A stretch of DNA of 64,000 nucleotides from an uncultured Rickettsiales bacterium (GTDB lineage: Bacteria > Myxococcota_A > UBA796 > UBA9615), in assembly GCA_964416435.1 (NCBI GenBank), contig CAYQEG010000008.1, positions 7,120-71,119 on the forward strand, written 5' to 3'. The translations under genes were made by a program, and so were the position numbers. The notes below the pieces were generated by a model. That model searched no databases and had not been told where the DNA came from. It saw nothing but the letters and a program-made list of their open reading frames with translations. Below are positions 1 through 64,000 of the stretch, in pieces; position 1 is the stretch's first letter; each line of letters opens with the position of its first letter.

Positions 1-2229
1 AGCCATCGCCCGTTGACCCGCACCGGGGACCCGACGGTTCCGGCCCCGCCCGTCAGCTGGCCGCAAGCCTCCGCCCCGATCGCCCGGGCGACCGCACAGC
101 GCACCGCCGCGTCGGCCCCCGTCGCCACGACCCGAGCGCTGACGCGCCAGGCGCGCCCCGAGACCGCCGCCCGGTTCTCGACCCCGCCCGCGTCGAGCGC
201 GATCTTCGCGGCGTCGACCCCGACCGCGTCGCAGGCCGTCGCGTCCCGCCGATCCGCCCCGACTCCGCTGAGCCGGCTGCTCGAGTCCAGCCCGTCGGTC
301 GCCAGCTCCGCGCCGGTCAGCCGCGCGGCGGCGCGCGCGTCCGAGGCGGCTCGTCCCTGGAGCGCACCTGCGTCCACCTCCCCGGTCGCCCGCACGCTCG
401 GTCGCTCGGCCGTGCCGCCGACCGCGCCGACCGCGCGTCGTCGCTTCTCGGGCCCCGGCCCCCTCGAACTGCAGCTGCCCGACGCGCCCCCCAGCTTCGC
501 GACGCCCGTCGCCGAAGCGGCCGTCGAGCCGACCATCGCGCCGACGGCGGCGCCGCCCGCCCCGACCGCGCCCGTCTCCGTGGCCAGCCTCCCGGCGGCC
601 AGCGCACCCCTCGGGGCCGGCGCCTTCGCCGGGCTGACGTCGACCGCCCGCTCCGCCGCCACGCCGGCGTCCCGGCGGGTCTCTCCGGCCAGCCGCGCGC
701 TCCAGCGCTTCGAAGCCCCGGAGTCCACCGCGATCGTGGCCCGGGCGGAAGCCCGCCGGATCACAGGTCCGCCCGCCATGCGACTCGCCGCGCGCCGCGG
801 CCTCGCGTCGGAGCCCGGCGCCGGGTTCGCTCCGACCGCATCCCTGAGCGTCGCGGCCGGCCTCGGCCGCCAGGTCGGCGTACGGCAGGCCCGACGCGGC
901 GCCTTCGACGCGCCGCTCCCGTCGATGTCGCCCGAGTGGTTCGCCCCGACGGTCGAGGCGGCAGCGCAGCAAGCCGCGCCGGCGGTCGAGGCGCCCGCCG
1001 CACCGGCGACCGCGACCCCGGTCCCGCCCGTCACCTTCCCCGCCCCGTCGGCCCCGGTCGCGCGCACGATCGCGCGGGCGTTCGAGCCGTCGGACGGCCC
1101 CTCCGCCACGCCCGCGGCCCGACGTACCGCCACCGCCTCGCCGCTGAGCCGTGCCTTCGAGCGCGCCGGTCTGCCGAGCGCGAGCGCCCCGATCGCCCGC
1201 GCCGGTGGCGGCCTCCCGCAGCCGTCCGCGACGGTCGCGGTGAGCGCCCGAGCGCTCGCCCGAACGGCCTCCGCGAAGCGCTCCGTCGCGCGCGCCCGGC
1301 CGCTCACCGGTCGGTTCGACCCGGTGCTGCCGTCGATTCCGCCCCAGGCGGTCGCCCGCGCCGAGGTCCAGGCCACCCCGGAGGCCTTCGCGGCTCGGCC
1401 CGTCACCGACGACGCCCCCGCCGCTGCTCCTTCGGCCCTCCCGGGGTCGAGCGCGCTGCGCGCCGCGGCCGCCGGCCCGGCCGCTCGCTCGACCGCCACC
1501 GTCGCCACGTCGTCGGTCGCCCGGGCGCTCGCCCGCGCGTCCACGCCCGCGGCTCAGCCCGGTTGGGACCCGTGGACCGGCGCCCCCGTCGCGACGCCCG
1601 TCGCCGGGCTGCCGTGGGCCGGTGCCCCGACGGCCGCGACCGGGTCGTCGCCGTACGTCGGCGCTTCGCTGTCCCGGACGGCGTCCCACCCGCTGACCGG
1701 CGCCCCCTCGGCCGTCGCCCGCAGCGGTGGCTGGACGGGCGCGTCGACGGCCGACCCGGCCTACCGCTCGGTCCCCGGCGCTGCCCGGGCCGACGCCAGC
1801 TACTCCGCCTGGCAGGGCGCCCCCGCCGCCCGGCGGACCGGCTTCCGCCGCGCCGCTTCGATGGAGCTGGTCAGCTTCGCGGGCCTGCCTCCCGCGGTCG
1901 CGCAGCCCGACGTCGCTCCGGTGGCCGCCTGGGCCGCGCGGTCCGTCGACCCCGCCACGGGAGCGGTCATCACGACGCCGACCGGCCCCGCCGGCTCGAC
2001 GGCCACGCGCGCGGCCGCCCGCTCCGCCGACGGCCGGCCCCCCTCCGCCGCGGCCCGACGGTCGGCCAGCCTGCCGCTCCCGACGGCCAGCGCGCCCCTC
2101 GCTCGAGGCGCCGTCCGTAGCGTCGCCGGGTCGGCCCCCCGCGGCCTCGCCCGCGCGCTGCAGCGTGACGCCGAGACGCCTTCGCGGCTCGAGCCGCGAT
2201 CGCCGGTGGGGAGCTCCCCACGGCCCTGA
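1..2229 (+). CDS. Ala/Pro/Arg/Ser-rich low-complexity protein, 5'-partial (frame open to window start)
   Basis: ORF 13..2229 begins at a TTG and its frame stays open back to nt 1. The third-codon position is very GC-rich, consistent with coding. The translation is low-complexity with recurring S/A-P-x-x-R-A motifs. No recognisable domain. Confidence 0.4.
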   Translation, partial: SHRPLTRTGDPTVPAPPVSWPQASAPIARATAQRTAASAPVATTRALTRQARPETAARFSTPPASSAIFAASTPTASQAVASRRSAPTPLSRLLESSPSVASSAPVSRAAARASEAARPWSAPASTSPVARTLGRSAVPPTAPTARRRFSGPGPLELQLPDAPPSFATPVAEAAVEPTIAPTAAPPAPTAPVSVASLPAASAPLGAGAFAGLTSTARSAATPASRRVSPASRALQRFEAPESTAIVARAEARRITGPPAMRLAARRGLASEPGAGFAPTASLSVAAGLGRQVGVRQARRGAFDAPLPSMSPEWFAPTVEAAAQQAAPAVEAPAAPATATPVPPVTFPAPSAPVARTIARAFEPSDGPSATPAARRTATASPLSRAFERAGLPSASAPIARAGGGLPQPSATVAVSARALARTASAKRSVARARPLTGRFDPVLPSIPPQAVARAEVQATPEAFAARPVTDDAPAAAPSALPGSSALRAAAAGPAARSTATVATSSVARALARASTPAAQPGWDPWTGAPVATPVAGLPWAGAPTAATGSSPYVGASLSRTASHPLTGAPSAVARSGGWTGASTADPAYRSVPGAARADASYSAWQGAPAARRTGFRRAASMELVSFAGLPPAVAQPDVAPVAAWAARSVDPATGAVITTPTGPAGSTATRAAARSADGRPPSAAARRSASLPLPTASAPLARGAVRSVAGSAPRGLARALQRDAETPSRLEPRSPVGSSPRP

Positions 2230-2240
2230 TCCCGGCGCTG

Positions 2241-2885
2241 ATGCGCGACGTGGACGACGACGGCGCCGCCGCCATCCTGGGCCGGGCCGGTGAAGCCGCC
2301 GCCCGACGACTCGGAGCGCCCACGGCGACCGGCGCCCTTCCGGGCGTCGCTTCGACCGCCACGGTCGCCCGCCAGGCCAAGCGCCGACCGATGACGTCGA
2401 GCACGCTCGCGTCGCTCAAGGGGCTGCGCGCCGGCGACCCGGCGCCGGCCGACTTCTCGGCCTCCGCGTCCCCGGCGGACCAGCCGCTCGCGGACGGCTC
2501 CCGGCTCGTGCGCACGGCCGCCCGGCGACTCTCTGCGACCACCGAAGCGGTGCGCACCGCCGACGTCGCCCGGGCAGCCGAGACGCTCGCCCGCGCCCCG
2601 CAGTCCCAGGGTCCGAAGATCAGCCGCCGCGACGTGCGCGAGCTGGTCCGCAAGGAGGTCGCCGACCTGACGACGATCTCCGCCCCGGCGCCGGTCGTGC
2701 ACCGCTCCGACATCCAGCGGCAGGTCGCCGCCGCCGCCGCCGACGGCGTGGCCCGGGAGGCCAGCCCCTCGACCCAGGCCGGAGGTGCTGCGGCCGCCGC
2801 GCGCGACCTCCAGGACTTCATGAAGCGCATCGTGCGCCGCATGGAGAAGCTGGATCGGATCCGGTCGGAGCGCGAAGTCGGCTGA
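2241..2885 (+). CDS. hypothetical protein (214 aa)
   Basis: ATG ORF with high GC3 and non-repetitive C-terminal half (..DLQDFMKRIVRRMEKLDRIRSEREVG). No recognisable motif. Confidence 0.5.
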   Translation: MRDVDDDGAAAILGRAGEAAARRLGAPTATGALPGVASTATVARQAKRRPMTSSTLASLKGLRAGDPAPADFSASASPADQPLADGSRLVRTAARRLSATTEAVRTADVARAAETLARAPQSQGPKISRRDVRELVRKEVADLTTISAPAPVVHRSDIQRQVAAAAADGVAREASPSTQAGGAAAAARDLQDFMKRIVRRMEKLDRIRSEREVG

Positions 2886-2887
2886 CG

Positions 2888-2914
2888 CGCGAGGCCGCCC
2901 GAAGAGGCCTCGCG
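2888..2914. terminator. bidirectional terminator-like hairpin between convergent genes
   Basis: Perfect inverted repeat CGCGAGGCC-(9 nt loop)-GGCCTCGCG, immediately after the stop of 2241..2885 and before the stop of the convergent minus-strand gene at 2916. No T-run follows. Confidence 0.3.
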
Positions 2915-2915
2915 G

Positions 2916-5816
2916 CTACTGGCAGCGGCCCCCGGAGAGCCCGTAGAGCTTGCTCAGTTCGGGGGCCTTGGCCTGGAAGCCGAGGTCGTCGACGAACACC
3001 GTGATGGCGTAGCAGCCCGCGGCGCGGCCCTTGAACTTCGCGCCGATCGTGTACTTCTGGACCACGCCCTTGGACGGCAGCCCATCGCTGCCCTCGTAGA
3101 CGAACTGCAGCAGGCTGTCCCCCTTGACCGTCGCCGCGGACCAGCGGCCGGTGGCGCCTCCGTCAGCGCACTCGCCCTTGTCGCCCTTGGCCGGATCGAA
3201 CGTCGGGCGCATCGGCGCGTCACCGACCCGGGCGCGACCCTCGAGCTTGGCGCCCTCGGGGTTGGCGATCATCACGCAGATCTTGTGCTCGGTGCTGACC
3301 GAGGCCGCGACGGTGCCGGTCAGGCTGACCGCCACGACGAGCTTGCTCCCGGTGGGCGGCTGGACCTCGACGTAGACCCGGTCGCCGGACGCCTGGGCCT
3401 GCAGCGCCTCGACCACCGCCGGCTCGCGCATGAGGCTCGTCACGTGGCGGGTCAGGTCCGCGGTCACCCCGGCGTCGATCGGCAGCGTCGCGACGATGGC
3501 GCCGCGGCGGCTCTGCCGGAACCGGAGGGTCCAGGTGCCGTCGGTGCTGCTCCCGCCGGAGATCTCCAGGGGGTTGGCGAACGCGTTCCGACCGGTGTCG
3601 AACGTCGCCTGTTCCACCACCTTGCCCGAGTGCCAGCGCCAACTGCCGGCCGCCGGCGGGCTGGTCGTCCCCCCGCGATCGGGCGTCGGCTCCCCACCCG
3701 GCGCGAGGTTCTCGGGCTCCTCCTCCAGGGGCGTCGGGGCCACGATCCGCAGCGACTCCGAGCGGCGCAGGAAGCTCAGCTCGTCGTCGATGAACAGCTC
3801 CGCTCCCTGCGGCAGGATGATGATGTCCGCGTCGACGACCTCACCGGGGGCTCCCCACAGCCGGTCCCAGTTCCCGCCCTGACGCTGCACTGAGAAGGTG
3901 TACACCCCGTCGCCGCCCGAGCTGCGGTCGAGCCGCTGGCGCTTCAGCCCCTCCTCCGCGATGAGCCACACCTCGATCGGCTGGATGGTCGACTCGGCGT
4001 AGGCGTCCCTCTTCTGGAGCCGCAGGAGCGCCGCGGACTCCGACTCGGCGTCGGAGAACGGGACGCAGGCGATGCCCGGGTTCCAGCCCGCGCCGCAGCC
4101 GGTGAACGTGTAGGCGTAGGGCTCGCCCAGCGCGAGCACGTCGGCCCCCGGGCCGCCGTCCCCGCCCGACTGGGTGGGGTCAGCGTCCTGGCGCGCCTGG
4201 AGCATGTTGAGCACAGCCAACCCCGCCACCAGCGCGGCGAGGGCGGCGAGCAGGAGGCCGACCAGCACGAGGCCCCGGCGGTCGCTGGCGGGAGCCTCCT
4301 CGTCTTCCTCTTCCCCCTCCTCGGCCATCGCGCCCCAGTCGATTCCGGATCCGGTCCCCTCGGGCGCCGGCGCCGACGCCCGGGCCGGGGCCGGCATCGG
4401 CTCCTCGTCGTCGAACGTCTGGGCGAGCTCCTTCATGCGCGCCGACTGGGCCGACGTGCCGATCTGGGAGGGCGGCACGGGGCTCGGAGGCAGCAAGCAG
4501 GGCTCGCGCTCGACGGTGAACACCGGCTCCGCGATCGGTTCCCAGCGGTCGTTGGGGCGCAGCGACGGCGGGGCGATCGCCTGGAGCGACATGAGCGGCA
4601 CCGGCCGGCTCATCTTGTTCTGGGCGAACACCTGGAACAGCAGCGTGTCCTCTTCGATGCCCGGGTAGAGCACCAGCCCGACCTGGAACGGCACCTCGTC
4701 GAGGTCGTACCCGACCTCCCCGAGGAACAGCGCGATGCGGATGTTGTGCTCGACCGGGTCGTAGGTGTCCCCCTCGCTGAACCGGTGGGGGGAGACGATC
4801 CGGACGACCCCCAGGATCTTCTGCTCCCCGGTGGCGGGGAACGTGGCGGCCATGAAGCGCAGCGCGCCGACCAGGTCCTGGCGCTCCTTGTCGGGGTCTT
4901 CGCCCAGGTGGCCCAGGAACCGGACGCGCTTGATCGTGACGTGGTTGCCGGTCTTGGCGCCGAGCAGGACGCCGATCCGGTCCTGGTGCGTCTCGACGAC
5001 CGCGCTGGCCATACCTTCGAGGATGGAGGCGACCGGCCCCTCGGCGCGGTCCTGCCCCAACGTCAGCCAGTCCGGCGCCTCCTTGCGGACCATGCCGACC
5101 TGGTGCAGGACCGGCGTGTCGTCCTGGGCGTCGTCGTCGTCGCCGTCCCCTTCACCCTCCTCGACCCCCTCAGCCTCTACGACTTGAAACTTCCAGGGGA
5201 GCGCCGCCGTCACCTCCCTCCGGCTCTTGGCTCCGAAGAGGTGCAGCCCCGGGAGCAGCGGCGTACCCCCGCCCCGGTTGACGAAGTAGCCGACGGACGT
5301 GTCCGCAGTGCCCAGCTTGGGCGCGAGCACCAGGGCGAACTGGTAGGGCCGGTGGAAGTCGCGGTGGGTACGGAGGTCGTACCGGGACAGGAACACCGAC
5401 ATGTTGGGGTGGGTGTGGTACCAGCCCAGGAGCAGCAGCTCCTCTCCTGCTTCCTTGGAGAGGTTCTCCATCTGGTCGATGAGGTCGTCCCAGACGGAGT
5501 ACGTGAACTTGAAGTGCACCGGCGAGCTGTCTTCGTCGCGGGCGACCGCGATGTGGCTCACCTTGATGAGCGAGTTGTCCTCGCTGGTGGTGCCCAGGAG
5601 GATCCCGGCGACCTCCTTGTCGATCTGGATCGAGCGCTGGGACTCGAACTGGAGCCGGCGCGCGACCTCCCAATCGAGGTAGAGCGTGGGCATCTCCGCG
5701 TCGATGTTCTCTTCCGCGACAGCCCCGACATACAGCGTTTTCGCAGGCACGGCGAACCGGACCGACGAGTCGCCGGTCTCCTCTTCCATGAAGATCGGTT
5801 CATCCACCGAGGTCAT
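2916..5816 (-). CDS. membrane protein with N-terminal tandem MPN+/MPN- (JAMM metalloprotease) domains and large C-terminal extracytoplasmic Cys-containing domain
   Basis: Translation from MTSVDEPIFMEEE contains the JAMM motif E...HTHPNMSVFLSRYD (HxHx7Sx2D). A second MPN-like domain without HxH follows. Then one TM segment (GLVLVGLLLAALAALVAGLAVLNML) and about 500 aa of Cys-containing domain. The ORF-track N-terminal extension to 7838 is antisense to the FHA-SLT gene and was rejected. Start ATG at 5816. Confidence 0.8.
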   Translation of the reverse strand: MTSVDEPIFMEEETGDSSVRFAVPAKTLYVGAVAEENIDAEMPTLYLDWEVARRLQFESQRSIQIDKEVAGILLGTTSEDNSLIKVSHIAVARDEDSSPVHFKFTYSVWDDLIDQMENLSKEAGEELLLLGWYHTHPNMSVFLSRYDLRTHRDFHRPYQFALVLAPKLGTADTSVGYFVNRGGGTPLLPGLHLFGAKSRREVTAALPWKFQVVEAEGVEEGEGDGDDDDAQDDTPVLHQVGMVRKEAPDWLTLGQDRAEGPVASILEGMASAVVETHQDRIGVLLGAKTGNHVTIKRVRFLGHLGEDPDKERQDLVGALRFMAATFPATGEQKILGVVRIVSPHRFSEGDTYDPVEHNIRIALFLGEVGYDLDEVPFQVGLVLYPGIEEDTLLFQVFAQNKMSRPVPLMSLQAIAPPSLRPNDRWEPIAEPVFTVEREPCLLPPSPVPPSQIGTSAQSARMKELAQTFDDEEPMPAPARASAPAPEGTGSGIDWGAMAEEGEEEDEEAPASDRRGLVLVGLLLAALAALVAGLAVLNMLQARQDADPTQSGGDGGPGADVLALGEPYAYTFTGCGAGWNPGIACVPFSDAESESAALLRLQKRDAYAESTIQPIEVWLIAEEGLKRQRLDRSSGGDGVYTFSVQRQGGNWDRLWGAPGEVVDADIIILPQGAELFIDDELSFLRRSESLRIVAPTPLEEEPENLAPGGEPTPDRGGTTSPPAAGSWRWHSGKVVEQATFDTGRNAFANPLEISGGSSTDGTWTLRFRQSRRGAIVATLPIDAGVTADLTRHVTSLMREPAVVEALQAQASGDRVYVEVQPPTGSKLVVAVSLTGTVAASVSTEHKICVMIANPEGAKLEGRARVGDAPMRPTFDPAKGDKGECADGGATGRWSAATVKGDSLLQFVYEGSDGLPSKGVVQKYTIGAKFKGRAAGCYAITVFVDDLGFQAKAPELSKLYGLSGGRCQ

Positions 5817-5957
5817 GCGCGCCGCTCTGGGGTGGGCGTTCGGCCGAAATTGACAAGCAACACGGCCTCTTACAGACTTCCGATTGATATCACGGGGGGT
5901 CGGTGTGCCACAAGACGGGCGCCCCGCTGGCCCACCCCCCCGAAGAACGCTGGGACC
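5817..5957. promoter_or_regulatory. divergent intergenic promoter region (JAMM gene / FHA-SLT gene)
   Basis: 141-bp gap between divergently oriented starts at 5816 (-) and 5958 (+). Confidence 0.3.
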
Positions 5958-7676
5958 ATGCCAGACCGGATCCGCTTCACCCTCATCGAGGACGGCGAAG
6001 ACGTACGCCCGTACGACTTCGATACCCAGACCGTTCAGATCGGTGCGGATCCCGATCGCGGTGACAACCTCCTGATCCCGCTGCCGCCCCGGCTGCGCCA
6101 CGTGCGCGCCAAGATCCTCCGCCAGGCCGACTACGTCGAACTCGAGGTCAAGGGCGGCCCCATCTGGGTCCAGGGCTCCCGGCTGGAGGAGGGCGACGCC
6201 GTCGAGCTGAACGTCGGCGACCTGCTCGTCTTCGGCACCCGCAAGCCCCGCGGCGTCCGCCTCCGGTTCGAGTACGCCACCGAAGCCGCGATCGTGATCG
6301 ACGACGTGGCGGACTGGACCGCCTCCGCCGCCCCCAAGAAGAAGCGAGGTTCGGCGGCCGAGGACGACGCGTTCGCGTTCGAGGAGGAGGTCGACCCGAC
6401 CGCGGGGATGAACCCGTACCAGAAGGCCCTGTTCTGGTACCGGAAGCAGTACGCGAAGTTCGCCAAGTGGCGCAAGAAGGCGGCCCGGGTCAGCTACTGG
6501 GTCAGCACGATCGGGATCGTCTGGTCCAAGGTCGGCAAGGTCGTCACCCTGGTCGGCGGCGTGGCGATCCTCGGAGGCGGCTGGTTCATGGAGAGCAAGG
6601 ACCGCAAGGAGGCCGAAGAGGCGGAGGAGGTGGCCGTCACCGACGAAGCGGCCGCCGTCCGGGCGGAGCGGGAGGCGTTCCTCGCCCAGACCGAGATCCA
6701 GCGCCAGATGCGCGAGTGCAACTGCCCCGGCTCCCCGGGCGTCGACCAGGTCGAGCTCGACGGCGCTGAGGCGCTGCTGACGGCGTTCGCGTCGGACGAG
6801 ACGTTCGCCCCCCAGCGCCGCATCCCGATGCCCGGCGGCGAATCCCAGAGCCTCGCCGGCCTGGTCGGCGGCTACATCGTGACCGCCTCGCGCAGCAAGA
6901 CGACCATTCGCGCGACGCGCGACCGCATCTGCAGCTCCCTGGACGGTCGGCGCATGCAGACGGTCGACACCGAGCGCCAGAACCTCGGGCTCGACCCCGT
7001 GTACAGCTACCTGCCGTTCGTCGAGTCGAACTGGTGCAGCCTGTCGGTCGATATCTACGGTCGTCGGGGGATGATGCAGCTGACGCCCTCTTCGGCGCGT
7101 CGGGCGTTCGAGCTCGTCGACGGCATGACCCCGGACATCCCGAAGGTCGACGTCGAAGAGCACATGGCCTGGCTGGAGGAGAAGGGCGGCCGCTACGGCG
7201 GCCCCTACGGCCTGCTCGCCAAGTGCCCCCAGGGCGCCCGGGACGAGTACTCGCAGACCTTCTACGAGGGGGTGAAGCACCCCGACCACCCCGAGCGCAT
7301 CGACCCGGAGGACCCCCGGACCGACTGGCAGGCGTCGATGAAGGCGGGGCTGCTGCTGCTGCAAGAGATCGACGAGGGCTACCGGGAGCGCGGTTTCCGC
7401 CCCGTCGACAGCGTGCTGCTGACCCTCGCCGCCTACGACATGGGCCACGACGGGGTCGAGGCCTGGATCAAGGCGGCGGCCAAGGGCTACAAGATCGAGG
7501 ACCGCGCCGCGCTGTCCTACACCCACGTGTACGGCGGCGCGATCGCGGTCGCCGCCAAGGAGGACGACCCCGACCGGGCCGCGCGCATCCTCGAGGGCGC
7601 CAAGGCGCCGGCGAAGGCGATGGCCTTCTTCCTGGTCGCGCAGACCAACCCCGAAATGCTGGCTTGCGAGGACTGA
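5958..7676 (+). CDS. bitopic protein: N-terminal FHA-like domain, TM helix, C-terminal lytic transglycosylase (SLT) domain (paralog 1)
   Basis: MPDRIRFTLIEDGEDVRPYDFDTQTVQIGADPDRGDNLLI..VGDLLVFG..LRFEY has an FHA-like pattern. TM segment WVSTIGIVWSKVGKVVTLVGGVAILGGGWF. SLT motifs FVESNWCSL..GRRGMMQLT and AAYDMGHDGV. 60-70% identical to the next gene. Confidence 0.8.
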   Translation: MPDRIRFTLIEDGEDVRPYDFDTQTVQIGADPDRGDNLLIPLPPRLRHVRAKILRQADYVELEVKGGPIWVQGSRLEEGDAVELNVGDLLVFGTRKPRGVRLRFEYATEAAIVIDDVADWTASAAPKKKRGSAAEDDAFAFEEEVDPTAGMNPYQKALFWYRKQYAKFAKWRKKAARVSYWVSTIGIVWSKVGKVVTLVGGVAILGGGWFMESKDRKEAEEAEEVAVTDEAAAVRAEREAFLAQTEIQRQMRECNCPGSPGVDQVELDGAEALLTAFASDETFAPQRRIPMPGGESQSLAGLVGGYIVTASRSKTTIRATRDRICSSLDGRRMQTVDTERQNLGLDPVYSYLPFVESNWCSLSVDIYGRRGMMQLTPSSARRAFELVDGMTPDIPKVDVEEHMAWLEEKGGRYGGPYGLLAKCPQGARDEYSQTFYEGVKHPDHPERIDPEDPRTDWQASMKAGLLLLQEIDEGYRERGFRPVDSVLLTLAAYDMGHDGVEAWIKAAAKGYKIEDRAALSYTHVYGGAIAVAAKEDDPDRAARILEGAKAPAKAMAFFLVAQTNPEMLACED

Positions 7677-7683
7677 CGCGACC

Positions 7684-9393
7684 ATGCCCAGGCTGATCCG
7701 GTTCACGCTGATCGAAGACGAGCAGGACGTGCGTCCGTACGACTTCGACACGCAGACCGTGCAGATCGGCGCCGACCCCGATCGCGGCGACAACCTGCTG
7801 ATCGACCTGCCGCCCCGGCTCAAGCACGTGCGCGCCAAGGTCTTCCGCCAGGAGGACTACGTCGAGATGGAGGTCAAGGGCGGCCCCATCTGGGTGGGCG
7901 GCAGCAAGCTCGAGGACGGCGACGTCGTCGAGCTCAACGTCGGCGACCTGCTGATCTTCGGCACCAAGAAGCCTCGCGGCGTGCGCCTGCGGTTCGAGTA
8001 CGCCACCGAAGCGTCGATCTTCATCGACGACGTGGCCGACTGGAGCGCATCGGCGGCGCCCAAGAAGAAGCGCGGGAAGTCGGCCGAGGACGACCTCACC
8101 TTCGACGAGGAGAAGGACCCCACCGAGGGGATGAACCCCTACCAGAAGGGCGTCTACTTCTACCGTCAGCAGTACGCGAAGTTCGCGAAGTTCCGCAAGA
8201 AGGCGTCACAGCTCGGCTACTGGACCAGCCTCGCCGCGGTCCTGATGAGCAAGGCCCGGGGCATCCTGATGCTCGGGGCCGGCCTCGGCGCCCTCGGATT
8301 CGGCTGGTACAACGCCCACCTGGGGGCCGAGAAGGCCGGGGACGAGCAGGTCATCGCGGAGTCCCGCACCCAGCAGGCCATTCTCGCGCGGGACGAGGCG
8401 CTGCAGGCCCGGGCCGAGCTCGAGGGGCTGCAGGCGGAGTGCGGCTGCGGCCCGGGTGACGAAGGCGGCTCGGCGGTCGCCGCCACCGAGGCGCTCACCA
8501 CCTACTTCGACGACGACAACGGCAACTTCGCTCCCGAGCGCGCCGTCGCCATGCCCGACCGCCAGATGCGCAGCATGGGCGGGCTGGTGGGCCGCTACAT
8601 GACGGTCGCGAGCCGGAACAACCGGCTGATCAACACGACCATCGACCGGGTCTGCGGCGGCGACAAGGACCGCATGGAGGTGGTGCAGCGGGCGCTGGGC
8701 ACATACGACCTGCACGAGGTCTACAGCTTCATCCCGTTCGTCGAGTCCCAGTGGTGTGAGCTCGCCATCTCGTTCACCGGGCCGCGCGGGATGATGCAGT
8801 TCACCCGCGCCACGGCGAAGGAGGCGTTCGGGAAGATCGACCCGACCCAGGCCAACATCCCCAACTTCCCGTTCAAGTCCCACTACGACTGGATGCTTTC
8901 CAAGAGCGGCAAGTACGGCGGCTACTACTCCATGCTCGCCCAGTGCCCCGCCACGGTCCGCGCCGACTACGTCCGCACCTTCTACGACGGGCAGACCAAC
9001 CCCGACTATCCGCGCCGCACCGACCCCCGCGACCCCCGCACCGACTGGGAGTGGGCGTCCAAGGCGGCGTTCAGCTGGCTGGAGACGCTGGACAGCTACT
9101 ACAAGGGCAAGGGCTACGGGGAGACCGACTCGGCGATGCTCGCGATGGCCGCCTACAACCAGGGGCGTTCGATGGTCCAGCGCTGGATCGACAAGGCCGA
9201 GGAGGGCTACCCCGACCAGGCCGACAGCCTGACCTACACGCACATCTACGGCGGCGGCATGAAGCTGCTGATGGAAGAGAAGGACGCGGAACAGAAGCGC
9301 CGCATCAAGGAGGGGATGGAGTACCCCCTCAAGACGTTCGGCTACTACCTGGTGACCGCGCCGAAGCTGGACGCGAAGCGCTGCCGGGACTGA
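7684..9393 (+). CDS. FHA-like / TM / lytic transglycosylase (SLT) protein (paralog 2)
   Basis: MPRLIRFTLIEDEQDVRPYDFDTQTVQIGADPDRGDNLLI.. FHA-like N-terminus. TM WTSLAAVLMSKARGILMLGAGLGALGFGWY. SLT catalytic motifs FVESQWCELAISFTGPRGMMQFT and AAYNQGRSMV, YTHIYGG. Confidence 0.85.
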   Translation: MPRLIRFTLIEDEQDVRPYDFDTQTVQIGADPDRGDNLLIDLPPRLKHVRAKVFRQEDYVEMEVKGGPIWVGGSKLEDGDVVELNVGDLLIFGTKKPRGVRLRFEYATEASIFIDDVADWSASAAPKKKRGKSAEDDLTFDEEKDPTEGMNPYQKGVYFYRQQYAKFAKFRKKASQLGYWTSLAAVLMSKARGILMLGAGLGALGFGWYNAHLGAEKAGDEQVIAESRTQQAILARDEALQARAELEGLQAECGCGPGDEGGSAVAATEALTTYFDDDNGNFAPERAVAMPDRQMRSMGGLVGRYMTVASRNNRLINTTIDRVCGGDKDRMEVVQRALGTYDLHEVYSFIPFVESQWCELAISFTGPRGMMQFTRATAKEAFGKIDPTQANIPNFPFKSHYDWMLSKSGKYGGYYSMLAQCPATVRADYVRTFYDGQTNPDYPRRTDPRDPRTDWEWASKAAFSWLETLDSYYKGKGYGETDSAMLAMAAYNQGRSMVQRWIDKAEEGYPDQADSLTYTHIYGGGMKLLMEEKDAEQKRRIKEGMEYPLKTFGYYLVTAPKLDAKRCRD

Positions 9394-9413
9394 GCGCCCC
9401 GACGGGGCCGCGC

Positions 9414-10268
9414 TCAGCCTCCGTTGACGAACTGCAGGAACTCGTCCTCGCTGCAGTCGACCAGCTGAACGCCCATGCCCGAGTCGACGCCCTTGGACGC
9501 CTTGCGGGTCCATCGGACCTCCGCCTGCAGGGCGAACTCGCGGCCCGTGACCGGGTGCACGATGAACAGGGACAGCATGTCCCCCTTGGGGAGCGGCTTG
9601 GGGTGCGCGATGAACATGCCGCCGCGGCTGACGTTCTGCGTGTAGAAGTCGCGCAGCGAACCTTCGGTGCGCATGCGGACGCGAAAGCGTCCGAGCTTAC
9701 GGGGGCCACCTCGGCGGGTCAGCTTGACCATCTGCTCCTCGGGCAGATGCTCGCGGCGCTCGGGATCCGGCGGGGCGGGCAGCGTGCCGGTCGACAGCTG
9801 CTGCAGGTACATCGCCCACTTCGCCTTCAGCGTGGAGTCCATCAGGAAGAACCGCAGCCCCATGCCGGGCATGCCGCCGCAGAAGGCGGCCTCGCCGGGG
9901 GAGACGACGCGCTCGACGGTGCACAGCCCGCGCAGCACCGGTCCACCGGGGAGCACCGAGACGATCTGGATGAGCTCGCCCACCGGCACGTGGTCGGGCG
10001 ACTCCACGAAGATGCCCTCGACGCTGACGTCGACGGCCGTGCGGCGCCGGTCCCGTCCGGCCCATCGGAGCGTGACGTGCAGGTCCACCGGGTAGCGCTC
10101 GCAGGGCACCACGCCGTTCCCCGGGGCCACCTGGAGGTGGTACGGCTCGTCCCCCGACGCGCCGGATCGTCCCAGCTCCGGGGCGTCCTGCGCTGTCTCC
10201 TCGTTCGCGACCTCGGGGGTCGGCTCGGGGGCGGTGACCGGTTCGATCCGGGCAGCAGTCGCGTGCAT
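9414..10268 (-). CDS. tandem PilZ-domain protein (c-di-GMP receptor-like)
   Basis: Two PilZ signatures: ..RDRRRTAVDVSVEG.. and ..RFRVRMRTEG..QNVSRGGMFI.. (RxxxR ... D/NxSxxG). Confidence 0.7.
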   Translation of the reverse strand: MHATAARIEPVTAPEPTPEVANEETAQDAPELGRSGASGDEPYHLQVAPGNGVVPCERYPVDLHVTLRWAGRDRRRTAVDVSVEGIFVESPDHVPVGELIQIVSVLPGGPVLRGLCTVERVVSPGEAAFCGGMPGMGLRFFLMDSTLKAKWAMYLQQLSTGTLPAPPDPERREHLPEEQMVKLTRRGGPRKLGRFRVRMRTEGSLRDFYTQNVSRGGMFIAHPKPLPKGDMLSLFIVHPVTGREFALQAEVRWTRKASKGVDSGMGVQLVDCSEDEFLQFVNGG

Positions 10269-10419
10269 GGGGCATCTCCCGCGCGGGTACGGAACAACGA
10301 ACCCGCTCCAGGAGTCCTATCGGCGGCCGCTCACCCGACTTGACCCGGGAGCCGCAGATGTCTACACCCTGGGCCGTCCGGGGGCGCCCGCACGCACACG
10401 CGAGGGAACGAATTTGGCC

Positions 10420-11370
10420 ATGATCCAGGTGAGATCGCTGACCCGAAGGTACGGCTCGCTGGTCGCCGTCGGGGACGTCTCGTTCGAGGTCGCCGACGGC
10501 GAAGTGCTCGGCTTCCTCGGCCCCAACGGGGCGGGCAAGACCACGACGATGCGCATCCTGACCGGCTCGCTCGGCGCGACGACCGGCGAGGTGTTCGTCG
10601 CGGGGCACGACATGCGCACCGCGTCACGCCAGGCGCGAGGGGAGATCGGCTACCTGCCCGAGTCCCCTCCCCTGTACCGCCAGATGACGGTCCGCAGCTA
10701 CATCGACTTCGCCGCCCGCATCCGGGGCATCGGCGGTCGAGACCGCCGGGCCAAGGTCGACCGGGCCATCGAGCGCGCCGGGCTGACCGACGTCTCGGGT
10801 CGCCTCATCGACCACCTGAGCAAGGGCTTCCGGCAGCGGGTCGGCCTCGCCCAGGCGCTGGTCCACGAACCCAGGCTGCTGATCCTCGACGAGCCGACCT
10901 CGGGGCTGGACCCTGCCCAGGTCGCCGAGATCCGGGACCTCATCCACGAGCTCCGAGGCGACCACACGATCGTGCTGTCGACCCACATCCTGTCCGAGGT
11001 GCGAGCCACCTGCGACCGGGTGCTGATCATCAACAAGGGTCGACACATCGCCGGCCCCGCGACCGAAGACGAGCTGCGGGAGCAGCTGGGCGCGGCGCGC
11101 ACCATCCGGTTGGAGCTGGCCCGCGCCGACGACGGCACCGCCGACGCGCTGGCCGCGGTGACGGGCGTCGAGGCGGTCGAAGACGTGGGCGACGGCGCGT
11201 TCGACGTCACGACCGGCAGCGAGGACGCCCGCGAGGCGGTCAACGCGGCCGCGACGGCGTTCGGGCTGCTGGAGAGCCGCTCCCGCGGCGGACTGGAGGA
11301 GCTGTACCTCCGGGCCGTGAGCGAAGACCCGCCCGACGCCGACGGCGAGGACGAGGAGGCGGTCGCATGA
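10420..11370 (+). CDS. ABC transporter ATP-binding protein (GldA-like)
   Basis: MIQVRSLTRRYG.. Walker A GPNGAGKTT, signature LSKGFRQRVGLA, Walker B LLILDEPTSGLD. RBS GAGGGAA upstream. The ORF-track start at 10234 was rejected as an upstream extension. Confidence 0.85.
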   Translation: MIQVRSLTRRYGSLVAVGDVSFEVADGEVLGFLGPNGAGKTTTMRILTGSLGATTGEVFVAGHDMRTASRQARGEIGYLPESPPLYRQMTVRSYIDFAARIRGIGGRDRRAKVDRAIERAGLTDVSGRLIDHLSKGFRQRVGLAQALVHEPRLLILDEPTSGLDPAQVAEIRDLIHELRGDHTIVLSTHILSEVRATCDRVLIINKGRHIAGPATEDELREQLGAARTIRLELARADDGTADALAAVTGVEAVEDVGDGAFDVTTGSEDAREAVNAAATAFGLLESRSRGGLEELYLRAVSEDPPDADGEDEEAVA

Positions 11371-12125
11371 TGACCTGGCACATCGCCCGTCGGGAGCTCA
11401 TCGCCTACCTGACCTCCCCGTTCGCGTGGGTCGTGAGCGCCGCGTTCCTGTTCATGAACGGCTTCTTCTTCGCGATCTACGTCGGCTCGTACGCCGCCTA
11501 CTCGGCCGAGGCCGCCGCCTACGGGCAGGAGGTGTCGGTCGCGGTGGAGGTGGTGCAGGCCTTCGTCGGCACCTGCGGCCTGCTGCTGGTGCTCTTCGCC
11601 CCGCTGCTGACCATGCGCTCGCTCGCCACCGAGCAGCGGGACGGCTCGCTGGCGCTGCTCCTCAGCTCGCCGGTCAGCTCGTGGGAGATCGTGCTCGGCA
11701 AGCTCGCCGGGCTGGTCGGCTTCTGGCTGGCCCTGTTCGTCGTCGGCATGGGCTACGTCCCGCTGCTGCTCTCCTGGTACGGCGGCCTGCAGGCCGGTCC
11801 GCTCTTCTCGGCGACCCTCGGCATGGTGCTGCTGGCGACGTTCGCCTCGGCCGTCGGGCTGGCCGCCAGCTCGCTGAGCGGCAGCCAGATGATGGCCGCG
11901 GTCGTCTCCTGGGCGGTCCTGCTGTTCCTGTGGATCGTCGGCTTCCTGGCCGAGTTCGACGTCCCGATCATCAAGACGATCGGCGAGTGGCTCGGCATGG
12001 CCAGCCACTACGACGAGATGGCCAAGGGGCTCATCACGGTGACCGACCTGTCCGCCTTCGTGCTGCTCGGTTTCGTCTTCTTGTTCGTCGCGCATCAGCG
12101 CGTCGAGTCCCACCGGTGGAAGTAG
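11367..12125 (+). CDS. ABC-2 family permease (GldF-like)
   Basis: ATGA overlap with the ATPase gene. Six predicted hydrophobic segments. N-terminus MMTWHIARRELIAYLTSPFAWVV is typical of ABC-2/GldF permeases. Confidence 0.8.
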   Translation: MMTWHIARRELIAYLTSPFAWVVSAAFLFMNGFFFAIYVGSYAAYSAEAAAYGQEVSVAVEVVQAFVGTCGLLLVLFAPLLTMRSLATEQRDGSLALLLSSPVSSWEIVLGKLAGLVGFWLALFVVGMGYVPLLLSWYGGLQAGPLFSATLGMVLLATFASAVGLAASSLSGSQMMAAVVSWAVLLFLWIVGFLAEFDVPIIKTIGEWLGMASHYDEMAKGLITVTDLSAFVLLGFVFLFVAHQRVESHRWK

Positions 12126-12135
12126 GGGCCGGGCC

Positions 12136-13710
12136 ATGATCGCGACCGTCGTCGGACGAATCCTTGGCGCGCTGGGCCTGATGGCCGCGTGCCTCTATTT
12201 CCTGGTCGGCTACTTCCTGCCCGAGGTCTCGGGGGTCGCCTGGATCGGCGCCACCGCGGCGATCGGGATCGCCGCCTGGGTCTACCTGGACTGGGACGCC
12301 CTGGCCCGCTTCTTCGGCTCGCGGGGGGGCCGCGAGCAGATCATGTCCTGGGTCCTCGTGATCGTGGTCGCCGGCATCTGCATGCTCCTGATGAGCATCG
12401 CCGAGCGCACCGACAAGCGTTGGGACCTGACCGAGGGCCGGATCCACTCGTTGGACGAGCGCACGGTCGGGGTGCTCGGTGACGTCCCCGACGGCATCGA
12501 GGTCAGCGTGCAGGCCTTCTACGTCGCCTCGTTCGACCAGATGGAGGACCGCAAGCGGCGCGAATTCCAGCGCCTGCTGGAGGCCGCGGAGGCGACCGGC
12601 ACGTCCGTCGAGTTCGACCTCGTCGACCCGGAGTTGGACCCGCTGGTCGCGTCCCGGGCGGAGGTCAACAGCAACGGCACGGTGATCGTGACCGCCCGCC
12701 CATCGGCCGGCGGGGAGCCGCGCACTGAGCGGCTGTACAGCCCCGACGAGCAGGAGCTGACCAACGCGCTGGTCCGGGTGATGAGCGCCCGGCGCAGCAA
12801 GATCGTGTTCGTCAGCGGCCACGGCGAGCGGGAGCCGTCCACCCCGGGCGAGCGCGGGCTCAGCCAGCTGGCGCAGCACCTGCGCAGCCTCGGGTTCGAG
12901 ACCGGCACCTGGAACACGGCGACCGAGCCGGACCTGCCGGGGGACGCCGACGTGCTGATCGTCGCCGGCCCGACGCTCCCCCTGGAGAGCCGCGAGGCCG
13001 GCCAGATCCGGCAATGGGTGGAGGACGGCGGCGCCCTGGCGCTGCTCGCCGAGCCGCCGATGCCCGGTCAGGGCGACGGCCGCACGGGCCTGGAGGGGGC
13101 GCTCCTCAGCTGGGGGCTCAAGCTCCGGGACGACATCGTGCTCGACGAGCTCGGCGCGCGGATCACCAACGACCCGTCGGCTCCCATCGCCGACACGTTC
13201 GGATTCCACGAGACGACCCAGGGCTTCGACCTGCCGGTGATCTTCTCGGTCGCCCGCTCGATCGAGGAGGCCAACGCGCTGCCGGAGCAGGTGACGGTGT
13301 TCCACCTCGCCAAGACGGGCAGCCGCGCCTGGGGCGAGACGGACCTCGAGGCGGACGAGGTCTCGTTCGACGAGGACGAGGACGTCGAGGGGCCGCTGAC
13401 CCTGATCGCGGTCGCCGAGCTGCACCGGGAGAAGGGCGCCAGCGGGCGCGTGCTGGTGGCCGGCGACGTCGACTGGCTCACCGACGGGCTGGTCGTGACC
13501 CGGGGCAACCTGGACTTCGCGGCGCGGACCATCGGCTGGCTCGGCCAGGCCGACGACGTCATCCAGCTGCCCCCGCGCGAAGGCGGCGGCGAAGGGCTGG
13601 ACCTGTCGCCCCTGCAGATGCTGCTGACGGTGTTCATCAGCGTCTTCGCGGTGCCCGGCGCCGCGGCGGCGGCCGGGGTGATCGTCTGGATCTGGCGGCG
13701 CGGGCTCTGA
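12136..13710 (+). CDS. GldG-like ABC-transport auxiliary protein
   Basis: Follows the ATPase and permease. N-terminal and C-terminal TM helices flank a large soluble domain, the GldG-family architecture. Confidence 0.7.
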   Translation: MIATVVGRILGALGLMAACLYFLVGYFLPEVSGVAWIGATAAIGIAAWVYLDWDALARFFGSRGGREQIMSWVLVIVVAGICMLLMSIAERTDKRWDLTEGRIHSLDERTVGVLGDVPDGIEVSVQAFYVASFDQMEDRKRREFQRLLEAAEATGTSVEFDLVDPELDPLVASRAEVNSNGTVIVTARPSAGGEPRTERLYSPDEQELTNALVRVMSARRSKIVFVSGHGEREPSTPGERGLSQLAQHLRSLGFETGTWNTATEPDLPGDADVLIVAGPTLPLESREAGQIRQWVEDGGALALLAEPPMPGQGDGRTGLEGALLSWGLKLRDDIVLDELGARITNDPSAPIADTFGFHETTQGFDLPVIFSVARSIEEANALPEQVTVFHLAKTGSRAWGETDLEADEVSFDEDEDVEGPLTLIAVAELHREKGASGRVLVAGDVDWLTDGLVVTRGNLDFAARTIGWLGQADDVIQLPPREGGGEGLDLSPLQMLLTVFISVFAVPGAAAAAGVIVWIWRRGL

Positions 13711-13725
13711 GCACCGAGGGCGCGG

Positions 13726-13977
13726 TCAGCCGTTGCAGCGGGCGTCGACGTACCGGGACCAGGCGACCGACATCGGCGCGCGCTGGTCGCCCTGGATGCT
13801 CCACGCCATCGTGCAGCCGTCGGGGAACTCGAGCTCCTCCAGCTGCAGGGGGTCCAGGACCCCCGGCTCGCTGGTGAACGTCGGGTCGCCGTCCGCGCGG
13901 CTCGGCGTGAGCATCAGCGCGATGCAGAGGAACAGCCCGGTCAGGGCTCCGATGGTGGCGGCTTCGTACCTGGTCAT
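13726..13977 (-). CDS. small secreted protein (signal peptide, 2 Cys)
   Basis: Internal start MTRYEAATIGALTGLFLCIALMLTPSRA preceded by RBS AGGAGGG. The longer ORF-track N-terminus was rejected. Confidence 0.45.
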   Translation of the reverse strand: MTRYEAATIGALTGLFLCIALMLTPSRADGDPTFTSEPGVLDPLQLEELEFPDGCTMAWSIQGDQRAPMSVAWSRYVDARCNG

Positions 13978-14112
13978 GGCGTTACCCTCCTGACGAGGGA
14001 AGGGAGCAACGGCCGTGCCAGGATCCGCGATCGACGGACATCGCGGCTGTCGGGCGATCTCGAGGCGCTCGTCGGGGGGTGTCCGGACGTCCGCGGACAC
14101 GTCGTCGGACGG

Positions 14113-14808
14113 TCAGTCGGGGAGGAACTCCCAGTTGAACGCCACGTTCCCCGACTCGCCGGACTCGTCGTAGTAGTCCGTCACCTGCATCTTCAGGCAC
14201 CGCCCGTCGTGGGTCTCGACGACGTAGACGTGGCCGTAGGGGAACACCTCGTGGCCGCTGAAGCTGTACTCGAACCAGAAGGTGAGCGACGGGTTGTAGT
14301 CGATCTCCGCGAACGGGCCGGCCCCGTCGGGGTCGTCGAGCAGGTCGGGCACCCAGCCGTCATCGACGGTCGGCGTGCTGCCGCCGCAGCTGAGCACCCC
14401 GGTGTTGTCGGTGCCGTCGGCCTCGTCGAAGTCGCCGCAGCGGGCGGTGAAGTCGGCGAGGTCGGCCCACTCCTCGACCAGCCCCTCGACCGCGAGGATG
14501 GCCCCCCGGCCGACCGAGTCGGAGGACGCCGCGGTACCCGAGTTGGTGGCGATCACCCACTGGGAGATCGCCAGGTCCCAGCCCTCGTGCTGGGAGGGGT
14601 CGTCGGTGACGATCTCCTCTCCCGCGTCGTCCAGGAGCACCGCGTCCTCGTCGAAGGAGTAGAGCTTCCAGCTGCCCCGCTCCTGGCTGACCACGGTGAC
14701 CGCGCCGTCCACGACGCCGTCCCCCTTGCCGCACCCAGGCGTGGCCTGCAGTCCGAGCAGCGAGACGGCGACGACGGTGGCGGGCAGGAGGCTGCGGGCT
14801 CGGGTCAC
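14113..14808 (-). CDS. secreted lipoprotein, tentatively HmuY-like
   Basis: Signal plus lipobox-like LLGLQATPGCG. GWDLAISQWVIATNSG and a C-terminal ..CLKMQVTDYYDESG segment are reminiscent of the HmuY family. Weak assignment. Confidence 0.45.
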   Translation of the reverse strand: MTRARSLLPATVVAVSLLGLQATPGCGKGDGVVDGAVTVVSQERGSWKLYSFDEDAVLLDDAGEEIVTDDPSQHEGWDLAISQWVIATNSGTAASSDSVGRGAILAVEGLVEEWADLADFTARCGDFDEADGTDNTGVLSCGGSTPTVDDGWVPDLLDDPDGAGPFAEIDYNPSLTFWFEYSFSGHEVFPYGHVYVVETHDGRCLKMQVTDYYDESGESGNVAFNWEFLPD

Positions 14809-15650
14809 CGACGGGCCCGAGGCTTGGTGGGGGCGTCACCCCGGCGGTGGTCCGCTCCGTCGACCTGCACGAACTCGCACATCGAGCAGAGCCGGCTGTA
14901 GATCCGCTCCCCGATGCGCTCCACGAGCGACGGCATCTTGCTGCCGGCGGCGCCGGTCTTGCGGGAGTCGTAGCCGGGGTGATAGCCGCCGCCGTGGGAC
15001 GCCGCGGCGGTGTCGTGGGGGTCGAAGTTGGTGGTGCAGAGGGTGACCTTGCCGGCGTTGTAGCGGCGGCTCACCAGGTCATCGAGCACGGTCTCTTCCC
15101 ACTCGGTGCCCCGGCCCTTGCCGAGCTCGTCGATGACGAGCAGCTCGACGTCCACCAGGGGCATCATCAGGGCTGCGTCACCGCTGCCCGAGGAGAAGCT
15201 GCGCTTGAGGTCGGCGAGCAGGTTGCCGTAGTCGACGAAGCGGCAGCCGACCCCCTTGCGCAGCGTCAGCTCCCGGAAGATCGACACCGCGAGGTGCGTC
15301 TTGCCGGTGCCCACGGGGCCCCAGAACAGCAACCCCCGGTCGACCTTGGGGTAGCTCAGGGCGAACTCCTCGGCCCGGCGCTGGGCCATCTGCTGGGTCT
15401 TGGTGCGCGGCTTGAAGGAGCCGAGGGTGGCGCCCGCGAAGCGCTTGCCGATCTGCGCCTGGTTGAACATCTCGAGCCGCCGGCGGGCCTTGCGGCAGGG
15501 GCACGGGGCGAACACCTCGTACTCGCCGTCGAGGTGGTAGCGGCCTCCGGCGTCGTCACACTCGGGGCACCGCCAGTCCGGCGGATCGAACTCGGCCCGG
15601 CAGATGGCGCCGTCGGCGACGACGACGGGGGGCGGGGGGCGGAACGTCAC
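14805..15650 (-). CDS. DnaC/DnaI/IstB-like AAA+ helicase-loader ATPase with N-terminal zinc ribbon
   Basis: Walker A FWGPVGTGKTHLAVSIF, Walker B LLVIDELGKG. N-terminal CRAEF..CPEC..CPC zinc-binding region. GTG start at 15650 overlaps the upstream stop as GTGA, with GGAAGGA RBS. The ORF-track extension to 15851 was rejected. Confidence 0.7.
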   Translation of the reverse strand: MTFRPPPPVVVADGAICRAEFDPPDWRCPECDDAGGRYHLDGEYEVFAPCPCRKARRRLEMFNQAQIGKRFAGATLGSFKPRTKTQQMAQRRAEEFALSYPKVDRGLLFWGPVGTGKTHLAVSIFRELTLRKGVGCRFVDYGNLLADLKRSFSSGSGDAALMMPLVDVELLVIDELGKGRGTEWEETVLDDLVSRRYNAGKVTLCTTNFDPHDTAAASHGGGYHPGYDSRKTGAAGSKMPSLVERIGERIYSRLCSMCEFVQVDGADHRRGDAPTKPRARR

Positions 15651-16324
15651 GGGGCCAGTCCTTCCAGGCGATCGGGGTCGAGCACGGGGTCGTGCTCGCG
15701 CAGCCGCCGGCGCATCAGCTCGGCGACGGTCTGCTCCATCGCGTCGGGGTCCATCGCGTCGGCCGCCTCGCCCAGATCTGCGAGCACGGCGTCTCGCAGT
15801 GCGGACCGCTCGGCAACGGACAGCGCCCCGGCGCGATCGTCGTAGTAGCACCGGGAGGCCGCCAACAACAGGCAGAACGCCTCGTCTTCGTCGACCGACT
15901 CGGCCGCATCCTGCAGCGTCTGCCTCGCCCGCTCCAGGGCAGCGGCGCGGGCGCCCGTCGCCCCCTCCTGCGCGCCGAGCACGGAGGCGACGGCGAGGGC
16001 CAGCAGCCCCACCTCGGCCGGCGCCGGCTCGGTCGGCGACTCGCGGCTCCCCACCCCCCGCAGCCGCGCCCGCTCACCGGCCTTGGCGACGGCCGCCTTC
16101 ATCGACGACAGCGGCAGCCCCCGCGGCGGGTTCTTGCGCTTCTTGAGCTGCTCCCCCTTGCGCCGGAGCTCGGCGAGCACGGCGCCGAGGGGGTACCCGG
16201 CGTCGAACCACCGCTCGATCCAGTGCTGGTCCATGGGCGACAGGATGTGCCCCTCGTCCCGCAGATAGAGCACCAGCTCGGCGATCGCCGAGGCGTAGCG
16301 GTCGAGTCCGTCCAGCGCATCCAT
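15647..16324 (-). CDS. hypothetical protein translationally coupled to the DnaC/DnaI-like gene (possible loader partner)
   Basis: 225 aa. Its stop is fused to the downstream start as GTGA. High GC3. No clear motif. A DnaD/DnaB-like role is a guess from context only. Confidence 0.5.
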   Translation of the reverse strand: MDALDGLDRYASAIAELVLYLRDEGHILSPMDQHWIERWFDAGYPLGAVLAELRRKGEQLKKRKNPPRGLPLSSMKAAVAKAGERARLRGVGSRESPTEPAPAEVGLLALAVASVLGAQEGATGARAAALERARQTLQDAAESVDEDEAFCLLLAASRCYYDDRAGALSVAERSALRDAVLADLGEAADAMDPDAMEQTVAELMRRRLREHDPVLDPDRLEGLAP

Positions 16325-16449
16325 GGAGCCGCGGACCCTAGCAAGCCCGGACCACGAATTGCCCCCCCTTCGCCCCTCCGTTAGAGTCCCGCAATTGCGC
16401 GCCTCCGCGTTTCCGCGTCTTCGCGCCCCCTTCGTCTCCCGGAGACCGA

Positions 16450-17466
16450 ATGCTCCGCCTCCTGCTCCTGCTCCTCGCCTCCCTCCTCGCCTTCCCCGCG
16501 GCGGCCCTCGCCCAGGACGACGACGACTTCGAGGAGGACGAGGACTTCGAGGAAGAGCCGGGCGACGACCGGGACACGTACGAAGCCTTCAAGAAGGACA
16601 TCAAGGGTGAGTCGGCGGCCGAGGAGATCGACGCCTGGTACCGCTACCTGGACGCCTACCCCGACTCCCAGTTCCGGCTGGAGATCGAGGGCCGGATCGA
16701 AGCGCTGGAGGAGGCGGCCTTCGAGGAGCTGATGCGCGAGCGGAGCGACTCGGACGCGGACGACGGCCGGACCGACGCCAAGCGGGCCGAGATGGACGTG
16801 CTGGAGCCGGCCCTGATCGGCATGAGCGCCAACACGCGGCGGCGCTTCGAGTTCGGCCTGCTGTGGGGCTTCGCCGACTACATCAACTACGACCTGACGT
16901 TCGAGTGGGCGTTCGCCCGCAAGTTCAGCGTCTTCGGCGGCGTGCGGCACGAGGGCCGCGCCTTCGGCGGCACCTTCCAGGCCGGCGCCAAGTACGCCCT
17001 GGTCAAGGACGTGCGCACCGGCGTGGTGCTGACCGGGGCGGTGTCGGTCAAGGTCGGCTACAGCAGCCTGGATCGCCTCAGCTTCATCGTGGAGCCGTGG
17101 GTCGGCTTCGCGTGGCTACCGTCGGACCGGTTCCAGCTGCAGACGAGCCTGGCGATGGACATCCGCCTGGACCGGCTCCGCACGTGGGTCGTCTGGGACA
17201 TCATGGCCGTCGTGCGGCCCACCGACGTGGTCGGCATCTACATCGAGAGCAAGCAGAAGCACTCGCTGCAGGGCATCGACGGCCTCGGCACCCAGTACCT
17301 GGCCTTCTACCAGGCGGGCGCTGGCGTGAAGGTCAAGCCCGCCCCCCTCATCGAGCTGACCGTCGGCGCGAACGTGCCGTACTTCTGGCGGCTGTGGAAG
17401 GACTACCAGTACTTCGGCGTGCACGCCGACGTGGTCTTCCACTTCGCGAGCAAGCCGAAGCGGTAG
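16450..17466 (+). CDS. secreted protein with signal peptide and acidic N-terminal stretch
   Basis: MLRLLLLLLASLLAFPAAALAQ signal, then DDDDFEEDEDFEEEPGDD. Rest is rich in alternating aromatic/hydrophobic residues (possible beta-rich fold). Confidence 0.6.
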   Translation: MLRLLLLLLASLLAFPAAALAQDDDDFEEDEDFEEEPGDDRDTYEAFKKDIKGESAAEEIDAWYRYLDAYPDSQFRLEIEGRIEALEEAAFEELMRERSDSDADDGRTDAKRAEMDVLEPALIGMSANTRRRFEFGLLWGFADYINYDLTFEWAFARKFSVFGGVRHEGRAFGGTFQAGAKYALVKDVRTGVVLTGAVSVKVGYSSLDRLSFIVEPWVGFAWLPSDRFQLQTSLAMDIRLDRLRTWVVWDIMAVVRPTDVVGIYIESKQKHSLQGIDGLGTQYLAFYQAGAGVKVKPAPLIELTVGANVPYFWRLWKDYQYFGVHADVVFHFASKPKR

Positions 17467-17503
17467 GAAGCGGCGGCAACCCCGGGGCTCGGCCCCCGCG
17501 GCG

Positions 17504-18109
17504 CTACTCCATCTCGAAGGCCATGCCTCCGTCGTCGTAGTAGTACTTCCGGAACGAGTCGATCTCGTCGGGGTGGTTGTACGCCCAGCCGGCCGCGTCC
17601 GGGTTCAGGTAGTCGCCGATCTCGACCCGACGGTAGAAGTCGTCGGGGTTCTCGTGGATGTCCTGCCAGGAGAGCACGCCCAGGAGCATGTCGGCGATGT
17701 CCGCGAGGTGCACCTCGAGCGTGTAGGTGCTGTCGTTGACGTAGCAGACGAACCCGTCCTTGGGGCTGATGTTGGGGTGCCAGACGTCGGAGACCGCGTA
17801 GATCTCGGGCTTGACCACCGGGTACGCCTCGGACAGGTAGATGTCGAAGCTGACCGTGTCCTTGATCGGGAAGTGGGCCAGCGGGAAGCCCTTGAGCTGG
17901 AACTTGCCCGAGGGGCGGCCCAGCGTCGGCTTGGTGAAGGTGTAGCGGTACTTGTACGGCAGGGCCTCTTCGCCCCACGTGAAGTCGAGTGGCTCCACCG
18001 CCACCACGGACTGCTCCACCATGAAGTTCTGCAGGATGTCCCACTCCGTCTGGAGCCGGCCCATCACGAACTTCGCGTCGCCCGACGGCTTGGTCTTCCC
18101 TCCGGCCAT
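17504..18109 (-). CDS. UBC-fold E2-like ubiquitin-conjugating enzyme homolog
   Basis: N-terminal helix RLQTEWDILQ, then canonical E2 active site VWHPNISPKDGFVCY (HPN + catalytic Cys) in UBC-like spacing. Last gene of the baseplate-E1 operon. Confidence 0.8.
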   Translation of the reverse strand: MAGGKTKPSGDAKFVMGRLQTEWDILQNFMVEQSVVAVEPLDFTWGEEALPYKYRYTFTKPTLGRPSGKFQLKGFPLAHFPIKDTVSFDIYLSEAYPVVKPEIYAVSDVWHPNISPKDGFVCYVNDSTYTLEVHLADIADMLLGVLSWQDIHENPDDFYRRVEIGDYLNPDAAGWAYNHPDEIDSFRKYYYDDGGMAFEME

Positions 18110-18128
18110 GACCTGTCTCCTGGTCCCG

Positions 18129-18422
18129 CTAGGCGGGGATGTGCTCCATCACGAGGCGGATCTCGTCGCCCTCTTCCACCCCGGCGTCGCCGAGCGACTC
18201 GTTGGGCTGGAGGATGTAGTGCTTGCGACCGCCGCTGCGACGATCGGGCACGGAGATCTTGAACGAGCGGGGATTCCCCTGCTCGTCGGTCATGTTCATC
18301 TTCAGGTTGCGAGCCAGAAACGGCGCCAGCTTGCTCGCAGGCACGTCGCTGCTGATCTTGACCGTTCGATTCGTTCCGCCGGTGGGCTCCTTGAGCCGCA
18401 CCTTCACCACATTGTCGCTCAT
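18129..18422 (-). CDS. small beta-grasp (ubiquitin-like) protein lacking C-terminal Gly-Gly
   Basis: 97 aa. VKVRLKEPTGG..RTVKISSDV..ASKLAPFLARNL..SFKISV..EGDEIRLV fits a beta-grasp pattern. Ends ..MEHIPA. Sits between the membrane zinc-ribbon gene and the E2. Confidence 0.55.
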   Translation of the reverse strand: MSDNVVKVRLKEPTGGTNRTVKISSDVPASKLAPFLARNLKMNMTDEQGNPRSFKISVPDRRSGGRKHYILQPNESLGDAGVEEGDEIRLVMEHIPA

Positions 18423-18541
18423 CCTGATCCTCCGCCGCCGCCAGAGGCCCTCTTGTCCAGAGGGAAGCAGGCCGCGGGATCGCCCGATAGGGCGCTGATC
18501 CTATACCACACAGCCGGCTCGTCGGCCCCTGACCACCGCCG

Positions 18542-19216
18542 CTAGCGCCGTCCCATTCCCTTGAGATCACGCTCCCGAAGCTGCTGGTAGCAGCGCCGGC
18601 AGCGCCCATCGAGCAGGTGCACGTAGTCCTTGAGATAGACCGCGTGACACACCGAAGTGATGTTCAGCCGGTTGTGGCAGACCACGTACTGGTCGTGCTC
18701 TCGGTTGACGACCTGGTTGGTCAGCAGACAGACCAGGTCCTCCGGCTCCGTGGAGTAGTCGATGTCCTCCTCTTCGGACTCCTGCAGGTCCTCGTCCTCG
18801 TCGATGTCTTCCTGCTCGGTCTGCACGTAGTGCTTCAGGCTCAGCGCGCCGAGCAGGGCGCCGAACACGCCGCCCACCAGGCCCAGCGCGAGCGGCAGCA
18901 CGTCCAGCTTGAAGTCACCCTCCCCCGGCACCGTCACCATGCCGGTGACCGTAGCGAGCCCGAACATCACCGCGAACACGACCGTGCCGATCGCGAAGGT
19001 CAGGAACATCCCGCCCATCTGGCGGCCCAGCAGCATCCGCACCGACGCCGACGACAGCGCGCCGATCGCCAGCGGGGGCGCCAGCGCCAGCCCGATCCAG
19101 GGGGTCCCGTCCCGGTACTGCACCACGCCCCAGGCGATGGTGAACAGCACGAGCACGAACAACGTGGGCAGGACGTCGCCGATGCTGCCCATGCCCTCTT
19201 CGTCGGACTTAGCCAC
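18542..19216 (-). CDS. 4-TM membrane protein with acidic linker and C-terminal Cys/His zinc-ribbon-like domain
   Basis: Four hydrophobic helices. DEDEDLQESEEEDIDYS linker. C-terminal C..CHNR..CH..C..C cluster. Overlaps the E1 gene stop by 8 nt. Confidence 0.6.
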   Translation of the reverse strand: MAKSDEEGMGSIGDVLPTLFVLVLFTIAWGVVQYRDGTPWIGLALAPPLAIGALSSASVRMLLGRQMGGMFLTFAIGTVVFAVMFGLATVTGMVTVPGEGDFKLDVLPLALGLVGGVFGALLGALSLKHYVQTEQEDIDEDEDLQESEEEDIDYSTEPEDLVCLLTNQVVNREHDQYVVCHNRLNITSVCHAVYLKDYVHLLDGRCRRCYQQLRERDLKGMGRR

Positions 19217-20564
19217 CCATCACCTCTGCTTCATCGCCCGTCAGCTCGACCGCGACGCGCCCCTTGCCCCCGTACAGCAGGAAGATCTGCAGCTTCGGGA
19301 AGCCCAGTTCGCTCAACGGCCGGTCGATCAGCTTCTTGTCGAACACCCGCAGCGCCCGCTTGTAGTCGGGACGCGCTTCATTGTCGCAGTTGCGACAGGA
19401 GAGGTCCAAGTCGCGGGACCGCTGAGGCTTGAAGTACTCCTCGCGGTGGCCGCACTGGTGGCAGTACAGCTCCGTCACCAGGTCGTAGCCGATGCGCAGC
19501 GACACCTTGTTGACGTCGACCTCGAGCAGCTCGGCGCCTTTCTCGAGCAGCTGGCGCAGCGTGGTGCCGTCCGCCGTGAACTCCGGGACCTCCGCCACCT
19601 CGCCCCAGTGGTCGTGCCCCTCGCAGCCGTCGGTCCGGTTGCGGACCTGGGCCTCGAGGTAGGGCGAGCCGCCGCCGAAGTAGTACTGCACGCCGTGGGG
19701 CATCTCGAGCTGCGCGGGGGGCTCGTCCATGTGGACGTCGTGCAGCAGCTTGAGCGCCTCCTGGGCCATCATCGCGCCGCTCATCGCCGCCGCCAGCGGC
19801 GACGTCGGCTGACGCTGCATCTCGCGGATCGCCTCCGCGAGCGGAGCGCAGGACGGCGCGTACGGCAGGTGCTGCTGGTAGCGCATCGCCGCGTCCATCG
19901 TGCACTCGAAGCAGGCGCCCCCCGGCGGATCCCAGCAGGTCACGCGCCAGCTCAGCTCGCCGATGCCGGCGTCCAGCCAGGGCTTGCCCAGCGCCGCCGC
20001 GATCCGGTTGAAGCCGACCCGGGCGTCGATGCTGTCGACAACGCTGCAGAGCACGTCCATGCGCCGGAACACGCCCATGCCGATCTCGAACCGCACGTCC
20101 GCCGACATCGGACGCAGGTCCAGGTCGGGATCCATGTCCGCGAGCCGCTCCGCCGCCACCTCGACCTTCGCGCGGCCGATGTCCCGCGGGCGGAACAGGA
20201 CCGACTTGGCGAGGTTGCTGCGGTCGATGTCGTCGAAGTCGGCGAACCACAGGTGGCCCACGCCGAGCAGCGTCAGGTTCTTGAGCACCTCGTTGCCGAG
20301 GGCGCCCGCGCCGGCGCAGAAGACCCGCCCGTTGCGCACGATGTCCTCGCGGAAGTGCGCCATCAGCTTGTAGATCGCGAACCGGTCGGAGCTGTCGTAC
20401 TCCATGCGGCGACGCTGACGTTCGCCGAACGTCATGTCGGCGACGCCGTCCTCGTCCACCGACAGGTCGGCGAGGGGGTCGTCCTCGTCGGGGAGCTCGT
20501 TGCCGTCCTCGTCGTACGCGACGATGAAGACCTCGACCTCCTCTTCGTTCTCGGGCGTGCTCAC
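19209..20564 (-). CDS. E1-like (ThiF/MoeB/HesA family) adenylating enzyme with C-terminal zinc ribbon and Gly-Gly terminus
   Basis: Rossmann motif VFCAGAGALGNEVLKNL, then ..FADFDDIDRSNLAKS. CFEC and CHQC..CRNC Cys pairs. Final residues ..LTGDEAEVMGG. Confidence 0.85.
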   Translation of the reverse strand: MSTPENEEEVEVFIVAYDEDGNELPDEDDPLADLSVDEDGVADMTFGERQRRRMEYDSSDRFAIYKLMAHFREDIVRNGRVFCAGAGALGNEVLKNLTLLGVGHLWFADFDDIDRSNLAKSVLFRPRDIGRAKVEVAAERLADMDPDLDLRPMSADVRFEIGMGVFRRMDVLCSVVDSIDARVGFNRIAAALGKPWLDAGIGELSWRVTCWDPPGGACFECTMDAAMRYQQHLPYAPSCAPLAEAIREMQRQPTSPLAAAMSGAMMAQEALKLLHDVHMDEPPAQLEMPHGVQYYFGGGSPYLEAQVRNRTDGCEGHDHWGEVAEVPEFTADGTTLRQLLEKGAELLEVDVNKVSLRIGYDLVTELYCHQCGHREEYFKPQRSRDLDLSCRNCDNEARPDYKRALRVFDKKLIDRPLSELGFPKLQIFLLYGGKGRVAVELTGDEAEVMGG

Positions 20565-20573
20565 CGGTCTCTC

Positions 20574-21533
20574 CTACTCGGCGTCCAGCTCCTCGTAGTA
20601 GATGCCGCGGATGTTCTCACGGTCCTTGCCGGCGGCCTTGATGACGCCCTGGAGCGCCTTGCTCATCCAGTTGAGCCGCAGGTCGAACTTGTCCGACTTC
20701 GGGCGGTTCTCCTGGATCTTCTTGACCGCCTGCCAGCTGGTCTTGAAGTGCGGGAACAGCCCCTTGCGCACGCCCTCCTTGCGGAGCCCCACCAGGAAGC
20801 GCTGCTCGCGCTCCATCAGGCGGGTGAACATGTCGCAGAGCGCCTCCTCGCTGACGCCGGCGCTCAGCAGGTTCGCCTCGGTGCCGATCAGCGTCTGCAG
20901 GAACAGGTGCGCCCGCACGTCGGCGACCGGCTTCTGCTCGACCAGGTAGGCCTTCATCGTCAGCTCGATCGACGCGTCGACGTACTCGCTGAGCTGGCGG
21001 CGCAGGTTGCCCAGGTCCTCCGGCTCGGGACGACGGGCGAGCTGCACGTAGCGCAGGTCGACGCCGCCGGTGACCTTCTGGCCGTCGGCGACCCGGATCC
21101 GGCCGATCTCGACGCCCGCCCGGATCTCCTTGTCGTTGAAGGAGATCTCGAACGACTCGACCGTGCGGGTCTCCTGCCGTTCGGTGCTGTTGTAGGCCTG
21201 ACGCTTGCTGTCGGAGTCGTCGAACTCCTTGTACGTCAGGAAGATCATGTACTTGCCGGGGGTGTCCGGCACCGGCGCCGAGCGCGCCCCCTCGGGCACC
21301 ACCACGTCGTTGCCGTTGGGGTCGATGGCGTACCCCTCGGTCACCTCGATGCAGTCGCCCTGGGCCGTCTGCACGACGTCCGGCTTGAGCCCGAACACCA
21401 CCCCCGAGCCCGCGACGAACTGGTTGCTCAGCCGCCGCTTCCACAGGAAGTAGGACTGCTCGTCCCGCAGGTCGACGTCCGACAGGCACATCCCCTCGAA
21501 GGGGCGGAGCCGCTTGTTTTGAATCGCTTCCAT
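20574..21533 (-). CDS. hypothetical protein in baseplate operon (319 aa)
   Basis: Between the P2-I-like gene and the E1 gene with 9-16 nt gaps. No recognised motif. Possibly a wedge/fiber-attachment component by position. Confidence 0.5.
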   Translation of the reverse strand: MEAIQNKRLRPFEGMCLSDVDLRDEQSYFLWKRRLSNQFVAGSGVVFGLKPDVVQTAQGDCIEVTEGYAIDPNGNDVVVPEGARSAPVPDTPGKYMIFLTYKEFDDSDSKRQAYNSTERQETRTVESFEISFNDKEIRAGVEIGRIRVADGQKVTGGVDLRYVQLARRPEPEDLGNLRRQLSEYVDASIELTMKAYLVEQKPVADVRAHLFLQTLIGTEANLLSAGVSEEALCDMFTRLMEREQRFLVGLRKEGVRKGLFPHFKTSWQAVKKIQENRPKSDKFDLRLNWMSKALQGVIKAAGKDRENIRGIYYEELDAE

Positions 21534-21549
21534 CAGGTTCCCCGTTCGC

Positions 21550-22602
21550 TCAGGCCAGCAGCACGGCTCGGCCGAGCGCCGCGTTCGGGCTGAGCTGCGC
21601 CGGATCGCACAGCACCAGTCCGTTGTGAATCACTTCTTCGTCCTTGAAGCAGATCACGAAGTCCAGGTGGGCCGGACGCTCGTTCTGCGCGACGCGCGCT
21701 ACGCGCTCGAGCAGCTCGGCGAGCCGGTCCCGGTACCGGGAGACCAGGGCCTCCCGGTCGTCCAGGACGATCGTGAAGTACTCCTCCCGCGAGAAACGCG
21801 GAGAGGTCAGCAGGTGCTCCCCTGCGTGGGTCACGTACGGCAGCGATCCGAGGGCCTTCTCGTCCTCGTCGTCGATCTCGCCGTCCTCCGTCGGAGGCCG
21901 TGACAGCGCGCAGTTGCCCAGCTCCATCGGCTGGGGGCCACGCCGGAGCACGATGTGCGTGTCCAGCCCGGTCAGCGTCTTGATCATCTCCGAGAGGCCG
22001 CGGGTCGTGCCGCGCCACCGGAACAGCTCGGTCGCCCGGCGCAGGAAGATGCGTCGGCGGGTGACCGGGATGCGCTCGTCGAGCGTGAAGTCCAGCCACG
22101 ACGCGAGCCACGGCAGGAACTTCGGGTCCATCTTGACCGGGTCGACGATCGCCGACCGGTCGGCCACCGCCGAGTCGGTCCGGTGGGCGAGCGTCTGGAA
22201 CACCAGCAGGTAGCGCCGAAGGAACTCCGCCTGGCCGACGCCGGCGCCGCCCTCGCGCTGGATGCCGCGGCTGTACAGCTGCGGCAGGTACTGCCCGTAG
22301 CCGGACGTGGCGACCAGCAGGCTCACCCGGTCGCGGGCCTCCAGCTGGGCGTAGTGCACCGCCTGGCCTTCCCGCTCGAAGCGGACCTCCCCCGTCTCGG
22401 GGGCGAGCTTGAGGATCGTCGGCGCGGTCAGCCCGCGGGGCCGGATCTTGACCCCGATGACCCGCCCTTCGAGGAGCCGTCGGACCTCCGGCACGTACTC
22501 GACGTCGCACTGGTTGCCCAGCGCGTGACGCACGATCGCCACCCCGGCCTGCGCGGGCAGGCCTTCGCGGAGGATCCGCTCCAGGGTGGCGAGCTGCTGC
22601 AT
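21550..22602 (-). CDS. phage tail protein I-like (gp7-like baseplate wedge) protein, tentative
   Basis: Directly abuts the Baseplate_J gene (stop/start adjacent). Size and position match P2 gpI/Afp12-like genes. Assignment rests on synteny rather than strong motifs. Confidence 0.45.
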   Translation of the reverse strand: MQQLATLERILREGLPAQAGVAIVRHALGNQCDVEYVPEVRRLLEGRVIGVKIRPRGLTAPTILKLAPETGEVRFEREGQAVHYAQLEARDRVSLLVATSGYGQYLPQLYSRGIQREGGAGVGQAEFLRRYLLVFQTLAHRTDSAVADRSAIVDPVKMDPKFLPWLASWLDFTLDERIPVTRRRIFLRRATELFRWRGTTRGLSEMIKTLTGLDTHIVLRRGPQPMELGNCALSRPPTEDGEIDDEDEKALGSLPYVTHAGEHLLTSPRFSREEYFTIVLDDREALVSRYRDRLAELLERVARVAQNERPAHLDFVICFKDEEVIHNGLVLCDPAQLSPNAALGRAVLLA

Positions 22603-25600
22603 CTAGTCGCTGTCCAGGTCCACGGCGCACTCGGGCCGCTCGCGGGTTCCGGCGAGCACGAACAGCTGTCCGGGTCGACCGTGACGCGGGAGGTCTCGGA
22701 CGTAGCCGGCCGGTGCACCCGGAGGCGGCGCCCGCATCACGCGGCACTCTTCGACGTGCCGGATCTCCGGGATCTCCTTGAGGATGTGCTGCAGGTCCTG
22801 CGCCCGCGGCACCTCGCCGAAGGGCCAGCCGGCGCCGTCGACGCCGCCGGTGAACGGATCCAGGAACCGCGCGATCCAGGCCTCCGCCCGCTCACGCACG
22901 CCCGAGGGGTTCGTGCGCGGGATGAGCAGGCAGCGCATGTCGACCGTCACCGGCACGAGCTGCGCCATCTGCACCCGCACCTCGGTGTTGATCAGCGCCC
23001 GCTCCTGCACGTACTCCTGCACGACGCGGAGCAGGCCGATCTCCTCGGCGTCGGGGATCTCGCCCGTCTTCTGGTCGCGCTTGGGCAGCACCGTCAGCCG
23101 CACCACCCACGGGTCGTCGCCCGGGTCCTTGTAGGCGTGGCAGCGCGCCAGGGTGCCCGACGCCTCCTTGGCGATGACCTCGAAGTCCTCGGTGGTCACC
23201 GCGCGGGTGCGCCCGGTCAGGGCCTTGGGGGCCCGCTTGATCAGGTCGTCGATCGACTCGACGTCCCGCCCGCCGGTGGACGCGAACGGGTTGCTCACGC
23301 GGACCTGGGAGCCGTACGTCGGGCACACCGCGATGGTCGTCGCCGGCACGTTGCCGGCCGACCCGTCGGTGGTGAAGTAGTGACCCACGACCAGGTTGTG
23401 GGTGCCCGCCTTCGGGATCGCGCCGTGCACGCCGTCCCCGAACCGGACCACCCCGCGGACCGGGTCCACCGCGTAGACGCGGTCGTTGCGATCGGCGTCG
23501 CGCAGGTCGTCGTCCAGGCTGAACTCCCAGATCCTCTGGGAGTCACCCTCGCTGACGTCCACCTCGACGAACGACTCCTTGTGGAGGTCCTCCGGAAGCG
23601 ACGCCAGCAGGTCGGCCGACGGAACCACCGCCGGCTGGTGCAGCAGCTGCACCTCCTGGTTGGGGATGCCGTAGGCGCTGAACTTCTCCAGCTCGCGCCG
23701 CTGCAGGTTGCTCACCTCGGCCGCGTTGAGCAGGACGTGGGTCAGCCGCGGGTAGCGGATGGGTCCCCAGGTGCCGTCAGCCCGCTTGACCGCGTCCGGC
23801 AGCTTGCACCGCAGCCAGCGCACGTTGCCGCCGCGCCCCTCGCCTCGCGCCGGGATCACGACGCGCAGGAAGCCCGAGCCGCGGAAGTCGAACGTCGTCG
23901 GGAGCGACCGCAGCTGCAGCCAGCGCTCACCGTCCAGGTACTCCCAGGTCGCGTTGCGCTCCGCCCCCTTGAGCGGCTCACCGGTCATCCGGAAGTAGAT
24001 CGACACCTCCTCGCCCACCGGCAGCGGCCGGTCGACGCACAGGTAGATCGAGCGCCCGGAGCGGTTGGTCTCCACCGGAGCGATCCAGGGGAAGCGCGTC
24101 GCCTTCTTGGAGGTCAGCGAGCGGCTGACGAGCGGGCGGATCGAGGTGAACCGCGGGTTGTTGCGGTTCAGGTTGACCCCGAGGGCCTCGAAGTCGTGCA
24201 GGACGTGGCGGTACCAGTCCTCGCCCTCGACGACCTTCTTGCGGCGCTTGCCGCCGCCCCGGTGCTGGATCCGGATGCCGAAGATCTGGGGGTGGTAGTG
24301 CAGGTCGCGCTTCACGAAGATCCCGGTCGCGCCCGGGGTCTTCGGCTTCGCCCCCTTCTTGGTCTCCTCAGGCGGCGCCTCGCGCGTCTCACCGACGTTG
24401 ACCTCGACCTGGTCGGTCAGGTCGCAGTTCACCAGCACCAGCCGCAGCCAGTACGTCTCGGTGCCCTGGAGCGCCACCTGGGCGATCCCCTTGAACTGCT
24501 TGGCCGGCTGCAGGCTCATGCGCACCGTGAAGAACTGGTCCTCCTCGCTGAACGATGGCTGCATGTGGGAGAAGCAGAACTCGGTGAACGCCTTGCCCTC
24601 GTCGTCCTCGAGCTTGACGTCACGCCAGCGGGACTTGGCGCGGTACTGCAGCTTGAAGCTGTACCGGTCGAGGTCGTCCTCGAGTCCCCACTCGCCCGCG
24701 CGCGGGAACTTGTAGTTCTTGAAGAAGTAGCTGAACTCGACGCCGATGCGCTCGACCGTGTCCTCGAACACGTCGGCGCCCAGGTACAGCGCGTGGTTCT
24801 CCGCCGGGGCGATGCTGAACTCGCTGTTGGAGTACGGCTCGACCGGCGGGCTCTCCAGGCTGGTCCGCTCCAGCCGGTTGATGTCCGGCCCCTTGAGCAG
24901 GTCGACGCGGATCTGCCGCTCCAGCGACACCACCAGCTCGCCTTCGTCGGTCAGCGCGGCGATGTCGACGGCGCGGATGCGGGTCGTCTGGAAGCGGGCC
25001 GGGGTGGCGCAGTCGGCGGGCAGCGGCCCGTGGATCCAGGCGTCGAGGCCGCGGATCTGCAGGTTGCGCTCGGGCAGCTCGGCCCAGCGGCCGTCCTCTG
25101 TGAAGTAGAACCACTGCTGGCCCGGCACGTAGGTCGGCGCGACGCGCAGCGACAGGCGCGGGAAGCGGATGATGAACGCTTCCTTGCGGCCGGGGCGGAT
25201 CGGCTCGCTGAACCGGAACTCCATGGTGTTCGGCCCGGTGGCCGAGACCAGCAGCTCCATCGGGTGGCTGTCGCCGCGGCGGGGGCGGAAGCGGCCCTTG
25301 GGGTGCTCGCGGATCAGCTCCAGGTAGTACTTCTCGAACTCCAGCGCGCCGCGGACCCAGTACTTCGCCAGGTTGCGGCCGCCGTCGGTGACCAGCTCGG
25401 TCTCCTTGTCGTCCCAGTCGGCGATGGGGGCCTGCGGCTCCAGGCCCGCCGCGAGCAGGTTGCGGCTGTCCGGCCAGGCGACCCACTCGTCTCCCACCCG
25501 GTGCTCCCAGCGGAAGAACTTCTGCAGGTCGAACAGCTTCCCCTGCTCGTTCCCCTTGAGCTCCACGTGCAGCGTCACCTGGTCGTCGGTGTGCAGCCGC

Positions 25601-26226
25601 TCGATCAGGTTGTGACCCAGGTACAGGAACTGGTCGTAGATGTTGGCGGACAGGTTGTTCCGGTCGGGATCCGGCTCCAGCAGCGGCACGCCGGCCGTCT
25701 CCCCCGCCGCCTCGCCCAGCTCGTAGACCGGGGGATGCTCGGGGTCGTCGTCGATGATCCGCTCGATCGCCAGGACCTCGCGGTTGTCCTCGGACTCGCC
25801 CTCGATCTTCAGGCCGATGATCCGCTCCAGGCGGGGCCCGCAGACCGTCAGGTCACGCACGGTGATGAAGCGGACCTCGTCGACGTCCTCGGTCTGCTGG
25901 GTCGCCACCTCGGTCAGCTTGGGCACCCGCACCGGTCCCGAGGAGTCGTTGATCTTCTGGAACGAGACCAACGTCGAGCTGGGCAGGGCCGAGCCCTGGC
26001 GCTCGCCGATGAAGTTGAGGAAGTGGATGTAGGTCGCGTCGGGGACGCGGTTGAGCCGGTAGATGACCATCTCGGTCATCCACGCGAACAGCTGGACCAG
26101 GGTGATGCCCGGGTCTGAGTCGTTGAAGTTGGTCCACTCGGGGCAGTAGACCGGGATCAGCTGCTTGGCGCGTTCGACGATCTCGGCGTAGCTGAGGTCG
26201 TCCAGGTTGGGCGCATCAATCGGCAC
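22603..26226 (-). CDS. Baseplate_J (P2 gpJ / T4 gp6-like) baseplate wedge protein, extended 1207 aa
   Basis: N-terminal signature ..YAEIVERAKQLIPVYCPEWTNFNDSDPGITLVQLFAWMTEMVIYRLNRVPD is characteristic of the Baseplate_J family in P2-like phages, Afp and PVC-type contractile systems. Overlaps the gp25 gene by 11 nt. Confidence 0.85.
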   Translation of the reverse strand: MPIDAPNLDDLSYAEIVERAKQLIPVYCPEWTNFNDSDPGITLVQLFAWMTEMVIYRLNRVPDATYIHFLNFIGERQGSALPSSTLVSFQKINDSSGPVRVPKLTEVATQQTEDVDEVRFITVRDLTVCGPRLERIIGLKIEGESEDNREVLAIERIIDDDPEHPPVYELGEAAGETAGVPLLEPDPDRNNLSANIYDQFLYLGHNLIERLHTDDQVTLHVELKGNEQGKLFDLQKFFRWEHRVGDEWVAWPDSRNLLAAGLEPQAPIADWDDKETELVTDGGRNLAKYWVRGALEFEKYYLELIREHPKGRFRPRRGDSHPMELLVSATGPNTMEFRFSEPIRPGRKEAFIIRFPRLSLRVAPTYVPGQQWFYFTEDGRWAELPERNLQIRGLDAWIHGPLPADCATPARFQTTRIRAVDIAALTDEGELVVSLERQIRVDLLKGPDINRLERTSLESPPVEPYSNSEFSIAPAENHALYLGADVFEDTVERIGVEFSYFFKNYKFPRAGEWGLEDDLDRYSFKLQYRAKSRWRDVKLEDDEGKAFTEFCFSHMQPSFSEEDQFFTVRMSLQPAKQFKGIAQVALQGTETYWLRLVLVNCDLTDQVEVNVGETREAPPEETKKGAKPKTPGATGIFVKRDLHYHPQIFGIRIQHRGGGKRRKKVVEGEDWYRHVLHDFEALGVNLNRNNPRFTSIRPLVSRSLTSKKATRFPWIAPVETNRSGRSIYLCVDRPLPVGEEVSIYFRMTGEPLKGAERNATWEYLDGERWLQLRSLPTTFDFRGSGFLRVVIPARGEGRGGNVRWLRCKLPDAVKRADGTWGPIRYPRLTHVLLNAAEVSNLQRRELEKFSAYGIPNQEVQLLHQPAVVPSADLLASLPEDLHKESFVEVDVSEGDSQRIWEFSLDDDLRDADRNDRVYAVDPVRGVVRFGDGVHGAIPKAGTHNLVVGHYFTTDGSAGNVPATTIAVCPTYGSQVRVSNPFASTGGRDVESIDDLIKRAPKALTGRTRAVTTEDFEVIAKEASGTLARCHAYKDPGDDPWVVRLTVLPKRDQKTGEIPDAEEIGLLRVVQEYVQERALINTEVRVQMAQLVPVTVDMRCLLIPRTNPSGVRERAEAWIARFLDPFTGGVDGAGWPFGEVPRAQDLQHILKEIPEIRHVEECRVMRAPPPGAPAGYVRDLPRHGRPGQLFVLAGTRERPECAVDLDSD

Positions 26227-26623
26227 CGATGAACTCCTGCAGCTGGACCAGGTGGACCAGGTTCTGGTGGTTGTTCGACTTGCGGACCGTGTAGCCGATG
26301 TGGAGGCGAATCTGGTTCGGGTTGTCCCGATCCGGCCTGGCGACCACTTCGTCGACGTCGATCCGCGGCTCCCACTTGGCCAGCGCCGCCCGAACCATCG
26401 ATTCGGACTGGTGACGCGTGCCGGCGGAGTTGGTGGAGAAGATCAGGTCCTGCAACGGACAGCCGAACTCGGGGAGCATCTGCCGCTCGCCCGGCTGGGT
26501 GTTGAGGATGATGTGGATGCACTCCGCGATGTTCCGCTCGTACTCGGACAGGTAGACACCACCCCCGTCGTCACGCGGACGAACAGGAAACGACCACCCT
26601 CGGCCGAGGTACTCGCGACTCAC
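26216..26623 (-). CDS. GPW/gp25-like baseplate wedge protein
   Basis: MSREYLGRGWSFPVRP..SEYERNIAECIHIILNTQPGERQMLPEFGCPLQDLIF is the gp25/GPW family signature. Confidence 0.85.
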   Translation of the reverse strand: MSREYLGRGWSFPVRPRDDGGGVYLSEYERNIAECIHIILNTQPGERQMLPEFGCPLQDLIFSTNSAGTRHQSESMVRAALAKWEPRIDVDEVVARPDRDNPNQIRLHIGYTVRKSNNHQNLVHLVQLQEFIGAD

Positions 26624-26889
26624 AGACCCCCTCCATTCGAGGCCCTATTTGGCCCCTCGCCCGTCCAGGACTCGGGGTGATTCAGCGGATGCAACCGATG
26701 GAGCGGATGGGGGTCCGTCCAGGACCCCCAGGTGCTGTTCCGGCGTCGCCGGTCGAGCGCCCCTCCGTCCTCCCCCGCGCACGGGGATGGGGATTCTCCG
26801 TCATGCGGCCATCGGGTGCAAGCCGACCGAAGCGACCGCTGAGTGGCACAGGGCGTGCAAGCCCCGCAGGCACAGGTCAGGGAGCCCCG
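26624..26889. promoter_or_regulatory. divergent promoter region between baseplate-Ubl operon and hemerythrin-like gene
   Basis: 266-bp gap between the first gene of the minus-strand operon (gp25) and the plus-strand hemerythrin-like gene. Confidence 0.3.
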
Positions 26890-27312
26890 ATGCACATCAA
26901 CTCGACCAGTCCCCCGAGCGAAGAGCGCTCCGCCCGAGAGCGGATCGCAGCCGACCACCGCGAGGTGCTGGGCTTGCTCAAGCAGCTGGAGACCCACACC
27001 CAGCCGTCCGGGATTCGGGAGATCGCCTACGAGTTGACCACCCTGCTCGACCGCCACTTCAAGGACGAAGAAGGCGTGTACGGCGTATTCGCCCAGATCG
27101 AAGAGGCCCGGCCGGACCTGCAGGGGCAGGTCTCCCGCCTGCGGGATCAACACCGGGCGATCGAGGAGTTGATCGGCACCATCCGCTTCGACGACGACGC
27201 CCACGCGCTCAGCGATCGGGACCGCGTCGTGCAGATGATCCGTGAACACGAGGCGGCTGAGACCGAGCTGCTCACCGAGGCCATCTACGAAGACCTGGGC
27301 GTCGGCGACTGA
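26890..27312 (+). CDS. hemerythrin-like (HHE cation-binding) domain protein
   Basis: MHINSTSPP.. preceded by RBS GGGAG. Four H/E-containing helices (DHREVLGLL, LDRHFKDEE, LRDQHRAIEEL, REHEAAETELL) typical of the hemerythrin HHE domain. The ORF-track start at 26677 was rejected. Confidence 0.6.
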   Translation: MHINSTSPPSEERSARERIAADHREVLGLLKQLETHTQPSGIREIAYELTTLLDRHFKDEEGVYGVFAQIEEARPDLQGQVSRLRDQHRAIEELIGTIRFDDDAHALSDRDRVVQMIREHEAAETELLTEAIYEDLGVGD

Positions 27313-27388
27313 CCCAGCGAGGCTGTGTGAAATCGCACAGTCCGTGCCGGATCCCACACGAACGAACAGACCAGGACCGGAGGAGTTT

Positions 27389-29278
27389 GTGGAGCAAGCC
27401 ATCCACTCGCAGAAGACCAACCCGAGCGCGCCGGTGAAGCAGGTGCGGCAGCAGATCGTCGAGGTCGTCAGCGACTCCGGCGAGGGCGCTCAGACGGCTG
27501 GCCAGCTGTTCGGGAGCGTGTGCGCCAAGAGCGGCGCGGGCGTCTGGACCGTCGAGATCATCCCCGCCGAGATCGAGCCCCCGGCCCGGTCCCGCGCCGG
27601 GGCCAGCGGGATCCGCATCCGGTTCGGCACCGAAGAGATCACCAACATGGGTGACACCGCCGACCTGGTCGTCGCGTTCAACGAGCAGGTGCTCTACAGC
27701 CGGATCGATCAGGGCGCCCTGCGCGAGGGCACGATCCTGGTGCTCGACCGGGTCTGGGCGTCGCACGCGGACGAGCAGATTCGCAGCGCCTACGCCGCCG
27801 CGGTCGAAGACTTCCGGTCCCGGGGGTACGACATCCGCGAGCTGCCCCTCGAGGAGGAGGTGCTCAAGCACGTCGACAACCCGCGTCGCGGCAAGAACAC
27901 CTGGGTCGTCGGCATGATGGCCGCCTGGTACTCGATGGACATCCAGCCGTTCCTCGACGAGGTGCAGCTGCTGTTCGAGCGCAAGCGCAAGGGGCCCAAG
28001 GTCGTCGAGTCCAACCACCGGCTGCTGCGCGCCGGCTACCAGTGGGGGCTGGACAACCTGCCGGACCGGATGAGCGTGCCGCTCGTCCCCAGCGAGCAGG
28101 CCAAGGTCGTCATGAACGGCAACACCGCGGTCGCCCTGGGCTGCATGGCCGCCGGGATCGAGCTCTGCTCGATGTACCCCATCACCCCGGCCACCTCGGC
28201 GTCGCACTACCTGGCCTCGGTCTTCGACAAGGCGGGCGGGTTCGTGCACCAGGCGGAAGACGAGATCGCGGCGGTCGGCTTCGCCATCGGCGCGTCGTAC
28301 GCCGGCAAGACGGCGGTCACGATCACGTCGGGCCCCGGCATGGCGCTGAAGACCGAGCTCATCGGCCTGGCGGTCATGGCGGAGATTCCGCTCGTCATCG
28401 TGGACGTCCAGCGCGGCGGACCGAGCACCGGCCTGCCGACGAAGGTCGAGCAGGGAGACCTGCTGCACGCCCTGTGGGGGCACCCGGGCGACGCGCCGAA
28501 GGTGGTCATGGCTCCCTCGACCATCGGGGAGTGCTTCCACTTCATGGTCACCGCGCGGAAGCTCGCCGAGACCTTCCGCACCCCGGTCATCGTGCTGACG
28601 GACGCCAACCTGGCGACCGGCCAGGCGCCCTTCCCCTACCCCGAGCTCTCCGAGGACTGGCTCAGCCCGCCGGTCGACCAGTCGCCCTGGGTGGTCGGCA
28701 CGCGACCGTACGAGTGGGACGCCGAGACCGGACTGTCGCCGCGCCCGATCCCCGGACAGCGGGGAGGCGAGTACGTGCTCACGGGCCTGGCTCACGACCA
28801 GGAGAGCCACATCGCCTACGAGTCGGCGATCAACCAGCACAGCAGCGAGATGCGCAGCCGCAAGATGGCGGCGCTCCGCTCGACGCTGCGCCCGCCTGAG
28901 GTGTTCGGCGACGCTGAAGGAGACCTCCTGGTGGTCGGCTGGGGGAGCACCCGCGGCGCCATCGAGGAGGCGGTCGAGACCTGCCGGGCCGAGGGCCTCG
29001 CGGTGTCGTCCACCCACCTGCGGTTCATCGCTCCGATGGAGCCGGGGCTGACCGAGATCTTCGCCGGCTTCGAGAACGTGATGACGGTCGAGATCAACTA
29101 CAGCGACGAGGGCAACAGCTTCATCGACGAGGAGGGGCGCAGACGGTCCCAGCTCGCGGTGGTGTTGCGCTCGGCAACCCTCAAGGACGTCGACAGCTGG
29201 TCCCGGGTCCCCGGCGCGCCGCTGCCCCCGATGATCATCGCCGAGGCCATCCGCGCCCGGCTGGGCGAGGTGAAGTGA
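27389..29278 (+). CDS. korA: 2-oxoacid:ferredoxin oxidoreductase alpha subunit (fused gamma-alpha, KorA-like)
   Basis: GTG start with GGAGGAG RBS. N-terminal gamma-like VVSDSGEGAQTAGQLFG, then a TPP/transketolase-like alpha domain (GPGMALKTELIG..GGPSTGLPTKVEQGDL). Confidence 0.8.
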   Translation: MEQAIHSQKTNPSAPVKQVRQQIVEVVSDSGEGAQTAGQLFGSVCAKSGAGVWTVEIIPAEIEPPARSRAGASGIRIRFGTEEITNMGDTADLVVAFNEQVLYSRIDQGALREGTILVLDRVWASHADEQIRSAYAAAVEDFRSRGYDIRELPLEEEVLKHVDNPRRGKNTWVVGMMAAWYSMDIQPFLDEVQLLFERKRKGPKVVESNHRLLRAGYQWGLDNLPDRMSVPLVPSEQAKVVMNGNTAVALGCMAAGIELCSMYPITPATSASHYLASVFDKAGGFVHQAEDEIAAVGFAIGASYAGKTAVTITSGPGMALKTELIGLAVMAEIPLVIVDVQRGGPSTGLPTKVEQGDLLHALWGHPGDAPKVVMAPSTIGECFHFMVTARKLAETFRTPVIVLTDANLATGQAPFPYPELSEDWLSPPVDQSPWVVGTRPYEWDAETGLSPRPIPGQRGGEYVLTGLAHDQESHIAYESAINQHSSEMRSRKMAALRSTLRPPEVFGDAEGDLLVVGWGSTRGAIEEAVETCRAEGLAVSSTHLRFIAPMEPGLTEIFAGFENVMTVEINYSDEGNSFIDEEGRRRSQLAVVLRSATLKDVDSWSRVPGAPLPPMIIAEAIRARLGEVK

Positions 29279-30231
29279 TGTACGGAGTCAAGACCGACTG
29301 GTTCGACGCCCCTCCCGGCTGCCACTACGAGCTCGAGGACTACGAGGGGGCCACGGCCCGCTGGTGCCCGGGCTGCGGCGACCACGCGGTGCTCACCGCC
29401 ATCCAGCGCCTCTGCCGCGACGAGCAGCTGCCGCCCGAGAAGACCGTGATGGTGTCCGGAATCGGCTGCAGCAGCCGCTTCCCGCACTACATGAAGACGT
29501 TCGGGTTCCACGGCCTGCACGGCCGCGCGCTGCCCCTGGCCGAGGGGATCGTGTCCCGCCGGCCGGACCTGCACGTCTTCGTGTCCACCGGGGACGGCGA
29601 CTGCTGCTCCATCGGCGCAGGGCACTGGATCCACTCGATCCGATACAACATGAACATGACCGTGATGTTGTTCGACAACAACGTCTACGGCCTGACCAAG
29701 AACCAGACGTCGCCGACGTCGACGCGAGGCCAGGCGACCAACACGCACCCGCGCGGCGCGTGGCTCGATCCCATCAACCCGATCCAGACCACGCTCGGGG
29801 TGACGAACTGCTCGTTCGTCGCGCAGACCATCGACTGGAACCCGGCCCACCTGATGGCGACGCTCCAGGCGGCCCACCGCCACAAGGGCATGTCGTTCGT
29901 CCGCATCCTGCAGCGGTGCCCGCACTACACCGACGGGATCTTCGACTTCGCTCGGAACGACCCGAGCAACCTGCTGTTCATGGCCCACGCCGACGGCATC
30001 GACCTGGAGGGTCCCGCGGGCAAGTTGTTCACCAACCGCGTCGAGCACGACCCCGCCGACATCCACAAGGCACGCGAGTACGCCTCGGGCGAGCACGGCC
30101 TGCCGATCGGCCTCTTCTATCGGAACCCGAACGCGCAGCGATACGACGAGTTCTGCACCGAGGGGCTCGCCACCCCGCGGGCGGACAAGGTCGCCGCGCT
30201 CCGCTCGGTACTCGACAGCTACCGGATCTGA
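29275..30231 (+). CDS. korB: 2-oxoacid:ferredoxin oxidoreductase beta subunit (TPP-binding, KorB-like)
   Basis: ATGA overlap with the alpha subunit. Zn/Cys motif WCPGCGDH. TPP-binding GDGD..IG..H..IRYNMN. Confidence 0.85.
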   Translation: MMYGVKTDWFDAPPGCHYELEDYEGATARWCPGCGDHAVLTAIQRLCRDEQLPPEKTVMVSGIGCSSRFPHYMKTFGFHGLHGRALPLAEGIVSRRPDLHVFVSTGDGDCCSIGAGHWIHSIRYNMNMTVMLFDNNVYGLTKNQTSPTSTRGQATNTHPRGAWLDPINPIQTTLGVTNCSFVAQTIDWNPAHLMATLQAAHRHKGMSFVRILQRCPHYTDGIFDFARNDPSNLLFMAHADGIDLEGPAGKLFTNRVEHDPADIHKAREYASGEHGLPIGLFYRNPNAQRYDEFCTEGLATPRADKVAALRSVLDSYRI

Positions 30232-30232
30232 C

Positions 30233-33200
30233 ATGCCCGACCCCGCGTCCACCGTCAGCACGCTGGTGCTCGGCGGCGCCGAAGCCCTCAGCCGCCTGGA
30301 AGAGGCCGTGTGCGGGCTGCCGCCCGTCGCGAGCCCGGCTCGGGCCGAAGGGCTCGCCGCCGCTGGCGCGCACGCGTCCAGCCTGGGCCGCACCCCCTGC
30401 GTCCTGCCGATCCCGACCGAGATCAACGCCACCTGCGTACACCACGCGCTGTCCGACACGCAGCCTCCCCGGGGCACCGCCTGCGCGTTCGCGCCGGGCG
30501 ACGGCCAGGAGGCCCTCGACCTGGCGATCGCCGCGCGGCTGGTCTCCGGGGTCATGGGCCGCCCCGTGCTCTGCCTGCACGGCGCCTACAGCCGGGAGAC
30601 GGCTCGCCTGACGCTGCCCCTGCCGGTCGGCTGGAGCGAGCGCCCCGAAGACGACGACGCCGAGCCGCTGGCTGCCGCCGCGGCCGAGACGGTCGCGGCC
30701 GCCACCGGCCGTTCTGTGACCACGGTGCGCCGCGCGGGGCCCGAAGGGGCTCCGTTCGCGATCGTCGGTGCGGGCGTCGCGGGCCGCGCCGCCGAGCGCC
30801 TCGCCGCCGCCATCCGCGACGCCGGTCAGCCGTGCTCCAGCGTCTCGGTGACGCTGGTCCGTCCGGCCCCCATCGACGCGCTGGGGGAAGCCCTCGCGGG
30901 GGCGAAGCACTCCGTCCTCCTCATCGACTTCGACGACGGCGACCTCCTGCAGCTCGCGGCCCTGCGCGAAGCGGCCCCCGACGCCGCCTCCACCTCCGTC
31001 ACGGTGCCGGCGACGGCGCCCGTCGTCGGGCTGCTCGCCGCCGTCGGCGCGCACCTCCCCTTCGCCCCGCCGGTGGTCAAGGCCGAACCCGCGGAGACGA
31101 CCTTCCAGGTGACCGTCGTGCCCCACAGCGACTGGGCCATCGACGTGGCCCGCGGGATCGCCGGCCGCCTCATGCCACCCGGCCACTCGGTGGCGGTCTC
31201 GTCCCGCGGCCCTGGCGGCGGCGGCGCTGTGCTCATCGGGCCGGCCCACCAGTCGACCCGTCGGGTGCTCGTCGCAGCGGACGCCCGCAACCTCACCGGA
31301 GCGGTCGTCGACACCCTGCAAGACGACGACGTCGTCGTCGTGCACGGGCGGGGAGACGGTGACATCGACCGCATCGACGCCGCCGCCCGGAGCAAGCTCT
31401 CCGCTCGCGGCATCGCCGTCCGGATCGTGTACGCCGAGCCCGACGAGGGCGCGGCCTGGAGCGCCGGCCGGCTGATCGACGCCGCCGCCGCGGCCGCCGC
31501 GGACGCGGACCACGACGCCCTCCAGGAGGTCGCTGCGGCGGCCCTGGCCGGCGAAGACGAGACCCCCGAAGTGGACTTCCGATCCGCTCCGGGCGGCCCC
31601 GCCGGACCGACGACCGAGCCGGCCCTGGAGCACTCGCCGGGCTGGCTCCGCCAGTTCCACCTCGGCCGCGCGGGCCGCCGCCCTCCCGGCCCGCCGCTCG
31701 CGCCCGCGGCCGTCGGCGCCCTGGCCCGATCCGAGGCCCGGCGCTGGCCAGCCGTGCTGACCCGGGACGACGGCGTCCTGGCCGTCGGCACGCTCGCTGA
31801 CGCCGTCGCCTCGGCGCTCCCCCGAGCGGACGTACACCAGCTCGCTCGGGTGGAGCACCAGCTCCGCGCGCAGTTGAAGGAGAACGACGCCACCGTCGCC
31901 AACCTGCGCGAGCTGGCCGGCCAGGCGGCGCCCGCGGCCTGGCTCGAGGGCGACGGGCTGGAGGCCATCCCGGCCGACGCCCGCGCCGTCTGCCTGCATG
32001 ACGCGGTCGCCTTGGAGCTGGCCATCGAGGTTCTCCAGGAGCGCGCCGCCGAGGCCCGAGCACGCCTGGACGACCGCCTCGGCGCCCTCCGCGAGCGGCT
32101 GGCCGACCTGCTGGACCTCGACCGGATGCGCTCGAGCGCCGGGCGATCCGCCGACGCGCTCGGGAGCGCCCTGGGCGGCATGCCCCTCGTCGACCCCAGC
32201 AAGCTCGCCGCGACGCTCCCCGAACCGGAGCCGTCGAGCCTGCTCCCGGAGCTGCGCCGGCGACGCCTGGAGGGCGTGGCGGAGGTGCTGGACGCCTTCT
32301 CGCCGTCCGCGTCGCTGCCCCCGTCGACCCTGGTCGTGCCCCGCGACTCCGGGGTGGAGCTCCCCCCCACGCCCGGACACCTCGTCACCCACGAGATGCC
32401 GCTACAGGCCGCCCTCGGCCTGTTCGACGGCTTCGCCAACGTGCTCGCGGACGTCGTGCGGGCCGCCCGGACCGCCGAGCTCGAGCTCGACGACGCCTGG
32501 CGCGCCGACGTGCACGGCCCCGCGCTGGAAGATCTCGACTGGGAGGGGTTCACCCCGGACGAGCTCGCCGCCCTCCCCCAGATCGTCGTCGCCGTACCGG
32601 CGTCGCACGTCCGGGGGACCGGCGCGGCCGCCCTGCAGGGGGTGCTGCGCTCGGGTCGCCCGATCCGCGTGCTCGTGGTCGACGACGGCCTGGACTCGCC
32701 CGACGAGTACCACGCGCGCCCCGCCTGGCAGGCGATCGCGCACCGCGAGGCGTTCGTGGTCGGCGGCTCGGCCGCCCGGCCCGACCGCTGGGTCGAAGGG
32801 GTCTCCCGAGCCGCCGGCTCGGTCCGCCCCGCCCTGCTCGAGTTCTGGCTGCCCGACCCCGGTCCGAGCGACTGGCGGGAGCTGAGGGCCGCCGCTGCGG
32901 TGGCCGGTCGCACCTGCCCGGACCTCGTCTACGATCCCGACGGTGGCGCCGACCAGGCCGACCGCCTGGACGCCAGCGGCAACGCAGCCCCGGGTCAGGC
33001 CTGGCCGTCCTTCGAGGTCGCGGTCGCCGAGGGCGACCCCATCCAGGTCCCGCTGACCCACGCCGACGCGCTGTCGCTCGACCCGCGCTGGCGCGACTCC
33101 TTCCGCCTGCTCGATCCCGAGGACGAGGCGGCCGACCAGCTGCCCATCGACGCCTGGATCGACCAGCTCGATCCGTCCTCCCCGCAGCCCTGGCTGCCCT

Positions 33201-33871
33201 ACCTGTCGGTGGTCCACGCCGGCGCGATCCGCCGCGCAGTGCCGACCCGCGAGCTGGCCATGGCCTGCGCCGACCGGCTGCGCGGCTGGCACGCCGTGCA
33301 GGAGGCGGCGGGCTTCGACAACGCCTGGGCCCACCGGGCCGCCGAGGCCGCCTTCGAGCAGGCCAACGTGGCCGCCGCGACCGAGATCGCCGCGCTCCGG
33401 GCGGAGCACGTCTCGGAGCTGGAGCAGGTGCGCGCCACCGCCGCCCGGGAGGCCCTGTCCCGGGTCGCCCAGGCCCTGCTCGACGCCGGCTCGGGAGCGC
33501 TCGTGATCGGGGGTGGCGGCGCCGCACCCGAACCGATCGACGCCCCCGACAACGGCGCCCCGGAGCCGATCGCGGCCGTCGCCCCCCCCGCCGAGGAGCC
33601 GGAGGAGGACGACGCCCCGATCGTCGAGGAGGCCTACATCGACACCGTGCTGTGCACCACCTGCAACGAGTGCACGAACATGAACGGCCGGATGTTCAAG
33701 TACGACGGGAACAAGCAGGCGTTCATCGCGGACATCGAGGCGGGCACGTTCGCCGAGCTGGTGAAGGCGGCCGAGCTCTGCCCCGCCGCCTGCATCCACC
33801 CGGGGCCACCCCGCTCCGGCGACGGGACCGTGACGGACGACCTCGTCGCCCGCGCGGCCGCGTTCAACTAG
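30233..33871 (+). CDS. giant (1212 aa) Ala-rich protein with C-terminal 4Fe-4S ferredoxin-like domain, possibly PFOR-related
   Basis: Starts 2 nt after korB. C-terminus CTTCNECTNMNG..AELCPAACIHPG is a ferredoxin-type Cys cluster. Remainder has no confident domain match. Confidence 0.55.
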   Translation: MPDPASTVSTLVLGGAEALSRLEEAVCGLPPVASPARAEGLAAAGAHASSLGRTPCVLPIPTEINATCVHHALSDTQPPRGTACAFAPGDGQEALDLAIAARLVSGVMGRPVLCLHGAYSRETARLTLPLPVGWSERPEDDDAEPLAAAAAETVAAATGRSVTTVRRAGPEGAPFAIVGAGVAGRAAERLAAAIRDAGQPCSSVSVTLVRPAPIDALGEALAGAKHSVLLIDFDDGDLLQLAALREAAPDAASTSVTVPATAPVVGLLAAVGAHLPFAPPVVKAEPAETTFQVTVVPHSDWAIDVARGIAGRLMPPGHSVAVSSRGPGGGGAVLIGPAHQSTRRVLVAADARNLTGAVVDTLQDDDVVVVHGRGDGDIDRIDAAARSKLSARGIAVRIVYAEPDEGAAWSAGRLIDAAAAAAADADHDALQEVAAAALAGEDETPEVDFRSAPGGPAGPTTEPALEHSPGWLRQFHLGRAGRRPPGPPLAPAAVGALARSEARRWPAVLTRDDGVLAVGTLADAVASALPRADVHQLARVEHQLRAQLKENDATVANLRELAGQAAPAAWLEGDGLEAIPADARAVCLHDAVALELAIEVLQERAAEARARLDDRLGALRERLADLLDLDRMRSSAGRSADALGSALGGMPLVDPSKLAATLPEPEPSSLLPELRRRRLEGVAEVLDAFSPSASLPPSTLVVPRDSGVELPPTPGHLVTHEMPLQAALGLFDGFANVLADVVRAARTAELELDDAWRADVHGPALEDLDWEGFTPDELAALPQIVVAVPASHVRGTGAAALQGVLRSGRPIRVLVVDDGLDSPDEYHARPAWQAIAHREAFVVGGSAARPDRWVEGVSRAAGSVRPALLEFWLPDPGPSDWRELRAAAAVAGRTCPDLVYDPDGGADQADRLDASGNAAPGQAWPSFEVAVAEGDPIQVPLTHADALSLDPRWRDSFRLLDPEDEAADQLPIDAWIDQLDPSSPQPWLPYLSVVHAGAIRRAVPTRELAMACADRLRGWHAVQEAAGFDNAWAHRAAEAAFEQANVAAATEIAALRAEHVSELEQVRATAAREALSRVAQALLDAGSGALVIGGGGAAPEPIDAPDNGAPEPIAAVAPPAEEPEEDDAPIVEEAYIDTVLCTTCNECTNMNGRMFKYDGNKQAFIADIEAGTFAELVKAAELCPAACIHPGPPRSGDGTVTDDLVARAAAFN

Positions 33872-33880
33872 GAGCGCAGC

Positions 33881-34735
33881 GTGGAAGCGGTCGCGACTGC
33901 GGTCGGCATCATGACGGGCCTCGGCCTGTTCTTCGCCACCGTGCTCGCGGTCGCCTACCGGTTCTTGAGGGTGGAGGAGGACCCCCGCCTCGAGCAGGTC
34001 ACCGACATGCTGCCCGGCACCAACTGCGGCGCCTGCGGTGAGCCGGGCTGCGGAGCGTTCGCCAAGGCGCTGATCCTGAGCAAGGTCGGCCCCGCCGAGT
34101 GCACGGTCTCCAGCGCCGCCGACCGGACGGACATCGCCGAGGTGCTCGGCGTCGACGTCGGGGAGGCCGTCACCCGGGTCGCGAGGCTCAAGTGCGCGGG
34201 CGCCGAAGGGCTGGTCGGGAAGCTGGCCTCCTACCAGGGGCGGGGCTCCTGCCGAGCAGCGGCGGTCGTGGACGGAGGCGGTCGCGCCTGCCCCTGGGGC
34301 TGCCTGGGGCTCGGGGACTGCGAGGAGTCCTGCGACTTCGACGCGATCGCGATGGGCGCCGACGGGCTGCCCCACGTCTCGATCTCCGCCTGCGTCGCCT
34401 GCAACGACTGCGTCGACGTCTGTCCGCTGGACCTGTTCGTGCTCGCCCCGCTGGAGCACAAGCTGTTCGTCCAGTGCAACTCCCCCCTGGCCGGGGACGA
34501 GGCCCGCGCGCTCTGCGCCGTCGCGTGTGACGCCTGCGGCCGGTGCGCCGCCGACGCCCCCGCGCAGACCGTGACCATGCAGGGCGGGCTGCCGGTCATC
34601 GACTTCAGCACCGACTTCGAGCCCGGCCCCGAAGCCACCTTCCGTTGTCCCACCAGCGCCATCGTCTGGCTGGAGGGAGCCCAGTTCGAGGCGCCCGAGG
34701 AGGACTGGGAGTTCGAGGGCCGCCGCCGTGCCTGA
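33881..34735 (+). CDS. rnfB: Rnf electron transport complex subunit B
   Basis: N-terminal TM helix, GTNCGACGEPGCGAFA cluster motif, then two 4Fe-4S ferredoxin motifs (CVACNDCVDVCP, CDACGRC). Confidence 0.8.
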   Translation: MEAVATAVGIMTGLGLFFATVLAVAYRFLRVEEDPRLEQVTDMLPGTNCGACGEPGCGAFAKALILSKVGPAECTVSSAADRTDIAEVLGVDVGEAVTRVARLKCAGAEGLVGKLASYQGRGSCRAAAVVDGGGRACPWGCLGLGDCEESCDFDAIAMGADGLPHVSISACVACNDCVDVCPLDLFVLAPLEHKLFVQCNSPLAGDEARALCAVACDACGRCAADAPAQTVTMQGGLPVIDFSTDFEPGPEATFRCPTSAIVWLEGAQFEAPEEDWEFEGRRRA

Positions 34736-37700
34736 TGGAGACCGCCATGCATAAGTGGTTCGAGCTGCTACGTGGCGGCCCCAACGCGCCCGACCCCGAG
34801 CACCCCGGGACCGAGGCGGAGCGGTCGACGTCGGCCGCGATCCGCCAACTGGAGCGGCGAGCCGGCGTCGACGTGGTCGAGCAGGGCGCCGCCTCGGAGC
34901 GCCTCTCCATCGCCCTCGGCCGCACCCTCGCGGGCGACCGGGCCGCCGCCGTCGTCGCCCCCGGGGCGCTGCCCGAGCTGCACGGCGCCCTGCGCGCCGC
35001 CACCGAGCGCCTCGCGCCGGTGCTCGTACACGCGGTGCGCACCGCCGGCACCAGCTGGGGCTCCGGCCCCGACGCGGTGCTCGGCACCGGCGGCTTCGTC
35101 GCCGCCTCCCGGTCCGCCGCGCACGCGGTCAACCTGACCCTGTTCGCCCGCGCCCTCGCCGAGCGGGCGCTGGTGCCGGCCGTGCTCCTGCACGAGCAGA
35201 TGCCCAAGCCCGAGCCGGTCGTCGAGCCGGCCGACGCGACGCTCCGCGAGCTCCTCGGAGCCGCCGACGGCGACCTCGCCAGCCCGACCGAAGCCCAGCG
35301 GGCGCTGTTCGGCGCCGACCGTCGCCGGCTCGTCCGGTGGTTCGACCCGGACCACCCGGCCGCCGTCGGTGGCGGACGGGACGGCGTCGCCGCGGCGGCC
35401 GCCGAGCTGGGACGACACCTGTTCGTGGCCGACTCCGTCGACGAGATCGCGGCGCAGGTCGCGGCCGAGCAGCTGAAGCTGACCGGACGATCCATCGCCG
35501 CCCTGGACACCTGGGGCCTCGACGGCGCCGACGTCGTGGTCGTCGGGTGGGGCGAGCCCGCCGCGATCAGCGAGATGGTGGCCGAACGACTGCGAGGCGA
35601 ACGCGGACCGAAGGTCGGCGTGATCTCGCTGACCTTCCTGCGCCCGTTCCCGGCCGCCGAGCTCGCTCGGCTGCTCGCCGGCAAGCGCGCGATCGCTGTC
35701 CTCGAACCCACCGCAGACCCCCTGGCGGGGCTGCCTCCGCTGGCCCGGGACGTCGCGGCTGCCGCGCCGGCCGTCGCCGACCGGTTGATGCCGGTCTCCT
35801 GCTCCCTGGCGACCCACGCCAAGCAGGTCGCCGCGATGATGCGCGTGCTCATGGGCAAGACTCGGCCCCCGCGCCTCGCCCTGGACGTCCCCGCCCCCGC
35901 GGCGCAGACCGGCTTCCCCCGCCGCGACGCGCTGCTCGGCGGCCTGCGGGCGCAGTACGACCGGCTCGACGCCGAGCTGCTGCCCGCGCCCGAGACCCCG
36001 GCCCTGGCCCTGCCGAGCCAGGTGCCCCCGGTCCTCGCCCGGATCGCCGGAGACCGCCGCGCCCCGGACAGCCTGCCCCGCTTCTGGGGTGAGGTCGTGC
36101 AGCCGACCCTCGGCGGCAGCCCGCCATCGCCCGACCCCGTCGCCGCCGCAGGCGTGGTGCCGGCCGGAGCGACCGCGCTCCAGCCCGGTCCCGACCACGC
36201 CGACGCCCCGCTCCCCGCGCTCGACTCCGCCGCCTGCACCGCCTGCGGCGACTGCTGGACGGCGTGCCCTCAGGGGGCGATCGGCGCGGTGCTCCCCGGC
36301 GCCCAGGCCCTGCTCACCGAGGCCAGCCACCTCGCCGGCACGGCCGGCAAGCCGGCCGACTCGCTGCGCCGGGCGTACAAGCACGCCGCGGGGCGGATGA
36401 TCTCCCTCTCCGGCGACGGCGCCGTCGACGCCGACGTCCTCGAGCGGACCTGGGCCTGGCTCAGCGGCAAGGTGTCGATCCCCGACGACGACTACGACGC
36501 CTGGAAGGACGCCTGGAGCGCGACCGCCGCGCAGGTCACCGCGCTCGCCCCGGCCGTCGCGACGGCGGTGCCCGGCGAAGCGACCGAGCTGCTGCTCTGG
36601 TCGGTCGACGCGGCGGCGTGCGACGGCTGCGGCGCCTGCGTGAGCAGCTGCGATGAAGAGGCCCTCACCGCTCCCGAGCGCACCCCCGACCTCGTGGCCG
36701 CCGCGAGCGCTCGGCGCGCCGCCTGGGACGCGCTGCCCGACACCCCCGGCGAGGCGCTCAGCCGCGCCAGCGACGGGATCGGCTCGATGGCCGCGACCCT
36801 GTTGGCCCGCGGCCCCGCCGACGCCCAGCTCCCCGGTGACCCGGCCGGCGCGCCCGCCGGCGTGCGGCTCGGCCTGCGACTGCTGACCGCGGTGACCGAG
36901 GCCCACGGCCAGCGCAGGCTCGCCGAGCGGCTCGGACAGCTGGGCGCCGCCGGCGCGGCGGTCGAGGACCGCATCCGGACGGTCGTCACCAACAGCGTGG
37001 TCGGCGCCGACGCCGCCAAGCTGGCCGAGGCGGTCGCCCGCTCCGGCCAGGTGCGCGTCCCCCTGGGCGAGCTCGTCGGCCACCTCGAAGAGCTCGACGT
37101 ACCGCTCGCGCTGGACCGCAAGGACCTGCTCTCCGCCGCGCGCACGTCCACCGCCGTCTCGAACGCCGTCGAGCGGCTGAAGACCGGCGCCGACGGCCTG
37201 GGCCGCGCCCGCTTCGCGGTGCTCGCGACCCGCTCGGGGCCGGCCGCCCCGCTGCTGCGCCACCCCCTGCACCCCTGGTTCGCCCCCGCCGCGGTCGTCG
37301 ACGAGTCGGACGCCGCGGCCACCGCCCTGGGGCTCGCCCGGGCGCTCACGGCGGAGCACACCGCCCTGGTGCGGCTCGCCCGTCGGGCCGAGCTGCTCGC
37401 CCGGCCCCCGTCGGACCTCCCGGCCCGGCTGGACGCGATCGCTCGCCTGGGCTGGTCGGACCTGGAGCCGGCCGACCGGGCGGACTGCCCCCCGCTGCTG
37501 CTCATCGCCACCCGCGACGGCCACCTGCCAGCCCTGCTGGACCTGCAGGCGAGCGACCTGCCGATCGTCGTCGTGGTGCTCGACCACGAAGCCGGCGGCC
37601 CCGGCTCGGCGGTGGTGCTGGAGGCGCTGACCCGCACCGGCGCGTCGGTGGTCTCCGCCTCCGTGGGCGACCCGGATCACCTCGCTGCGTCGCTGACCGC

Positions 37701-38076
37701 CGCGCTGAGCCTCGGCGCCCCCGCCGTCCTGCACGTGCATGCCCCGGACGCGGAGCCGTCGGAGCTGCGCGACGCGGCCCGGGCGGCGGTGGAGGCGGGC
37801 GAGCACGTGCTCCTCCGCTACACCCCGGACGACGGGCTCGACCTGTCCGGCAACCCCGACCCGGCGACCGCGCTGCGGGGTCCGCTCGTCGATCGGCTCC
37901 AGGACCGGCTCGTCGCCGACGCCGCGGCCGAGCAGGCCGCCGCCGTGCAGGCGAAGGAGGCCGAGCACGCCGCCGCCCTCGCGGACGCCGCCGCCGGCGC
38001 CCGCGCCGAGCACGTGCGGGTGCTCACCGATCGCCTGATGGAGTTGGCCGGCTACGGCGCGGCGGGAGGCGGCTGA
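34735..38076 (+). CDS. giant (1113 aa) PFOR-like / ferredoxin-domain protein inserted between rnfB and rnfC
   Basis: ATGA overlap with rnfB. Region ..VISLTFLRPFPAAELARLLAGKRAIAVLE resembles PFOR domain II. CTACGDCWTACP and CDGCGACVSSC ferredoxin-like motifs. Ala-rich. High GC3. Confidence 0.55.
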   Translation: METAMHKWFELLRGGPNAPDPEHPGTEAERSTSAAIRQLERRAGVDVVEQGAASERLSIALGRTLAGDRAAAVVAPGALPELHGALRAATERLAPVLVHAVRTAGTSWGSGPDAVLGTGGFVAASRSAAHAVNLTLFARALAERALVPAVLLHEQMPKPEPVVEPADATLRELLGAADGDLASPTEAQRALFGADRRRLVRWFDPDHPAAVGGGRDGVAAAAAELGRHLFVADSVDEIAAQVAAEQLKLTGRSIAALDTWGLDGADVVVVGWGEPAAISEMVAERLRGERGPKVGVISLTFLRPFPAAELARLLAGKRAIAVLEPTADPLAGLPPLARDVAAAAPAVADRLMPVSCSLATHAKQVAAMMRVLMGKTRPPRLALDVPAPAAQTGFPRRDALLGGLRAQYDRLDAELLPAPETPALALPSQVPPVLARIAGDRRAPDSLPRFWGEVVQPTLGGSPPSPDPVAAAGVVPAGATALQPGPDHADAPLPALDSAACTACGDCWTACPQGAIGAVLPGAQALLTEASHLAGTAGKPADSLRRAYKHAAGRMISLSGDGAVDADVLERTWAWLSGKVSIPDDDYDAWKDAWSATAAQVTALAPAVATAVPGEATELLLWSVDAAACDGCGACVSSCDEEALTAPERTPDLVAAASARRAAWDALPDTPGEALSRASDGIGSMAATLLARGPADAQLPGDPAGAPAGVRLGLRLLTAVTEAHGQRRLAERLGQLGAAGAAVEDRIRTVVTNSVVGADAAKLAEAVARSGQVRVPLGELVGHLEELDVPLALDRKDLLSAARTSTAVSNAVERLKTGADGLGRARFAVLATRSGPAAPLLRHPLHPWFAPAAVVDESDAAATALGLARALTAEHTALVRLARRAELLARPPSDLPARLDAIARLGWSDLEPADRADCPPLLLIATRDGHLPALLDLQASDLPIVVVVLDHEAGGPGSAVVLEALTRTGASVVSASVGDPDHLAASLTAALSLGAPAVLHVHAPDAEPSELRDAARAAVEAGEHVLLRYTPDDGLDLSGNPDPATALRGPLVDRLQDRLVADAAAEQAAAVQAKEAEHAAALADAAAGARAEHVRVLTDRLMELAGYGAAGGG

Positions 38077-39435
38077 GTGCTGAACCTGCTCCGACGCGGC
38101 CGGACCTTCCGGCACGGCATCCACCCGCCCGAGCACAAGGAGCGGACGGACGCGCTCGCGATCGAGCAGGCCCCCTTCGTGGACGAGTACGTGCTGCCGC
38201 TGTCGCAGCACATCGGCGCCCCCAGCAAGGCGGTCGTGGCCGTCGGCGACGCGGTCGAGCGGGGCCAGAAGCTGGCCGACCCCGGCGGGTTCGTGTCGGT
38301 CGCCCTGCACGCCCCGGTCGCCGGCAAGGTGACCGCGATCGAGCTGCGGCTGCACCCCAACGGGCGCATGGTCCCGTCGATCGTGCTCCAGCGGGACCCC
38401 TGGTCGAGCCAGCAGCTCGCCGGCGAGCCCGTCGACCCGGCGAGCCTCGACGTCAAGGAGGCGCTGTCCCACATCCAGAACGCCGGCATGGTCGGCCTGG
38501 GCGGCGCCGCGTTCCCCAGCCACGTCAAGCTGGCGGTGCCCGAGGGGAAGCGGATCGACGACGTGGTCATCAACGGCTGCGAGTGCGAGCCGTACCTGAC
38601 GTGCGACCACCGGGTCATGGTCGAGCAGGCCGACGCGGTGGTGCGGGGCACGGAGATCCTGCGGCACCTCCTGGGCGGCCAGCGCTCCTGGATCGGCGTC
38701 GAGCTCAACAAGCCCGACGCGATCGCCGCGCTCGAGGCGGCGGCGAGCCCTCCGGTGGAGGTCGTCGGGCTCGAGGTCAAGTACCCCCAGGGCGCCGAGA
38801 AGATGCTGATGTACGCCATCTTCGGGCAGGAGGTGCCCGCCGGCGGGCTGCCCCTGGACCTGGGGATGCTGACCAACAACGTCGGCACCACCGCCGCCAT
38901 CGCGGACCTCTTCGACCGCGGCCTCCCCCTCATCGAGCGCGTCGTGACGGTCACCGGGGTCGGCGTCGACCGCCCGCGCAACCTCAAGGTGCCGATCGGC
39001 ACCCCGGTGCGGACCATCCTGGAGCACTGCGGGCTGAGCCCCCGGGCCGACCGCGTGATCCTGGGGGGCCCGATGATGGGCGCCCCCCAGAAGAGCCTGG
39101 ACGTGCCGGTGCTCAAGGGCACCTCGGGCCTGCTCTGCCTGGACGGCGCGCCGGAGCCGGCCGAGTTCCCGTGCATCCGCTGCGGCCGCTGCGTCGAGGC
39201 TTGCCCCATGTTCCTGAACCCGGCCCGGCTGGCCCGCCTGGTCCGGGCCGAGCGCCCCGGCGAGGCGGCCGACATCCACCTGATGAGCTGCTTCGAGTGC
39301 GCCTCGTGCAGCTATGTCTGCCCCTCCGGCATCCCGCTGGTCCAGTGGATGCGGGTCGGCAAGCAGACCCTGCGCGCCGAGCAGGCGAAGGCCCGCGCCG
39401 AGGCGGCGAAGGCCGAAGCGGAGGCCGGATCGTGA
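38077..39435 (+). CDS. rnfC: Rnf complex subunit C
   Basis: GTG start right after the upstream stop, with GGGAGGCGG RBS. GGAAFPSHVK, a CIRCGRCVEACP / CFECASCSYVCP 4Fe-4S pair. Confidence 0.85.
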   Translation: MLNLLRRGRTFRHGIHPPEHKERTDALAIEQAPFVDEYVLPLSQHIGAPSKAVVAVGDAVERGQKLADPGGFVSVALHAPVAGKVTAIELRLHPNGRMVPSIVLQRDPWSSQQLAGEPVDPASLDVKEALSHIQNAGMVGLGGAAFPSHVKLAVPEGKRIDDVVINGCECEPYLTCDHRVMVEQADAVVRGTEILRHLLGGQRSWIGVELNKPDAIAALEAAASPPVEVVGLEVKYPQGAEKMLMYAIFGQEVPAGGLPLDLGMLTNNVGTTAAIADLFDRGLPLIERVVTVTGVGVDRPRNLKVPIGTPVRTILEHCGLSPRADRVILGGPMMGAPQKSLDVPVLKGTSGLLCLDGAPEPAEFPCIRCGRCVEACPMFLNPARLARLVRAERPGEAADIHLMSCFECASCSYVCPSGIPLVQWMRVGKQTLRAEQAKARAEAAKAEAEAGS

Positions 39436-40448
39436 GCGACCGCCCCGCCGGCCTGGTGATCTCGAGCTCGCCGTACGTCAAGGACGCGACGACGACGCCC
39501 ACGATCATGCGGGACGTCACGCTGGCGGCCTGCGTCGTGCTGGCCGCGGCGACCTGGCACTTCGGGGTCGGCTCGCTGCTCGTGGCGGGCGCCTGCGTGC
39601 TCGGCGCCGTCGTCACCGAGTGGGCGTTCACCCGCGACAAGGCCCCCTCCCCCATCCGGGACTGGTCCGCCGCGCTGACCGGGCTGCTGCTCGGGCTGAC
39701 GCTGCCTCCGGCGATGCCCCTGTGGATGGCGTTCCTGGGCGGGGTGGCGGGCATCGGCCTCGGCAAGCTGATCTGGGGCGGGCTGGGGCAGAACCTGTTC
39801 AACCCGGCGCTCGTCGGGCGAGCGTTCCTGCAGGCGGCGTTCCCGACGTCGATCACCACCTGGAGCGTCACCGCGGCCGAGGCCGGCTCCCACACCCAGA
39901 TCCCGAACACCGTCTTCGCGGCCCCCCTGATGCACGTCGAGCTGGACGCGATGAGCGGGGCGACGCCGCTGGGGCTGGCGAAGTTCCAGGACCAGTCGAC
40001 CGAGGTGATGGACCTGCTGACCGGGGTCTCGGCCGGGTCGCTGGGCGAGACCAACGCGATCGTCCTGATCCTGTGCGGCGTCTTCCTGTGGTGGCGGCGC
40101 GCGTTCGACTGGCGGCTGCCGGTCTCCACGCTGGCGACGGTGGCGGTGCTGGCGGCGGCGCTCCACGCGTTCCGGCCCGACGACTGCCCGGGGGCCGCCT
40201 TCTACCTGCTGTCCGGCGGCCTGATGCTGGGCGCGATCTTCATGGTGACGGACCCGGTGACCACGCCGACGACGAAGAAGGGGGCCTGGCTCTTCGGCAT
40301 CGGCGTCGGCTTCCTCGTCGTCCTCATCCGCGCCTACGGGGGCCTCCCCGAGGGGGTGATGTACGCGATCCTGCTGATGAACGCGGTCACCCCCCACATC
40401 GAGAAGTACACGCAGCCCCGACCGTTCGGAGGTTCCCGTGGCGGCTGA
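39432..40448 (+). CDS. rnfD: Rnf complex subunit D (NqrB-like membrane subunit)
   Basis: GTGA overlap with rnfC. Multiple TM helices. Conserved ..GATPLG.. and FMVTDPVTTP motifs. Confidence 0.85.
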   Translation: MSDRPAGLVISSSPYVKDATTTPTIMRDVTLAACVVLAAATWHFGVGSLLVAGACVLGAVVTEWAFTRDKAPSPIRDWSAALTGLLLGLTLPPAMPLWMAFLGGVAGIGLGKLIWGGLGQNLFNPALVGRAFLQAAFPTSITTWSVTAAEAGSHTQIPNTVFAAPLMHVELDAMSGATPLGLAKFQDQSTEVMDLLTGVSAGSLGETNAIVLILCGVFLWWRRAFDWRLPVSTLATVAVLAAALHAFRPDDCPGAAFYLLSGGLMLGAIFMVTDPVTTPTTKKGAWLFGIGVGFLVVLIRAYGGLPEGVMYAILLMNAVTPHIEKYTQPRPFGGSRGG

Positions 40449-41055
40449 AGTCAGCAGCTTCAAGATGCTCCTGACGCTGGGCCTCGCCGGGATGATCTCC
40501 GGGGGGGTGCTCGTGGGGATCTACGAGGCGACGGCGCCCCGCATCGAGCGGAACCGGGCCGAGGCGCTGGAGCGCGCGATCTACGAAGTGCTGCCCGGCG
40601 CGGTCTCCAAGGAGGCGTGGGTGGCCGACGGGGACGGCCTGAAGCGGCCCGAGGTCGAGCCCAAGCCGGGCGCCGACGCGGTGTACGCGGGGTACGACGC
40701 CGACGGCAACCGCCTCGGCTTCGCCATCCCCGCCGCCGGCGCCGGGTTCCAGGACACGATCGCGCTGATCTACGGGATCGACCCGGCGCGGCGCAGGATC
40801 GTCGGCATGCGGGTGCTGGAGAGCCGCGAGACGCCGGGCCTGGGGGACAAGATCATCAAGGACGACCACTTCGTGGCCGAGTTCGACGACCTCGCGGTCG
40901 ACCCGGAGATCGTCGCGCTGCCCAAGGGCACGACCACCGGCGAGCACGAGATCGACGCGATCTCGGGCGCGACGATCAGCAGCGTCGCGATCTGCAACAT
41001 CCTCAACGAGAGCAACTCGCGCTGGCTGGGCAGGTTGCCCACCGGGGAGCAGTAA
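40438..41055 (+). CDS. rnfG: Rnf complex subunit G (FMN-binding)
   Basis: N-terminal TM anchor, then FMN-binding region ..ISGATISS... Confidence 0.8.
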   Translation: MAAEVSSFKMLLTLGLAGMISGGVLVGIYEATAPRIERNRAEALERAIYEVLPGAVSKEAWVADGDGLKRPEVEPKPGADAVYAGYDADGNRLGFAIPAAGAGFQDTIALIYGIDPARRRIVGMRVLESRETPGLGDKIIKDDHFVAEFDDLAVDPEIVALPKGTTTGEHEIDAISGATISSVAICNILNESNSRWLGRLPTGEQ

Positions 41056-41056
41056 G

Positions 41057-41686
41057 TTGGCGACGCAGGCCGAAGCCTACGACGAGCTGGTCAAGGGACT
41101 CTGGAAGGAGAACCCGGTCTTCGTGCAGCTGCTGGGGCTCTGCCCGGCGCTCGCGGTCACCAACTCGGCGATCAACGCCATCGCGATGAGCGCGGCGACG
41201 ACGTTCGTGCTCGTCGGCAGCTCGATCCTGGTCAGCTCCGTCCGCAACCTGATCCCGAAGCAGGTCCGCATCACGACGTTCATCATCGTCATCGCGACCT
41301 TCGTGACGGTGGCCGACTTCACGCTGATGGCGCTGCTCCCGGACGTGCACAAGGAGCTCGGGGCGTTCATCGCGCTGATCGTCGCCAACTGCCTGATCCT
41401 CGGCCGCCAGGAAGCGTTCGCGTCGCGCAACACGGTGGGCAAGGCGTTCGCCGACGCGGCGGGCATGTCGATCGGCTTCTCGGTCGCCCTCATCATGCTG
41501 GGCTCGATCCGCGAGATCCTCGGCAGCGGCAGCCTCCTGGGCGTCTCCCTGTTCGGCCCGAACTTCGAGCCCTGGGTGATCATGATCCTGCCGCCGGGCG
41601 GCTTCCTGACCCTCGGCCTGCTGCTCGCCCTGTTCGCCTGGTGGGGCAAGCGCAAGCGGCGCGCGGAAGCCGGGGGGGCGGCCTGA
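41057..41686 (+). CDS. rnfE: Rnf complex subunit E
   Basis: ..GLWKENPVFVQLLGLCPALAVTNSAINA.. is the hallmark RnfE/NqrD N-terminus. TTG start per ORF track. Confidence 0.85.
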   Translation: MATQAEAYDELVKGLWKENPVFVQLLGLCPALAVTNSAINAIAMSAATTFVLVGSSILVSSVRNLIPKQVRITTFIIVIATFVTVADFTLMALLPDVHKELGAFIALIVANCLILGRQEAFASRNTVGKAFADAAGMSIGFSVALIMLGSIREILGSGSLLGVSLFGPNFEPWVIMILPPGGFLTLGLLLALFAWWGKRKRRAEAGGAA

Positions 41687-42276
41687 TGTTCGACTTCGGA
41701 GACCTCGTCTGGATCTTCGTCGCCGCCGCGGTGGTGAACAACTTCACGCTCGCGTGGTTCCTGGGCCTGTGCCCGTTCCTGGGCGTCAGCGGCCGGCTCG
41801 ACACGGCGCTGCGGATGGGGCTGGCCAACATCTTCGTGATGCTCGTGACCGCGGTCTGCGCGTGGTTCCTGAACACGTTCGTGCTGGTCCACGCGCCGTA
41901 CCTGCGGCTGATCGCGTTCATCGTGGTCATCGCGTCGACCGTGCAGTTCGTGGAGATGGCGATCAAGAAGCTCTCGCCCGCGCTGTTCGAGGCGCTGGGC
42001 ATCTTCCTGCCGCTGATCACGACCAACTGCGCGATCCTCGGCCTGGCGCTGTTCCAGACCAACCGCGGCTACGGGTTCGTCGAGTCGATGTCGTTCGCCC
42101 TGGGCGCCGGGGTCGGCCTGACGCTGGCGCTGGTGCTGATGGCCGGCGTGCGGCAGGAGAATGACCTGCGCGACATTCCGGACGTGCTCCAGGGCGCTGC
42201 GATGAGCTTCCTGATCGCCGGCATCCTCAGCATGGCGTTCATGGGCTTCGCGGGCCTGTTCAGCGGAACGGCGTAG
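41686..42276 (+). CDS. rnfA: Rnf complex subunit A
   Basis: Internal ATG (MFDFGDLVWIFVAAAVVNNFTLAWFLGLCPFLGVS) overlapping the rnfE stop (TGATG), RnfA/NqrE signature. The ORF-track N-terminal extension was rejected. Confidence 0.85.
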   Translation: MFDFGDLVWIFVAAAVVNNFTLAWFLGLCPFLGVSGRLDTALRMGLANIFVMLVTAVCAWFLNTFVLVHAPYLRLIAFIVVIASTVQFVEMAIKKLSPALFEALGIFLPLITTNCAILGLALFQTNRGYGFVESMSFALGAGVGLTLALVLMAGVRQENDLRDIPDVLQGAAMSFLIAGILSMAFMGFAGLFSGTA

Positions 42277-42283
42277 CCGGCCG

Positions 42284-42466
42284 ATGACGCACCTGCTCGC
42301 GATCGTAGGCCTCGGGCTGGCGTGCGCCGGCTGGTACCTGGTGCAGCGCTGGACGGGCGCGCTGGACACCTACAACGGCAACGACGAGGCCGCCGGCTGC
42401 GGGACCTGCACGGTCGACGACTGCGGACAGCGCCCAGACCCCCTCGATCCGTCCCCAAACCTCTGA
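42284..42466 (+). CDS. small membrane protein with Cys-rich tail (60 aa)
   Basis: TM helix LLAIVGLGLACAGWYLV, then GCGTCTVDDC. High GC3. 8 nt downstream of rnfA. Confidence 0.45.
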   Translation: MTHLLAIVGLGLACAGWYLVQRWTGALDTYNGNDEAAGCGTCTVDDCGQRPDPLDPSPNL

Positions 42467-42476
42467 TCCACTAGGG

Positions 42477-42503
42477 GAAACCCCCAATCACCGGGGTTTC
42501 TTT
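42477..42503 (+). terminator. rho-independent terminator-like hairpin after rnf operon
   Basis: GAAACCCC-(8 nt loop)-GGGGTTTC perfect inverted repeat followed by TTTG. Confidence 0.4.
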
Positions 42504-42563
42504 GACCCGATCCGCGACCCGTCCCATGATCACAAGGAGGGATAGAGGAGGGGCGCGATTGGA

Positions 42564-42806
42564 GTGCGCCCGATGGTTCGTACCGCTGTGCTGGGCTTGA
42601 TGATCTCGCTCCTCCCGGTCTTCGCCGGGTTGGCCTGGCCGGAACCGGCCGACGCGCTGGACCTCGCCGCCTCCGACGCCACCCAGGACTGGAACGCCCC
42701 CGCCTACGACGGCCTCTGGATCACCCTGTCCCGGGCCGAAGACCCCAACGTCTCGATCAACGACCTGCTCGTCGCCGCCGATCGGCCCCTGCGCTACGCC
42801 CGATGA
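42564..42806 (+). CDS. small secreted protein (80 aa)
   Basis: AGGAGGG..GAGGAGGGG RBS upstream. Signal-like AVLGLMISLLPVFAGLAWP. Confidence 0.35.
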   Translation: MRPMVRTAVLGLMISLLPVFAGLAWPEPADALDLAASDATQDWNAPAYDGLWITLSRAEDPNVSINDLLVAADRPLRYAR

Positions 42807-43111
42807 AGCTCGGCACCACCGGCTGGCTCATCGGCTTCCTCGGGCTGGCGCTCCTGGGGGCGACCCCTCTCGCCTTCGAGATCGCCATGGCGGAGCCGGA
42901 CTGCGCCCCGGTGGAGCAGCGGATCCTGCCGACGGAGACCGATCGCGCCGCGCGGCTGTCCGACGCGATCCTCCGCAGCTCCGTCGACGCCGACTGCGAG
43001 CTCGCGCGCCGCGGCATGAGCCGCGCCGACTACATCGAGTTGATGGACGACATCGCGGCGGATCGGCGGCTCGCGACCGCCTACGCGGCCGCTCGCCGCG
43101 TCTCTCGCTGA
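42803..43111 (+). CDS. small secreted protein (102 aa, 2 Cys)
   Basis: ATGA overlap with the previous small gene. Signal peptide MKLGTTGWLIGFLGLALLGATPLAFE. Confidence 0.4.
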   Translation: MKLGTTGWLIGFLGLALLGATPLAFEIAMAEPDCAPVEQRILPTETDRAARLSDAILRSSVDADCELARRGMSRADYIELMDDIAADRRLATAYAAARRVSR

Positions 43112-43302
43112 CTGTGCCGCCCAGGCTTTCTGACCACGCCTCCTCCGTCCCGCGGCCCGATCCCAGCGTCGCTCGTCGGTCACATGGACTCGACATGCTC
43201 CGCTCCTCGCTCCTTGACCTCGGACCGCGGGCCTGTCGGATCCGTGGTCACACAACCTGGGCGGCACAGTGAGATCGGAGGCGCCGGGCGGCCCCTCGGC
43301 GA

Positions 43303-44571
43303 TCACTCCGCCGGCTGGTGGTACCCATCGGCGACGGCTCGCAGCTCCTCGGCTGGCTTGACCAGCGCGCCGCCGCCGTCGGAGTGGCAGCGCTCGCACG
43401 CGTACTCGAGGGTCAGGAACGGGCTCATGAACTCGTCGCCGTCGTCCTCGTAGAACTGCGCGGCGTCGGGATCGGTGTTGATCGCGAACAGGTGGGTCGC
43501 GACGTCCCCTTCCAGGCCTTCGCTGACCGCGGACTTGCTCGCCGGCGGCATGTGGCACTCCACGCACGAGAAGCCGGCCATGGCGACCGTGTCCATGTTG
43601 GCCGCCTCCACGAAGTGGCAGCTCTCGCAGTCGCTGATGATTCCGCGATCGGGGTTCCAGGTGGGGTCGGTGTAGACCGCGCTGGCGTGGGGGTCGTGGC
43701 AGTCGACGCAGTCCAGGGCCCGGTGCTTGCTGTTGGCCAGCTCGTTCCATTGCTGGGCGTTGTGGCCGAACCCGCCCGACGCCGGGATGCGTGCCTCGGG
43801 GCCGTGTCCGTGACAGGCCCCGCACGCCTCCGAGTCGCGGTCGATCCGCATGGGCACCTCCAGCGGGTTGTCCGGGTGGCCGCCGGCCGCGCCGTGGCAC
43901 TCCTCGCAGGTCACGCCGGGCTCGCTCCAGGTGCCGACCACGCCGGGCAGGTCGTCCTGGTGCCCGTCGATGCTCCAGCCGGTGGAGTGGCAGGGACCGC
44001 AGTCCATCTCGAACGTGCCGGCCGCGCTGCCCTCTTCGTAGTTCACCCACGAGCCGTCCTCGACGTTGAACTGGGTCGCGGTGTACGGCGGTGCGGCGCC
44101 GCTGGTGACGACGTAGCCGTTGTTGTCCATGAAGCGAACGCGCCAGCCCCAGCCGCCGATCAGGTAGCTGATGTCCGACCACGCGTAGCCGTCGGGCGGT
44201 GCGGACGGGTAGTCCCCCTCGAACTCCGGCGGGGGGAGGGGCGCGACGCCGCCGGTCGGCACCATCACGTAGGGGTGACCCGACCGAATCATCTTGTTGT
44301 ACTGCTCTTCGTGGCAGGCGCCGCAGGTGTCCGAGCCGATGAAGCCGGGGATCGTGAAGTCCTCCCCGTCCTGTCCGTCCTGGCCGTCATCGCCGTCCGC
44401 CCCGTCCGCCCCGTCGACGCCGTCCGAGCCGTCGAGCCCGGCGGGTCCCCGGGCCCCGGTCTCACCCACCGGCCCCTGCGGACCCTCGGGACCGGTGCAG
44501 CCCGCGAGCAGCAGCGCGGCGAGCAACGGGACCAGCGTGGTGAGCGGCACAGCGAGGTGGGGTGGGCGCAT
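43303..44571 (-). CDS. octaheme c-type cytochrome lipoprotein with N-terminal collagen-like (GXY)15 repeat
   Basis: Start MRPPHLAV.. with GAGGAG RBS. Lipobox LLAGCTG. GPEGPQGPVGETGARGPAGLDGSDG..DGQDGED repeat. 8 CXXCH. Confidence 0.85.
   Translation of the reverse strand: MRPPHLAVPLTTLVPLLAALLLAGCTGPEGPQGPVGETGARGPAGLDGSDGVDGADGADGDDGQDGQDGEDFTIPGFIGSDTCGACHEEQYNKMIRSGHPYVMVPTGGVAPLPPPEFEGDYPSAPPDGYAWSDISYLIGGWGWRVRFMDNNGYVVTSGAAPPYTATQFNVEDGSWVNYEEGSAAGTFEMDCGPCHSTGWSIDGHQDDLPGVVGTWSEPGVTCEECHGAAGGHPDNPLEVPMRIDRDSEACGACHGHGPEARIPASGGFGHNAQQWNELANSKHRALDCVDCHDPHASAVYTDPTWNPDRGIISDCESCHFVEAANMDTVAMAGFSCVECHMPPASKSAVSEGLEGDVATHLFAINTDPDAAQFYEDDGDEFMSPFLTLEYACERCHSDGGGALVKPAEELRAVADGYHQPAE
44359..44493 (-). 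repeat. collagen-like GXY x15 coding repeat inside cytochrome gene
   Basis: The DNA shows a GCCGTC/GTCCTG periodicity encoding G-X-Y triplets. Confidence 0.7.
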
Positions 44572-44600
44572 CGACAGCTCCTCGGTGGGCGGGCGCCGGC

Positions 44601-45410
44601 TCAAGGAGCCGACGCGTGGCACGTAGCGCCGCAGGTTACCGGCACGTCACCCGCACCGTCGCCGGCCTCGTGGCACAGCAGACAGGGCGCCTCGCCGGTC
44701 GGGTCGACGGCGACCGGGTGTTCGACCCGCCAGTCGGCGGCGTGAGGATAGGCCGGGTGACAGGAGCCGCACGAGGGCGCCCAGGCGCCGCCGCCGGACC
44801 CGTCGCCATGGCAGGTGCCGCAGCCGGCGTCGGCGTACGCCTCGCCGTGCACGTCCCCGGCCGACCAACCGTCGGCGTGGGGGTAGTCGGCGTGGCAGTC
44901 GCCGCAGCCGGGGGTGGTGGCGTCCTCACCCTGCGGCTCGGTCAGGTGGCAGCCCAGGCAGGCGTCGAGCGTGTCGCGGTCGGCGAGGAACGCGGCGTGG
45001 GTGACGCCCACCCTCCAGCCCGCGGGGTGGGGCCAGGAGGCGTGGCAGGAGTCGCACGCGACCCCCGAGTCCCCGCCCGCCAGGTCGTCCCCATGGCAGG
45101 AAGCGCAGGTCGAGCGCACCTCCAGGTCGTGCCACAGGGGTCCGTGGCCATCCAGGAAGTCCGTCGCGTGGGGATAGTCGGTGTGGCAGGCCTGGCAGCC
45201 GGCCGCGCCGGACTCGGAGGTGCTCGACGGGTCGTGGCAGGCGACGCAGACCTCGGCGTCGTCTCCGAGGTAGAGCTGGCCGTGCTGCCCGGCCTCCCCG
45301 AAGCCGTCTTCGTGGGGGAACAGCTCGTTTTCGATGGGGCCGTCGGGCTCCACCGCGGGCACGGAGCAGGCGGTCAGCGACAGCGCCGCGAACAGGGTCA
45401 GGAGACGCAT
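44601..45410 (-). CDS. multiheme c-type cytochrome lipoprotein (about 9-10 hemes)
   Basis: Signal + Cys, LSLTACS. 9 CXXCH plus one CX3CH in 269 aa. Confidence 0.85.
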   Translation of the reverse strand: MRLLTLFAALSLTACSVPAVEPDGPIENELFPHEDGFGEAGQHGQLYLGDDAEVCVACHDPSSTSESGAAGCQACHTDYPHATDFLDGHGPLWHDLEVRSTCASCHGDDLAGGDSGVACDSCHASWPHPAGWRVGVTHAAFLADRDTLDACLGCHLTEPQGEDATTPGCGDCHADYPHADGWSAGDVHGEAYADAGCGTCHGDGSGGGAWAPSCGSCHPAYPHAADWRVEHPVAVDPTGEAPCLLCHEAGDGAGDVPVTCGATCHASAP

Positions 45411-47521
45411 CAGTCAGCCTCCCCGTACAGGTAGTCGAACACCGCGGACAGCGTGACGTAGGTGGTGCGGAGCGTCGGCTCCCCCGCCGGGCCGATGAAG
45501 TGCGAGCCGACCGCCTCGTACTCGATGTCCGCCCAGCGGTGGCAGGTCAGACAGGCGTTCGGCGGCACGTCGTCCAGGGCCAGCTGCGATGCGCCGGCGG
45601 CGTCGAACGCGGCGAGCGAGTCGGCCGGGTCCTGGATCGTGAGCACGTGCGACGGCAGCCGGCCGCCGCCGGTGACCTCGCTGCGCCCGCTCCGGGACGC
45701 GGTGGCGGGCATGTGGCAGCCGGTGCACCGCCCCGACGCGTAGGAGCCGGCGGGGTCGTAGCCGGAGTGCCGCGTGTGTTCGGCGGCCGCCGCCTCGTCC
45801 GCGAAGTGGAGCGAGGTGTGGCAACCCAGGCACAGGGAGTTGTCGTCGGGGTCGGCGTTGAGCTGGTACGGCAGGTCGCCCGACGGCCCATGGTTGAGGT
45901 GGCACTCGGTGCAATGGAGCGCGTACAGCCCGCTGCCGCCGTGGGGGGAGGCGCGCAGGTCGTCCGCCTGCTGGTTGGGGCCGGCCGCCGCCCCGCCGGG
46001 CCAGGTCTCGGGGGCCGAGTCCAGCCACGTCGCCAGCGCTCCCCCGGCGCGCCAGGCGCCGTCGTCCTCGGAGTACGGGAACGCGACGGCGGTCTCGAGA
46101 TCCTCCGACGCGGTCGCGAGGCCTGCGCTGTGGCAGGCGGCGCAGACGTCGAGCGCCCGCTCCGGATCGAGGCGACCGGGGTGCACGATCCGCTCGACGC
46201 CGCCGTCCTCGTCGTCGCCGGCGGCGACATGCTCGGAGCCCGGACCGTGGCAGGCCTCGCAGCCGACGCCCCGCTCCAGCGCGACGCCGTCGCCGCCGAG
46301 CGCGGTCGAGGTCACGACGCCGCCGTGCTCGTCCAGCTCGAAGCCGAGCGCGTGGCAGCCGACGCAGGCGGCCGCCTCGGAGCGCTCGGGGGCAGGGCCG
46401 TGGGTGTCGTCGTGGTCCAGGAAGCCGCCGAACTCGTCGAACCAGGCCTCCGGCTCGAACGGCGCGAGGCCCGGCTCGAAGGCGGGGCTGGCGAGGTCAC
46501 CCGCCCCTTCGGGACGCCAGAGCACCGGCGCCGGCGCCGGCCCACCCGGGTGGTCGAGGATCGGCACCACGCCGGTAGCGCCGTACCAGCCGAGCACGTC
46601 GTAGACCTCGAAGCCGTCCGCGCCGAACAGCCAGGCGCGGGTGCCGTCGCCGGAGGCCGCCAGCCGCGCCGAGACCGAGGACAGGGCCAGCGGCAGGGTC
46701 ACCTCCACCCCGACCAGCAGGTCGGCGGCCAGGGCCGACGGGGGTGTCGCGGACCAGGTGGCTGCGTGCTTCGAGCTCGCCCAGGCCGCGTGCTCGTGCC
46801 CGTGACACTCGAGGCAGGCGTCCGAGCCGGCCCAGGTGGCCGCGTCGCTCGGCGCGCCCGAGAGGGTCAGCTGCAGGAGCGTGGTCGCCCCCTCCTCGAA
46901 GCTGAGCGCGGCCGACCAGGCTGCCCCCGGGGCGTCGTCGCCGGGCACGATCGCGACCTGCAGGTCGCCCGTCGGCAGCTCGCCGAGCTCGACGGTGCCG
47001 TCGTCCCGGGTGATCGCCTCGGCGACCCCGTCGCCGACCGTCACGGTCGCCCCCGCCAGGGGGCGGCCCGCCGCGGTGCTCGCTTCGACGCGGAGCGCAG
47101 GGGTGCCCGTCGCCGCTTCCCGCAGCGCCAGCTCCAGCTCGGAGGACTCCCCCGCCACCACGTCCACCGCCTCGACGATCACGGTCTCGAAGCCGACGGC
47201 GGCCACGGTCAAGCGATAGGCGCCCGCGGGCAGCGCGGCGAAGGCGGCCAGGCCGCCGTCGTCGCTCGTCGCCTCGGCCCCGAGCGGGCCGACGGTGGCG
47301 AACGCGCCGGCCAGCGGCGCCTCCTCGGCGTCGAGCACCTCGACGAGGAGAGCGCCATGGGTCGGGGCGACGTCCGGATCGGGCTCGTCCGGCTCATCCG
47401 CCGTGGGACAGCCGACGAGGATCACGGCGCCGGCGAGGGCCAGCGCGCAGGTCCGCCAGGAGCGGGGGAGAGCGCGACAGGATCGATGGGCCAGGTCCAC
47501 GGGCGCTTCCGTCACCGTCAC
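45410..47521 (-). CDS. multiheme c-type cytochrome with N-terminal Ig/carboxypeptidase-regulatory-like beta domains
   Basis: Lipoprotein-like LALAGAVILVGCP. About 200 aa of beta-rich A/V/G/T region. 8 CXXCH. Stop overlaps the downstream start (TGATG). Confidence 0.8.
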   Translation of the reverse strand: MTVTEAPVDLAHRSCRALPRSWRTCALALAGAVILVGCPTADEPDEPDPDVAPTHGALLVEVLDAEEAPLAGAFATVGPLGAEATSDDGGLAAFAALPAGAYRLTVAAVGFETVIVEAVDVVAGESSELELALREAATGTPALRVEASTAAGRPLAGATVTVGDGVAEAITRDDGTVELGELPTGDLQVAIVPGDDAPGAAWSAALSFEEGATTLLQLTLSGAPSDAATWAGSDACLECHGHEHAAWASSKHAATWSATPPSALAADLLVGVEVTLPLALSSVSARLAASGDGTRAWLFGADGFEVYDVLGWYGATGVVPILDHPGGPAPAPVLWRPEGAGDLASPAFEPGLAPFEPEAWFDEFGGFLDHDDTHGPAPERSEAAACVGCHALGFELDEHGGVVTSTALGGDGVALERGVGCEACHGPGSEHVAAGDDEDGGVERIVHPGRLDPERALDVCAACHSAGLATASEDLETAVAFPYSEDDGAWRAGGALATWLDSAPETWPGGAAAGPNQQADDLRASPHGGSGLYALHCTECHLNHGPSGDLPYQLNADPDDNSLCLGCHTSLHFADEAAAAEHTRHSGYDPAGSYASGRCTGCHMPATASRSGRSEVTGGGRLPSHVLTIQDPADSLAAFDAAGASQLALDDVPPNACLTCHRWADIEYEAVGSHFIGPAGEPTLRTTYVTLSAVFDYLYGEAD

Positions 47522-48516
47522 TTCCTCCTTCGCCGCTTCTCCGTGTCATCCGGAGTGTGACACGTTCCGCACAGCGCGTTTCCGCGGAGGGGTTTGCGCA
47601 TGTAGTCCGGCTCGAAGGTCCACGGCATGGGATCGGTATCCAGGGTCGCCGCTCTGCCTTGCAAGATCGGCTCCATCACCGACCACAACCAGGGGTCATC
47701 GAAGAGCGGCGTACCAGCCCACTCGGCCCGGTCCATCGCGGTCCGCTTGCTACCCGGCGGGTGGGGGTCGTGGCAGGTCCCGCAGAACACCTGGCCTTCG
47801 GGCGTCAGCGGCAACCCGCCGGCGTCGGCCCGGGCTCGCATGTCGTCGTCGAGGATCTGCAGGTGCTCGGCGCTCCCGGTGTGCCGGGTGTCCTCGTGGC
47901 AGCCGTAGCAGATCTGTACCCGGTCGACCTTGAGACGCTCCAGGTCGGGCTCGCCGTCCACGAGGTCGTGACAGAACTCGCAGATCGCGGTCGTGTCCCG
48001 CTTCTCTTCCATCGCGAGGTGTGGGTTGAAGCGCACCTCTTCAGCCGCCCCGTGACAGTTTTCGCACAGGTCGCCGAGGCTGGCGTAGGGACCGCCGCGG
48101 AAGAACCGGGGGTTCGCGGGATCCTGGCCGCCACCCGAGCACGCGGGCTCGTCGTGGCAGGTCAGGCAGGCCAGCTGACCGTCCGGCAGCGGGAACCCCG
48201 GGGGCACCCGGGCGAGGTCGCGCGGCACATCGGGCGCGGTCGCCCCCCGCCGATGCGCGTCGATGTCGACCTCGTGAGGGGCGCTGTCGTGGCACGAGCG
48301 GCAGGTGTCGTTGGCGGTGCCGGCGGCCCACGGGATGACCTCGGAGGTCGCGCCCGGCGAGGCCTCGGCGTGACAGGAGACGCATCGGTCCACCGCGAAG
48401 TGCGGATTGAGGCGGACCTCCCCCTGCTCGGGGGTGTCCGTCACGCCGGGCGACTGGGCCAGGGCGACGCCCGCGCACAGCATCGCGGCGAGGGCTCCGA
48501 GCGCGCGGCCGGTCAC
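47518..48516 (-). CDS. octaheme c-type cytochrome (paralog family A)
   Basis: GTG start overlapping the upstream stop (GTGA). Signal VTGRALGALAAMLCAGVALAQS. 8 CXXCH. Paralogous to 51495..52487 and 56724..57680 (shared ..TCH.EPAC..GGPY..C..CH block). The ORF-track extension to 49014 was rejected. Confidence 0.8.
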   Translation of the reverse strand: MTGRALGALAAMLCAGVALAQSPGVTDTPEQGEVRLNPHFAVDRCVSCHAEASPGATSEVIPWAAGTANDTCRSCHDSAPHEVDIDAHRRGATAPDVPRDLARVPPGFPLPDGQLACLTCHDEPACSGGGQDPANPRFFRGGPYASLGDLCENCHGAAEEVRFNPHLAMEEKRDTTAICEFCHDLVDGEPDLERLKVDRVQICYGCHEDTRHTGSAEHLQILDDDMRARADAGGLPLTPEGQVFCGTCHDPHPPGSKRTAMDRAEWAGTPLFDDPWLWSVMEPILQGRAATLDTDPMPWTFEPDYMRKPLRGNALCGTCHTPDDTEKRRRRK

Positions 48517-48821
48517 GGCGCCACCCCGTTGTCGCCGTGGCAGCGGGCGCATGTCTCGTACTCGCCATCCTCCGCCTCTTCGCGGATCGCCTCCAGGTCG
48601 AGGTCCGGCTCCAACGTGCAGTTGACCTGGTGGGTCGACTCCAGCGAGTGGCATTGCGTGCAGGCGTCGTTCCCCCAGCCCGCCTCGTGCTCCGACCGGG
48701 TCAGCTCCGCGCCACCGGGCCCGGCCAGCACGTCGTCGACCCCCGCGCAGGGATCGATGGCACAGCCGGGCATCGCCAGGACGACGATCACGCCGCAGAC
48801 GGCGATCGCGCGGCCTACCAT
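48513..48821 (-). CDS. small diheme c-type cytochrome lipoprotein (paralog family B)
   Basis: GGGAGG RBS. MVGRAIAVCGVIVVLAMPGC signal. CTQCH and CARCH. Paralog of 51193..51498. Confidence 0.7.
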   Translation of the reverse strand: MVGRAIAVCGVIVVLAMPGCAIDPCAGVDDVLAGPGGAELTRSEHEAGWGNDACTQCHSLESTHQVNCTLEPDLDLEAIREEAEDGEYETCARCHGDNGVAP

Positions 48822-49444
48822 CCTTGCCTCCCAGCCGGATCCGTGTGGCATTGGCGACAGGTGTCGCCCTGGTGGCAGTCCTCGCAGGAGACCGGGTCGG
48901 TGCGCGCGGCCATGCCGTGCAGGCTGAGCCAGTTCCCGTCATGCACGCCCGAGCCGAGGTCGTCCCGCCGGCTGTGACACCCGGCACACATCCAGCCGGT
49001 GTGGCATCCCGCACAGTGCTCCGGCTGGAGCACCGCCTCCCGCGCGTGGTCTCGCTTCCAGGCGAAGTGGTGACTGTCCGGGGGCGGCAGGTTCTCCGTC
49101 TCGTGGCAGGTTCGACACGGGCTCGGAGCCCCCAGCGGGTTGTCCTGCTGGTGGCACGTGTGACAGATCTCCTGCGTCGGGAGCAGCACGGAGTTCGCCG
49201 GATCGGTGAACGTCGGCCGGATCTCCCCTCCCGGAACCTCCGGCTCCTTCGTCGCGCCGATCGTGTGGCAGGGCAAGCAGATCCACCCCACTTCGTCCAT
49301 CACCGGCATGTGCACCCGGTGATCGAAGCGGTCGAAGATCTCGGGCAGTCGGTACTCGGGCTGCTCCGTCGTCAGCCGGCGCTGGGCCGAAGCGCAGGAG
49401 AGGAGGACCAGGGCGCCCACGAGCGTCCAACGGAGGCGGCTCAT
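48815..49444 (-). CDS. heptaheme c3-like cytochrome (paralog family C)
   Basis: Strong RBS GGAGGAAGGGAG before ATG MSRLRWTLVGALVLLSCASA. 7 CXXCH. C-terminal block ..GNWLSLHGMAARTDPVSCEDCH.. shared with 56014..56652. Confidence 0.8.
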   Translation of the reverse strand: MSRLRWTLVGALVLLSCASAQRRLTTEQPEYRLPEIFDRFDHRVHMPVMDEVGWICLPCHTIGATKEPEVPGGEIRPTFTDPANSVLLPTQEICHTCHQQDNPLGAPSPCRTCHETENLPPPDSHHFAWKRDHAREAVLQPEHCAGCHTGWMCAGCHSRRDDLGSGVHDGNWLSLHGMAARTDPVSCEDCHQGDTCRQCHTDPAGRQGW

Positions 49445-49939
49445 GCTCCCTTCCTCCACGCGACGACGTGCACCACCAGCCGGGCGTTGACCCGGAGGTC
49501 GTGTTGCAGCAGCGCGCTGCTGCGGTACTCGGCGCCGACCGCGATCTCGATCTGCCTCGCGGGCCGGATCGCCGCCTCGCCGAGCAGCCAGCCGGCGAGA
49601 CGCCAGGGTCTGCTGAGCTTGCGGTAGGGCACCACCTGGCCGACCAGGCGCAATCCGATGACGCGGTGGGGCACCCAGCCGAGCCGGCCGCCCACGGCGT
49701 GGAAGGTCCCGCCGTACGACGACGATCATGAAATCCCCCGGAATCCCTCATCGAGTGTGACCGTGATCATGTTGCGGGCCAGAATCGGGCGGGCCGCGCC
49801 CGAAGCTGACCTGGGTCATCGGCATCGCCGGGTCAGTCGTCACCGGTTCGGGCATGATCTCCGGCAGACGATGCTCCCATTTGGGACGATCGTCGTCGGG
49901 ACACCCCGCCGGCTCTTCGAGGGCCGGCACGGAGACCGA
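49445..49939. promoter_or_regulatory. divergent promoter region between two cytochrome operons
   Basis: About 495 bp between divergent starts at 49444 (-) and 49940 (+). Confidence 0.3.
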
Positions 49940-51196
49940 GTGAAGGTGCGCCAGGTTCTCCTCGCCGTCGCGGTCGGCCTGGTCGCGGCGATCGCGCAGC
50001 CGTCGCCGGCGTACGCCGATACGTTCCTCTATGGCCGCTCCACGACCAGCATCCAGCTCCGCGAGGACCTGGACGGGGTGGTCCGGGCGCCCCTGTACGA
50101 GACCTTCCACGGCGGCCTGAGCTACGACCTGGGCGCCGATCTGCAGCTCTCCAGCCTGGCCCTCGTCAAGCTGGGGACGGTGCTCGGGCACCCCGGCGGC
50201 ACGGTCGACCTGTACCTGCTCAACGTCGGCCTGCACCGCTACCGCGGGCGGCTTCGCCTGGTCGGCGGACGGCAGCTGCTGCGCACCGCCCGCGGGGTCC
50301 GGATCGTCGACGGCGTCTCCTTCCGGCTGCACCCGGCGGCGGCGATCTGGATCGACGCCGCGGCCGGCTGGCTGCGCGACATGGAGCTCGACGACTTCTC
50401 GGGCGGCTCGATGCTCTTGCAGGGCGGCGCCGGCCTGTCGCTGCTCCGCGGCACGCTGCTCGGCGCGCACGTCGGCTTCCGCGCCGGGCCGACGACCACG
50501 CCCCGGCTCGACGCCCGGCTGTCGGCCGAGGCGGTGCTCCCCGCCCCCTGGGCCCCCAAGCCGTGGATCGACGCGTCCTTCCGGCTGGACGCCGGCGGGC
50601 TGCGCAACGTCCGCGGCGGCGTCGTGCTCACGCCGATCCACCTCGTCGAGCTCGAGGTCCGCGGCCGGGTCGACCAGGTCGTCGACCACGACGGCACGCT
50701 GGCCCGCCGGATCCTCGCCGACCTGACCGACTCGCCGGTCGCCAGCCTGCAGGGGATCGCCACGCTCAAGGTGCGGGGCGGGTTCAGCGCGACCGCCAGC
50801 TACCAGGCGTCGCACTACCGGGTCGGGGCCGACCTGCCGAACCACGGCCACGGCGCGGACGTCGATGTCCGGCTGCACCGCAGCGGCTTCGGCGTCAGCG
50901 GCGGGTACGTGTTCCGCAGCTCCTACGGGGGGCTCTATCACTCCCTGGGCCTGGACGCGTACCTCCAACCGCACCGCGCGGTTCGGCTGGAGGCAGTCGC
51001 GCGCGCGATCCCGTTCCGCAAGGTGATCGGCCCCTGGGGGCTCGCTCAGTGGTACATGGCGCAGGTGTCGGTACATCCCAACGAGCACCTGCAGATCGTC
51101 GTCGGGGGGGAGTACCGCGCCGGAGCCACGCTCCAGCACGACCTCCGCCTCAACGCGTCGGTGACCCTCGTGGGCCGCCTGAGGAAGCGCGGATGA
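49940..51196 (+). CDS. secreted beta-rich protein, candidate outer-membrane porin-like component (paralog family D)
   Basis: GTG start with GGAG RBS. Signal VKVRQVLLAVAVGLVAAIAQPSPAYA. Alternating hydrophobic/Gly/Arg pattern. Paralog of the partial gene at 63174. Confidence 0.6.
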   Translation: MKVRQVLLAVAVGLVAAIAQPSPAYADTFLYGRSTTSIQLREDLDGVVRAPLYETFHGGLSYDLGADLQLSSLALVKLGTVLGHPGGTVDLYLLNVGLHRYRGRLRLVGGRQLLRTARGVRIVDGVSFRLHPAAAIWIDAAAGWLRDMELDDFSGGSMLLQGGAGLSLLRGTLLGAHVGFRAGPTTTPRLDARLSAEAVLPAPWAPKPWIDASFRLDAGGLRNVRGGVVLTPIHLVELEVRGRVDQVVDHDGTLARRILADLTDSPVASLQGIATLKVRGGFSATASYQASHYRVGADLPNHGHGADVDVRLHRSGFGVSGGYVFRSSYGGLYHSLGLDAYLQPHRAVRLEAVARAIPFRKVIGPWGLAQWYMAQVSVHPNEHLQIVVGGEYRAGATLQHDLRLNASVTLVGRLRKRG

Positions 51197-51498
51197 GGGC
51201 GCTCACCATCGCCGCCCTCCTGGCCCTGGCTTGCACCCTCGCGGCGTGCAGCTCCGATCCCTGCGCCGGACGCGGGGACATGATGGAGAGCCCCGGCGCG
51301 CTGGAGGTCACCGAGGACGAGCACCCCGCCGGGTGGGGCAGCGATCAGTGTCTGCAGTGCCACTCCCTGGAGACCACCCACCGGGTCCGCTGCAGCTCCT
51401 TCGAAGACCTCGACATCGCCGCCGTCCGCGAGCAGGCGGCGCCGGGGAACGACGCCTGCGGCGATTGCCACGGGACCAACGGTCTGGAGGGCGCGTGA
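51193..51498 (+). CDS. small diheme c-type cytochrome lipoprotein (paralog family B)
   Basis: ATGA overlap with the upstream gene. MRALTIAALLALACTLAACSS. CLQCH, CGDCH. Confidence 0.7.
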   Translation: MRALTIAALLALACTLAACSSDPCAGRGDMMESPGALEVTEDEHPAGWGSDQCLQCHSLETTHRVRCSSFEDLDIAAVREQAAPGNDACGDCHGTNGLEGA

Positions 51499-52487
51499 TC
51501 GTTCGACCGACCGGCGTCCTGCTCATCGCGTGCGGCCTGGCGATCGCGATCGCCCTGGCGTCCCCCACGCGGGGCGCCGCCCAGGACGACGCCGCCGAAG
51601 AGGTCCACGGCGCCACCGAGGGGGTGGACAACCCCCACGGGCGCGCCGACGCCTGCTCCTCGTGTCACGAAGCGACCGACGCCGCCGACGTCACCACCCC
51701 GGCCTCCCTGGAGGCCGCCGTCTGCCGCGACTGCCACCCCCGCGACCGCATGTACCTCGGCTGCCTCGAAGAGAAGGCCCACCCCATCGGCCAGGAGCTG
51801 AAGACGGCGACGGTCCCGGCGGACTGGCCGCTGCTCGACGGGACGATCACGTGCGCCACGTGCCACGCCGAGCCGGCGTGCGACAGCGACCGCAACCCCG
51901 AGCCGCCGTACCACCGCGACGGCCCCTACCTCGTCGAGTTCTCGCTCTGCTGGCAATGCCACGAGGCCGACACCGTCGAGCGCAGCAATCCCCACCGCCC
52001 CGACGAGTGGCGCAAGGCGGACCGGAGCTGCACCGCGTGCCACAGCGGGTTGCCCGACCCGGGCGTGCCCCCGGCCCAGTCGCGGCTCCGCGGCCCCGAG
52101 GCGGAGGTCTGCGCGACCTGCCACCCGGTGCCGCTGCACCTGGGATCGGCGGCCCACCTCGGCAAGCAGGTGGAGGACTTCGACCCGACCTTCGCGGCCG
52201 GCCTGATCGCGCTGGACGAGGAGGGCCGGATCTGGTGCTGGACCTGCCACGAGGTGCACGGCGACGGCGATCGCATCCCGCCGGACCTGCCGCCCCCGCC
52301 GGTGGCCGAGCAGCGCGAGCTGCGGAGCGGCTACCGGAGCCTCCCGGGCCCCGACGTGCTGGGGGAGCTGCGCCAGGACCGGGTGCTCGACCCACCCGAG
52401 CCCGGCCCGGACTACCAGCCCCTGCTCGCCCTGCCCGCGGACGACGGTTCCCTGTGTCGCGCCTGCCACGGGGAGGGACCCCGATGA
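51495..52487 (+). CDS. octaheme c-type cytochrome (paralog family A)
   Basis: GTGA overlap. VIVRPTGVLLIACGLAIAIALA signal. 8 CXXCH. Confidence 0.8.
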   Translation: MIVRPTGVLLIACGLAIAIALASPTRGAAQDDAAEEVHGATEGVDNPHGRADACSSCHEATDAADVTTPASLEAAVCRDCHPRDRMYLGCLEEKAHPIGQELKTATVPADWPLLDGTITCATCHAEPACDSDRNPEPPYHRDGPYLVEFSLCWQCHEADTVERSNPHRPDEWRKADRSCTACHSGLPDPGVPPAQSRLRGPEAEVCATCHPVPLHLGSAAHLGKQVEDFDPTFAAGLIALDEEGRIWCWTCHEVHGDGDRIPPDLPPPPVAEQRELRSGYRSLPGPDVLGELRQDRVLDPPEPGPDYQPLLALPADDGSLCRACHGEGPR

Positions 52488-55018
52488 CGCGCGCGGCCCG
52501 CCTCGCCGTCGTCGCCCTCGGGCTGGCCCTCGCCGGCTGCCCCTGGGGCCCGGAGCCGCTCCCCGAGCTCCGGGACGGCGCCCCCACGGTGGACGCGGCC
52601 CGCCTCACCCGCGTCAACCTGGACACCGTCTTCGCCAGTGACCTGGTCGCGCTGCCCGGGGGGCGCTTCGCGGTGCTCGACGGCAAGCAGCTGCGGCTCC
52701 ACGTCGGGGCCGAGGAGGGGGCCCTCGAGCAGATCGACGGCGACCCGGCGTGGGGCGCGCCCCTGAGGATCGCGAAGTCCGCCGACGGCTGGCTGCTGCT
52801 CGACGCCGGCGACCGGGAGCGCCTCTCCGCCTTGACCTGGGTCGGCCAGGACTGGACGACCGCAGAGCTGCTCGGCCCGGACCCCGACGGAGCGTTGGAC
52901 CCGCCGCTCAGCCCCACCTGCGGCCTGGACCTGGGGGACCAGGTGGTCATCGGTGATCGGTTCGGCCGGATCGTTTGGGTCAACCGGGCCGACGGCTCGG
53001 TCACCCGGATCGTCGCGCTCGATCGCGACGACGAGCCGATGGGCTCGATCACCGACATCATCGCGCTCCCCGGCGGCGGCTGGGCGGCGGTCGACAGCCT
53101 CGGCCCCTACGTGCACCTGCTCGACGCCGAGGGACGCCCGACGGGCCGCTTCGGACGGTACGGGCTGTGGGCCGGCACGATGAAGAAGCCGAAGTCGATC
53201 GCGCTGTACGGTGACGACATCTTCGTGGTCGCCGACTCGGCCCTCGGGGTGGTCCAGCTGTTCACGGCCGAAGGGGAGTTCGTCGGGCTCGTCGCGGTCG
53301 ACGGAGAGCCGCTCCGGCTGGGGCACCCCCTCGCGGTGCGCCGCGCGCCGGACCAGCCCCACCTGTACTACGCGCTCGACGCCGATGGAGGCAGCGTCGT
53401 GCGTTTCTGGCTTCCCCGCGAGACGGTCGACGCGGCGGTCGACCTGCTCGGCACCCGCTACCTGCGGATGCCGCTGGTGGACGCCGAGCGCGACACCGTC
53501 GGAGTCGGCGGACACAACTGCAAGCAGTGCCACGACGGGTTCCTGTCCAGCGTCTGGAGTGGCTGGGACCTGGGTCGTGAGTCGCACCCGGTCGACATCG
53601 CCCCGGAGAAGGCGGTGCCGCCCTTCTTCCCGCTGCGCGACGGCGAGATCACCTGCGACACCTGCCACAGCCCCCACGGCACGGTCGGCCTCGACGCCGC
53701 GATCCGCTTGGAGCACGGCGACGACGCGCTGGAACTCGAACGGGCCCACCCGGCGGACACCTTCACGCGCATCTCCGCGGAGAACTCCGATATCTGCATC
53801 GCCTGCCACTCGGACAACGCCCACCAGGCCCAGGTGGAGCGAGCCGGTGGCGGCGACGGGAGCGCTCACCCGACGGGCCGGGAGCTGCTCGCCGCGCTCG
53901 ACACCGTGGTCGGCGAGGCGACGTCGGGGGACACCGCCACGGATTGCCTGTCCTGCCACACCCCCCACGGGGGCACGACGGAGCCGCTGCTCCGGTCACT
54001 GGACGACGGTGCGCTGTGCGCTTCGTGCCACGAGCGGCAGGCCCGCACGCGGACCAACCACCCCCTCGGCCAGCGCCCCGGCGACGACGTCCCGCGGCCG
54101 GACCGGCACGCCAAGTTGACCCTCGCCCGGGGCGGCGGCGTGCTCTGCCGCACCTGCCACCAGCTCGTCGGCGGCACGGGCGACGCGCTGCTGCGTGAGC
54201 CGGCGAACGGCACGATGCTGTGCCTCGCCTGCCACGACGACCGCAAGGGCGTGCCGACGTCGCGTCACGGTCGGGTCCGCGGGGCTCAGGGCATCCCCTG
54301 CCTGGGCTGCCACGACGTGCATGGAGGCCACGCGGACCAGGAGATGCTGCGCACCCGGAAGCACGCCAGCGACGGAGATCCCGACGGCTGCCTGGGCTGC
54401 CACGGTCCCGACGGCCGGAATCGCTCCCGGACCGCCCGCCCGGGCGAACGAGGTCACGCGGTGCCCGTGAGCGCCGCGGGCATGGATCCGGTCGAGGACT
54501 GCGGGACCTGCCACGACGCCCACCTCGCCGACATCCCCAAGGTGGACGCGTGTGGCGACTGCCACGCCGACCAGCAGGTCGAGCAGGACCGCGGGGGCCA
54601 CGGTCGCGCGGTGTGCGTCGACTGCCACCCGGCCCACGAGGACGCCCCGCGCGCGCGCAACATCAAGGCGAACCCGATCTCCCAGCGCTGCCTCGGCTGC
54701 CACGCGACGATCGTTGACGCCGGCCCCGAGACCCCTCGGGTCTCGTCCTACGAGCATCCCGCCCCGGTGTTCGCGCCGGACGGCGAGCGCTGGAAGCCGC
54801 TGGGCAAGCTGCCGCTGTTCGCTCCCGACGGCTCGTTGGTCCCCCCGGGGACCAACGGCGACCTGACCTGCGCGACCTGCCACCGGGTGCACGGCCCGGA
54901 TCCGGACGAGGCGCTGACGGGCCTTCGGCGACCGGAGTGGCGGGAGCCCTGCACCGCCTGCCACGGGGCCGAGGCGATGCCCTTCTACCTCTACTTCCAC
55001 GAGCCGGACCGACGATGA
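52484..55018 (+). CDS. NHL-repeat beta-propeller fused to multiheme (about 15 CXXCH) c-type cytochrome (paralog family E)
   Basis: ATGA overlap. Lipoprotein signal LGLALAGCP. NHL-like repeats (..IVWVNRADGSV.., ..IFVVADSALGVVQLF..) in the N-terminal 330 aa, then dense CXXCH. Confidence 0.8.
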   Translation: MTRAARLAVVALGLALAGCPWGPEPLPELRDGAPTVDAARLTRVNLDTVFASDLVALPGGRFAVLDGKQLRLHVGAEEGALEQIDGDPAWGAPLRIAKSADGWLLLDAGDRERLSALTWVGQDWTTAELLGPDPDGALDPPLSPTCGLDLGDQVVIGDRFGRIVWVNRADGSVTRIVALDRDDEPMGSITDIIALPGGGWAAVDSLGPYVHLLDAEGRPTGRFGRYGLWAGTMKKPKSIALYGDDIFVVADSALGVVQLFTAEGEFVGLVAVDGEPLRLGHPLAVRRAPDQPHLYYALDADGGSVVRFWLPRETVDAAVDLLGTRYLRMPLVDAERDTVGVGGHNCKQCHDGFLSSVWSGWDLGRESHPVDIAPEKAVPPFFPLRDGEITCDTCHSPHGTVGLDAAIRLEHGDDALELERAHPADTFTRISAENSDICIACHSDNAHQAQVERAGGGDGSAHPTGRELLAALDTVVGEATSGDTATDCLSCHTPHGGTTEPLLRSLDDGALCASCHERQARTRTNHPLGQRPGDDVPRPDRHAKLTLARGGGVLCRTCHQLVGGTGDALLREPANGTMLCLACHDDRKGVPTSRHGRVRGAQGIPCLGCHDVHGGHADQEMLRTRKHASDGDPDGCLGCHGPDGRNRSRTARPGERGHAVPVSAAGMDPVEDCGTCHDAHLADIPKVDACGDCHADQQVEQDRGGHGRAVCVDCHPAHEDAPRARNIKANPISQRCLGCHATIVDAGPETPRVSSYEHPAPVFAPDGERWKPLGKLPLFAPDGSLVPPGTNGDLTCATCHRVHGPDPDEALTGLRRPEWREPCTACHGAEAMPFYLYFHEPDRR

Positions 55019-55128
55019 AGACGTTCCGAATCGCCCTGTTCGCCTTCCTGGTCGGCTTCCTGCTGGTCGCGATCGGCCTGTCCCAGACGATGTTCCTCTG
55101 GAACGCCTGGCACCACGGGGGGTTCTGA
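55015..55128 (+). CDS. small hydrophobic membrane peptide (37 aa)
   Basis: ATGA overlap with the upstream gene. MKTFRIALFAFLVGFLLVAIGLSQTMFLWNAWHHGGF. The downstream GTG start lies 2 nt after its stop. Confidence 0.35.
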   Translation: MKTFRIALFAFLVGFLLVAIGLSQTMFLWNAWHHGGF

Positions 55129-55129
55129 C

Positions 55130-56017
55130 GTGCGGCGACTGTTCCGCTGGCTCCTGGAGCAGGCGAGGGAGACCTGGACCTACCTGCTGGAGCGCCCCGC
55201 CCGACTCGGGGTCGTGTTGATCGCGCTGGCCCTGGGCAGCCTCGCGGGCATGCCGGTCGGCCAGGAGGTGTTCCGCTACACGTGGTCGGACGCCCGCTTC
55301 TGCGACGACTGCCACACCCACGACTACGCCAACGAGGCGTGGTCCCGGTCGGTGCACGCCAAGCTCACGACCTGCCACGACTGCCACCGGGTCCCGATCC
55401 GTCACTACCCGAAGAACCTGTGGGTCACCGTCGTCCGCAAGCCCAGGAGCCAGGACGACATCCACCGCCCCGACGTCGCCACGGTCATCTGCGAGCAATG
55501 CCACGCCGAGTCCGGGGCGGACGAACCGTTGACGGGGCCGCTGCCGAGCGAGCTTCGAGGGCAGGTCGTCAAGATCGACCACAGCCCCCTGCACAAGGTC
55601 CACCTCGAGGCGGACAGCCGCGAGCCGGGGAGCTACCGCGGAGGCGGGCACGGCGACGAGCCCCCGGAGGGTGGAGCCCACGGCGAGGAGCCCGGCGAAG
55701 CCGAAGCCCCCGGGGGAGAGCACGGCGAGGAGCCCGAAGGGTCGGGCCACGCCCCCGACGAGCAGGGGGGCGGGCACGGCGCGGGACACGGCGACGGCCA
55801 CTTCACGGGCCCGATCACCTGCATGGACTGCCACGGCTCGGACGACAACCGCGCCCACCAGTTCCAGGCGAGCCGAGCGAACTGCCTGGAGTGCCACCCC
55901 GATCAGGCGCTCGTGGGGGAGCGGATGCAGGTCCTGTCGTGCCGTGAGTGCCACTTCGCCGGCTTCCTGAGCCGAGATGCCCACGCTGGTCCTCCTCTCG
56001 CCGGGGGGCACCCTTGA
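55130..56017 (+). CDS. NapC/NirT/NrfH-like membrane-anchored multiheme cytochrome (6 CXXCH) with His/Glu/Gly-rich linker
   Basis: N-terminal TM helix GVVLIALALGSLAG, then CDDCH, CHDCH, CEQCH, CMDCH, CLECH, CRECH. Confidence 0.7.
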   Translation: MRRLFRWLLEQARETWTYLLERPARLGVVLIALALGSLAGMPVGQEVFRYTWSDARFCDDCHTHDYANEAWSRSVHAKLTTCHDCHRVPIRHYPKNLWVTVVRKPRSQDDIHRPDVATVICEQCHAESGADEPLTGPLPSELRGQVVKIDHSPLHKVHLEADSREPGSYRGGGHGDEPPEGGAHGEEPGEAEAPGGEHGEEPEGSGHAPDEQGGGHGAGHGDGHFTGPITCMDCHGSDDNRAHQFQASRANCLECHPDQALVGERMQVLSCRECHFAGFLSRDAHAGPPLAGGHP

Positions 56018-56652
56018 GACTCCGCCTCCCCCGGGCGCTCCCGGCGCTGCTCCTCGTGCTCGCCGTCGCTGGTGGCTGCGCCGCCCTGCAGCGCCAGCCG
56101 GCCACGGTGGACGACGACACCCGCCTGAACCGGATCTTCTCGCGGTTCGAGCACGCCCGGCACGACGCCGCCCTGGAGGTCGCCGGCTGGCAATGCAGCG
56201 ACTGTCACTACGTCGGCGCGGTGATCGAGGGGGAGCCGGACGAGACGCTGGAGGTCGAGCTCGACCGGGTGCTCCTCCGGCCTCCCGCCAGGACCTGCCA
56301 CTCCTGTCACGAGCGCTCGGAGGCGACCCAGCTCGCCACCGCGACCCGGTGCCGCCTCTGCCACGAGGAGGGCGACCTGCCGCTCCCCGAGACCCACACC
56401 GCCAGCTGGGTCATCCAGCATCAGCGCGACGCCATGCTCGAGCCGGAGAGCTGCTACGACTGCCACGAAGGGCACCGCTGCGTCCAGTGCCACGTCTACC
56501 GGGACCAGGTCTCCCACGACACCCACGACGGCGCCTGGCTCAGCGTGCACGGCATCGCCGCGCGCACCGACCCGGTCTCCTGCGACCGCTGCCACGAGGG
56601 CCAGTCCTGCCAGGACTGCCACTCCAGCTCGCTGGGGCGCGACGGCTGGTAG
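56014..56652 (+). CDS. heptaheme c3-like cytochrome lipoprotein (paralog family C)
   Basis: Putative TTG start overlapping the upstream TGA. Lipobox LLLVLAVAGGCAA. 7 CXXCH. C-terminal block shared with 48815..49444. Confidence 0.7.
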   Translation: MRLRLPRALPALLLVLAVAGGCAALQRQPATVDDDTRLNRIFSRFEHARHDAALEVAGWQCSDCHYVGAVIEGEPDETLEVELDRVLLRPPARTCHSCHERSEATQLATATRCRLCHEEGDLPLPETHTASWVIQHQRDAMLEPESCYDCHEGHRCVQCHVYRDQVSHDTHDGAWLSVHGIAARTDPVSCDRCHEGQSCQDCHSSSLGRDGW

Positions 56653-56723
56653 AGAACCCCCGAACCTGACCGTCGCCACGGTCCCTCGGGGAGCACGGCA
56701 CGAATCTGGCACACCTCGGCCCT

Positions 56724-57680
56724 GTGCGGCCTTTTCCCTCCGCCAGACCTTCCCCGGCGCTCGCCAGAGCTGCGGTTCTCGCGACGGGAATCCTCCTCGT
56801 CGCTGTCAATCGCCCCGTAGACGCGTCCGCCGACGGAGCAGGTGCTGCAGCCGAGCAGCAGCGTGAGAACCCCCACGACCGTCCGGACGGATGTGCGCTG
56901 TGCCACATGCCCTCCGAGTACGCCGACGAGCCGGTCGGAGCCCCGCTTCCGACGGCCGAGAGCTGCGGCGACTGCCACGAAGAGGCGGACATGCACCCCA
57001 CCCATGTTCCGGTGGTGATCGCGACGGTGCCGGACGACTTCCCGCTCGAAGACGGCCTGATCACCTGCTCGACCTGCCACGCAGAACCGGCCTGCAACGG
57101 CAACCGGAGCCGGGTCGCCCCCTGGCGACGCGGTGGACCGTACCCCCACGCCATGTCGTTCTGCTGGCGCTGCCACCCGGCCGAGGAGTACGGCCGCAAC
57201 GATCCCCACCACCCCGCAGAGCGGCGGGCCGACGACGACCCCACGTGCGCCTACTGCCATACGACGCTGCCGGAGTCCGGCGCGCCGATCGCCGAAGCGC
57301 GCCTGCGCACCGACTCGGTCAAGGTCTGCGACACCTGCCACCTCGGTGACGTGCACTACGGCACCGCCACTCACGCCGGGGTGGCGATCGAGGAGGCCGA
57401 CCGCGCCTCCCTCGACCCGAAGATCGAGCTGGACGAGGGCAGCGTCGTGCGGTGCTGGAGCTGCCACGAGGTCCACGGCGACGGCGAAAGACCGCGACCG
57501 GCGGCGACCGACGACGACCGCCCCTCGACCACCGCCCTCCTGCCCGGCCCCGACGCCCTGTGGGTCGACGAGGCGCCCCCGGCCCGGATCCGCCCGACCG
57601 ATCCCGCCCACCCCTCGCTGCTCGTGCTGCCCGCCGATGACGGACAGCTCTGCCGCGCCTGCCACGGAGTCGGCCCGTGA
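56724..57680 (+). CDS. octaheme c-type cytochrome (paralog family A)
   Basis: 8 CXXCH. Shares the ..CSTCHAEPACNGN..GGPYPHAMSFCWRCH block with the other family-A paralogs. Confidence 0.8.
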   Translation: MRPFPSARPSPALARAAVLATGILLVAVNRPVDASADGAGAAAEQQRENPHDRPDGCALCHMPSEYADEPVGAPLPTAESCGDCHEEADMHPTHVPVVIATVPDDFPLEDGLITCSTCHAEPACNGNRSRVAPWRRGGPYPHAMSFCWRCHPAEEYGRNDPHHPAERRADDDPTCAYCHTTLPESGAPIAEARLRTDSVKVCDTCHLGDVHYGTATHAGVAIEEADRASLDPKIELDEGSVVRCWSCHEVHGDGERPRPAATDDDRPSTTALLPGPDALWVDEAPPARIRPTDPAHPSLLVLPADDGQLCRACHGVGP

Positions 57681-60600
57681 GAGAACTCCACCCGCCCCCC
57701 CGCCTCCTCCCCGGGGCGCTGCTGCTGACGCTGGTGTTGTCGCTGCTCGCGGCGACGGCGCTCGGCCAGGAGGCCGTGGCGGATCCCGCTCCGGAGCCCG
57801 ACGCGCCCCTCCCCGAGGCCCTCGCTCCGGCGGACGCCGAAGACTGCCTCGCCTGTCACCGCTTCCGCGGCCTCGCCCGGCTCGACCATGAGACCGGCGA
57901 GCTGCGCCTGTTCTTCTGCAGCGACCGTCACTACGCCCGCCAGGAGGGGCCTCACTCCCGCCTCGCCTGCACCGACTGCCACGAGCGCGAGCCCCTGAGC
58001 GCCGTGCCCCACGAGGATCCGGAGCCGGTCGACTGCTCTCGGAGCTGCCACCTGGCCGGGCCCGGGGGGCTGGAGCTGGAGTTCAGCCACGAGGCGATCG
58101 CCGAGAAGATCGAGCGCAGCGTGCACGCCAGCGAGGCGCTGGCCGACCTGGTGGCCGACGACTCCCCGCTGCGTGAGGGACAGTCCGCCTGCCTCTTCTG
58201 CCACGACGAGCCGGTGTTCCGGGAGGCTGGCGCGGCGGATCCCGCGCACCGCGGCGAGATCATCACGGCGCGCTGCGACAGCTGCCACACCGAAGAGCTG
58301 CCGGTCGACGTCGAGTACTTCCTACGCCACACGGCGGGCCGGCTGCAGAGCGCCCGACCCATCGAGCGGACCGCGGAGGTCTGCGCCGCGTGCCACAGCG
58401 ACCACGCCCTGTCCGACAAGATGGAGCTGCACGACGCCGTCACGAGCTACTTCCACAGCTTCCACGGCAAGGCGAGCCTGCTCGGCAACGCTCTCACCGC
58501 CACCTGCGTCGACTGCCACCGGACCGAGGAGGGCGATGTCCACCTGATGCTCTCGGCCGAGGACCCGGAGTCCCGGACCCACGAGGCCAACCTCGAGACC
58601 ACCTGCCGCACCGCGAACTGCCATCCCAACGCGGTGCCCCAGCTGTCCGCCGCCGGCGTACACCTGTCGATCGATCCGGACGCGCGCACGCCCGAGTTCT
58701 ACGTCATGGCCGCCTTCGTGGTGCTCACGGTCGGCGTGATGACGATCTACTTCCTGCTCGTGCTGCTCGAGCTGCTCAACGCGGCGCTCCGCCCCCACAG
58801 CGAAGAGCACAAGCGCAGGGTCGCCGTCGCCGAAGCCCTGATGCGCACCAAGGAGGGGGGCAGGCGGCTGCTGCGGCTGACGGTCCACCAGCGCTGGCAG
58901 CACTGGGCCCTCGTCCTCAACTTCTTCGTCCTGGTGCTCAGCGGGATGCCGCTGAAGTTCGCGACGAAGCCCGGCATGGCGGCGATCGCCACCCTCTTCG
59001 GCGGCATCGACGGAGCCCGCCTCGCTCACCGCGTGGCGGGTGTGCTCCTGATCCTCGCGTTCCTGTACCACGTGGGCTACGTCGCCTGGCACGCGAAGCG
59101 GGACTGGGCGCGGCGCCGCGAGGAGCAGCCGGAGCGGCCCGCCCGCAAGCGGCTGTTCGACCTCGTCATGGAGTCACCGATGATGGTGACGCCCCGGGAC
59201 CTGGTGCACTTCGGGCAGCTGTTCCTGTACCTGGTAGGGCTGCGCCGGGACCGCCCGATGCACGGCCGCTACCACTTCAGCCAGAAGTTCGAGTACTGGG
59301 CGGTCTTCTGGGGCATGGCGATCATCGGCACGAGCGGGGCGATGCTGTGGGCCTCGGGCTGGGTGACGCAGGTGACCGGCGGACGCTCGCTCAACTTCGC
59401 GTTCATCGTGCACTCCGACGAGGCGTTCCTGGCGCTGATCTACATCTCCGTCGTGCACTTCTTCGCGGTGATCTTCTCGCCGTCGGTGTTCCCCCTCAAC
59501 CTGGGCTCGCTGACCGGCGTGATGCCGCCGGAGGAGCTCGCCGAGCAGCACACCGGTCACCTGCTCACGGTCGCCGAGGAGCTCGGCCTCGACGTCGAGC
59601 GCGCAGCTCCCCACAACGGCACCAGCCTCGGGCTCAACCTCATGCGGCGGGGCTACGCCCTGCTGCTCGCGCTCTTCGTCGCGACGCTGGGGTTCTTCTC
59701 GCTGCGCATGCTGGTCGAGGAGCTGGTCGCCGGACACTCGGTCGTCGAGGTCGAGGAGATCCCGCTGCGGCTCGACGAACGCTCCCTCGCCGCCGCGGAG
59801 GGGGATCACGAGCAGCGCTCCCTGCGGACCGAGCAGTACGCGCGGGGACCGATGTCGCACTACCACGTCATCCCGACCTGGTTCCGACCCGACCCGGGCA
59901 ACGGCTGCTCGTCGTCGGGCTGCCACCAGGCGCTGCCCCACGGCGAACGCAAGGAGGACCGCGCGTTCCTGAACATGCACAGCACGTTCGTGGACTGCCT
60001 GGTCTGCCACCTGGACGAGCCGATGGGGATCGACGACCTGTCCTGGGTCGCGCTGGAGGACCGGGCCGGACGCCCGGCGCCGGCCGTGCTGCGGCTCGCC
60101 GAGGTGCTGCGTCGGCCCTTCCCCGAGGATTCCACCCGCCAGCCCGACGCCGCCGCCGAGCTGCTCGCCCTGACGACGGAGGCCGTCGCCGACACCCTGG
60201 GTGACGACGAGCTGGAACGTTGGCGGCTCGAGCTGGAGACGGCGCGGATCGGCGGTCCTCGCTACCTGCACGTCTACGGAGAGATGCAGCGCTGGATCGG
60301 GCTGCACGGCCACGGCGAGTACGGCGCGAAGGTCGGCCTTCCGGGCCGCGTCTGGACCCCGGACGCCGAGCAGGCCGCCGCCGCGGACGCCCTCGCCGAC
60401 GGCATCGACGACGAGGCGGAGCGCCAGCTTCAGGTCGACATCGTGCACCGCGGGGTGGTCCGACCCGAGGTCCGGTGCACCCGCTGCCACACCGAGAACC
60501 CCACGGTCGTCGACTTCGAGACGCTCGGCTACGCCCAGGAGCGGGCCCACGAGCTGCAGACCCAGGCGGTGGCCCGCCAGTCCGAGGCGATCGAGCAGGG

Positions 60601-60709
60601 CGAGGTCTTCTACCTGCCGTCGGTGCTCGACGGCACCCCGGGCCGGTACGACTCGCCGCTCTGGCAGCACCCCGAGGACGAACTCCCCCCGGAGGACTCC
60701 ACTCCGTGA
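57677..60709 (+). CDS. CbcL-like fusion: periplasmic multiheme c domain + diheme cytochrome b (HydC/FdnI-like, 4-5 TM) membrane domain + C-terminal c-heme domain
   Basis: GTGA overlap. Signal. About 8 CXXCH/CX3-4CH N-terminally. Central TM block with conserved His (..LTVHQRWQHWALVLNFFVLVLSGMPLKF.., ..RLAHRVAGVLLILAFLYHVGY..) typical of Ni/Fe-hydrogenase or formate dehydrogenase b-type subunits. C-terminal CLVCH, CTRCH. Confidence 0.75.
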   Translation: MRELHPPPRLLPGALLLTLVLSLLAATALGQEAVADPAPEPDAPLPEALAPADAEDCLACHRFRGLARLDHETGELRLFFCSDRHYARQEGPHSRLACTDCHEREPLSAVPHEDPEPVDCSRSCHLAGPGGLELEFSHEAIAEKIERSVHASEALADLVADDSPLREGQSACLFCHDEPVFREAGAADPAHRGEIITARCDSCHTEELPVDVEYFLRHTAGRLQSARPIERTAEVCAACHSDHALSDKMELHDAVTSYFHSFHGKASLLGNALTATCVDCHRTEEGDVHLMLSAEDPESRTHEANLETTCRTANCHPNAVPQLSAAGVHLSIDPDARTPEFYVMAAFVVLTVGVMTIYFLLVLLELLNAALRPHSEEHKRRVAVAEALMRTKEGGRRLLRLTVHQRWQHWALVLNFFVLVLSGMPLKFATKPGMAAIATLFGGIDGARLAHRVAGVLLILAFLYHVGYVAWHAKRDWARRREEQPERPARKRLFDLVMESPMMVTPRDLVHFGQLFLYLVGLRRDRPMHGRYHFSQKFEYWAVFWGMAIIGTSGAMLWASGWVTQVTGGRSLNFAFIVHSDEAFLALIYISVVHFFAVIFSPSVFPLNLGSLTGVMPPEELAEQHTGHLLTVAEELGLDVERAAPHNGTSLGLNLMRRGYALLLALFVATLGFFSLRMLVEELVAGHSVVEVEEIPLRLDERSLAAAEGDHEQRSLRTEQYARGPMSHYHVIPTWFRPDPGNGCSSSGCHQALPHGERKEDRAFLNMHSTFVDCLVCHLDEPMGIDDLSWVALEDRAGRPAPAVLRLAEVLRRPFPEDSTRQPDAAAELLALTTEAVADTLGDDELERWRLELETARIGGPRYLHVYGEMQRWIGLHGHGEYGAKVGLPGRVWTPDAEQAAAADALADGIDDEAERQLQVDIVHRGVVRPEVRCTRCHTENPTVVDFETLGYAQERAHELQTQAVARQSEAIEQGEVFYLPSVLDGTPGRYDSPLWQHPEDELPPEDSTP

Positions 60710-63174
60710 GACGGCTCGGCTGGATCGCGGCGCTCGGCCTGGCGGCGATGATGCTGCCGGCGTCGGGCGTGCGTGGCGACGCCGGGCAGATGCTCGTGGC
60801 GCACGACGTGCGCACGTTCGAGGTGACCGACGGGGCGCCGCTGGTGCTGCCGACGTCGGTGGCGGTCACCGACTCGGGCACGGTCTGGGTCGCCGACGGC
60901 GTCAACGACCGGGTCGTCGGGTTCACCCCCGACGGGGCCGTCGCGGAGGTCGTCGACAGCATCGATGGCCGCCCCCTCTCCTCCCCCGGGGCCGTGGAGA
61001 CCCGCGGCGAGGACCTGTGGGTCGCGGACACCGGGGGACGCCGGATCGCCGTGCGCGGGGCCGACGGCGCCGAGCGCTCGATCGAAGTCGCCCCACCGTG
61101 GGGCGAGACGCTCGACGTGACGGACCTGGCGGTCTCGTCGGACGGGCGATGGCTGTGGCTGGTCGACAACGACCACCACCGGGTCATCCGGGGGGATCTC
61201 GACGACGGCACGTGGGCCGCGCTCGGCCGCCTCGGGGCGGGTACGGGGCGCCTGCGCTACCCGTTCACCCTCGCGCTCGCAGACGACGGCGACGTCTACG
61301 TCGGGGACGCGCTCAACGGCCGGCTGAGCGTCTTTACGGCCGCCGGCCGGGCCGGCCGCCCGATCGGCGGCTACGGCGTCTCGGCGGGCCAGCTGTACCG
61401 GCCCAAGGGGATCGCGGCCCAGGACGGGCTGCTCTGGGTGGCCGACGGCACCCTGGGCGTGATCCAGGCGTTCGACCGCGCCGGACCGCTCGTGGACGTG
61501 CTGCGGGAGCCCGACGGGGAGCTGCTGCGCCTCGCCAACCCGGCCGGACTGGACGTGGTCGGCGACCGCATCTTCGTGGTCGAGATGGACGAGGGGCGCG
61601 TCCGCGAGCTCCGGTTCGAGGCCGCCCCCGGGCTGCCCAGGACGCAATCGCGCCCGGGACGCGCCGCGCGGGGCCGGGAGTGCACGGTCTGCCACCTGGA
61701 GCTCGTCCCGGAGCTCGAGCGCGGTGATGAGCGGGCGTTGATCCCGCCGCCGCCGAACCACGAGCAGCAGCCGTGGGTCAGCCGGCCCGAGAACTGCCAG
61801 TCCTGCCACGACGGCACGATCATGGACTCCAGGAAGCGGGTCTGGGCGATGCCCGGTCACCCGAGGGACCAGGAGCCCGAAGAGCCGATGGTCGTGCCCG
61901 ACCAGCTCCCGCTGACGGACGGCATGGTGACCTGCCGGACCTGCCACTCGGCCCACACCCTGGCCGGCTCGGGCAAGGCCCACCGCGACGCCCTCCTGCT
62001 GCGCGTCGACGACCGCCCGTCGGAGCTCTGCGTCGCGTGCCACGGCGAGCCCTTCGAGGACCAGCCCCCGGGCACGAGCCACCCGACCGGAGAGCTCGAG
62101 ACCGCCGACGGAGGGCTGAGCCGCGTCGAGTGCCTGGACTGCCACGGCGCCCACGGCACCACCGACGAGGAGCGGCTGGTCGAGGACGAGCGGGGGGACG
62201 CCTGCCTGGATTGCCACGAGGAGATGCGGACCCGGGCCCCCGGGGAGCACTCTCGAGGCAAGAAGGTCCAGGAGCCCGCCGCGGACCGCACCCTGGCGAA
62301 GCGCGGGCTGCTCCTCCCCGAGGGTCGGGTCGCCTGCCTCAGCTGCCACAAGGCCCACGGCGAAGTGGACGCCGCGGCGCTCTGCGTCACCTGCCACGGC
62401 GGTCACCAGGCCGGCTCCGGGCGCGTCCACAGCTCCGCCAGCTGCCTGGACTGCCACGCGGTGCACGTCGTTCGGCGGGACCGCGTCGTGCAGCGCAAGC
62501 CGTCGCCCGGGGACCCCACCGGCTGCCTCGCCTGCCACGGCCCCGGCACCAAGGCCGAGCCCGACCTCGCCCGCCCCGGGACCGAGGGGCACCCGCTGCT
62601 GGACCAGCCCGGCGGACGGGAGCAGACCGATCCGCCGCTGACCGGCTGCCCCTCCTGCCACGACCCCCATGGCCACTCCGCCGGCGACGCGTCGCTGTGC
62701 GAGCGGTGCCACGACGAGCGGGAGGCCGAGATGGACCGGGGCGGCCACGGCGACGCCACCTGCATCGAGTGCCACCCGGCCCACAACGAGCCGGTCCTCG
62801 CCCACATCGGCGATGAGGTCAACCTGGCCTCCCGGCGGTGCCTCGCCTGTCACGCCGAGGGCTCGGAGGTGGAGCACGACACGCCCCAGGTGGACGCCTA
62901 CCAGCACCCGTCGATGGTGTTCCTGCCCGACGGCACGTCGTGGACGCCCGAGGGCGCGCTGCCGCTGTATGGCTCCGACGGCCGGGAGCTGCCCGCCGGG
63001 CGCAACGGCGACCTGGTGTGCAGCAGCTGCCACCTGACCCACGGCCCGTCGGCCCAGCGGGAAGCGACGGCCCGTCGCCGCGCCGGCTGGGAGGGCGAGT
63101 GCACGCCGTGCCACGGCCCGACGGCGCTGTCCCTCTACCTGTACTTCCACAAGCCCGATCGGCGGGAGGAGTGA
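60706..63174 (+). CDS. NHL-repeat beta-propeller fused to about 16-heme c-type cytochrome (paralog family E)
   Basis: GTGA overlap. Signal VRRLGWIAALGLAAMMLPASG. NHL-like repeats (TVWVADGVNDRVVGF, LWVADTGGRRIAV, VYVGDALNGRLSVF, LWVADGTLGVIQAF). 16 CXXCH. Confidence 0.8.
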   Translation: MRRLGWIAALGLAAMMLPASGVRGDAGQMLVAHDVRTFEVTDGAPLVLPTSVAVTDSGTVWVADGVNDRVVGFTPDGAVAEVVDSIDGRPLSSPGAVETRGEDLWVADTGGRRIAVRGADGAERSIEVAPPWGETLDVTDLAVSSDGRWLWLVDNDHHRVIRGDLDDGTWAALGRLGAGTGRLRYPFTLALADDGDVYVGDALNGRLSVFTAAGRAGRPIGGYGVSAGQLYRPKGIAAQDGLLWVADGTLGVIQAFDRAGPLVDVLREPDGELLRLANPAGLDVVGDRIFVVEMDEGRVRELRFEAAPGLPRTQSRPGRAARGRECTVCHLELVPELERGDERALIPPPPNHEQQPWVSRPENCQSCHDGTIMDSRKRVWAMPGHPRDQEPEEPMVVPDQLPLTDGMVTCRTCHSAHTLAGSGKAHRDALLLRVDDRPSELCVACHGEPFEDQPPGTSHPTGELETADGGLSRVECLDCHGAHGTTDEERLVEDERGDACLDCHEEMRTRAPGEHSRGKKVQEPAADRTLAKRGLLLPEGRVACLSCHKAHGEVDAAALCVTCHGGHQAGSGRVHSSASCLDCHAVHVVRRDRVVQRKPSPGDPTGCLACHGPGTKAEPDLARPGTEGHPLLDQPGGREQTDPPLTGCPSCHDPHGHSAGDASLCERCHDEREAEMDRGGHGDATCIECHPAHNEPVLAHIGDEVNLASRRCLACHAEGSEVEHDTPQVDAYQHPSMVFLPDGTSWTPEGALPLYGSDGRELPAGRNGDLVCSSCHLTHGPSAQREATARRRAGWEGECTPCHGPTALSLYLYFHKPDRREE

Positions 63175-64000
63175 TGCGGCTGCACCTCGTCGCCGTCGTG
63201 ATCCTCGTCGCGGGGCTGCTCGCTCCGACGCCCGCCGTGGCCGACCCGGTCGTCGAGCTCGGCTCGGTGACGAGCATCCAGCTCCGCCAGGACCTGGACC
63301 GCGTGCTTCGCCTGCCGCTGTACGAGGATGTCAGCGCGCGGGTCACGGCCGATCTGCCGGGGACCTGGAGGCTGAGGGCGTCCGCGCTGCTGCGCCTGGA
63401 CACCGTGATCCGCGCTCCCGGAGGCGACGTCGACCTGTACCTGGGGTCGATCCAGCTGCGCCGCGCCCGTCGCGCCGTCCGCTTCGAGATCGGTCGCCAC
63501 CTGCTGCGCACCCCGGCCGGCCTCCGGATGGCCGACGGCGTGAGCGTGACCGCGAGGCCCGCCCGGGCGGTGCGGGTGCAGGGCGCCGCGGCGTGGCTGC
63601 GCGACTGGGAGTTCGACGACTTCGGGTACGGCGGCGAGGTGCTCGTGCAGGGCGGCGTGACGGTCGAGCCGATCCGGGGCCTCTTCGCGTCCGGGCTGCT
63701 CGCGATGCGGGTCGGGCCACAGACGTCCCTCCGCATGGATGCGCAGTTCACCGCCGACGCGGTCCTCCCCGCCCGCTGGGCGCCGCACCCCTGGATCGAC
63801 GGCTCCTTCCGTGTCGACTCGGGCGCGCTGCGCCGCCTGCGCGGCGGCCTGGAGCTGACGCCGAGCGCGCGCACCCGCCTGGAGGTGTTCGGCAGCGTGG
63901 TGAACGTGGCCGATCCCGACGGCACGATGGCCCAGCGCATCCTCCAGCAGATGACCTCGGCGCCGACCGGGTCGGGCGGCCTGCGCGGCTCGATGCGCTT
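63174..64000 (+). CDS. porin-like secreted beta-rich protein, 3'-partial (paralog family D)
   Basis: TGATG overlap. Signal MRLHLVAVVILVAGLLAPTPAVA. Collinear similarity to 49940..51196 (TSIQLRQDLD..PLYE.., GGDVDLYL, AAWLRDWEFDDF). Frame open to window end. Confidence 0.55.
   Translation, partial: MRLHLVAVVILVAGLLAPTPAVADPVVELGSVTSIQLRQDLDRVLRLPLYEDVSARVTADLPGTWRLRASALLRLDTVIRAPGGDVDLYLGSIQLRRARRAVRFEIGRHLLRTPAGLRMADGVSVTARPARAVRVQGAAAWLRDWEFDDFGYGGEVLVQGGVTVEPIRGLFASGLLAMRVGPQTSLRMDAQFTADAVLPARWAPHPWIDGSFRVDSGALRRLRGGLELTPSARTRLEVFGSVVNVADPDGTMAQRILQQMTSAPTGSGGLRGSMR

Follow-up and report, generated by a model that had tools for sequence, protein, structure and literature searches.

The gene at 2916..5816 (− strand) in the 64-kb stretch of DNA analyzed here, referred to as the window, encodes a 966-aa membrane protein of the JAB family in which an MPN+ (JAMM) domain with intact catalytic residues, a second domain of MPN fold that lacks them (MPN−), a transmembrane (TM) helix, and periplasmic β-sandwiches follow each other in this order. 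Pfam, hydrophobicity, and predicted structures bear out this architecture, which an earlier note had proposed from the sequence letters. With slightly better than even confidence, we read the protein as an isopeptidase (deconjugase) that is tethered to the membrane and serves a lineage-specific ubiquitin-like protein (Ubl) system encoded in the same conserved ~25-kb neighborhood. In our literature searches, neither a tandem MPN protein from bacteria nor a membrane-anchored JAB protein came up.

The gene comprises 966 codons plus the stop codon, and its 52 full-length homolog clusters have lengths of 933-1037 aa. We placed the start at 5816 because the ATG at this position fits the conserved N-terminus of the homologs, M-[ST]-S-V-D-E-P-I-F; a longer mechanical open reading frame (ORF) reaching 7838 was rejected as a high-GC artifact.

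The MPN+ domain covers residues ~40-215 (5172..5699, − strand). Residues 60-156 match Pfam JAB PF01398 with an E-value of 3.6e-15 and 56.2 bits, while the curated cutoff is 22.5 bits. As claimed in the earlier note, the JAMM motif is intact: in an alignment of 33 sequences, the catalytic E68 (5613..5615, − strand) and H134, H136, S144, and D147 of the metal-binding motif H134-T-H136-PNMSVFL-S144-RY-D147 (5376..5417, − strand) have the canonical spacing (E…HxHx7Sx2D) and are invariant (33/33). This strict conservation argues for catalysis and against a pure scaffold, and we regard the domain as a putative Zn-dependent JAMM isopeptidase. It is also the most conserved part of the protein, with a mean pairwise identity of 76% compared with 37-43% for the ectodomain. 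The best PDB sequence matches were the Caldiarchaeum Rpn11-like protein (6fjv), AMSH-LP, and Rpn11, with 6fjv as the top solved structure (E 2.4e-7, residues 63-164); the solved bacterial proteins Cap3 and BilC were absent from these matches. Using PADLOC and NCBIfam, we obtained partial matches to JAB models (1e-8) and to 6A-MBL cap2_3 (8.8e-6) with scores far under the family cutoffs (24.5 bits vs 320).

An acidic low-complexity linker of sequence EAEGVEEGEGDGDDDDAQDD (residues ~213-233, 5118..5180, − strand), which is poorly conserved (42% identity in the family alignment), connects the MPN+ domain to the MPN− domain (residues ~236-420, 4557..5111, − strand). The suggestion that the second domain is MPN-like and devoid of HxH held, in that structure prediction assigns it an MPN fold at high confidence and the HxH/S/D ligands are missing. 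Specifically, GVVRIVSP stands in the strand that corresponds to GWYHTHP, the metal-binding His/His/Asp and the catalytic Ser are lost, and the only His nearby, H344, is semi-conserved (26/33 sequences). An HMM profile of the domain gave only a chance match in the PDB (E 0.56), Pfam gave none at E≤10, and HMMER against 1.84 billion representatives recovered only its own family. A local hhalign comparison of the MPN+ and MPN− domains was colinear and weak (E 0.003, probability 11%). By analogy to known MPN pairs, the MPN− domain may be a built-in non-catalytic partner that pairs intramolecularly with the MPN+ domain.

The juxtamembrane cytoplasmic segment that follows (residues 421-514, 4275..4556, − strand) is for the most part variable and acidic; a G-I-D-W patch is conserved, and the mean identity is 30% (alignment A1). 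The single TM helix expected from the earlier note was recovered at residues 515-536 (4209..4274, − strand), the sole Kyte-Doolittle peak >1.6 in the protein. Because an RR pair is located on the N-side of this helix and six invariant Cys residues are found solely on its C-side, the sequence suggests an N-in/C-out topology. In the predicted structure, the ectodomain consists of two β-sandwich modules with a disordered linker between them (pLDDT 85), i.e., module A (residues ~560-695, 3732..4139, − strand) with C574 and C584, and the β-rich module(s) B (residues ~726-966, 2919..3641, − strand) with C847, C883, C935, and C965; all six Cys are invariant in alignment A1. Thus, the Cys-containing extracytoplasmic domain described previously is present, and its size is ~430 aa rather than ~500 aa.

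The start of the JAB gene is separated by 11.7, 12.3, and 13.4 kb from the genes for E2, Ubl, and E1, respectively, in agreement with the ~13 kb estimated previously. All genes of this E1-E2-Ubl operon are on the − strand. The UBC-like E2 (HPN…C122; 17504..18109) matches Pfam UQ_con just under the 27-bit cutoff (E 1.5e-5, 25 bits), has an invariant WHPN…GFVC motif (alignment A4), and is 73-87% identical across loci. The 97-aa YukD-like Ubl (18129..18422; Pfam YukD, E 5.8e-6, 27.4 bits, cutoff 27) is 90-96% identical in all loci, and its C-terminus reads …RLVMEHIPA-stop with no propeptide in 17/17 recovered homologs. A polytopic membrane protein whose C-terminal domain is rich in Cys and His (18542..19216) is a candidate E3; it has a conserved C…CH…CH…H…CxxC pattern, did not match Pfam RING or Prok-RING_1, and sits where the Chloroflexia locus L019 has a TM protein with Pfam Prok-RING_1. 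The E1 (19209..20564) is a ThiF-family adenylating enzyme (Pfam ThiF, E 1.1e-39) with partial PADLOC matches to E1-E2 and BilD. The operon is headed by CIS13-, CIS12-, and CIS11-like (baseplate J) genes (20574..26226; Pfam Baseplate_J and Tail_P2_I; NCBIfam CIS13, CIS12, and TIGR02243). Scanning the operon, we identified no peptidase encoded within it; the gene under study is the only JAB ORF within the 64 kb.

Every E2-centered locus with enough flank has one and the same arrangement of genes toward the JAB gene, CIS11-12-13 / E1 / TM-CysHis / Ubl / E2 / g338 / g225 / HmuY / ABC / PilZ / SLT / JAB, and the genes past CIS11 vary between loci. In this block, g338 is outer-membrane β-barrel-like, and an AAA ATPase is also present. 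The distance from the JAB gene to E2, Ubl, the E3 candidate, and E1 is 7.6-13.6 kb in the window, in L009, L013-L017, and L041, and in the P0023 contig, to which both L004 and L037 belong. Overall, the JAB gene has E1, E2, and Ubl nearby in nine of the ten informative JAB lineages; in the exception, lineage P0015 (L001/L002), PhoD occupies the E2 position, and there is no E2 within 10 kb. The earlier note had named a lack of co-occurrence with E1/E2 loci in other genomes as part of what would refute its reading, and the recurring neighborhood did not bear out such a lack. The JAB gene is outside the E1-E2 operon (~8-14 kb away, with envelope genes on both strands in between), and the link therefore rests on a conserved neighborhood in one clade. 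In favor of the link, the JAB family (52 clusters) and the E2 family (27 clusters, all ≥73% identical) are alike narrow, and the JAB-family loci with an organism title are all from marine or deltaproteobacterial/Myxococcota-type MAGs.

The nearest JAB proteins outside the family, which are from Chloroflexota, Entotheonella, and Oscillibacter and share 31-35% identity with it, are encoded together with E1 homologs in six loci. Three of these contain E1, Ubl, and E2 (L019, L020, and L025), L021 contains E1 and E2, and L022 and L023 contain E1 alone. One of them, L019, was read from end to end and proved to be a compact operon (E1 / TM-Prok-RING_1 / YukD-Ubl::E2 / Ubl / JAB / TM-FHA / VWA) of the order E1–RING–Ubl–E2–JAB; the window has this order too, with the Cys/His-rich E3 candidate in the RING position and the JAB gene after E2. 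Orthologue-like operons of this kind, combining the JAB subtype with E1, E2, and Ubl, occur in other phyla. No signal of the MPN− domain was obtained in the 632-aa Oscillibacter JAB protein, which we examined as a further carrier.

Because the JAB gene is consistently near a Ubl operon that is without a protease of its own, its product is probably the tag remover of the Ubl system. In the mechanism that we propose, the E1, the membrane-anchored Cys/His-rich E3 candidate, the 97-aa YukD-like Ubl, and the UBC-type E2 would make up this system, and the active JAMM domain, in the cytoplasmic N-terminal half of the JAB protein, would hydrolyze the bonds between Ubl and its targets. The fused MPN− domain may contribute scaffolding, substrate positioning, or regulation, as Rpn8, CSN6, and Abraxas do for Rpn11, CSN5, and BRCC36. 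The single TM helix would hold the enzyme at the inner membrane beside the membrane-anchored E3 candidate, and the disulfide-bonded Ig-like ectodomain could anchor it to, or sense, an envelope partner. The earlier note had offered "missing Ubl peptidase or processing enzyme" as one role. The operon link and the status as sole JAB ORF favor the peptidase part; a processing role is unlikely, because the Ubl always ends in …HIPA-stop and leaves nothing for a maturase to remove. Counting against a deconjugase, the Ubl ends in Pro-Ala rather than Gly-Gly, which would be an unusual cleavage site for a JAMM enzyme.

The tightest partner of the JAB gene is not in the Ubl operon. Two tandem SLT paralogs (5958..7676 and 7684..9393, span 5958..9393, + strand; Pfam SLT, E 2.4e-6 and 1.1e-11) are transcribed divergently, and the first begins 141 bp from the JAB gene. 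In each paralog, a conserved N-terminal cytoplasmic domain is followed by a TM segment and then by an SLT lytic transglycosylase domain in the periplasm. The earlier note had paired the JAB gene with divergent FHA-SLT proteins; the divergent arrangement and the SLT domain stand, and the FHA part was not confirmed, as the Pfam FHA match was under threshold (E 0.22), a profile search with the N-terminal domain against the PDB was without match, and hhalign against the bona fide FHA domain of L019 gave no match. The divergent promoter region (5817..5957, unstranded) contains a block, CTTGT…N…GTGATATCAA, with the palindrome TGATATCA at 5885..5892, that is invariant in 8 loci. The palindrome occurs once in the window (0.06 expected by chance), and a regulatory motif common to the JAB promoter and the Ubl operon was rejected on that basis. 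Since the SLT gene shares this conserved region with the JAB gene, the JAB protein could have an envelope function instead. It would then be an independent envelope signaling or remodeling protease that, together with the SLT proteins and perhaps PilZ/ABC/HmuY-like proteins, cleaves a cytoplasmic substrate other than Ubl when it receives a cue from the periplasm, and the Ubl operon would be a mere neighbor. In agreement with this, SLT adjoins the JAB gene in most loci, the JAB and SLT proteins share one layout, with the N-domain in the cytoplasm, a single TM segment, and the C-domain in the periplasm, and the large ectodomain suggests sensing or anchoring. Moreover, bacterial JAB domains do act on non-Ubl substrates (Cap3, lambda K family). 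However, L009 and L017 are without SLT yet keep JAB, E2, Ubl, and E1, the out-of-family JAB proteins sit with E1 homologs and mostly also with E2 or Ubl, and the Ubl operon would otherwise be without a deconjugase. These points weaken this alternative, which the earlier note had also raised, and we consider it unlikely.

Still less likely, in our assessment, is that the JAB protein is a structural or regulatory membrane part of a contractile-injection-like or baseplate-derived apparatus to which the CIS11-13-like genes belong, with the MPN pair as a scaffold or as a processor of baseplate proteins rather than of Ubl. The CIS11/12/13-like genes share an operon with E1, Ubl, and E2 and are always in the block of the JAB gene, the block also contains the lytic transglycosylase, the β-barrel-like g338, and the AAA ATPase, and the lambda-type pair of I (Ubl) and K (JAB) reportedly provides a precedent for a JAB-Ubl role in tail assembly. 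Against this, neither the ORFs scanned in the first 55 kb of the window nor the region downstream of the JAB gene in L001 contains sheath, tube, spike, or gp25-like genes, and the strict conservation of the catalytic residues speaks against a pure scaffold. We rejected a contractile injection system locus, as only CIS11/12/13-like genes were present among the ORFs scanned. Genes downstream of JAB in the homolog loci (123, 161, 462, 315, 140, and 516 aa) were considered as missing CIS parts and had no NCBIfam match to these; a weak VWA match was the only one observed among downstream genes. Finally, we judge it improbable that the synteny is gene order inherited in a narrow clade and that the function is unrelated to any neighbor: all family members are from one marine MAG group and the window block holds at least six transcription units of alternating orientation, but identity among the JAB proteins of syntenic loci is just 46-62%, a sign of deep divergence, the regions that flank the block differ (POR, PhoD, or RskA), and compact operons in other phyla independently bring this JAB subtype together with E1, E2, and Ubl.

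If the deconjugase reading is correct, a bacterium too has evolved MPN+/MPN− pairing, in fused form, and a Ubl system can be membrane-organized, its E3 candidate and its deubiquitinase (DUB) both being tethered and the DUB bearing a large periplasmic domain, and can be wired to baseplate-like genes. Taking it further is speculative, and we hold the following extension as doubtful, if conceivable: the covalently fused Rpn11-Rpn8-type pair would face a membrane-bound E3 at the inner membrane in a Ubl write/erase cycle, in which the periplasmic Ig-like ectodomain gates the eraser and the targets are CIS11-13 or envelope (SLT/FHA-like) proteins. Such a system would place Ubl conjugation in a bacterium under trans-envelope control. 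Independently of this extension, the window system, with E1, E2, an extremely conserved 97-aa Ubl ending in Pro-Ala, and one candidate DUB, would offer a compact model for pseudo-MPN regulation of a JAMM enzyme.

Bacterial Ubl conjugation (CBASS Cap2/3, Bil, Bub) is now an active field, and operons for E1, E2, Prok-RING_1, YukD-like Ubl, and JAB proteins have reportedly been predicted in prokaryotes. The window resembles such operons, as represented by L019, in the set and order of components, with a ThiF-type E1, a membrane-anchored putative Zn-finger protein, a YukD-like Ubl, a UBC-type E2 with HPN…C, and a PF01398-type JAB domain, at identities of 31-35% for the JAB domains, 32-34% for E1, and 26-34% for Ubl. 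It differs in that an MPN− domain, a TM helix, and an ectodomain of ~430 aa are fused to the JAB domain, that the JAB gene is 8-14 kb from E2, that the E3 candidate does not match Prok-RING_1, that the Ubl ends in Pro-Ala, and that CIS11-13-like genes head the operon. The bacterial defense JAB peptidases Cap3 (CBASS), BilC (Bil), and the 6A-MBL JAB-E1 fusion are likewise tied to E1/E2-dependent conjugation, which they reverse or prime, and are soluble with a single MPN domain; to our knowledge, all characterized bacterial deconjugases are soluble, single-domain proteins. Unlike in Bil and CBASS, E1 and E2 in the window are separate genes with no Cap2 fusion and no four-gene Bil operon, and no CD-NTase was found among the scanned neighbors. 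Based on these differences and on matches that are only partial and sub-threshold in PADLOC/NCBIfam, an identity as Bil (BilABCD) or CBASS Cap2/Cap3 was rejected.

CsRpn11 of Caldiarchaeum subterraneum is the DUB of an archaeal Ub/E1/E2/RING operon. As with CsRpn11 (6fjv/6fju), the window JAB protein accompanies an E1/E2/E3/Ub-type set. CsRpn11 is soluble, single-domain, and monomeric in solution and matures a Ub precursor (PMC6043591), whereas the window Ubl has no extension to remove. The prokaryotic JAMM proteins that cluster nearest Rpn11 are those in Ub/E1/E2 operons (Fuchs et al. 2018, PMC6043591), and MPN+/MPN−-type pairing is stated to be unknown in archaea (PMC6043591). Like Rpn11-Rpn8, CSN5-CSN6, and BRCC36-Abraxas/KIAA0157, the window protein combines an intact JAMM domain with a ligand-less MPN domain, a resemblance at the level of structure or sequence; no PCI or coiled-coil partners as in the eukaryotic heterodimers were seen. 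Pairing of this kind is regarded as a eukaryotic hallmark (proteasome lid, CSN, BRISC). In contrast to the eukaryotic heterodimers, both MPN domains of the window protein are part of one bacterial, membrane-anchored polypeptide, in which an acidic linker joins them.

Mechanically called ORFs overran the real genes because the G+C content of the window is 67-81%; we set the limits of the JAB gene using third-position GC profiles and the N-termini of homologues. The gene extends over 2916..5816 on the reverse strand and encodes 966 aa (N-terminus MTSVDEPIF). Using Pfam, we identified a JAB1/MPN domain (PF01398) at residues 60-156 (E 3.6e-15, 56 bits, compared with 26.7 bits for the Prok-JAB model). 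The protein contains the full JAMM signature, E68…H134-T-H136-PNMSVFL-S144-RY-D147, and the five JAMM residues are unchanged across 33 aligned homologues, among which the MPN+ domain evolves more slowly than any other part of the protein. Among solved structures, the top sequence match (6fjv, E 2.4e-7) is the Rpn11-like deubiquitinase from the ubiquitin operon of Caldiarchaeum, and further top matches are AMSH-LP, Rpn11, BRCC36, and CSN5; bacterial Cap3 and BilC are not among the matches. In membership tests, the protein was assigned to JAMM/MPN+ and not to Bil or CBASS.

An acidic linker (residues ~213-233) precedes a second, strongly conserved block (residues ~236-420; mean pairwise identity 64%). 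We detected no family for this domain using Pfam at E≤10 or a PDB profile search, neither of which gave a meaningful match, and its profile searched against 1.84 billion representative proteins returned nine matches, every one from its own family. When the two domains were aligned locally by profile-profile comparison, the match was colinear but weak (E 0.003) and paired EVAGILLG with DRIGVLLG, LLGWYHTHP with ILGVVRIVSP, and PYQFALVLAP with PFQVGLVLYP. In the register of this weak alignment, R-I-V-S stands where the HxH pair would be, and the aligned homologues have no conserved metal triad in the second domain. Therefore, the HxH-less MPN-like domain proposed in the earlier note is borne out at the level of the predicted fold, by which the domain is assigned to MPN−. 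Searching 5.8 billion proteins, we identified 52 clusters of the family, all of 933-1037 aa with the same architecture and named only "Mov34/MPN/PAD-1 family" or "proteasome lid subunit RPN8/RPN11". Among species-representative genomes, the family was detected in marine MAGs only, labelled Deltaproteobacteria, Myxococcota, or "uncultured". We found no description in the literature of a bacterial fused MPN+/MPN− protein or of a membrane-anchored JAB protein with an ectodomain.

The sole hydrophobic segment (residues 515-536) is preceded by Arg-Arg, and the six invariant cysteines (C574, C584, C847, C883, C935, and C965) are on its C-terminal side only. Together, these sequence features suggest an N-in/C-out topology, and we regard the architecture as a whole as close to certain. 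The ectodomain may tether the predicted enzyme to an envelope partner or allow it to respond to one. Two tandem SLT lytic transglycosylase paralogues (5958..7676 and 7684..9393, forward strand) are divergent from the JAB gene and have the 141-bp promoter region at 5817..5957 in common with it. In this region, the perfect palindrome TGATATCA at 5885..5892 is part of a CTTGT…GTGATATCAA block. The palindrome does not vary among eight homologous loci, occurs once in 64 kb vs 0.06 times expected, and is probably a promoter or operator of the divergent pair. Because the SLT proteins have the same inferred layout as the JAB protein (N-in, one TM helix, and a periplasmic C-terminal part) as well as this common promoter region with its invariant palindrome, they would be obvious candidates for the envelope partner, although two homologous loci (L009 and L017) have no SLT gene. 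The SLT genes are in tandem in the window and in L005 and single in most loci, and an alignment of the first 120 aa of five further copies gave 68-85% identity with the first of the two paralogues in the window. The FHA label initially given to these proteins was not confirmed (Pfam E 0.22; nothing by PDB profile or by hhalign against a true FHA domain).

Further envelope neighbors follow at 9414..17466, i.e., genes for a PilZ protein, a GldG-type ABC transporter, an HmuY-like protein, an IstB/DnaC-like AAA ATPase, a 225-aa protein, and a protein that has a signal peptide and weak similarity to outer-membrane β-barrels. The order of these genes between the E2 and JAB genes is preserved from locus to locus, suggesting a module associated with the envelope. 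On the other side, an Ala/Pro-rich ORF (13..2229, forward strand, 81% G+C), cut by the window start, is convergent with the JAB gene, with a 214-aa gene between them. Its counterparts in homologous loci encode 1300-1500 aa without a Pfam match and are followed by conserved genes for 123, 161, ~465 (weak VWA), ~312, ~142, and ~516+ aa.

The order in the window is CIS11-CIS12-CIS13, E1, Cys/His protein, Ubl, E2, envelope-type genes, SLT pair, and JAB. The Ubl conjugation operon (reverse strand) is led by genes for CIS11-like baseplate J (22603..26226; 1207 aa with an ~880-aa extra N-terminus), CIS12-like (21550..22602), and CIS13-like (20574..21533) proteins. As the ORFs scanned in the window and homologous loci include no sheath, tube, or spike genes, this partial CIS set is, among those ORFs, a baseplate-only module coupled to the Ubl system. 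Then follow a ThiF-type E1 (19209..20564), a polytopic membrane protein whose tail is rich in Cys and His (18542..19216), a 97-aa YukD-like Ubl (18129..18422), and a UBC-type E2 (17504..18109; WHPN…GFVC). The Cys/His protein has no Pfam RING match, and its C-terminal part carries the conserved pattern C…CH…CH…H…CxxC; it is likely a membrane E3, because it occupies the slot of a TM and Prok-RING_1 (Pfam) protein in the Chloroflexia locus L019. The operon lacks any further peptidase, and the 64 kb contain a single JAB ORF, that of the JAB gene. Elsewhere, the window encodes PFOR subunits, an Rnf-like complex (RnfC/FMN-binding), and several c-type cytochromes of the multihaem kind, one of which has collagen-like repeats (27239..55018); thus, it is an ordinary respiratory chromosome and not a prophage.

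We then compared the window proteins with JAB-centred loci (10-kb flank) using tblastn. In L009 and L013-L017, E2, Ubl, the Cys/His protein, and E1 are all within this flank. Scanning metagenome contigs around E2 yielded 15 loci; those with enough flank all keep the same order toward the JAB gene, and L041 is long enough to include the JAB gene. L037 and L004 are one contig, which places E2 13.6 kb from the gene for the JAB-family member P0023, earlier seemingly without E2. The sole exception is P0015 (L001/L002), where PhoD holds the E2 position. Thus, the association of the JAB gene with the E1-E2-Ubl locus put forward previously recurs in the loci long enough to show it, P0015 excepted, and the lack of co-occurrence that would have spoken against it was not observed. 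Synteny ends at CIS11, the window's PFOR genes are absent from all other loci, and the JAB proteins of syntenic loci are only 46-62% identical; accordingly, the conserved block is more than residual genome collinearity.

The nearest out-of-family JAB domains (31-35% identity), recovered by pattern scan, are from Chloroflexota (L019-L022), Entotheonella (L025), and Oscillibacter (L023). An E1 homologue is present in each of these six loci, accompanied by Ubl and E2 homologues in L019, L020, and L025 and by E2 in L021; in this comparison, L022 and L023 had E1 only. The L019 operon (6097..12781) encodes a ThiF E1, a TM-Prok-RING_1 protein, a YukD-Ubl::UQ_con E2 fusion, a free YukD Ubl ending in …TAG, a PF01398 JAB, a TM-FHA protein, and a VWA protein. 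It shares with the window the order E1, membrane Zn-finger protein, Ubl, and E2, but its JAB gene immediately follows E2, whereas in the window envelope genes lie between the two. The membrane partners with FHA and VWA domains in L019 recall the SLT (possibly FHA-like) and VWA genes found close to the JAB gene of the Myxococcota type. In L023 (2952..8385), two tandem E2-like genes, a gene for a 632-aa protein whose JAMM domain is N-terminal and whose ~440-aa C-terminus has no family assignment, and a gene for a 238-aa JAMM protein precede E1, making it another multi-JAB Ubl locus. On the most parsimonious view, the lineage of the Myxococcota type inherited an E1/RING/Ubl/E2/JAB-type system, reportedly predicted computationally by Burroughs, Iyer, and Aravind in 2011. 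Its JAB gene would later have gained the MPN− domain, TM helix, and ectodomain and been parted from E2 by envelope genes.

As for function, the JAB protein could process the Ubl, as the earlier note considered, or remove it from conjugates. In 17 of 17 recovered homologues, the Ubl ends in …EIRLVMEHIPA followed immediately by a stop codon, i.e., in Pro-Ala without Gly-Gly and without a propeptide to remove, which argues against a processing enzyme and for a deconjugase, with the caveat that a Pro-Ala end is unusual for a JAMM substrate. Across loci, identity is 90-96% for Ubl and 73-87% for E2, compared with 45-75% for neighboring proteins; together with the slow evolution of MPN+, this would fit components that must recognize each other. 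On balance, we lean slightly toward the JAB protein being the deconjugase of this Ubl system. Because both the candidate E3 and the JAB protein would be anchored in the membrane with their catalytic parts in the cytoplasm, conjugation and deconjugation may take place on its inner face.

According to Fuchs et al. 2018 (PMC6043591), the Rpn8-Rpn11-type organization is not known in archaea. The JAB protein is similar in predicted function to JAB deconjugases from prokaryotic E1/E2/RING/Ubl systems and to the Caldiarchaeum enzyme CsRpn11; in architecture, it resembles eukaryotic MPN+/MPN− pairs.

What the first reader, a model, noticed from the sequence alone, without database searches (positions are those of the whole stretch)
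5958..9393. Tandem paralogs of an FHA-like / TM / lytic-transglycosylase architecture
Two adjacent genes, about 65% identical, each encode a cytoplasmic FHA-like domain, a single TM helix and a periplasmic SLT domain with an intact ES..W..GMMQ catalytic motif. The architecture implies phosphothreonine-signal-controlled, localized peptidoglycan cleavage. This is the kind of device used to insert envelope-spanning machines (secretion or injection systems, pili). The genes are divergently transcribed from the JAMM membrane protein and lie near the baseplate locus.
Basis: seen in the sequence. Interest (0 to 1): 0.6.

Follow-up and report, generated by a model that had tools for sequence, protein, structure and literature searches.

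The report
Membrane-anchored cell-wall cutters with FHA-like tails
Two neighbouring genes encode inner-membrane enzymes that should cut the bacterial cell wall from the outside while a very conserved FHA-shaped domain sits inside the cell, but that domain lacks the residues FHA domains use to read phosphothreonine, so the proposed phospho-switch is unlikely; it is an uncharacterised variant of a known enzyme type found only in one uncultured bacterial lineage.

Summary
Genes at 5958-7676 and 7684-9393 (+) are tandem paralogs, 51% identical rather than about 65%. Each has an N-terminal FHA-fold domain, one N-in/C-out membrane segment and a periplasmic family-1 SLT domain with ES / GMMQ motifs.

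- The N-terminal domain models as an FHA fold; the top 50 PDB fold matches were almost all FHA domains.
- It keeps the Gly, His and GD landmarks but lacks the Arg, Ser and Asn that bind phosphothreonine. No sequence method detects it as FHA.
- Pfam scans of the GC3-filtered ORFs across the 64 kb window found no Ser/Thr kinase.

Gene B is the ancestral, catalytically strict copy. Gene A belongs to a lineage-specific duplicate clade whose catalytic motifs decay. A second, independent duplication lost the catalytic Glu.

The family has about 46 sequence clusters, all from an uncultured Myxococcota/"Deltaproteobacteria" MAG clade. It always lies head-to-head with a JAB/MPN membrane protein and shares an invariant promoter region with it. 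No link to a contractile injection machine is shown.

A Spirochaetales protein has the same architecture with a canonical FHA domain, so the layout itself is not unique.

Verdict: a new, uncharacterised variant of a membrane-anchored lytic transglycosylase, of moderate interest.

The parts
5958..7676 (+). Gene A: the FHA-like / TM / SLT protein (572 aa), the divergent duplicate copy
   Evidence: ORF and translation. Pfam SLT 27.6 bits. Clusters with P0020, P0022, P0027, P0028 and P0034, a duplicate clade with degenerate motifs such as AYDMG in place of AYNQG.
7684..9393 (+). Gene B: the FHA-like / TM / SLT protein (569 aa), ortholog of the single-copy ancestral gene
   Evidence: Translation. 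Pfam SLT 44.7 bits. It is closer than gene A to every single-copy homolog. Motifs PFVES.WCE, GPRGMMQFT and AYNQG are invariant in its lineage.
5958..6281 (+). Gene A FHA-like cytoplasmic domain (aa 1-108)
   Evidence: 85% identical to the gene B domain. Same alignment columns as the modelled domain.
7684..8007 (+). Gene B FHA-like cytoplasmic domain (aa 1-108)
   Evidence: AlphaFold2 model with mean pLDDT 85 and 10 beta strands. The top 50 Foldseek PDB hits were almost all annotated FHA domains, with Ki67 at TM 0.82. It lacks the Arg/Ser/Asn pThr triad.
8008..8133 (+). Gene B conserved linker, predicted disordered (aa 109-150), with DDVADW, KKKR and F.EE.D motifs
   Evidence: pLDDT is below 50 for 110-144, yet family column identity is 74% and D115, D116 and F140 are invariant.
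8254..8313 (+). Gene B Gly-rich membrane segment (aa about 191-210), preceded by a Lys/Arg-rich juxtamembrane helix (aa 151-190)
   Evidence: Hydropathy maximum, with flank charges +6/0 on the N side and 2/4 on the C side. A helix in the full-length model.
6516..6587 (+). Gene A Gly-rich membrane segment (aa about 187-210)
   Evidence: Hydropathy maximum, with N-flank K+R 8 / D+E 0 and C-flank 4/9.
8704..9390 (+). Gene B periplasmic SLT catalytic domain (aa 341-569): Glu354 at 8743-8745, GMMQ at 8788-8799, an insertion of about 60-70 aa (aa about 386-444), DPRTDW at 9031-9048 and AAYNQG from 9148
   Evidence: Pfam SLT matched in two stretches. The PDB profile search finds an 8rhe LysM/SLT protein, Slt70, MltF and T7 gp16, with ES aligned to ES. 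pLDDT is about 90. Coordinates.
6984..7673 (+). Gene A periplasmic SLT-like domain: Glu356 at 7023-7025, GMMQ at 7068-7079, AAYDMG from 7428
5850..5913 (.). Conserved divergent promoter region between the JAB gene and gene A: TTGACA (5850-5855), 17 nt, CAGACT (5873-5878), palindrome TGATATCA (5885-5892), ACAA (5910-5913)
   Evidence: These blocks are invariant in 11 aligned intergenic regions from loci whose proteins are only 45-66% identical. The pattern and the palindrome are unique in the window. Reading them as promoter elements is inference.
2916..5816 (-). Divergent neighbour: JAB/MPN metalloprotease membrane protein (966 aa), always adjacent to the family
   Evidence: Pfam JAB 56 bits. 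An HxHx7SxxD motif and a hydrophobic segment are visible in the translation. It is adjacent and divergent in every locus long enough to show it. It has the same narrow distribution.
9414..10268 (-). Convergent neighbour: PilZ-domain protein (284 aa)
   Evidence: Pfam PilZ 72 bits. Detected in about ten of the related loci, not detected in L001/L002 or L014, and L008 is too short to tell.

Best explanation
Both genes encode bitopic inner-membrane proteins with the N-terminus in the cytoplasm and the C-terminus in the periplasm.

- The periplasmic end is a family-1 (MltD/Slt70-like) lytic transglycosylase held on a helical stalk of about 45 residues. It would cleave peptidoglycan glycan strands close to where the protein is anchored.
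- The cytoplasmic end is a divergent FHA-fold domain followed by a conserved acidic/basic linker. This part is the most strongly conserved in the protein.
- I propose that it works as a phospho-independent protein-docking module, as in YscD or EssC-type FHA domains. It would fix where, or when, the enzyme acts by binding a conserved cytoplasmic partner.
- Gene B is the conserved catalytic enzyme. Gene A is a lineage-specific duplicate that keeps the docking module but is relaxing its catalytic motifs. It is most likely an accessory or regulatory partner, or an enzyme with altered specificity, that uses the same dock.
- The partner or machine served is unknown. The best candidate is the always-adjacent, co-regulated JAB/MPN membrane protein and the conserved island around it.

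Shown: gene structure, paralogy, FHA fold, absence of the pThr triad, SLT motifs, topology indicators, synteny, promoter conservation.

Inferred: enzymatic activity, docking function, heteromeric or accessory role of gene A, link to the island.
For: - Paralogy and domain-wise identity.
- FHA fold; collinear alignment keeps G29, H48 and D88.
- Loss of the Arg/Ser/Asn triad; no Pfam FHA hit.
- No kinase or phosphatase domain found in the scanned ORFs of the window or recorded in the relatives' flanks.
- SLT above the Pfam threshold, and ES / GMMQ / AYNQG aligned to an 8rhe SLT protein, Slt70 and MltF.
- The catalytic motifs are invariant in all B-type and single-copy members.
- Positive-inside charge distribution; the six invariant Cys all lie C-terminal to the membrane segment; there is no N-terminal signal sequence.
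- The N-terminal module is more conserved than the enzyme domain. Third-position identity between A and B is only 68%, which argues for purifying selection rather than recent gene conversion.
- Two independent duplications both degrade the catalytic motifs of the extra copy.
- Constant divergent pairing with the JAB membrane protein and an invariant intergenic promoter/palindrome.
- Both families have the same narrow phylogenetic distribution.
Against: - No activity, localisation or interaction data exist.
- All homologs come from one clade in which about 25 kb of gene order is conserved, so adjacency is weak evidence of functional coupling.
- Conservation of the FHA-like domain is uniform (apical loops 0.785, distal loops 0.784), so no binding face can be named.
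- Basic residues on the apical loops (R34, R/K47, R50) could still bind a phospho- or acidic ligand.
- Foldseek with the full-length model returned no SLT structure among the top 50 hits, so the catalytic domain is structurally divergent and has an insertion of about 60-70 aa.
- Gene A in this window still has the Glu-Ser pair, so it may be fully active.
Confidence: 0.5

Rival explanations
1. The FHA-like domain reads a phosphothreonine mark placed by a Ser/Thr kinase, so peptidoglycan cleavage is switched on by phospho-signalling.
For: The fold is FHA. A Spirochaetales protein with the same FHA-TM-SLT layout has a fully canonical FHA with GR, SxxH and NG, so the ancestral design may have been phospho-dependent. 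The apical loops carry conserved basic residues R34 and R50. From general knowledge, Myxococcota genomes usually encode many Ser/Thr kinases elsewhere.
Against: The Arg, Ser and Asn that contact the phosphate and peptide are replaced in every member, by A/C/S/N/G, R/K/G/S and an invariant Gly-Pro. Pfam FHA and YscD models miss the domain. No kinase or phosphatase domain was found in the scanned ORFs of the 64 kb window or recorded in the flanks of relatives.
Confidence: 0.12
2. These are housekeeping membrane-bound lytic transglycosylases for growth, division or turnover, an MltG-like role. Their position next to the JAB gene and the island reflects only conserved gene order within a clade.
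For: All homologs lie in one clade with extensive synteny. The Spirochaetales FHA-TM-SLT gene sits among housekeeping genes with no secretion machinery. Pfam scans found no sheath, tube or secretion ATPase in the window.
Against: A general housekeeping lytic transglycosylase would be expected to have relatives outside one clade, yet only about 46 clusters were found among 5.8 billion. The N-terminal module has no relative among 1.84 billion representatives. The promoter region shared with the JAB gene is invariant. The cytoplasmic module is under stronger constraint than the enzyme.
Confidence: 0.25
3. The periplasmic domains are mainly peptidoglycan-binding anchors (pseudo-enzymes) that tether a cytoplasmic complex to the cell wall, rather than cutters. 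This would apply above all to gene A.
For: Extra copies lose catalytic residues in two independent duplications: ES to EA/ET/DA, and PFGRS / PFADS. Four of the A-type orthologs carry no precomputed SLT annotation. The SLT fold is divergent.
Against: In the B/single-copy lineage the full set of catalytic motifs is invariant across about 35 diverged sequences. That is the signature of a working active site. Gene A in this window keeps Glu356-Ser357 and GMMQ.
Confidence: 0.1
4. They are lysis enzymes that release phage-tail-like particles (an endolysin of a tailocin or eCIS cassette).
For: Baseplate-type genes (gp25, J, I) lie 12-17 kb away. There is a weak PHROG endolysin match at E=2e-5. The membrane segment is Gly/Ala-rich, as in signal-anchor-release endolysins.
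Against: The membrane segment is internal, behind a 190-residue cytoplasmic domain, so it cannot act as a releasable N-terminal signal anchor. No holin or spanin, sheath or tube was recognised. There is no phage homolog.
Confidence: 0.04

Closest known systems
Uncharacterised FHA-TM-SLT proteins of Spirochaetales (P0106 / P0107, NCBI MCH5149600.1 'FHA domain-containing protein')
   Same: Same three-part layout. The SLT part is homologous (hhalign probability 96.9%, 31% identity), sharing IPFVES, RGMxQF and DxRTD.
   Different: Its FHA is canonical (GR, SxxH, NG; Pfam FHA and Yop-YscD_cpl) and cannot be aligned to this family's N-terminus. It is 421 aa and lacks the insertion of about 60-70 aa, the six conserved Cys and the conserved linker. 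Its context is housekeeping. It also has no experimental data that I could find.
Family-1 lytic transglycosylases (PDB 8rhe LysM/SLT protein, Slt70, MltF; Pfam PF01464)
   Same: Catalytic ES, GLMQ-type and AYNxG motifs, aligned in the PDB profile search.
   Different: From general knowledge, the known members are soluble or lipoprotein-anchored and have no cytoplasmic domain. Here the enzyme is anchored by a membrane segment, has a large insertion between the GMMQ and RTD motifs, and has six invariant Cys.
T3SS inner-ring proteins YscD/EscD/MxiG together with the dedicated lytic transglycosylase EtgA
   Same: Cytoplasmic FHA-type domain, one TM segment and a periplasmic domain. YscD appears among the fold hits (4d9v, rank 33). 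A dedicated peptidoglycan cutter whose activity is restricted and stimulated by a machine subunit (PMC5073101).
   Different: In T3SS the FHA protein and the peptidoglycan enzyme are separate polypeptides, and the periplasmic part of YscD builds a ring. No T3SS genes are present here.
T6SS accessory pair TagH (Fha1) and MltE/TagX
   Same: An FHA protein controls assembly, and a recruited peptidoglycan enzyme opens the wall for the membrane complex (PMC13584744).
   Different: TagH is a true pThr reader working with a kinase, whereas here the triad is missing and no kinase is nearby. Pfam scans found no T6SS core genes in the window; only gp25/J/I-type genes lie 12-17 kb away.
T7SS EssC/YukB N-terminal FHA domains
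   Same: FHA-fold domains at the cytoplasmic face of a membrane protein (9qks_H among the fold hits). A YukD-like ubiquitin-fold gene lies in the same island.
   Different: EssC carries FtsK-type ATPase domains, not a periplasmic enzyme. The YukD hit here is below the Pfam threshold.

Membership tests
FHA domain (Pfam PF00498) | Beta-sandwich FHA fold (11 strands in canonical FHA domains) | tested here: met
   AlphaFold2 model with pLDDT 85 and 10 strands by DSSP. The top 50 Foldseek PDB hits were almost all annotated FHA domains, with target-normalised TM 0.6-0.82.
FHA domain (Pfam PF00498) | Conserved structural Gly (of the GR motif), His (of SxxH) and GD motif | tested here: met
   G29, H48 and D88 are invariant columns in the joint alignment with GarA, Ki67, Rad53 and P0106. 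H48 is aligned to the FHA His by hhalign.
FHA domain (Pfam PF00498) | Phosphothreonine-binding Arg (GR), Ser (SxxH) and Asn (beta6-beta7 loop) | tested here: not met
   Position 30 is A/C/S/N/G. Position 45 is R/K/G/S. Positions 67-68 are an invariant Gly-Pro. These mappings come from sequence alignments only; no structural superposition was available.
FHA domain (Pfam PF00498) | Recognised by the family profile | tested here: not met
   hmmscan of 23 N-termini at E<=10 gave FHA in 1 of 23 (E=0.24) and Yop-YscD_cpl in none. A PDB profile search found no FHA. hhalign against 5 canonical FHA sequences gave only 54% probability.
FHA domain (Pfam PF00498) | Binds pThr peptides | not testable with these tools
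   Needs binding assays.
Family-1 lytic transglycosylase (SLT, PF01464) | Profile match above the curated threshold | tested here: met
   27.6 bits (A) and 44.7 bits (B) against a cut-off of 21.3.
Family-1 lytic transglycosylase (SLT, PF01464) | Catalytic Glu in the ES motif, plus GLMQ-type and AYNxG motifs | tested here: met
   Gene B and all B-type or single-copy homologs have PFVES, GMMQ and AYNQG invariant. ES is aligned to the ES of an 8rhe SLT protein, Slt70 and MltF. Gene A has ES and GMMQ but AYDMG. Its orthologs vary (EA, ET, DA).
Family-1 lytic transglycosylase (SLT, PF01464) | Lysozyme-like all-helical fold superposable on solved SLT domains | tested here: inconclusive
Family-1 lytic transglycosylase (SLT, PF01464) | Cleaves MurNAc-GlcNAc bonds, forming 1,6-anhydroMurNAc | not testable with these tools
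   Needs an enzymatic assay.
Dedicated peptidoglycan-lytic enzyme of a secretion or injection machine (EtgA, VirB1, MltE-type role) | Encoded within, or physically recruited by, an envelope-spanning machine | tested here: inconclusive
   The genes lie in a conserved island with a JAB membrane protein, a PilZ protein, an ABC transporter, E1/E2/Ubl and gp25/J/I genes. Pfam found no sheath, tube, secretin or secretion ATPase. Synteny is known only within one clade.

The most novel reading that the evidence does not exclude
The FHA-like module and its conserved Lys-rich/acidic linker may be the receiver of the island's own ubiquitin-like signalling system. That system comprises an E1 (ThiF), a weakly matching E2-like protein, a weakly matching YukD-like Ubl, and the adjacent membrane JAB/MPN protease that shares the promoter region. 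Under this reading, localised cell-wall cutting in these bacteria would be switched by Ubl conjugation and deconjugation at the inner membrane instead of by phosphorylation. It might serve to assemble or fire a baseplate-containing envelope machine. Gene A would be the non-catalytic regulatory subunit.
Probability: 0.08. Interest if true: 0.85.

Novelty: new variant of a known kind. Interest (0 to 1): 0.42.

Why it matters
Lytic transglycosylases are normally controlled from the periplasm or by lipoprotein anchoring. An enzyme wired directly to a cytoplasmic docking domain would show how a cell can decide from the inside where its wall is opened.

The case also shows an FHA fold that is invisible to sequence profiles and has lost its phospho-reading residues. 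That is a caution against inferring phospho-signalling from fold alone.

The repeated decay of catalytic motifs in duplicated copies is a small natural experiment in pseudo-enzyme evolution.

The practical value is limited for now. The family is confined to uncultured MAGs and no partner is known.

Tried and rejected
- Pfam and NCBIfam on full-length proteins gave SLT only and no FHA.
- A PDB sequence-profile search with the N-terminus gave only chance hits to thiol peroxidase and Cmr6.
- Foldseek with the full-length model was meant to place the SLT domain, but it returned only FHA hits in the top 50.
- A profile search of 1.84 billion representatives with the N-terminal domain found no relatives outside the family. 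The extra hits are repeat proteins, which I treat as false positives.
- PADLOC and PHROGs gave nothing for A or B except a weak endolysin match. tblastn against phages gave no match.
- The idea that the apical FHA loops are more conserved than the rest was rejected: 0.785 against 0.784.
- Recent gene conversion as the reason for 85% N-terminal identity is unlikely. Third-position identity is only 68%, and 29% of identical residues use different codons.
- A search for the promoter palindrome elsewhere in the window, as a test for a regulon, found it to be unique.
- The consensus promoter/terminator scan found nothing in 5600-9700.
- Literature searches for an FHA-SLT fusion or a baseplate-ubiquitin link found nothing relevant.
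- Pfam and PHROGs on the genes upstream of the JAB gene in L001, checked for sheath or tube, gave only weak VWA and DUF2345 hits.


Full report
**1. What is there**

The window is about 70% G+C. Two ORFs on the + strand, 5958-7676 (gene A, 572 aa) and 7684-9393 (gene B, 569 aa), are separated by 7 nt. They align end to end: BLASTP gives 51% identity, 66% positives, E=0.

Identity is very uneven along the protein:

| Region | A vs B identity |
|---|---|
| N-terminal domain, aa 1-108 | 85% |
| Linker, aa 109-150 | 76% |
| Juxtamembrane helix | 58% |
| Membrane segment | 30% |
| Periplasmic coiled coil | 21% |
| Periplasmic region, aa 253-569 (four segments) | 36-49% |

The high N-terminal identity is not recent gene conversion. 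Third-position identity is only 68%, and 29% of identical residues use different codons.

**2. The C-terminal domain**

- Pfam SLT (PF01464) is above threshold in both proteins, matched in two stretches.
- A profile of the family finds, among solved structures, an 8rhe LysM/SLT protein, Slt70, MltF and T7 gp16. The family's PFVES aligns to their catalytic ES motif.
- GMMQ and AAYNQG follow. An insertion of about 60-70 residues lies between GMMQ and a conserved DPxDPRTDW motif.
- The full-length AlphaFold2 model gives pLDDT around 90 for residues 260-569, which are all helical.
- Foldseek on that model listed only FHA hits in its top 50, so the SLT domain is structurally divergent.

**3. Topology**

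- There is no N-terminal signal sequence.
- There is one hydrophobic, Gly-rich segment (B about 191-210, A about 187-210).
- The N-side flank carries 6-8 Lys/Arg and no acidic residues. The C-side flank is net acidic.
- All six invariant cysteines (B: C253, C255, C324, C358, C421, C567) lie on the C-terminal side.

This supports an N-in/C-out orientation with the SLT domain in the periplasm. It is an inference from sequence rules, not a measurement.

**4. The N-terminal domain**

Evidence for an FHA fold:
- An AlphaFold2 model of residues 1-125, built from a 23-sequence alignment, has mean pLDDT 85 and a 10-strand beta sandwich.
- The top 50 Foldseek PDB hits were almost all annotated FHA domains, including Ki67, GarA/OdhI, Rad53 and kanadaptin. 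YscD is at rank 33 and T7SS EssC at rank 40.

Sequence methods do not see it:
- Pfam FHA hits 1 of 23 members at E=0.24, and the YscD model hits none.
- The PDB profile search returns chance hits only.
- hhalign against five canonical FHA sequences reaches only 54% probability. The GarA sequence was verified against PDB; the other four are from memory.

A joint alignment with GarA, Ki67, Rad53 FHA1 and a Spirochaetales FHA is collinear. It keeps the Gly of 'GR' (G29), the His of 'SxxH' (H48) and the 'GD' motif (D88) as invariant columns. The three residues that bind the phosphothreonine peptide are not kept:
- the Arg is A/C/S/N/G;
- the Ser is R/K/G/S;
- the Asn falls on an invariant Gly67-Pro68.

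No Pkinase or PP2C domain was found when the GC3-filtered ORFs of the 64 kb window were scanned. None is recorded within +/-10 kb in two distinct relatives. Phospho-control is therefore not supported. It cannot be excluded outright, because R34, R/K47 and R50 sit in the loops that form the binding surface in canonical FHA domains.

Conservation is uniform over the domain: apical loops 0.785 and distal loops 0.784. The linker is predicted to be disordered but carries near-invariant DDVADW and F.EE.D motifs around a KKKR patch. This pattern suggests short linear binding motifs.

**5. Family and distribution**

- A search of 5.8 billion clusters finds only 46 relatives. The near-full-length ones are 565-574 aa; five are shorter fragments (320-392 aa). 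All come from metagenomes or MAGs.
- Source labels include 'Deltaproteobacteria', 'Proteobacteria' and 'uncultured Rickettsiales'. One neighbouring JAB protein is labelled Myxococcota.
- The N-terminal domain has no relative outside the family among 1.84 billion representatives.
- A profile search added one outsider, a 421-aa Spirochaetales protein (P0106/P0107). It has a canonical FHA (GR, SxxH, NG), a membrane segment and an SLT domain homologous to this one (hhalign 96.9%).

The FHA-TM-SLT layout is therefore not unique to this clade. I found no paper describing it. The Spirochaetales gene lies among housekeeping genes.

**6. The duplication**

- Most related genomes carry one copy, and it is always closer to gene B than to gene A.
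- In a neighbour-joining tree, gene A groups with P0020, P0022, P0027, P0028 and P0034. Contig-length evidence suggests these are the second copies in genomes that also have a B-type gene.
- All B-type and single-copy sequences carry PFVES.WCE, a near-invariant GPRGMMQFT (one GLMQ) and AYNQG without exception.
- The A-type clade shows ES changing to EA, ET or DA, GPRG changing to GRRG, and AYNQG changing to AYD...
- An independent duplicate pair (P0025, P0030) has PFGRS and PFADS, so the catalytic Glu is lost.
- In L006 the A-type copy is split into two tblastn segments in different frames. This could be a frameshift or an assembly error.

All copies keep the N-terminal module and the six Cys. 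Gene A in this window still has Glu356-Ser357 and GMMQ, but AYDMG. The extra copy therefore appears to be drifting away from catalysis while keeping its cytoplasmic contacts.

**7. Context**

- In every locus long enough to show it, the family lies head-to-head with a membrane protein of about 950-1000 aa. That protein has a eukaryote-type JAB/MPN domain with an intact HxHx7SxxD motif.
- The JAB family has the same narrow distribution, 52 clusters.
- The intergenic region contains blocks that are invariant across 11 loci whose proteins are only 45-66% identical. These are TTGACA (5850-5855), 17 nt, CAGACT (5873-5878), a perfect palindrome TGATATCA (5885-5892) and ACAA (5910-5913).
- I read these as a sigma-70-type promoter for gene A that overlaps a divergent promoter or operator for the JAB gene. 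That reading is inference.
- The motif occurs nowhere else in the window.
- Downstream lie a convergent PilZ protein, a GldA/F/G-like ABC transporter, an HmuY-like protein and an IstB-like AAA protein.
- From 17.5 kb, a minus-strand cluster holds a weakly matching E2-like gene, a weakly matching YukD-like Ubl, a ThiF/E1, Tail_P2_I, a 1279-aa Baseplate_J protein and gp25.
- Much of this order recurs in the related loci where the contigs extend far enough.
- No sheath, tube, secretin or secretion ATPase was recognised in the window or in the genes upstream of the JAB gene in a relative.

The proposed role in inserting an injection machine therefore remains a hypothesis, supported only by within-clade synteny.

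**8. Most likely mechanism**

- These are inner-membrane-anchored lytic transglycosylases whose catalytic domain is presented to the sacculus on a helical stalk.
- A strongly constrained, phospho-independent FHA-like docking module with linker motifs ties the enzyme to a conserved cytoplasmic partner and so restricts where the wall is cut.
- Gene B is the enzyme. Gene A is an accessory or altered-specificity duplicate that uses the same dock.
- The adjacent JAB membrane protein is the best candidate partner.
- The closest functional analogies are YscD plus EtgA in T3SS and TagH plus MltE in T6SS (PMC5073101; PMC13584744). Here the docking domain and the enzyme are fused in one chain and the phospho-reader residues are absent.

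Confidence is 0.5 for this statement as a whole. It is higher for the architecture and the loss of the pThr triad, and lower for the partner.

**9. Verdict**

The phospho-signalling inference is not supported, and the machine-insertion inference is untested. This is a new, uncharacterised variant of a known enzyme kind, confined to an uncultured lineage. Interest is moderate (0.42).

Noticed in passing
window 17507-26644 (minus strand), with 2916-5816: One minus-strand cluster encodes gp25 (26219-26644), a 1279-aa Baseplate_J protein (22606-26442), Tail_P2_I (21553-22602), an unknown protein, ThiF/E1 (19212-20573), another unknown, a YukD-like ubiquitin-fold protein (18132-18500, 26.4 bits, just below threshold) and a UBC/E2-like protein (17507-18148, 24.9 bits, below threshold). 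Together with the membrane JAB/MPN protease this looks like a ubiquitin-like conjugation set joined to baseplate genes. The Ubl is up to 94% identical and the E2 about 75% identical in relatives whose other island proteins are about 50% identical.
   Followed up: partly
window 5850-5913: There is an invariant promoter-like block with a perfect palindrome TGATATCA between the JAB gene and gene A. It is conserved in 11 loci and unique in the window. The two predicted divergent promoters would overlap around 5873-5892.
   Followed up: yes
window 1-2900 (+ strand): This stretch has 75-81% G+C. A long open frame encodes an Ala/Pro/Ser/Arg-rich low-complexity sequence. It probably corresponds to the C-terminal part of the 1303-1467-aa protein that lies convergent to the JAB gene in relatives. 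The reading frame seems to change near 2170-2230, and no Pfam or PHROG match was found.
   Followed up: partly
window 2916-5816 (minus strand): After its catalytic JAB domain (aa about 60-156), the JAB membrane protein has a second region (aa about 280-440) that by eye resembles a metal-free MPN domain. A hydrophobic segment and a C-terminal part of about 380 aa with no family match follow. The layout is reminiscent of an Rpn11/Rpn8-like MPN+/MPN- pair in one chain.
   Followed up: no
window 9391-9416: An imperfect G+C-rich hairpin (7 + 3 bp with a 2-nt bulge) contains the stop codons of both convergent genes, gene B (TGA at 9391-9393) and the PilZ gene (TCA at 9414-9416). It has no T-run and may be a bidirectional terminator (read by eye).
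   Followed up: no
L006 3927-5767: The gene-A-type copy in this MAG is split into two tblastn segments in different frames. This is either a frameshifted pseudogene or an assembly error.
   Followed up: no
L018 10001-11266 (Spirochaetales MAG, GCA_022508205.1): A 421-aa protein has a canonical FHA domain, one membrane segment and an SLT domain. It lies directly after two BcrAD_BadFG/DUF2229 genes in a housekeeping neighbourhood.
   Followed up: partly
window 27239-63998: The rest of the window is energy metabolism. It includes pyruvate:ferredoxin oxidoreductase-type genes, RnfC-like and FMN-binding genes, and a large set of multi-haem cytochrome c genes. One of these carries a collagen-repeat match (43306-44646) and another carries NHL repeats (60205-63171).
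   Followed up: no
window 10420-13707: A GldA/GldF/GldG-like ABC transporter (ATPase, ABC-2 permease, ABC_transp_aux) follows the PilZ gene. It is syntenic in most relatives.
   Followed up: no

Follow-up and report, generated by a model that had tools for sequence, protein, structure and literature searches.

The locus analysed here comprises a baseplate-wedge operon (Cis9, Cis11, Cis12 and a Cis13-like protein) followed by a Ubl conjugation module, which on balance we believe to be derived from a CIS accessory and to form part of a switchable CIS. It is located in a 64 kb stretch of DNA (the whole stretch analysed, hereafter the window) whose host is an uncultured marine Myxococcota lineage. 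The association of tail-like genes with a Ubl system, first noticed in a sequence-only reading of the window, is real, and we found no published description of it.

Gene content of the block

Eight co-directional ORFs occupy positions 17504–26623 of the minus strand in the order gp25, Baseplate_J, Tail_P2_I, Cis13-like, E1, TM-finger, Ubl and E2 (Table 1). Their coordinates match those originally described, as do the successive spacings of an 11-nt overlap, 0, 16 and 9 nt, an 8-nt overlap, 119 and 19 nt. The GC3 values of 0.86–0.98 across all eight genes, in a genome of ~70% GC, represent a bias indicative of real genes. The initial statement that gp25 is preceded by a hemerythrin gene and then korAB is borne out by the flank annotation, and the same korA-hemerythrin / gp25...E2 arrangement was found on an independent, 100% identical JGI contig (L011) and in a second lineage (L112/L113; 93% amino acid identity of Baseplate_J); the hemerythrin/gp25 junction is therefore no assembly artefact. 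Compared with L112, all eight genes in this split arrangement are under purifying selection (dN/dS 0.03–0.22 at dS 0.27–0.59). The flanking genes are of the housekeeping type and do not form a defence island. A sigma-70-like promoter was recognized neither in the presumed promoter region nor elsewhere within 17300–27300.

Table 1. Features of the locus and the neighbouring JAB gene, in window coordinates
Feature	Coordinates	Strand	Length (aa)	Basis
E2 conjugating enzyme, UBC fold	17504..18109	-	201	Pfam UQ_con E 1.5e-5
Free Ubl, YukD-like, ends ...RLVMEHIPA	18129..18422	-	97	Pfam YukD E 5.8e-6
Membrane protein, 4 TM + acidic linker + C-terminal Cys/His finger (TM-finger)	18542..19216	-	224	AlphaFold, hhalign
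E1-like activating enzyme, ThiF-type	19209..20564	-	451	Pfam ThiF E 1.1e-39
Cis13-like CIS protein	20574..21533	-	319	NCBIfam CIS13_fam E 5e-13
Cis12/Tail_P2_I-like wedge protein	21550..22602	-	350	Pfam Tail_P2_I E 2.7e-7
Cis11/Baseplate_J-like wedge protein, enlarged	22603..26226	-	1207	Pfam Baseplate_J E 1.4e-13
Cis9/gp25-like wedge protein	26216..26623	-	135	Pfam GPW_gp25 E 1.3e-27
Intergenic region gp25/hemerythrin (divergent), presumed promoter region of the block (role inferred)	26624..26890	.		From coordinates
Membrane protein, N-terminal JAB/MPN+, candidate deconjugase	2916..5816	-	966	Pfam JAB E 1.1e-14

The domain calls of the sequence-only reading hold for the wedge proteins, E1, Ubl and E2 and had to be revised for the two remaining proteins. 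Pfam and NCBIfam together identify the three components of a CIS wedge, gp25/Cis9, Baseplate_J/Cis11 and P2_I/Cis12: the gp25 product is TssE-like in NCBIfam, the Baseplate_J protein exceeds the cutoff of TIGR02243 (E 2e-75), and the Tail_P2_I protein exceeds that of tail_TIGR02242 and also matches CIS12_fam (E 5e-17). Among 907 homologues of the Baseplate_J protein, most of the matches listed measure 1150–1210 aa. The fourth protein, previously left as unknown, appears to be Cis13-like; its match to CIS13_fam covers only the N-terminal 140 aa with 49 bits versus a cutoff of 370. P2_I is succeeded by a homologue of this protein in almost every related CIS locus, also where E1 and E2 are missing.

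The closest PDB relatives of E1 are the active adenylation domains of eukaryotic UBA7, Uba1, SAE2 and UBA3 (E 4e-24 to 1e-16), whereas ThiF (2e-15) and MoeB (5e-11) are matched more weakly and the scores against the NCBIfam ThiF and MoeB models all lie far under their cutoffs. Conserved are a CxxC motif, an invariant cysteine 14 residues on in 'PYAPSCAPL', which presumably occupies the position of the crossover-loop cysteine of ThiF/MoeB, and a second CxxC...CxxC pair. The E2 scores 25.0 bits against UQ_con, just short of the cutoff of 27, but its PDB sequence matches to Ube2K span the HPN...C motif, of which H111-P112-N113 and C122 do not vary among 27 homologues. A Foldseek search with its AlphaFold model (pLDDT 80.4) returned 263 PDB matches at E<=1e-3, headed by UbcH5A, Ube2K and Ubc13 with a probability of 1.00. 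Among 1.84 billion representatives, the whole E2 family falls into one cluster at 50% identity, and close relatives outside the clade were not found. Both enzyme calls are thus genuine, given the UBC fold with its HPN/Cys residues and the closer relationship of E1 to eukaryotic E1s than to ThiF/MoeB; judged from sequence and model, E1 and E2 look competent. A sulfur-carrier pair of the MoeB/ThiF-MoaD/ThiS type was rejected on the basis of the missing Gly-Gly, the presence of an E2, the low NCBIfam scores and the lack of cofactor genes, as no thiamine or Moco genes lie near the block.

The Ubl is the best-conserved gene product of the locus (86–99% identical, dN/dS 0.00–0.03) and scores 27.4 bits against YukD at a cutoff of 27.0. 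Its C-terminus ...HIPA is invariant in 20 distinct sequences and ends with alanine; a Gly or Gly-Gly tail and a pro-peptide are absent. Since some CBASS systems conjugate a C-terminal alanine, for which cGAS provides a precedent (PMC10097602), conjugation of an Ala-ending Ubl is possible. The TM-finger protein is predicted by AlphaFold (pLDDT 81.8) to contain helices at residues 12–33, 41–63, 70–95 and 106–130, and its invariant residues include C163, C180, H181, C190, H191, C206 and C209. Its finger yielded no match in Pfam or the PDB, nor did fold searches of the model.

The missing trunk

A tblastn search of the whole 64 kb with the proteins of a relative as queries detected no sheath, tube, LysM-tube, gpD or spike, which confirms the earlier statement that the window is devoid of sheath, tube and spike; trunk genes are absent over 37 kb upstream and 17 kb downstream of the block. 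In relatives with a 66–74% identical Baseplate_J, in contrast, the gp25-to-E2 block directly follows a full CIS trunk in the order Phage_base_V (twice), 558-aa sheath, gp19 tubes, 487-aa sheath, tube, CIS_tube+LysM and Phage_GPD (complete in L004, L006-L010, L015-L019, L021 and L102-L105). The CIS clusters of these sister lineages, of which the block forms the 3' end, code for two sheath proteins, several tube proteins, a LysM tube initiator and spike proteins. An adjoining cluster of this kind, named beforehand as the finding that would speak for an ordinary CIS, thus exists in sister lineages and is absent from this window. The order gp25, Baseplate_J, P2_I, Cis13-like is the same as in Afp, PVC, AlgoCIS and Streptomyces CIS, and the relatives share with known CIS the canonical order of sheath, tube, LysM tube-initiator, gpD and spike; the loci described here differ by a Baseplate_J of about 1200 aa and, in the window, by wedge genes unlinked to the trunk.

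Because sister lineages carry the block at the end of a complete CIS, the wedge genes are to be regarded as half of a split CIS rather than as a stand-alone sensor, and most likely only one of the two halves of such a locus lies in the window. In L012 (85% identical), the closest lineage with a trunk, the latter stops 9.3 kb upstream of gp25 and housekeeping genes are inserted, which identifies the gpD/gp25 boundary as a recurrent break point. With its recurrent breakage in the clade, this genome most likely carries its sheath, tube and spike genes at another site. The absence of trunk genes on both sides of the block and the variable breakage of the locus across the clade might also be read as decay, with the wedge genes as non-functional leftovers of a lost CIS. 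We consider this the least probable of all the readings, as the four wedge ORFs are full length and show dN/dS values of 0.08–0.12 at dS 0.27–0.44 between two lineages that are both split (gp25 0.10 and Baseplate_J 0.11, versus L112).

Relationship of the module to the CIS

In about 18 distinct contig groups, E1 follows Cis13 on the same strand after a gap of 13–225 nt. The four genes E1-TM-Ubl-E2 are also kept under strong purifying selection in two lineages (L001-L003, L099; dN/dS 0.01–0.07) with no CIS gene in the 6–7 kb upstream of the module, and in L012 and L094 Cis13 and E1 are set apart by unrelated genes over 4.8–6.7 kb. The module therefore needs no CIS adjacency and may need no CIS. 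These cases, together with a CIS side that varies among lineages and an opposite flank (outer-membrane-like protein, IstB-like ATPase, ABC transporter, PilZ, JAB) that is syntenic in every lineage, would suit an independent neighbour, namely a self-contained membrane Ubl system, perhaps with a JAB/MPN+ protease, acting on non-CIS cellular substrates. We regard this scenario as rather unlikely, in view of the tight Cis13-E1 spacing and of the homologies described below. The JAB protein has one TM helix and an intact JAMM motif E...HTHPNMSVFLSRYD; its gene is not part of the module. It is found 8–10 kb beyond E2 in L001/L002 and L109, where unrelated housekeeping genes are equally kept.

A larger, distant clade of Myxococcota CIS, with a Baseplate_J ~30% identical to that of the window, lacks E1 and E2 in all of its 71 loci. 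Of the 58 loci with enough downstream sequence to be tested, 52 encode a fusion protein composed of a YukD-like Ubl, ~4 TM and a C4HC3 RING/PHD-like finger. The ORF of roughly 300–324 aa usually comes next after Cis13, at most ~300 nt from it in the majority of cases, and is 1–5 kb away in a few. YukD is matched by each of the 45 members scanned (best E 2e-9), and 27 match zf-RING_2 and 18 a PHD-like model, all of these finger matches being weak. The pattern C-x2-C-x10-11-C-x3-C-x4-H-x2-C-x14-C-x2-C is invariant in 49 fusion sequences. Residues 14–213 of the window's TM-finger protein correspond to residues 123–323 of the fusion protein (hhalign 96.9%, E 2e-10), the alignment extending over 180 columns including the finger. 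An HMM of the fusion protein matches the TM-finger ORF of the window (E 1.2e-7), and the reverse HMM matches 17 distant loci. The free Ubl resembles the N-terminal Ubl domain of the fusion protein more weakly (hhalign 78.7%, E 1.7e-5). Of the C4HC3 ligands, C1, C3, H5, C7 and C8 are kept in the window and C2, C4 and C6 lost, and the finger taken alone has no significant similarity to that of the fusion protein. On sequence grounds, what was taken for a zinc ribbon is more likely a RING/PHD-type finger that has diverged, and the TM-finger protein is a candidate membrane-bound E3 or anchor. Neither the fusion gene nor the conjugation module is present in L115, a CIS locus of intermediate position whose Baseplate_J is 36% identical.

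Chance adjacency is hard to reconcile with the homology of TM-finger, and the weaker similarity of the Ubl, to a protein whose gene adjoins Cis13 or is at most a few kb away in 52 distant loci. We conclude from these comparisons that the Ubl module probably belongs to the CIS and that one marine clade appears to have split off the Ubl as a free protein and acquired E1 and E2 of a eukaryote-like type.

Mechanistic proposal and comparison with known systems

The wedge operon runs unbroken into a four-gene module of E1, 4-TM finger protein, Ubl and E2, which in the preferred scenario would represent an elaborated CIS accessory and no foreign cargo. The wider family possesses a single, presumably inner-membrane protein with a cytoplasmic YukD-like Ubl, ~4 TM and a cytoplasmic C4HC3 RING/PHD-like finger; in the clade of the window this fusion gene is probably represented by two genes, for TM-finger and free Ubl, to which E1 and E2 were presumably added. 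E1 might adenylate the invariant C-terminal alanine of the Ubl and hand the Ubl over to Cys122 of E2, while the membrane-bound finger domain might serve as E3 or docking site. The Ubl could then be joined covalently at the membrane to the TM-finger protein itself, thereby remaking the ancestral fusion post-translationally, or, alternatively, to baseplate proteins docked on the TM-finger protein.

A further reading takes E1, Ubl and E2 as CIS effectors, loaded into the CIS and injected into eukaryotic prey to subvert its ubiquitin signalling. The genes for eCIS effectors tend to be placed last, at the 3' end of their cluster, as in the Afp and PVC loci; E1 and E2 are unusually eukaryote-like, and the N-terminal 60 residues of E1 are acidic and probably disordered. 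We nevertheless judge such a cargo island very improbable, because the module includes a 4-TM membrane protein whose gene shares 8 nt with the end of the E1 gene, because an integral membrane protein of the producer cell is the ancestor or at least a homologue of Ubl and TM protein, and because the module persists without an adjoining CIS.

Bil and Bub systems are likewise bacterial cascades of E1, E2 and Ubl, and as Bil targets a phage tail protein, there is a precedent for tail-like structures as Ubl substrates. They differ from the present locus, which has no adjoining DUB/peptidase and is a chromosomal CIS locus instead of a defence island. BilA, BilB and BilC found no PADLOC match in the module and BilD only a partial one to E1 (23.8 bits over 60 residues); with Ubl and E2 unmatched and no JAB in the module, membership in Bil (BilABCD) was rejected. 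Membership in Bub (6E/DUF6527) was rejected as well, as none of the eight proteins gave a DUF6527-type Pfam match. A Bil-like anti-phage defence, in which the Ubl is put onto the tail or baseplate of incoming phages and the host wedge acts as sensor or decoy, would be in line with the homology of wedge and phage baseplate proteins and with a window free of sheath and tube. We consider it improbable: the full CIS of the sister lineages speaks against the earlier idea of a host baseplate cassette kept without sheath, tube and spike for sensing or as a decoy, the PADLOC similarity of E1 is generic, the flanks are housekeeping genes, and CIS loci devoid of E1 and E2 have Ubl and TM-finger as conserved accessories.

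Type II CBASS with Cap2/Cap3 is comparable in its E1/E2-type conjugation of a protein via a C-terminal Gly or Ala (PMC10097602). Unlike there, a CD-NTase is missing from the present locus, E1 and E2 are two proteins, and the modifier is a beta-grasp Ubl. The E1 weakly matches the PADLOC 'E1-E2' models, which we take from their names to be of the Cap2 type, and PADLOC detected no CBASS signature beyond this generic E1 similarity.

Operons with eukaryote-like E1, E2, small RING and Ub occur in Caldiarchaeum, Asgard archaea and sporadically in bacteria (PMC5654768). They share with our locus a separate E1, an HPN-containing UBC-fold E2, a finger protein and a small Ubl, with JAB/MPN+ nearby. In our case, however, the Ubl is YukD-like and ends with Ala without Gly-Gly or pro-peptide, the finger protein is integral to the membrane and has a degenerate ligand set, JAB lies at a distance of 10 kb, the module sits within a CIS locus, and close relatives of the E2 family are confined to the clade. 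Burroughs, Iyer and Aravind reportedly predicted in 2011 prokaryotic systems of RING, E1, E2 and JAB that may conjugate YukD-like Ubls.

In YukD and EccD of the T7SS, a YukD-family beta-grasp is free or N-terminally fused to a multi-pass membrane protein (PMC1779556), as here; the membrane part of EccD has 11–12 TM in place of ~4 TM and a RING/PHD-like finger, the machine is a T7SS and not a CIS, and the free Ubl is not accompanied by E1 and E2. For YukD itself no conjugation is known. The Ubl TAPI and its partner TAPK (JAB + NlpC/P60) of lambda/T1 (PMC1779556) also place a Ubl inside a tail/baseplate assembly cluster; TAPI, however, resembles ThiS/MoaD, its C-terminal Gly is conserved, and its partner is a peptidase instead of E1 and E2, and the tails are non-contractile.

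Clusters resembling eCIS have been reported in MAGs of marine Myxococcota (PMC11937823), the same uncultured host group as here, and several of our related loci come from MAG series that follow the naming pattern (DS_MAG, XS_MAG, XB_MAG) of the MAG cited there. A Ubl, RING, E1 or E2 component is mentioned neither in that report (0 occurrences of 'ubiquitin') nor, as far as its main text goes, in the large survey of eCIS (PMC8213781). The apparent status of the Ubl and membrane parts as old accessories of this CIS family suggests that protein tagging controls the machine; if our proposal is true, attachment of the Ubl would act as a switch on how the CIS is anchored, assembled or fired.

Gene content of the block and its surroundings

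The block consists of eight minus-strand ORFs with the strong GC3 bias typical of real genes (genome ~70% GC), separated in gene order by -11, 0, 16, 9, -8, 119 and 19 nt, negative values being overlaps. Gene number and spacing thus match those of the sequence-only reading, and its claim that sheath, tube and spike genes are missing from the window also holds: tblastn with the trunk proteins of one relative as queries detected no sheath, tube, LysM-tube, gpD or spike gene in the whole 64 kb. The protein previously left without a name resembles Cis13 (see the table). A scan for promoters and terminators gave nothing above background level, and no such site was detected in the gap preceding the Ubl gene, which may serve a separate or boosted Ubl expression.

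Positions of the features discussed (coordinates without a handle refer to the window)
Feature	Position	Strand	Description or match
Eight-gene block	17504-26623	-	
gp25		-	GPW_gp25 (Pfam), E 1.3e-27
Baseplate_J		-	1207 aa; Baseplate_J (Pfam), E 1.4e-13
P2_I		-	Tail_P2_I (Pfam), E 2.7e-7; likeness to CIS12 (NCBIfam)
Cis13-like		-	319 aa; likeness to CIS13 N-terminus (NCBIfam), E 5e-13
E1	19209-20564	-	ThiF (Pfam), E 1.1e-39
TM-finger	18542-19216	-	
Intergenic gap	18423-18541		119 nt, only sizeable gap of the block, immediately 5' of the Ubl gene
Ubl	18129-18422	-	97 aa; YukD (Pfam), 27.4 bits, cutoff 27.0
E2	17504-18109	-	last gene of the block; UQ_con (Pfam), 25.0 bits, slightly below the cutoff of 27
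JAB protein	2916-5816	-	966-aa membrane protein; N-terminal JAB/MPN+, intact JAMM motif E...HxHx7Sx2D
PilZ/ABC genes	9414-13710		tandem PilZ-domain protein by ABC ATPase, ABC-2 permease and ABC_transp_aux protein
AAA ATPase	14805-15851	-	IstB/DnaC-like, IS21-helper look
GC-rich regions	1-2000; 30233-38076	both	GC 0.76-0.81; very long overlapping ORFs
1212-aa ORF	30233-33871		sole match a C-terminal ferredoxin
Cytochrome cluster	43303-60709		dense multihaem c-type cytochromes, MtrC/MtrF-like domains
Cytochrome	43303-44622		multihaem, with collagen triple-helix repeats
Cytochrome	57677-60709		fused to cytochrome b561-like membrane domain
403-aa protein	L001:6038-7249; L099: about 6087-7256	as E1	precedes E1
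Fusion ORF (example)	L023:15636-16610		equivalents in 51 other loci (L024-L090)
Recurring neighbours of CIS loci	L023:19055-21616; L028:20964-21977; L115:7687-9324; L012:17963-19799		Ser/Thr protein kinase, cNMP-binding or T2SSE-ATPase genes

Housekeeping genes flank the block, with hemerythrin, korAB, Rnf and multihaem cytochromes on one side and an outer-membrane-like protein, the IstB/DnaC-like ATPase, HmuY, a GldAFG-like ABC set, PilZ and SLT on the other. The IstB/DnaC-like ATPase is not regarded as a mobile element here, because its position is conserved in all related genomes. The ABC genes resemble a GldA/GldF/GldG set, the cytochromes may be engaged in extracellular electron transfer, and gene calls in the two extremely GC-rich regions are uncertain.

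Identity of the E1, E2 and Ubl proteins

The alignment of the E2 with Ube2K spans 'YP..KP......WHPNIS...G.VC', and residues H111-P112-N113 and C122 are invariant among 27 homologues. Its AlphaFold model (pLDDT 80.4) matched 263 PDB chains at E<=1e-3, those among the matches listed being all eukaryotic E2s with probability 1.00. The E1 matches the active adenylation domains of UBA7, Uba1, SAE2 and UBA3 (E 4e-24 to 1e-16), and conserved features are a CxxC with an invariant cysteine 14 residues downstream of it, and a further CxxC...CxxC pair. The Ubl is the most conserved gene product of the block and ends in ...RLVMEHIPA in 20/20 distinct sequences, without any extension needing processing; a sequence search against the PDB gave no match at E<=10. 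A precedent for conjugation via a C-terminal Ala is provided by type II CBASS (PMC10097602). A sulfur-carrier system was rejected as an explanation, because the Ubl terminates without a Gly tail, the E2 is genuine and the E1 is less close to ThiF (2e-15) and MoeB (5e-11) than to the eukaryotic E1 domains. Judged from these comparisons, the E1, E2 and Ubl calls are sound, and the assignments made at first sight, a UBC-fold E2 with HPN and Cys, a ThiF-fold E1 and a beta-grasp Ubl, were confirmed.

The E2 family is tiny. A word-indexed search recovered no more than 27 clusters, none below 73% identity. In a set of 1.84 billion representatives the family makes up one 50%-identity cluster, the next matches having E values of about 1e-5. 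Marine metagenomes and Myxococcota/'Deltaproteobacteria' MAGs such as UBA6601 are the source of all members; in IMG/VR viral contigs no relatives were found.

Related CIS loci and a fused form of the accessory

In most contigs of the E2 family a full CIS cluster directly precedes the gp25-to-E2 block, its trunk being ordered as Phage_base_V (twice), a 558-aa sheath, three gp19 tubes, a 120-aa protein, a 487-aa sheath, a tube, CIS_tube+LysM and Phage_GPD. The suggestion that the wedge proteins on their own act as sensor or decoy is therefore not supported. The boundary between gpD and gp25 is unstable: the two genes are separated by 141–198 nt in about ten contig groups, by 1.7–2.9 kb in the relatives L015 and L016 and by 9.3 kb filled with housekeeping genes in L012/L013; the window and L112/L113 have hemerythrin and korAB at this place. 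The window junction is reproduced in an independent JGI assembly (L011, 100% identical) and in L112/L113, which represent a different lineage (Baseplate_J 93% identical). Cis13 and E1 lie 13–225 nt apart in about 18 contig groups, are separated by an insertion of 4.8–6.7 kb in L012 and L094, and in L001–L003 and L099 the E1-TM-Ubl-E2 module is present with no CIS gene upstream. The protein preceding E1 in L001 and L099 (72% identical between the two) has no Pfam match and no detectable family, and was rejected as a CIS protein since it is unrelated to Cis13 or other CIS proteins. Kinase, cNMP-binding and T2SSE-ATPase genes, which recur beside CIS loci or within the splitting insertions, may encode regulators.

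Between the window and L112 (dS 0.27–0.59 over the block genes), dN/dS amounts to 0.10, 0.11, 0.12 and 0.08 for the four wedge genes and to 0.12, 0.16, 0.03 and 0.22 for E1, TM-finger, Ubl and E2, respectively. The wedge genes are thus kept by selection despite the absence of an adjacent trunk gene, and these values, together with the full length of all four wedge ORFs, led us to reject a decaying remnant; the simplest reading would be that the trunk is encoded at an unlinked locus of the same genome. The module is also strongly constrained where no CIS is adjacent (dN/dS 0.01–0.07, L001 versus L099).

A scan of GTDB species genomes with the Baseplate_J alignment yielded 80 loci, 9 in the window's clade and 71 in a distant Myxococcota clade whose Baseplate_J is about 30% identical. 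The core is the same in both clades, namely sheath, tube, 120-aa protein, LysM-tube, gpD, gp25, Baseplate_J, P2_I and Cis13. E1 and E2 were found in none of the 71 distant loci by tblastn and HMM searches. An ORF of 300–324 aa occurs in 52 of the 58 distant loci having enough downstream sequence. Its start is mostly no more than about 300 nt from Cis13, a few loci having it 1–5 kb off or on the opposite strand. Its N-terminus is a YukD-like beta-grasp domain (Pfam YukD matched by all 45 proteins scanned, best E 2e-9), followed by about four TM helices and the invariant C-terminal motif C-x2-C-x10-11-C-x3-C-x4-H-x2-C-x14-C-x2-C, a spacing which we take to agree with the C4HC3 PHD/RING-variant signature. 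Among the same 45 proteins the finger was matched weakly by zf-RING_2 (27), by a PHD-like model (18) and by PHD (12). L115, an intermediate among the CIS loci, lacks both the fusion gene and the module.

The membrane protein of the window and, less strongly, its Ubl resemble parts of this fusion protein. The TM-finger family (59 sequences) aligns with the fusion family from TM1 to the last CxxC (hhalign 96.9%, E 2e-10, 180 columns); the fusion HMM matches the window TM-finger ORF with E 1.2e-7 and the reverse HMM matches 17 distant loci. The free Ubl family aligns with the N-terminal domain of the fusion (hhalign 78.7%, E 1.7e-5). In the window finger C1, C3, H5, C7 and C8 are kept and C2, C4 and C6 are lost, with H181 and C190 as further invariant Cys/His residues. 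By these alignments, Ubl and TM-finger protein have long been accessories of this CIS family, which argues strongly against a chance adjacency of module and CIS, as the homologous accessory is encoded in distant CIS loci as well, and for the same reason a role as cargo was rejected. A tail-like machine and a ubiquitin-like system are indeed associated here, and on firmer ground than the sequence-only reading could know. For the history of the genes we tentatively favour a fission plus gain over a fusion first, because the fusion is widespread and E1/E2 are narrow and isolated.

Mechanistic proposal and relation to known systems

Owing to the even number of TM helices, Ubl domain and finger would both face the cytoplasm, which would suit a membrane dock for a baseplate assembled there. 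Other CIS have membrane adaptors, and by analogy with these and with EccD/YukD of the T7SS we infer such a docking role. The clade of the window has a free Ubl alongside E1 and E2. The most economical mechanism of the module, as we infer it, would be a cascade attaching the Ubl at the membrane; the acceptor would be the TM-finger protein itself, a baseplate protein or conceivably a lipid, and the finger would act as an E3-like docking site, so that a fixed fusion would be turned into a regulated, possibly reversible link. Besides its N-terminal domain, the JAB protein has another MPN-like region, a single TM helix and a large C-terminal portion. It keeps its position 8–10 kb beyond E2 in three lineages, L001/L002 and L109 among them; we regard it as a candidate for deconjugating the Ubl and only as a lead, because housekeeping genes share this synteny. 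We tentatively propose, with more doubt than confidence, that the CIS is under the control of ubiquitin-like tagging, the series of loci leading from a fused Ubl to a free Ubl with E1/E2 and illustrating how a cascade for conjugation can come about, and that the Ubl-membrane or Ubl-baseplate bond is formed post-translationally and could be reversed via the nearby JAB protein.

The CIS part falls within a known kind as an ordinary representative; a 2025 study of marine Myxococcota MAGs described eCIS-like clusters whose tube gene is highly expressed and made no mention of ubiquitin (PMC11937823). The conjugation part resembles the eukaryote-like E1/E2/RING/Ub operons of Caldiarchaeum and some bacteria, but differs in its YukD-like Ala-terminated modifier, its degenerate membrane-embedded finger, the lack of an adjacent JAB gene and the CIS context. 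The module does not belong to the Bil, Bub or CBASS systems, and PADLOC returned only generic E1 matches for the block. Burroughs, Iyer and Aravind are said to have predicted in 2011 prokaryotic RING, E1, E2 and JAB systems possibly conjugating YukD-like Ubls, and a related neighbourhood may be found there. A full-text literature search, with Burroughs et al. 2011 and a 2012 review outside its reach, revealed no relevant work joining contractile injection with ubiquitin, ubiquitin-like, ubiquitin-conjugating or ThiF. The window system thus combines two known kinds in a new way.

Efforts are under way to engineer CIS for protein delivery, and little is known about how they are positioned and triggered within the producer cell. 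The conserved membrane protein with Ubl, TM and RING-like parts that is encoded next to the baseplate genes, and of which we found no description, suggests a factor for docking at the membrane or for regulation. For the evolution of ubiquitin systems, the fused non-conjugated YukD-like Ubl and the free Ubl with E1, HPN-type E2 and RING-related partner, found at homologous genomic positions, form a testable pair. The clade adding E1 and E2 would provide the first ubiquitin-like conjugation linked to a machine of this kind instead of phage defence or sulfur transfer and, if the proposal is true, the first ubiquitin-like modification governing the assembly, anchoring or firing of a phage-tail-like nanomachine.
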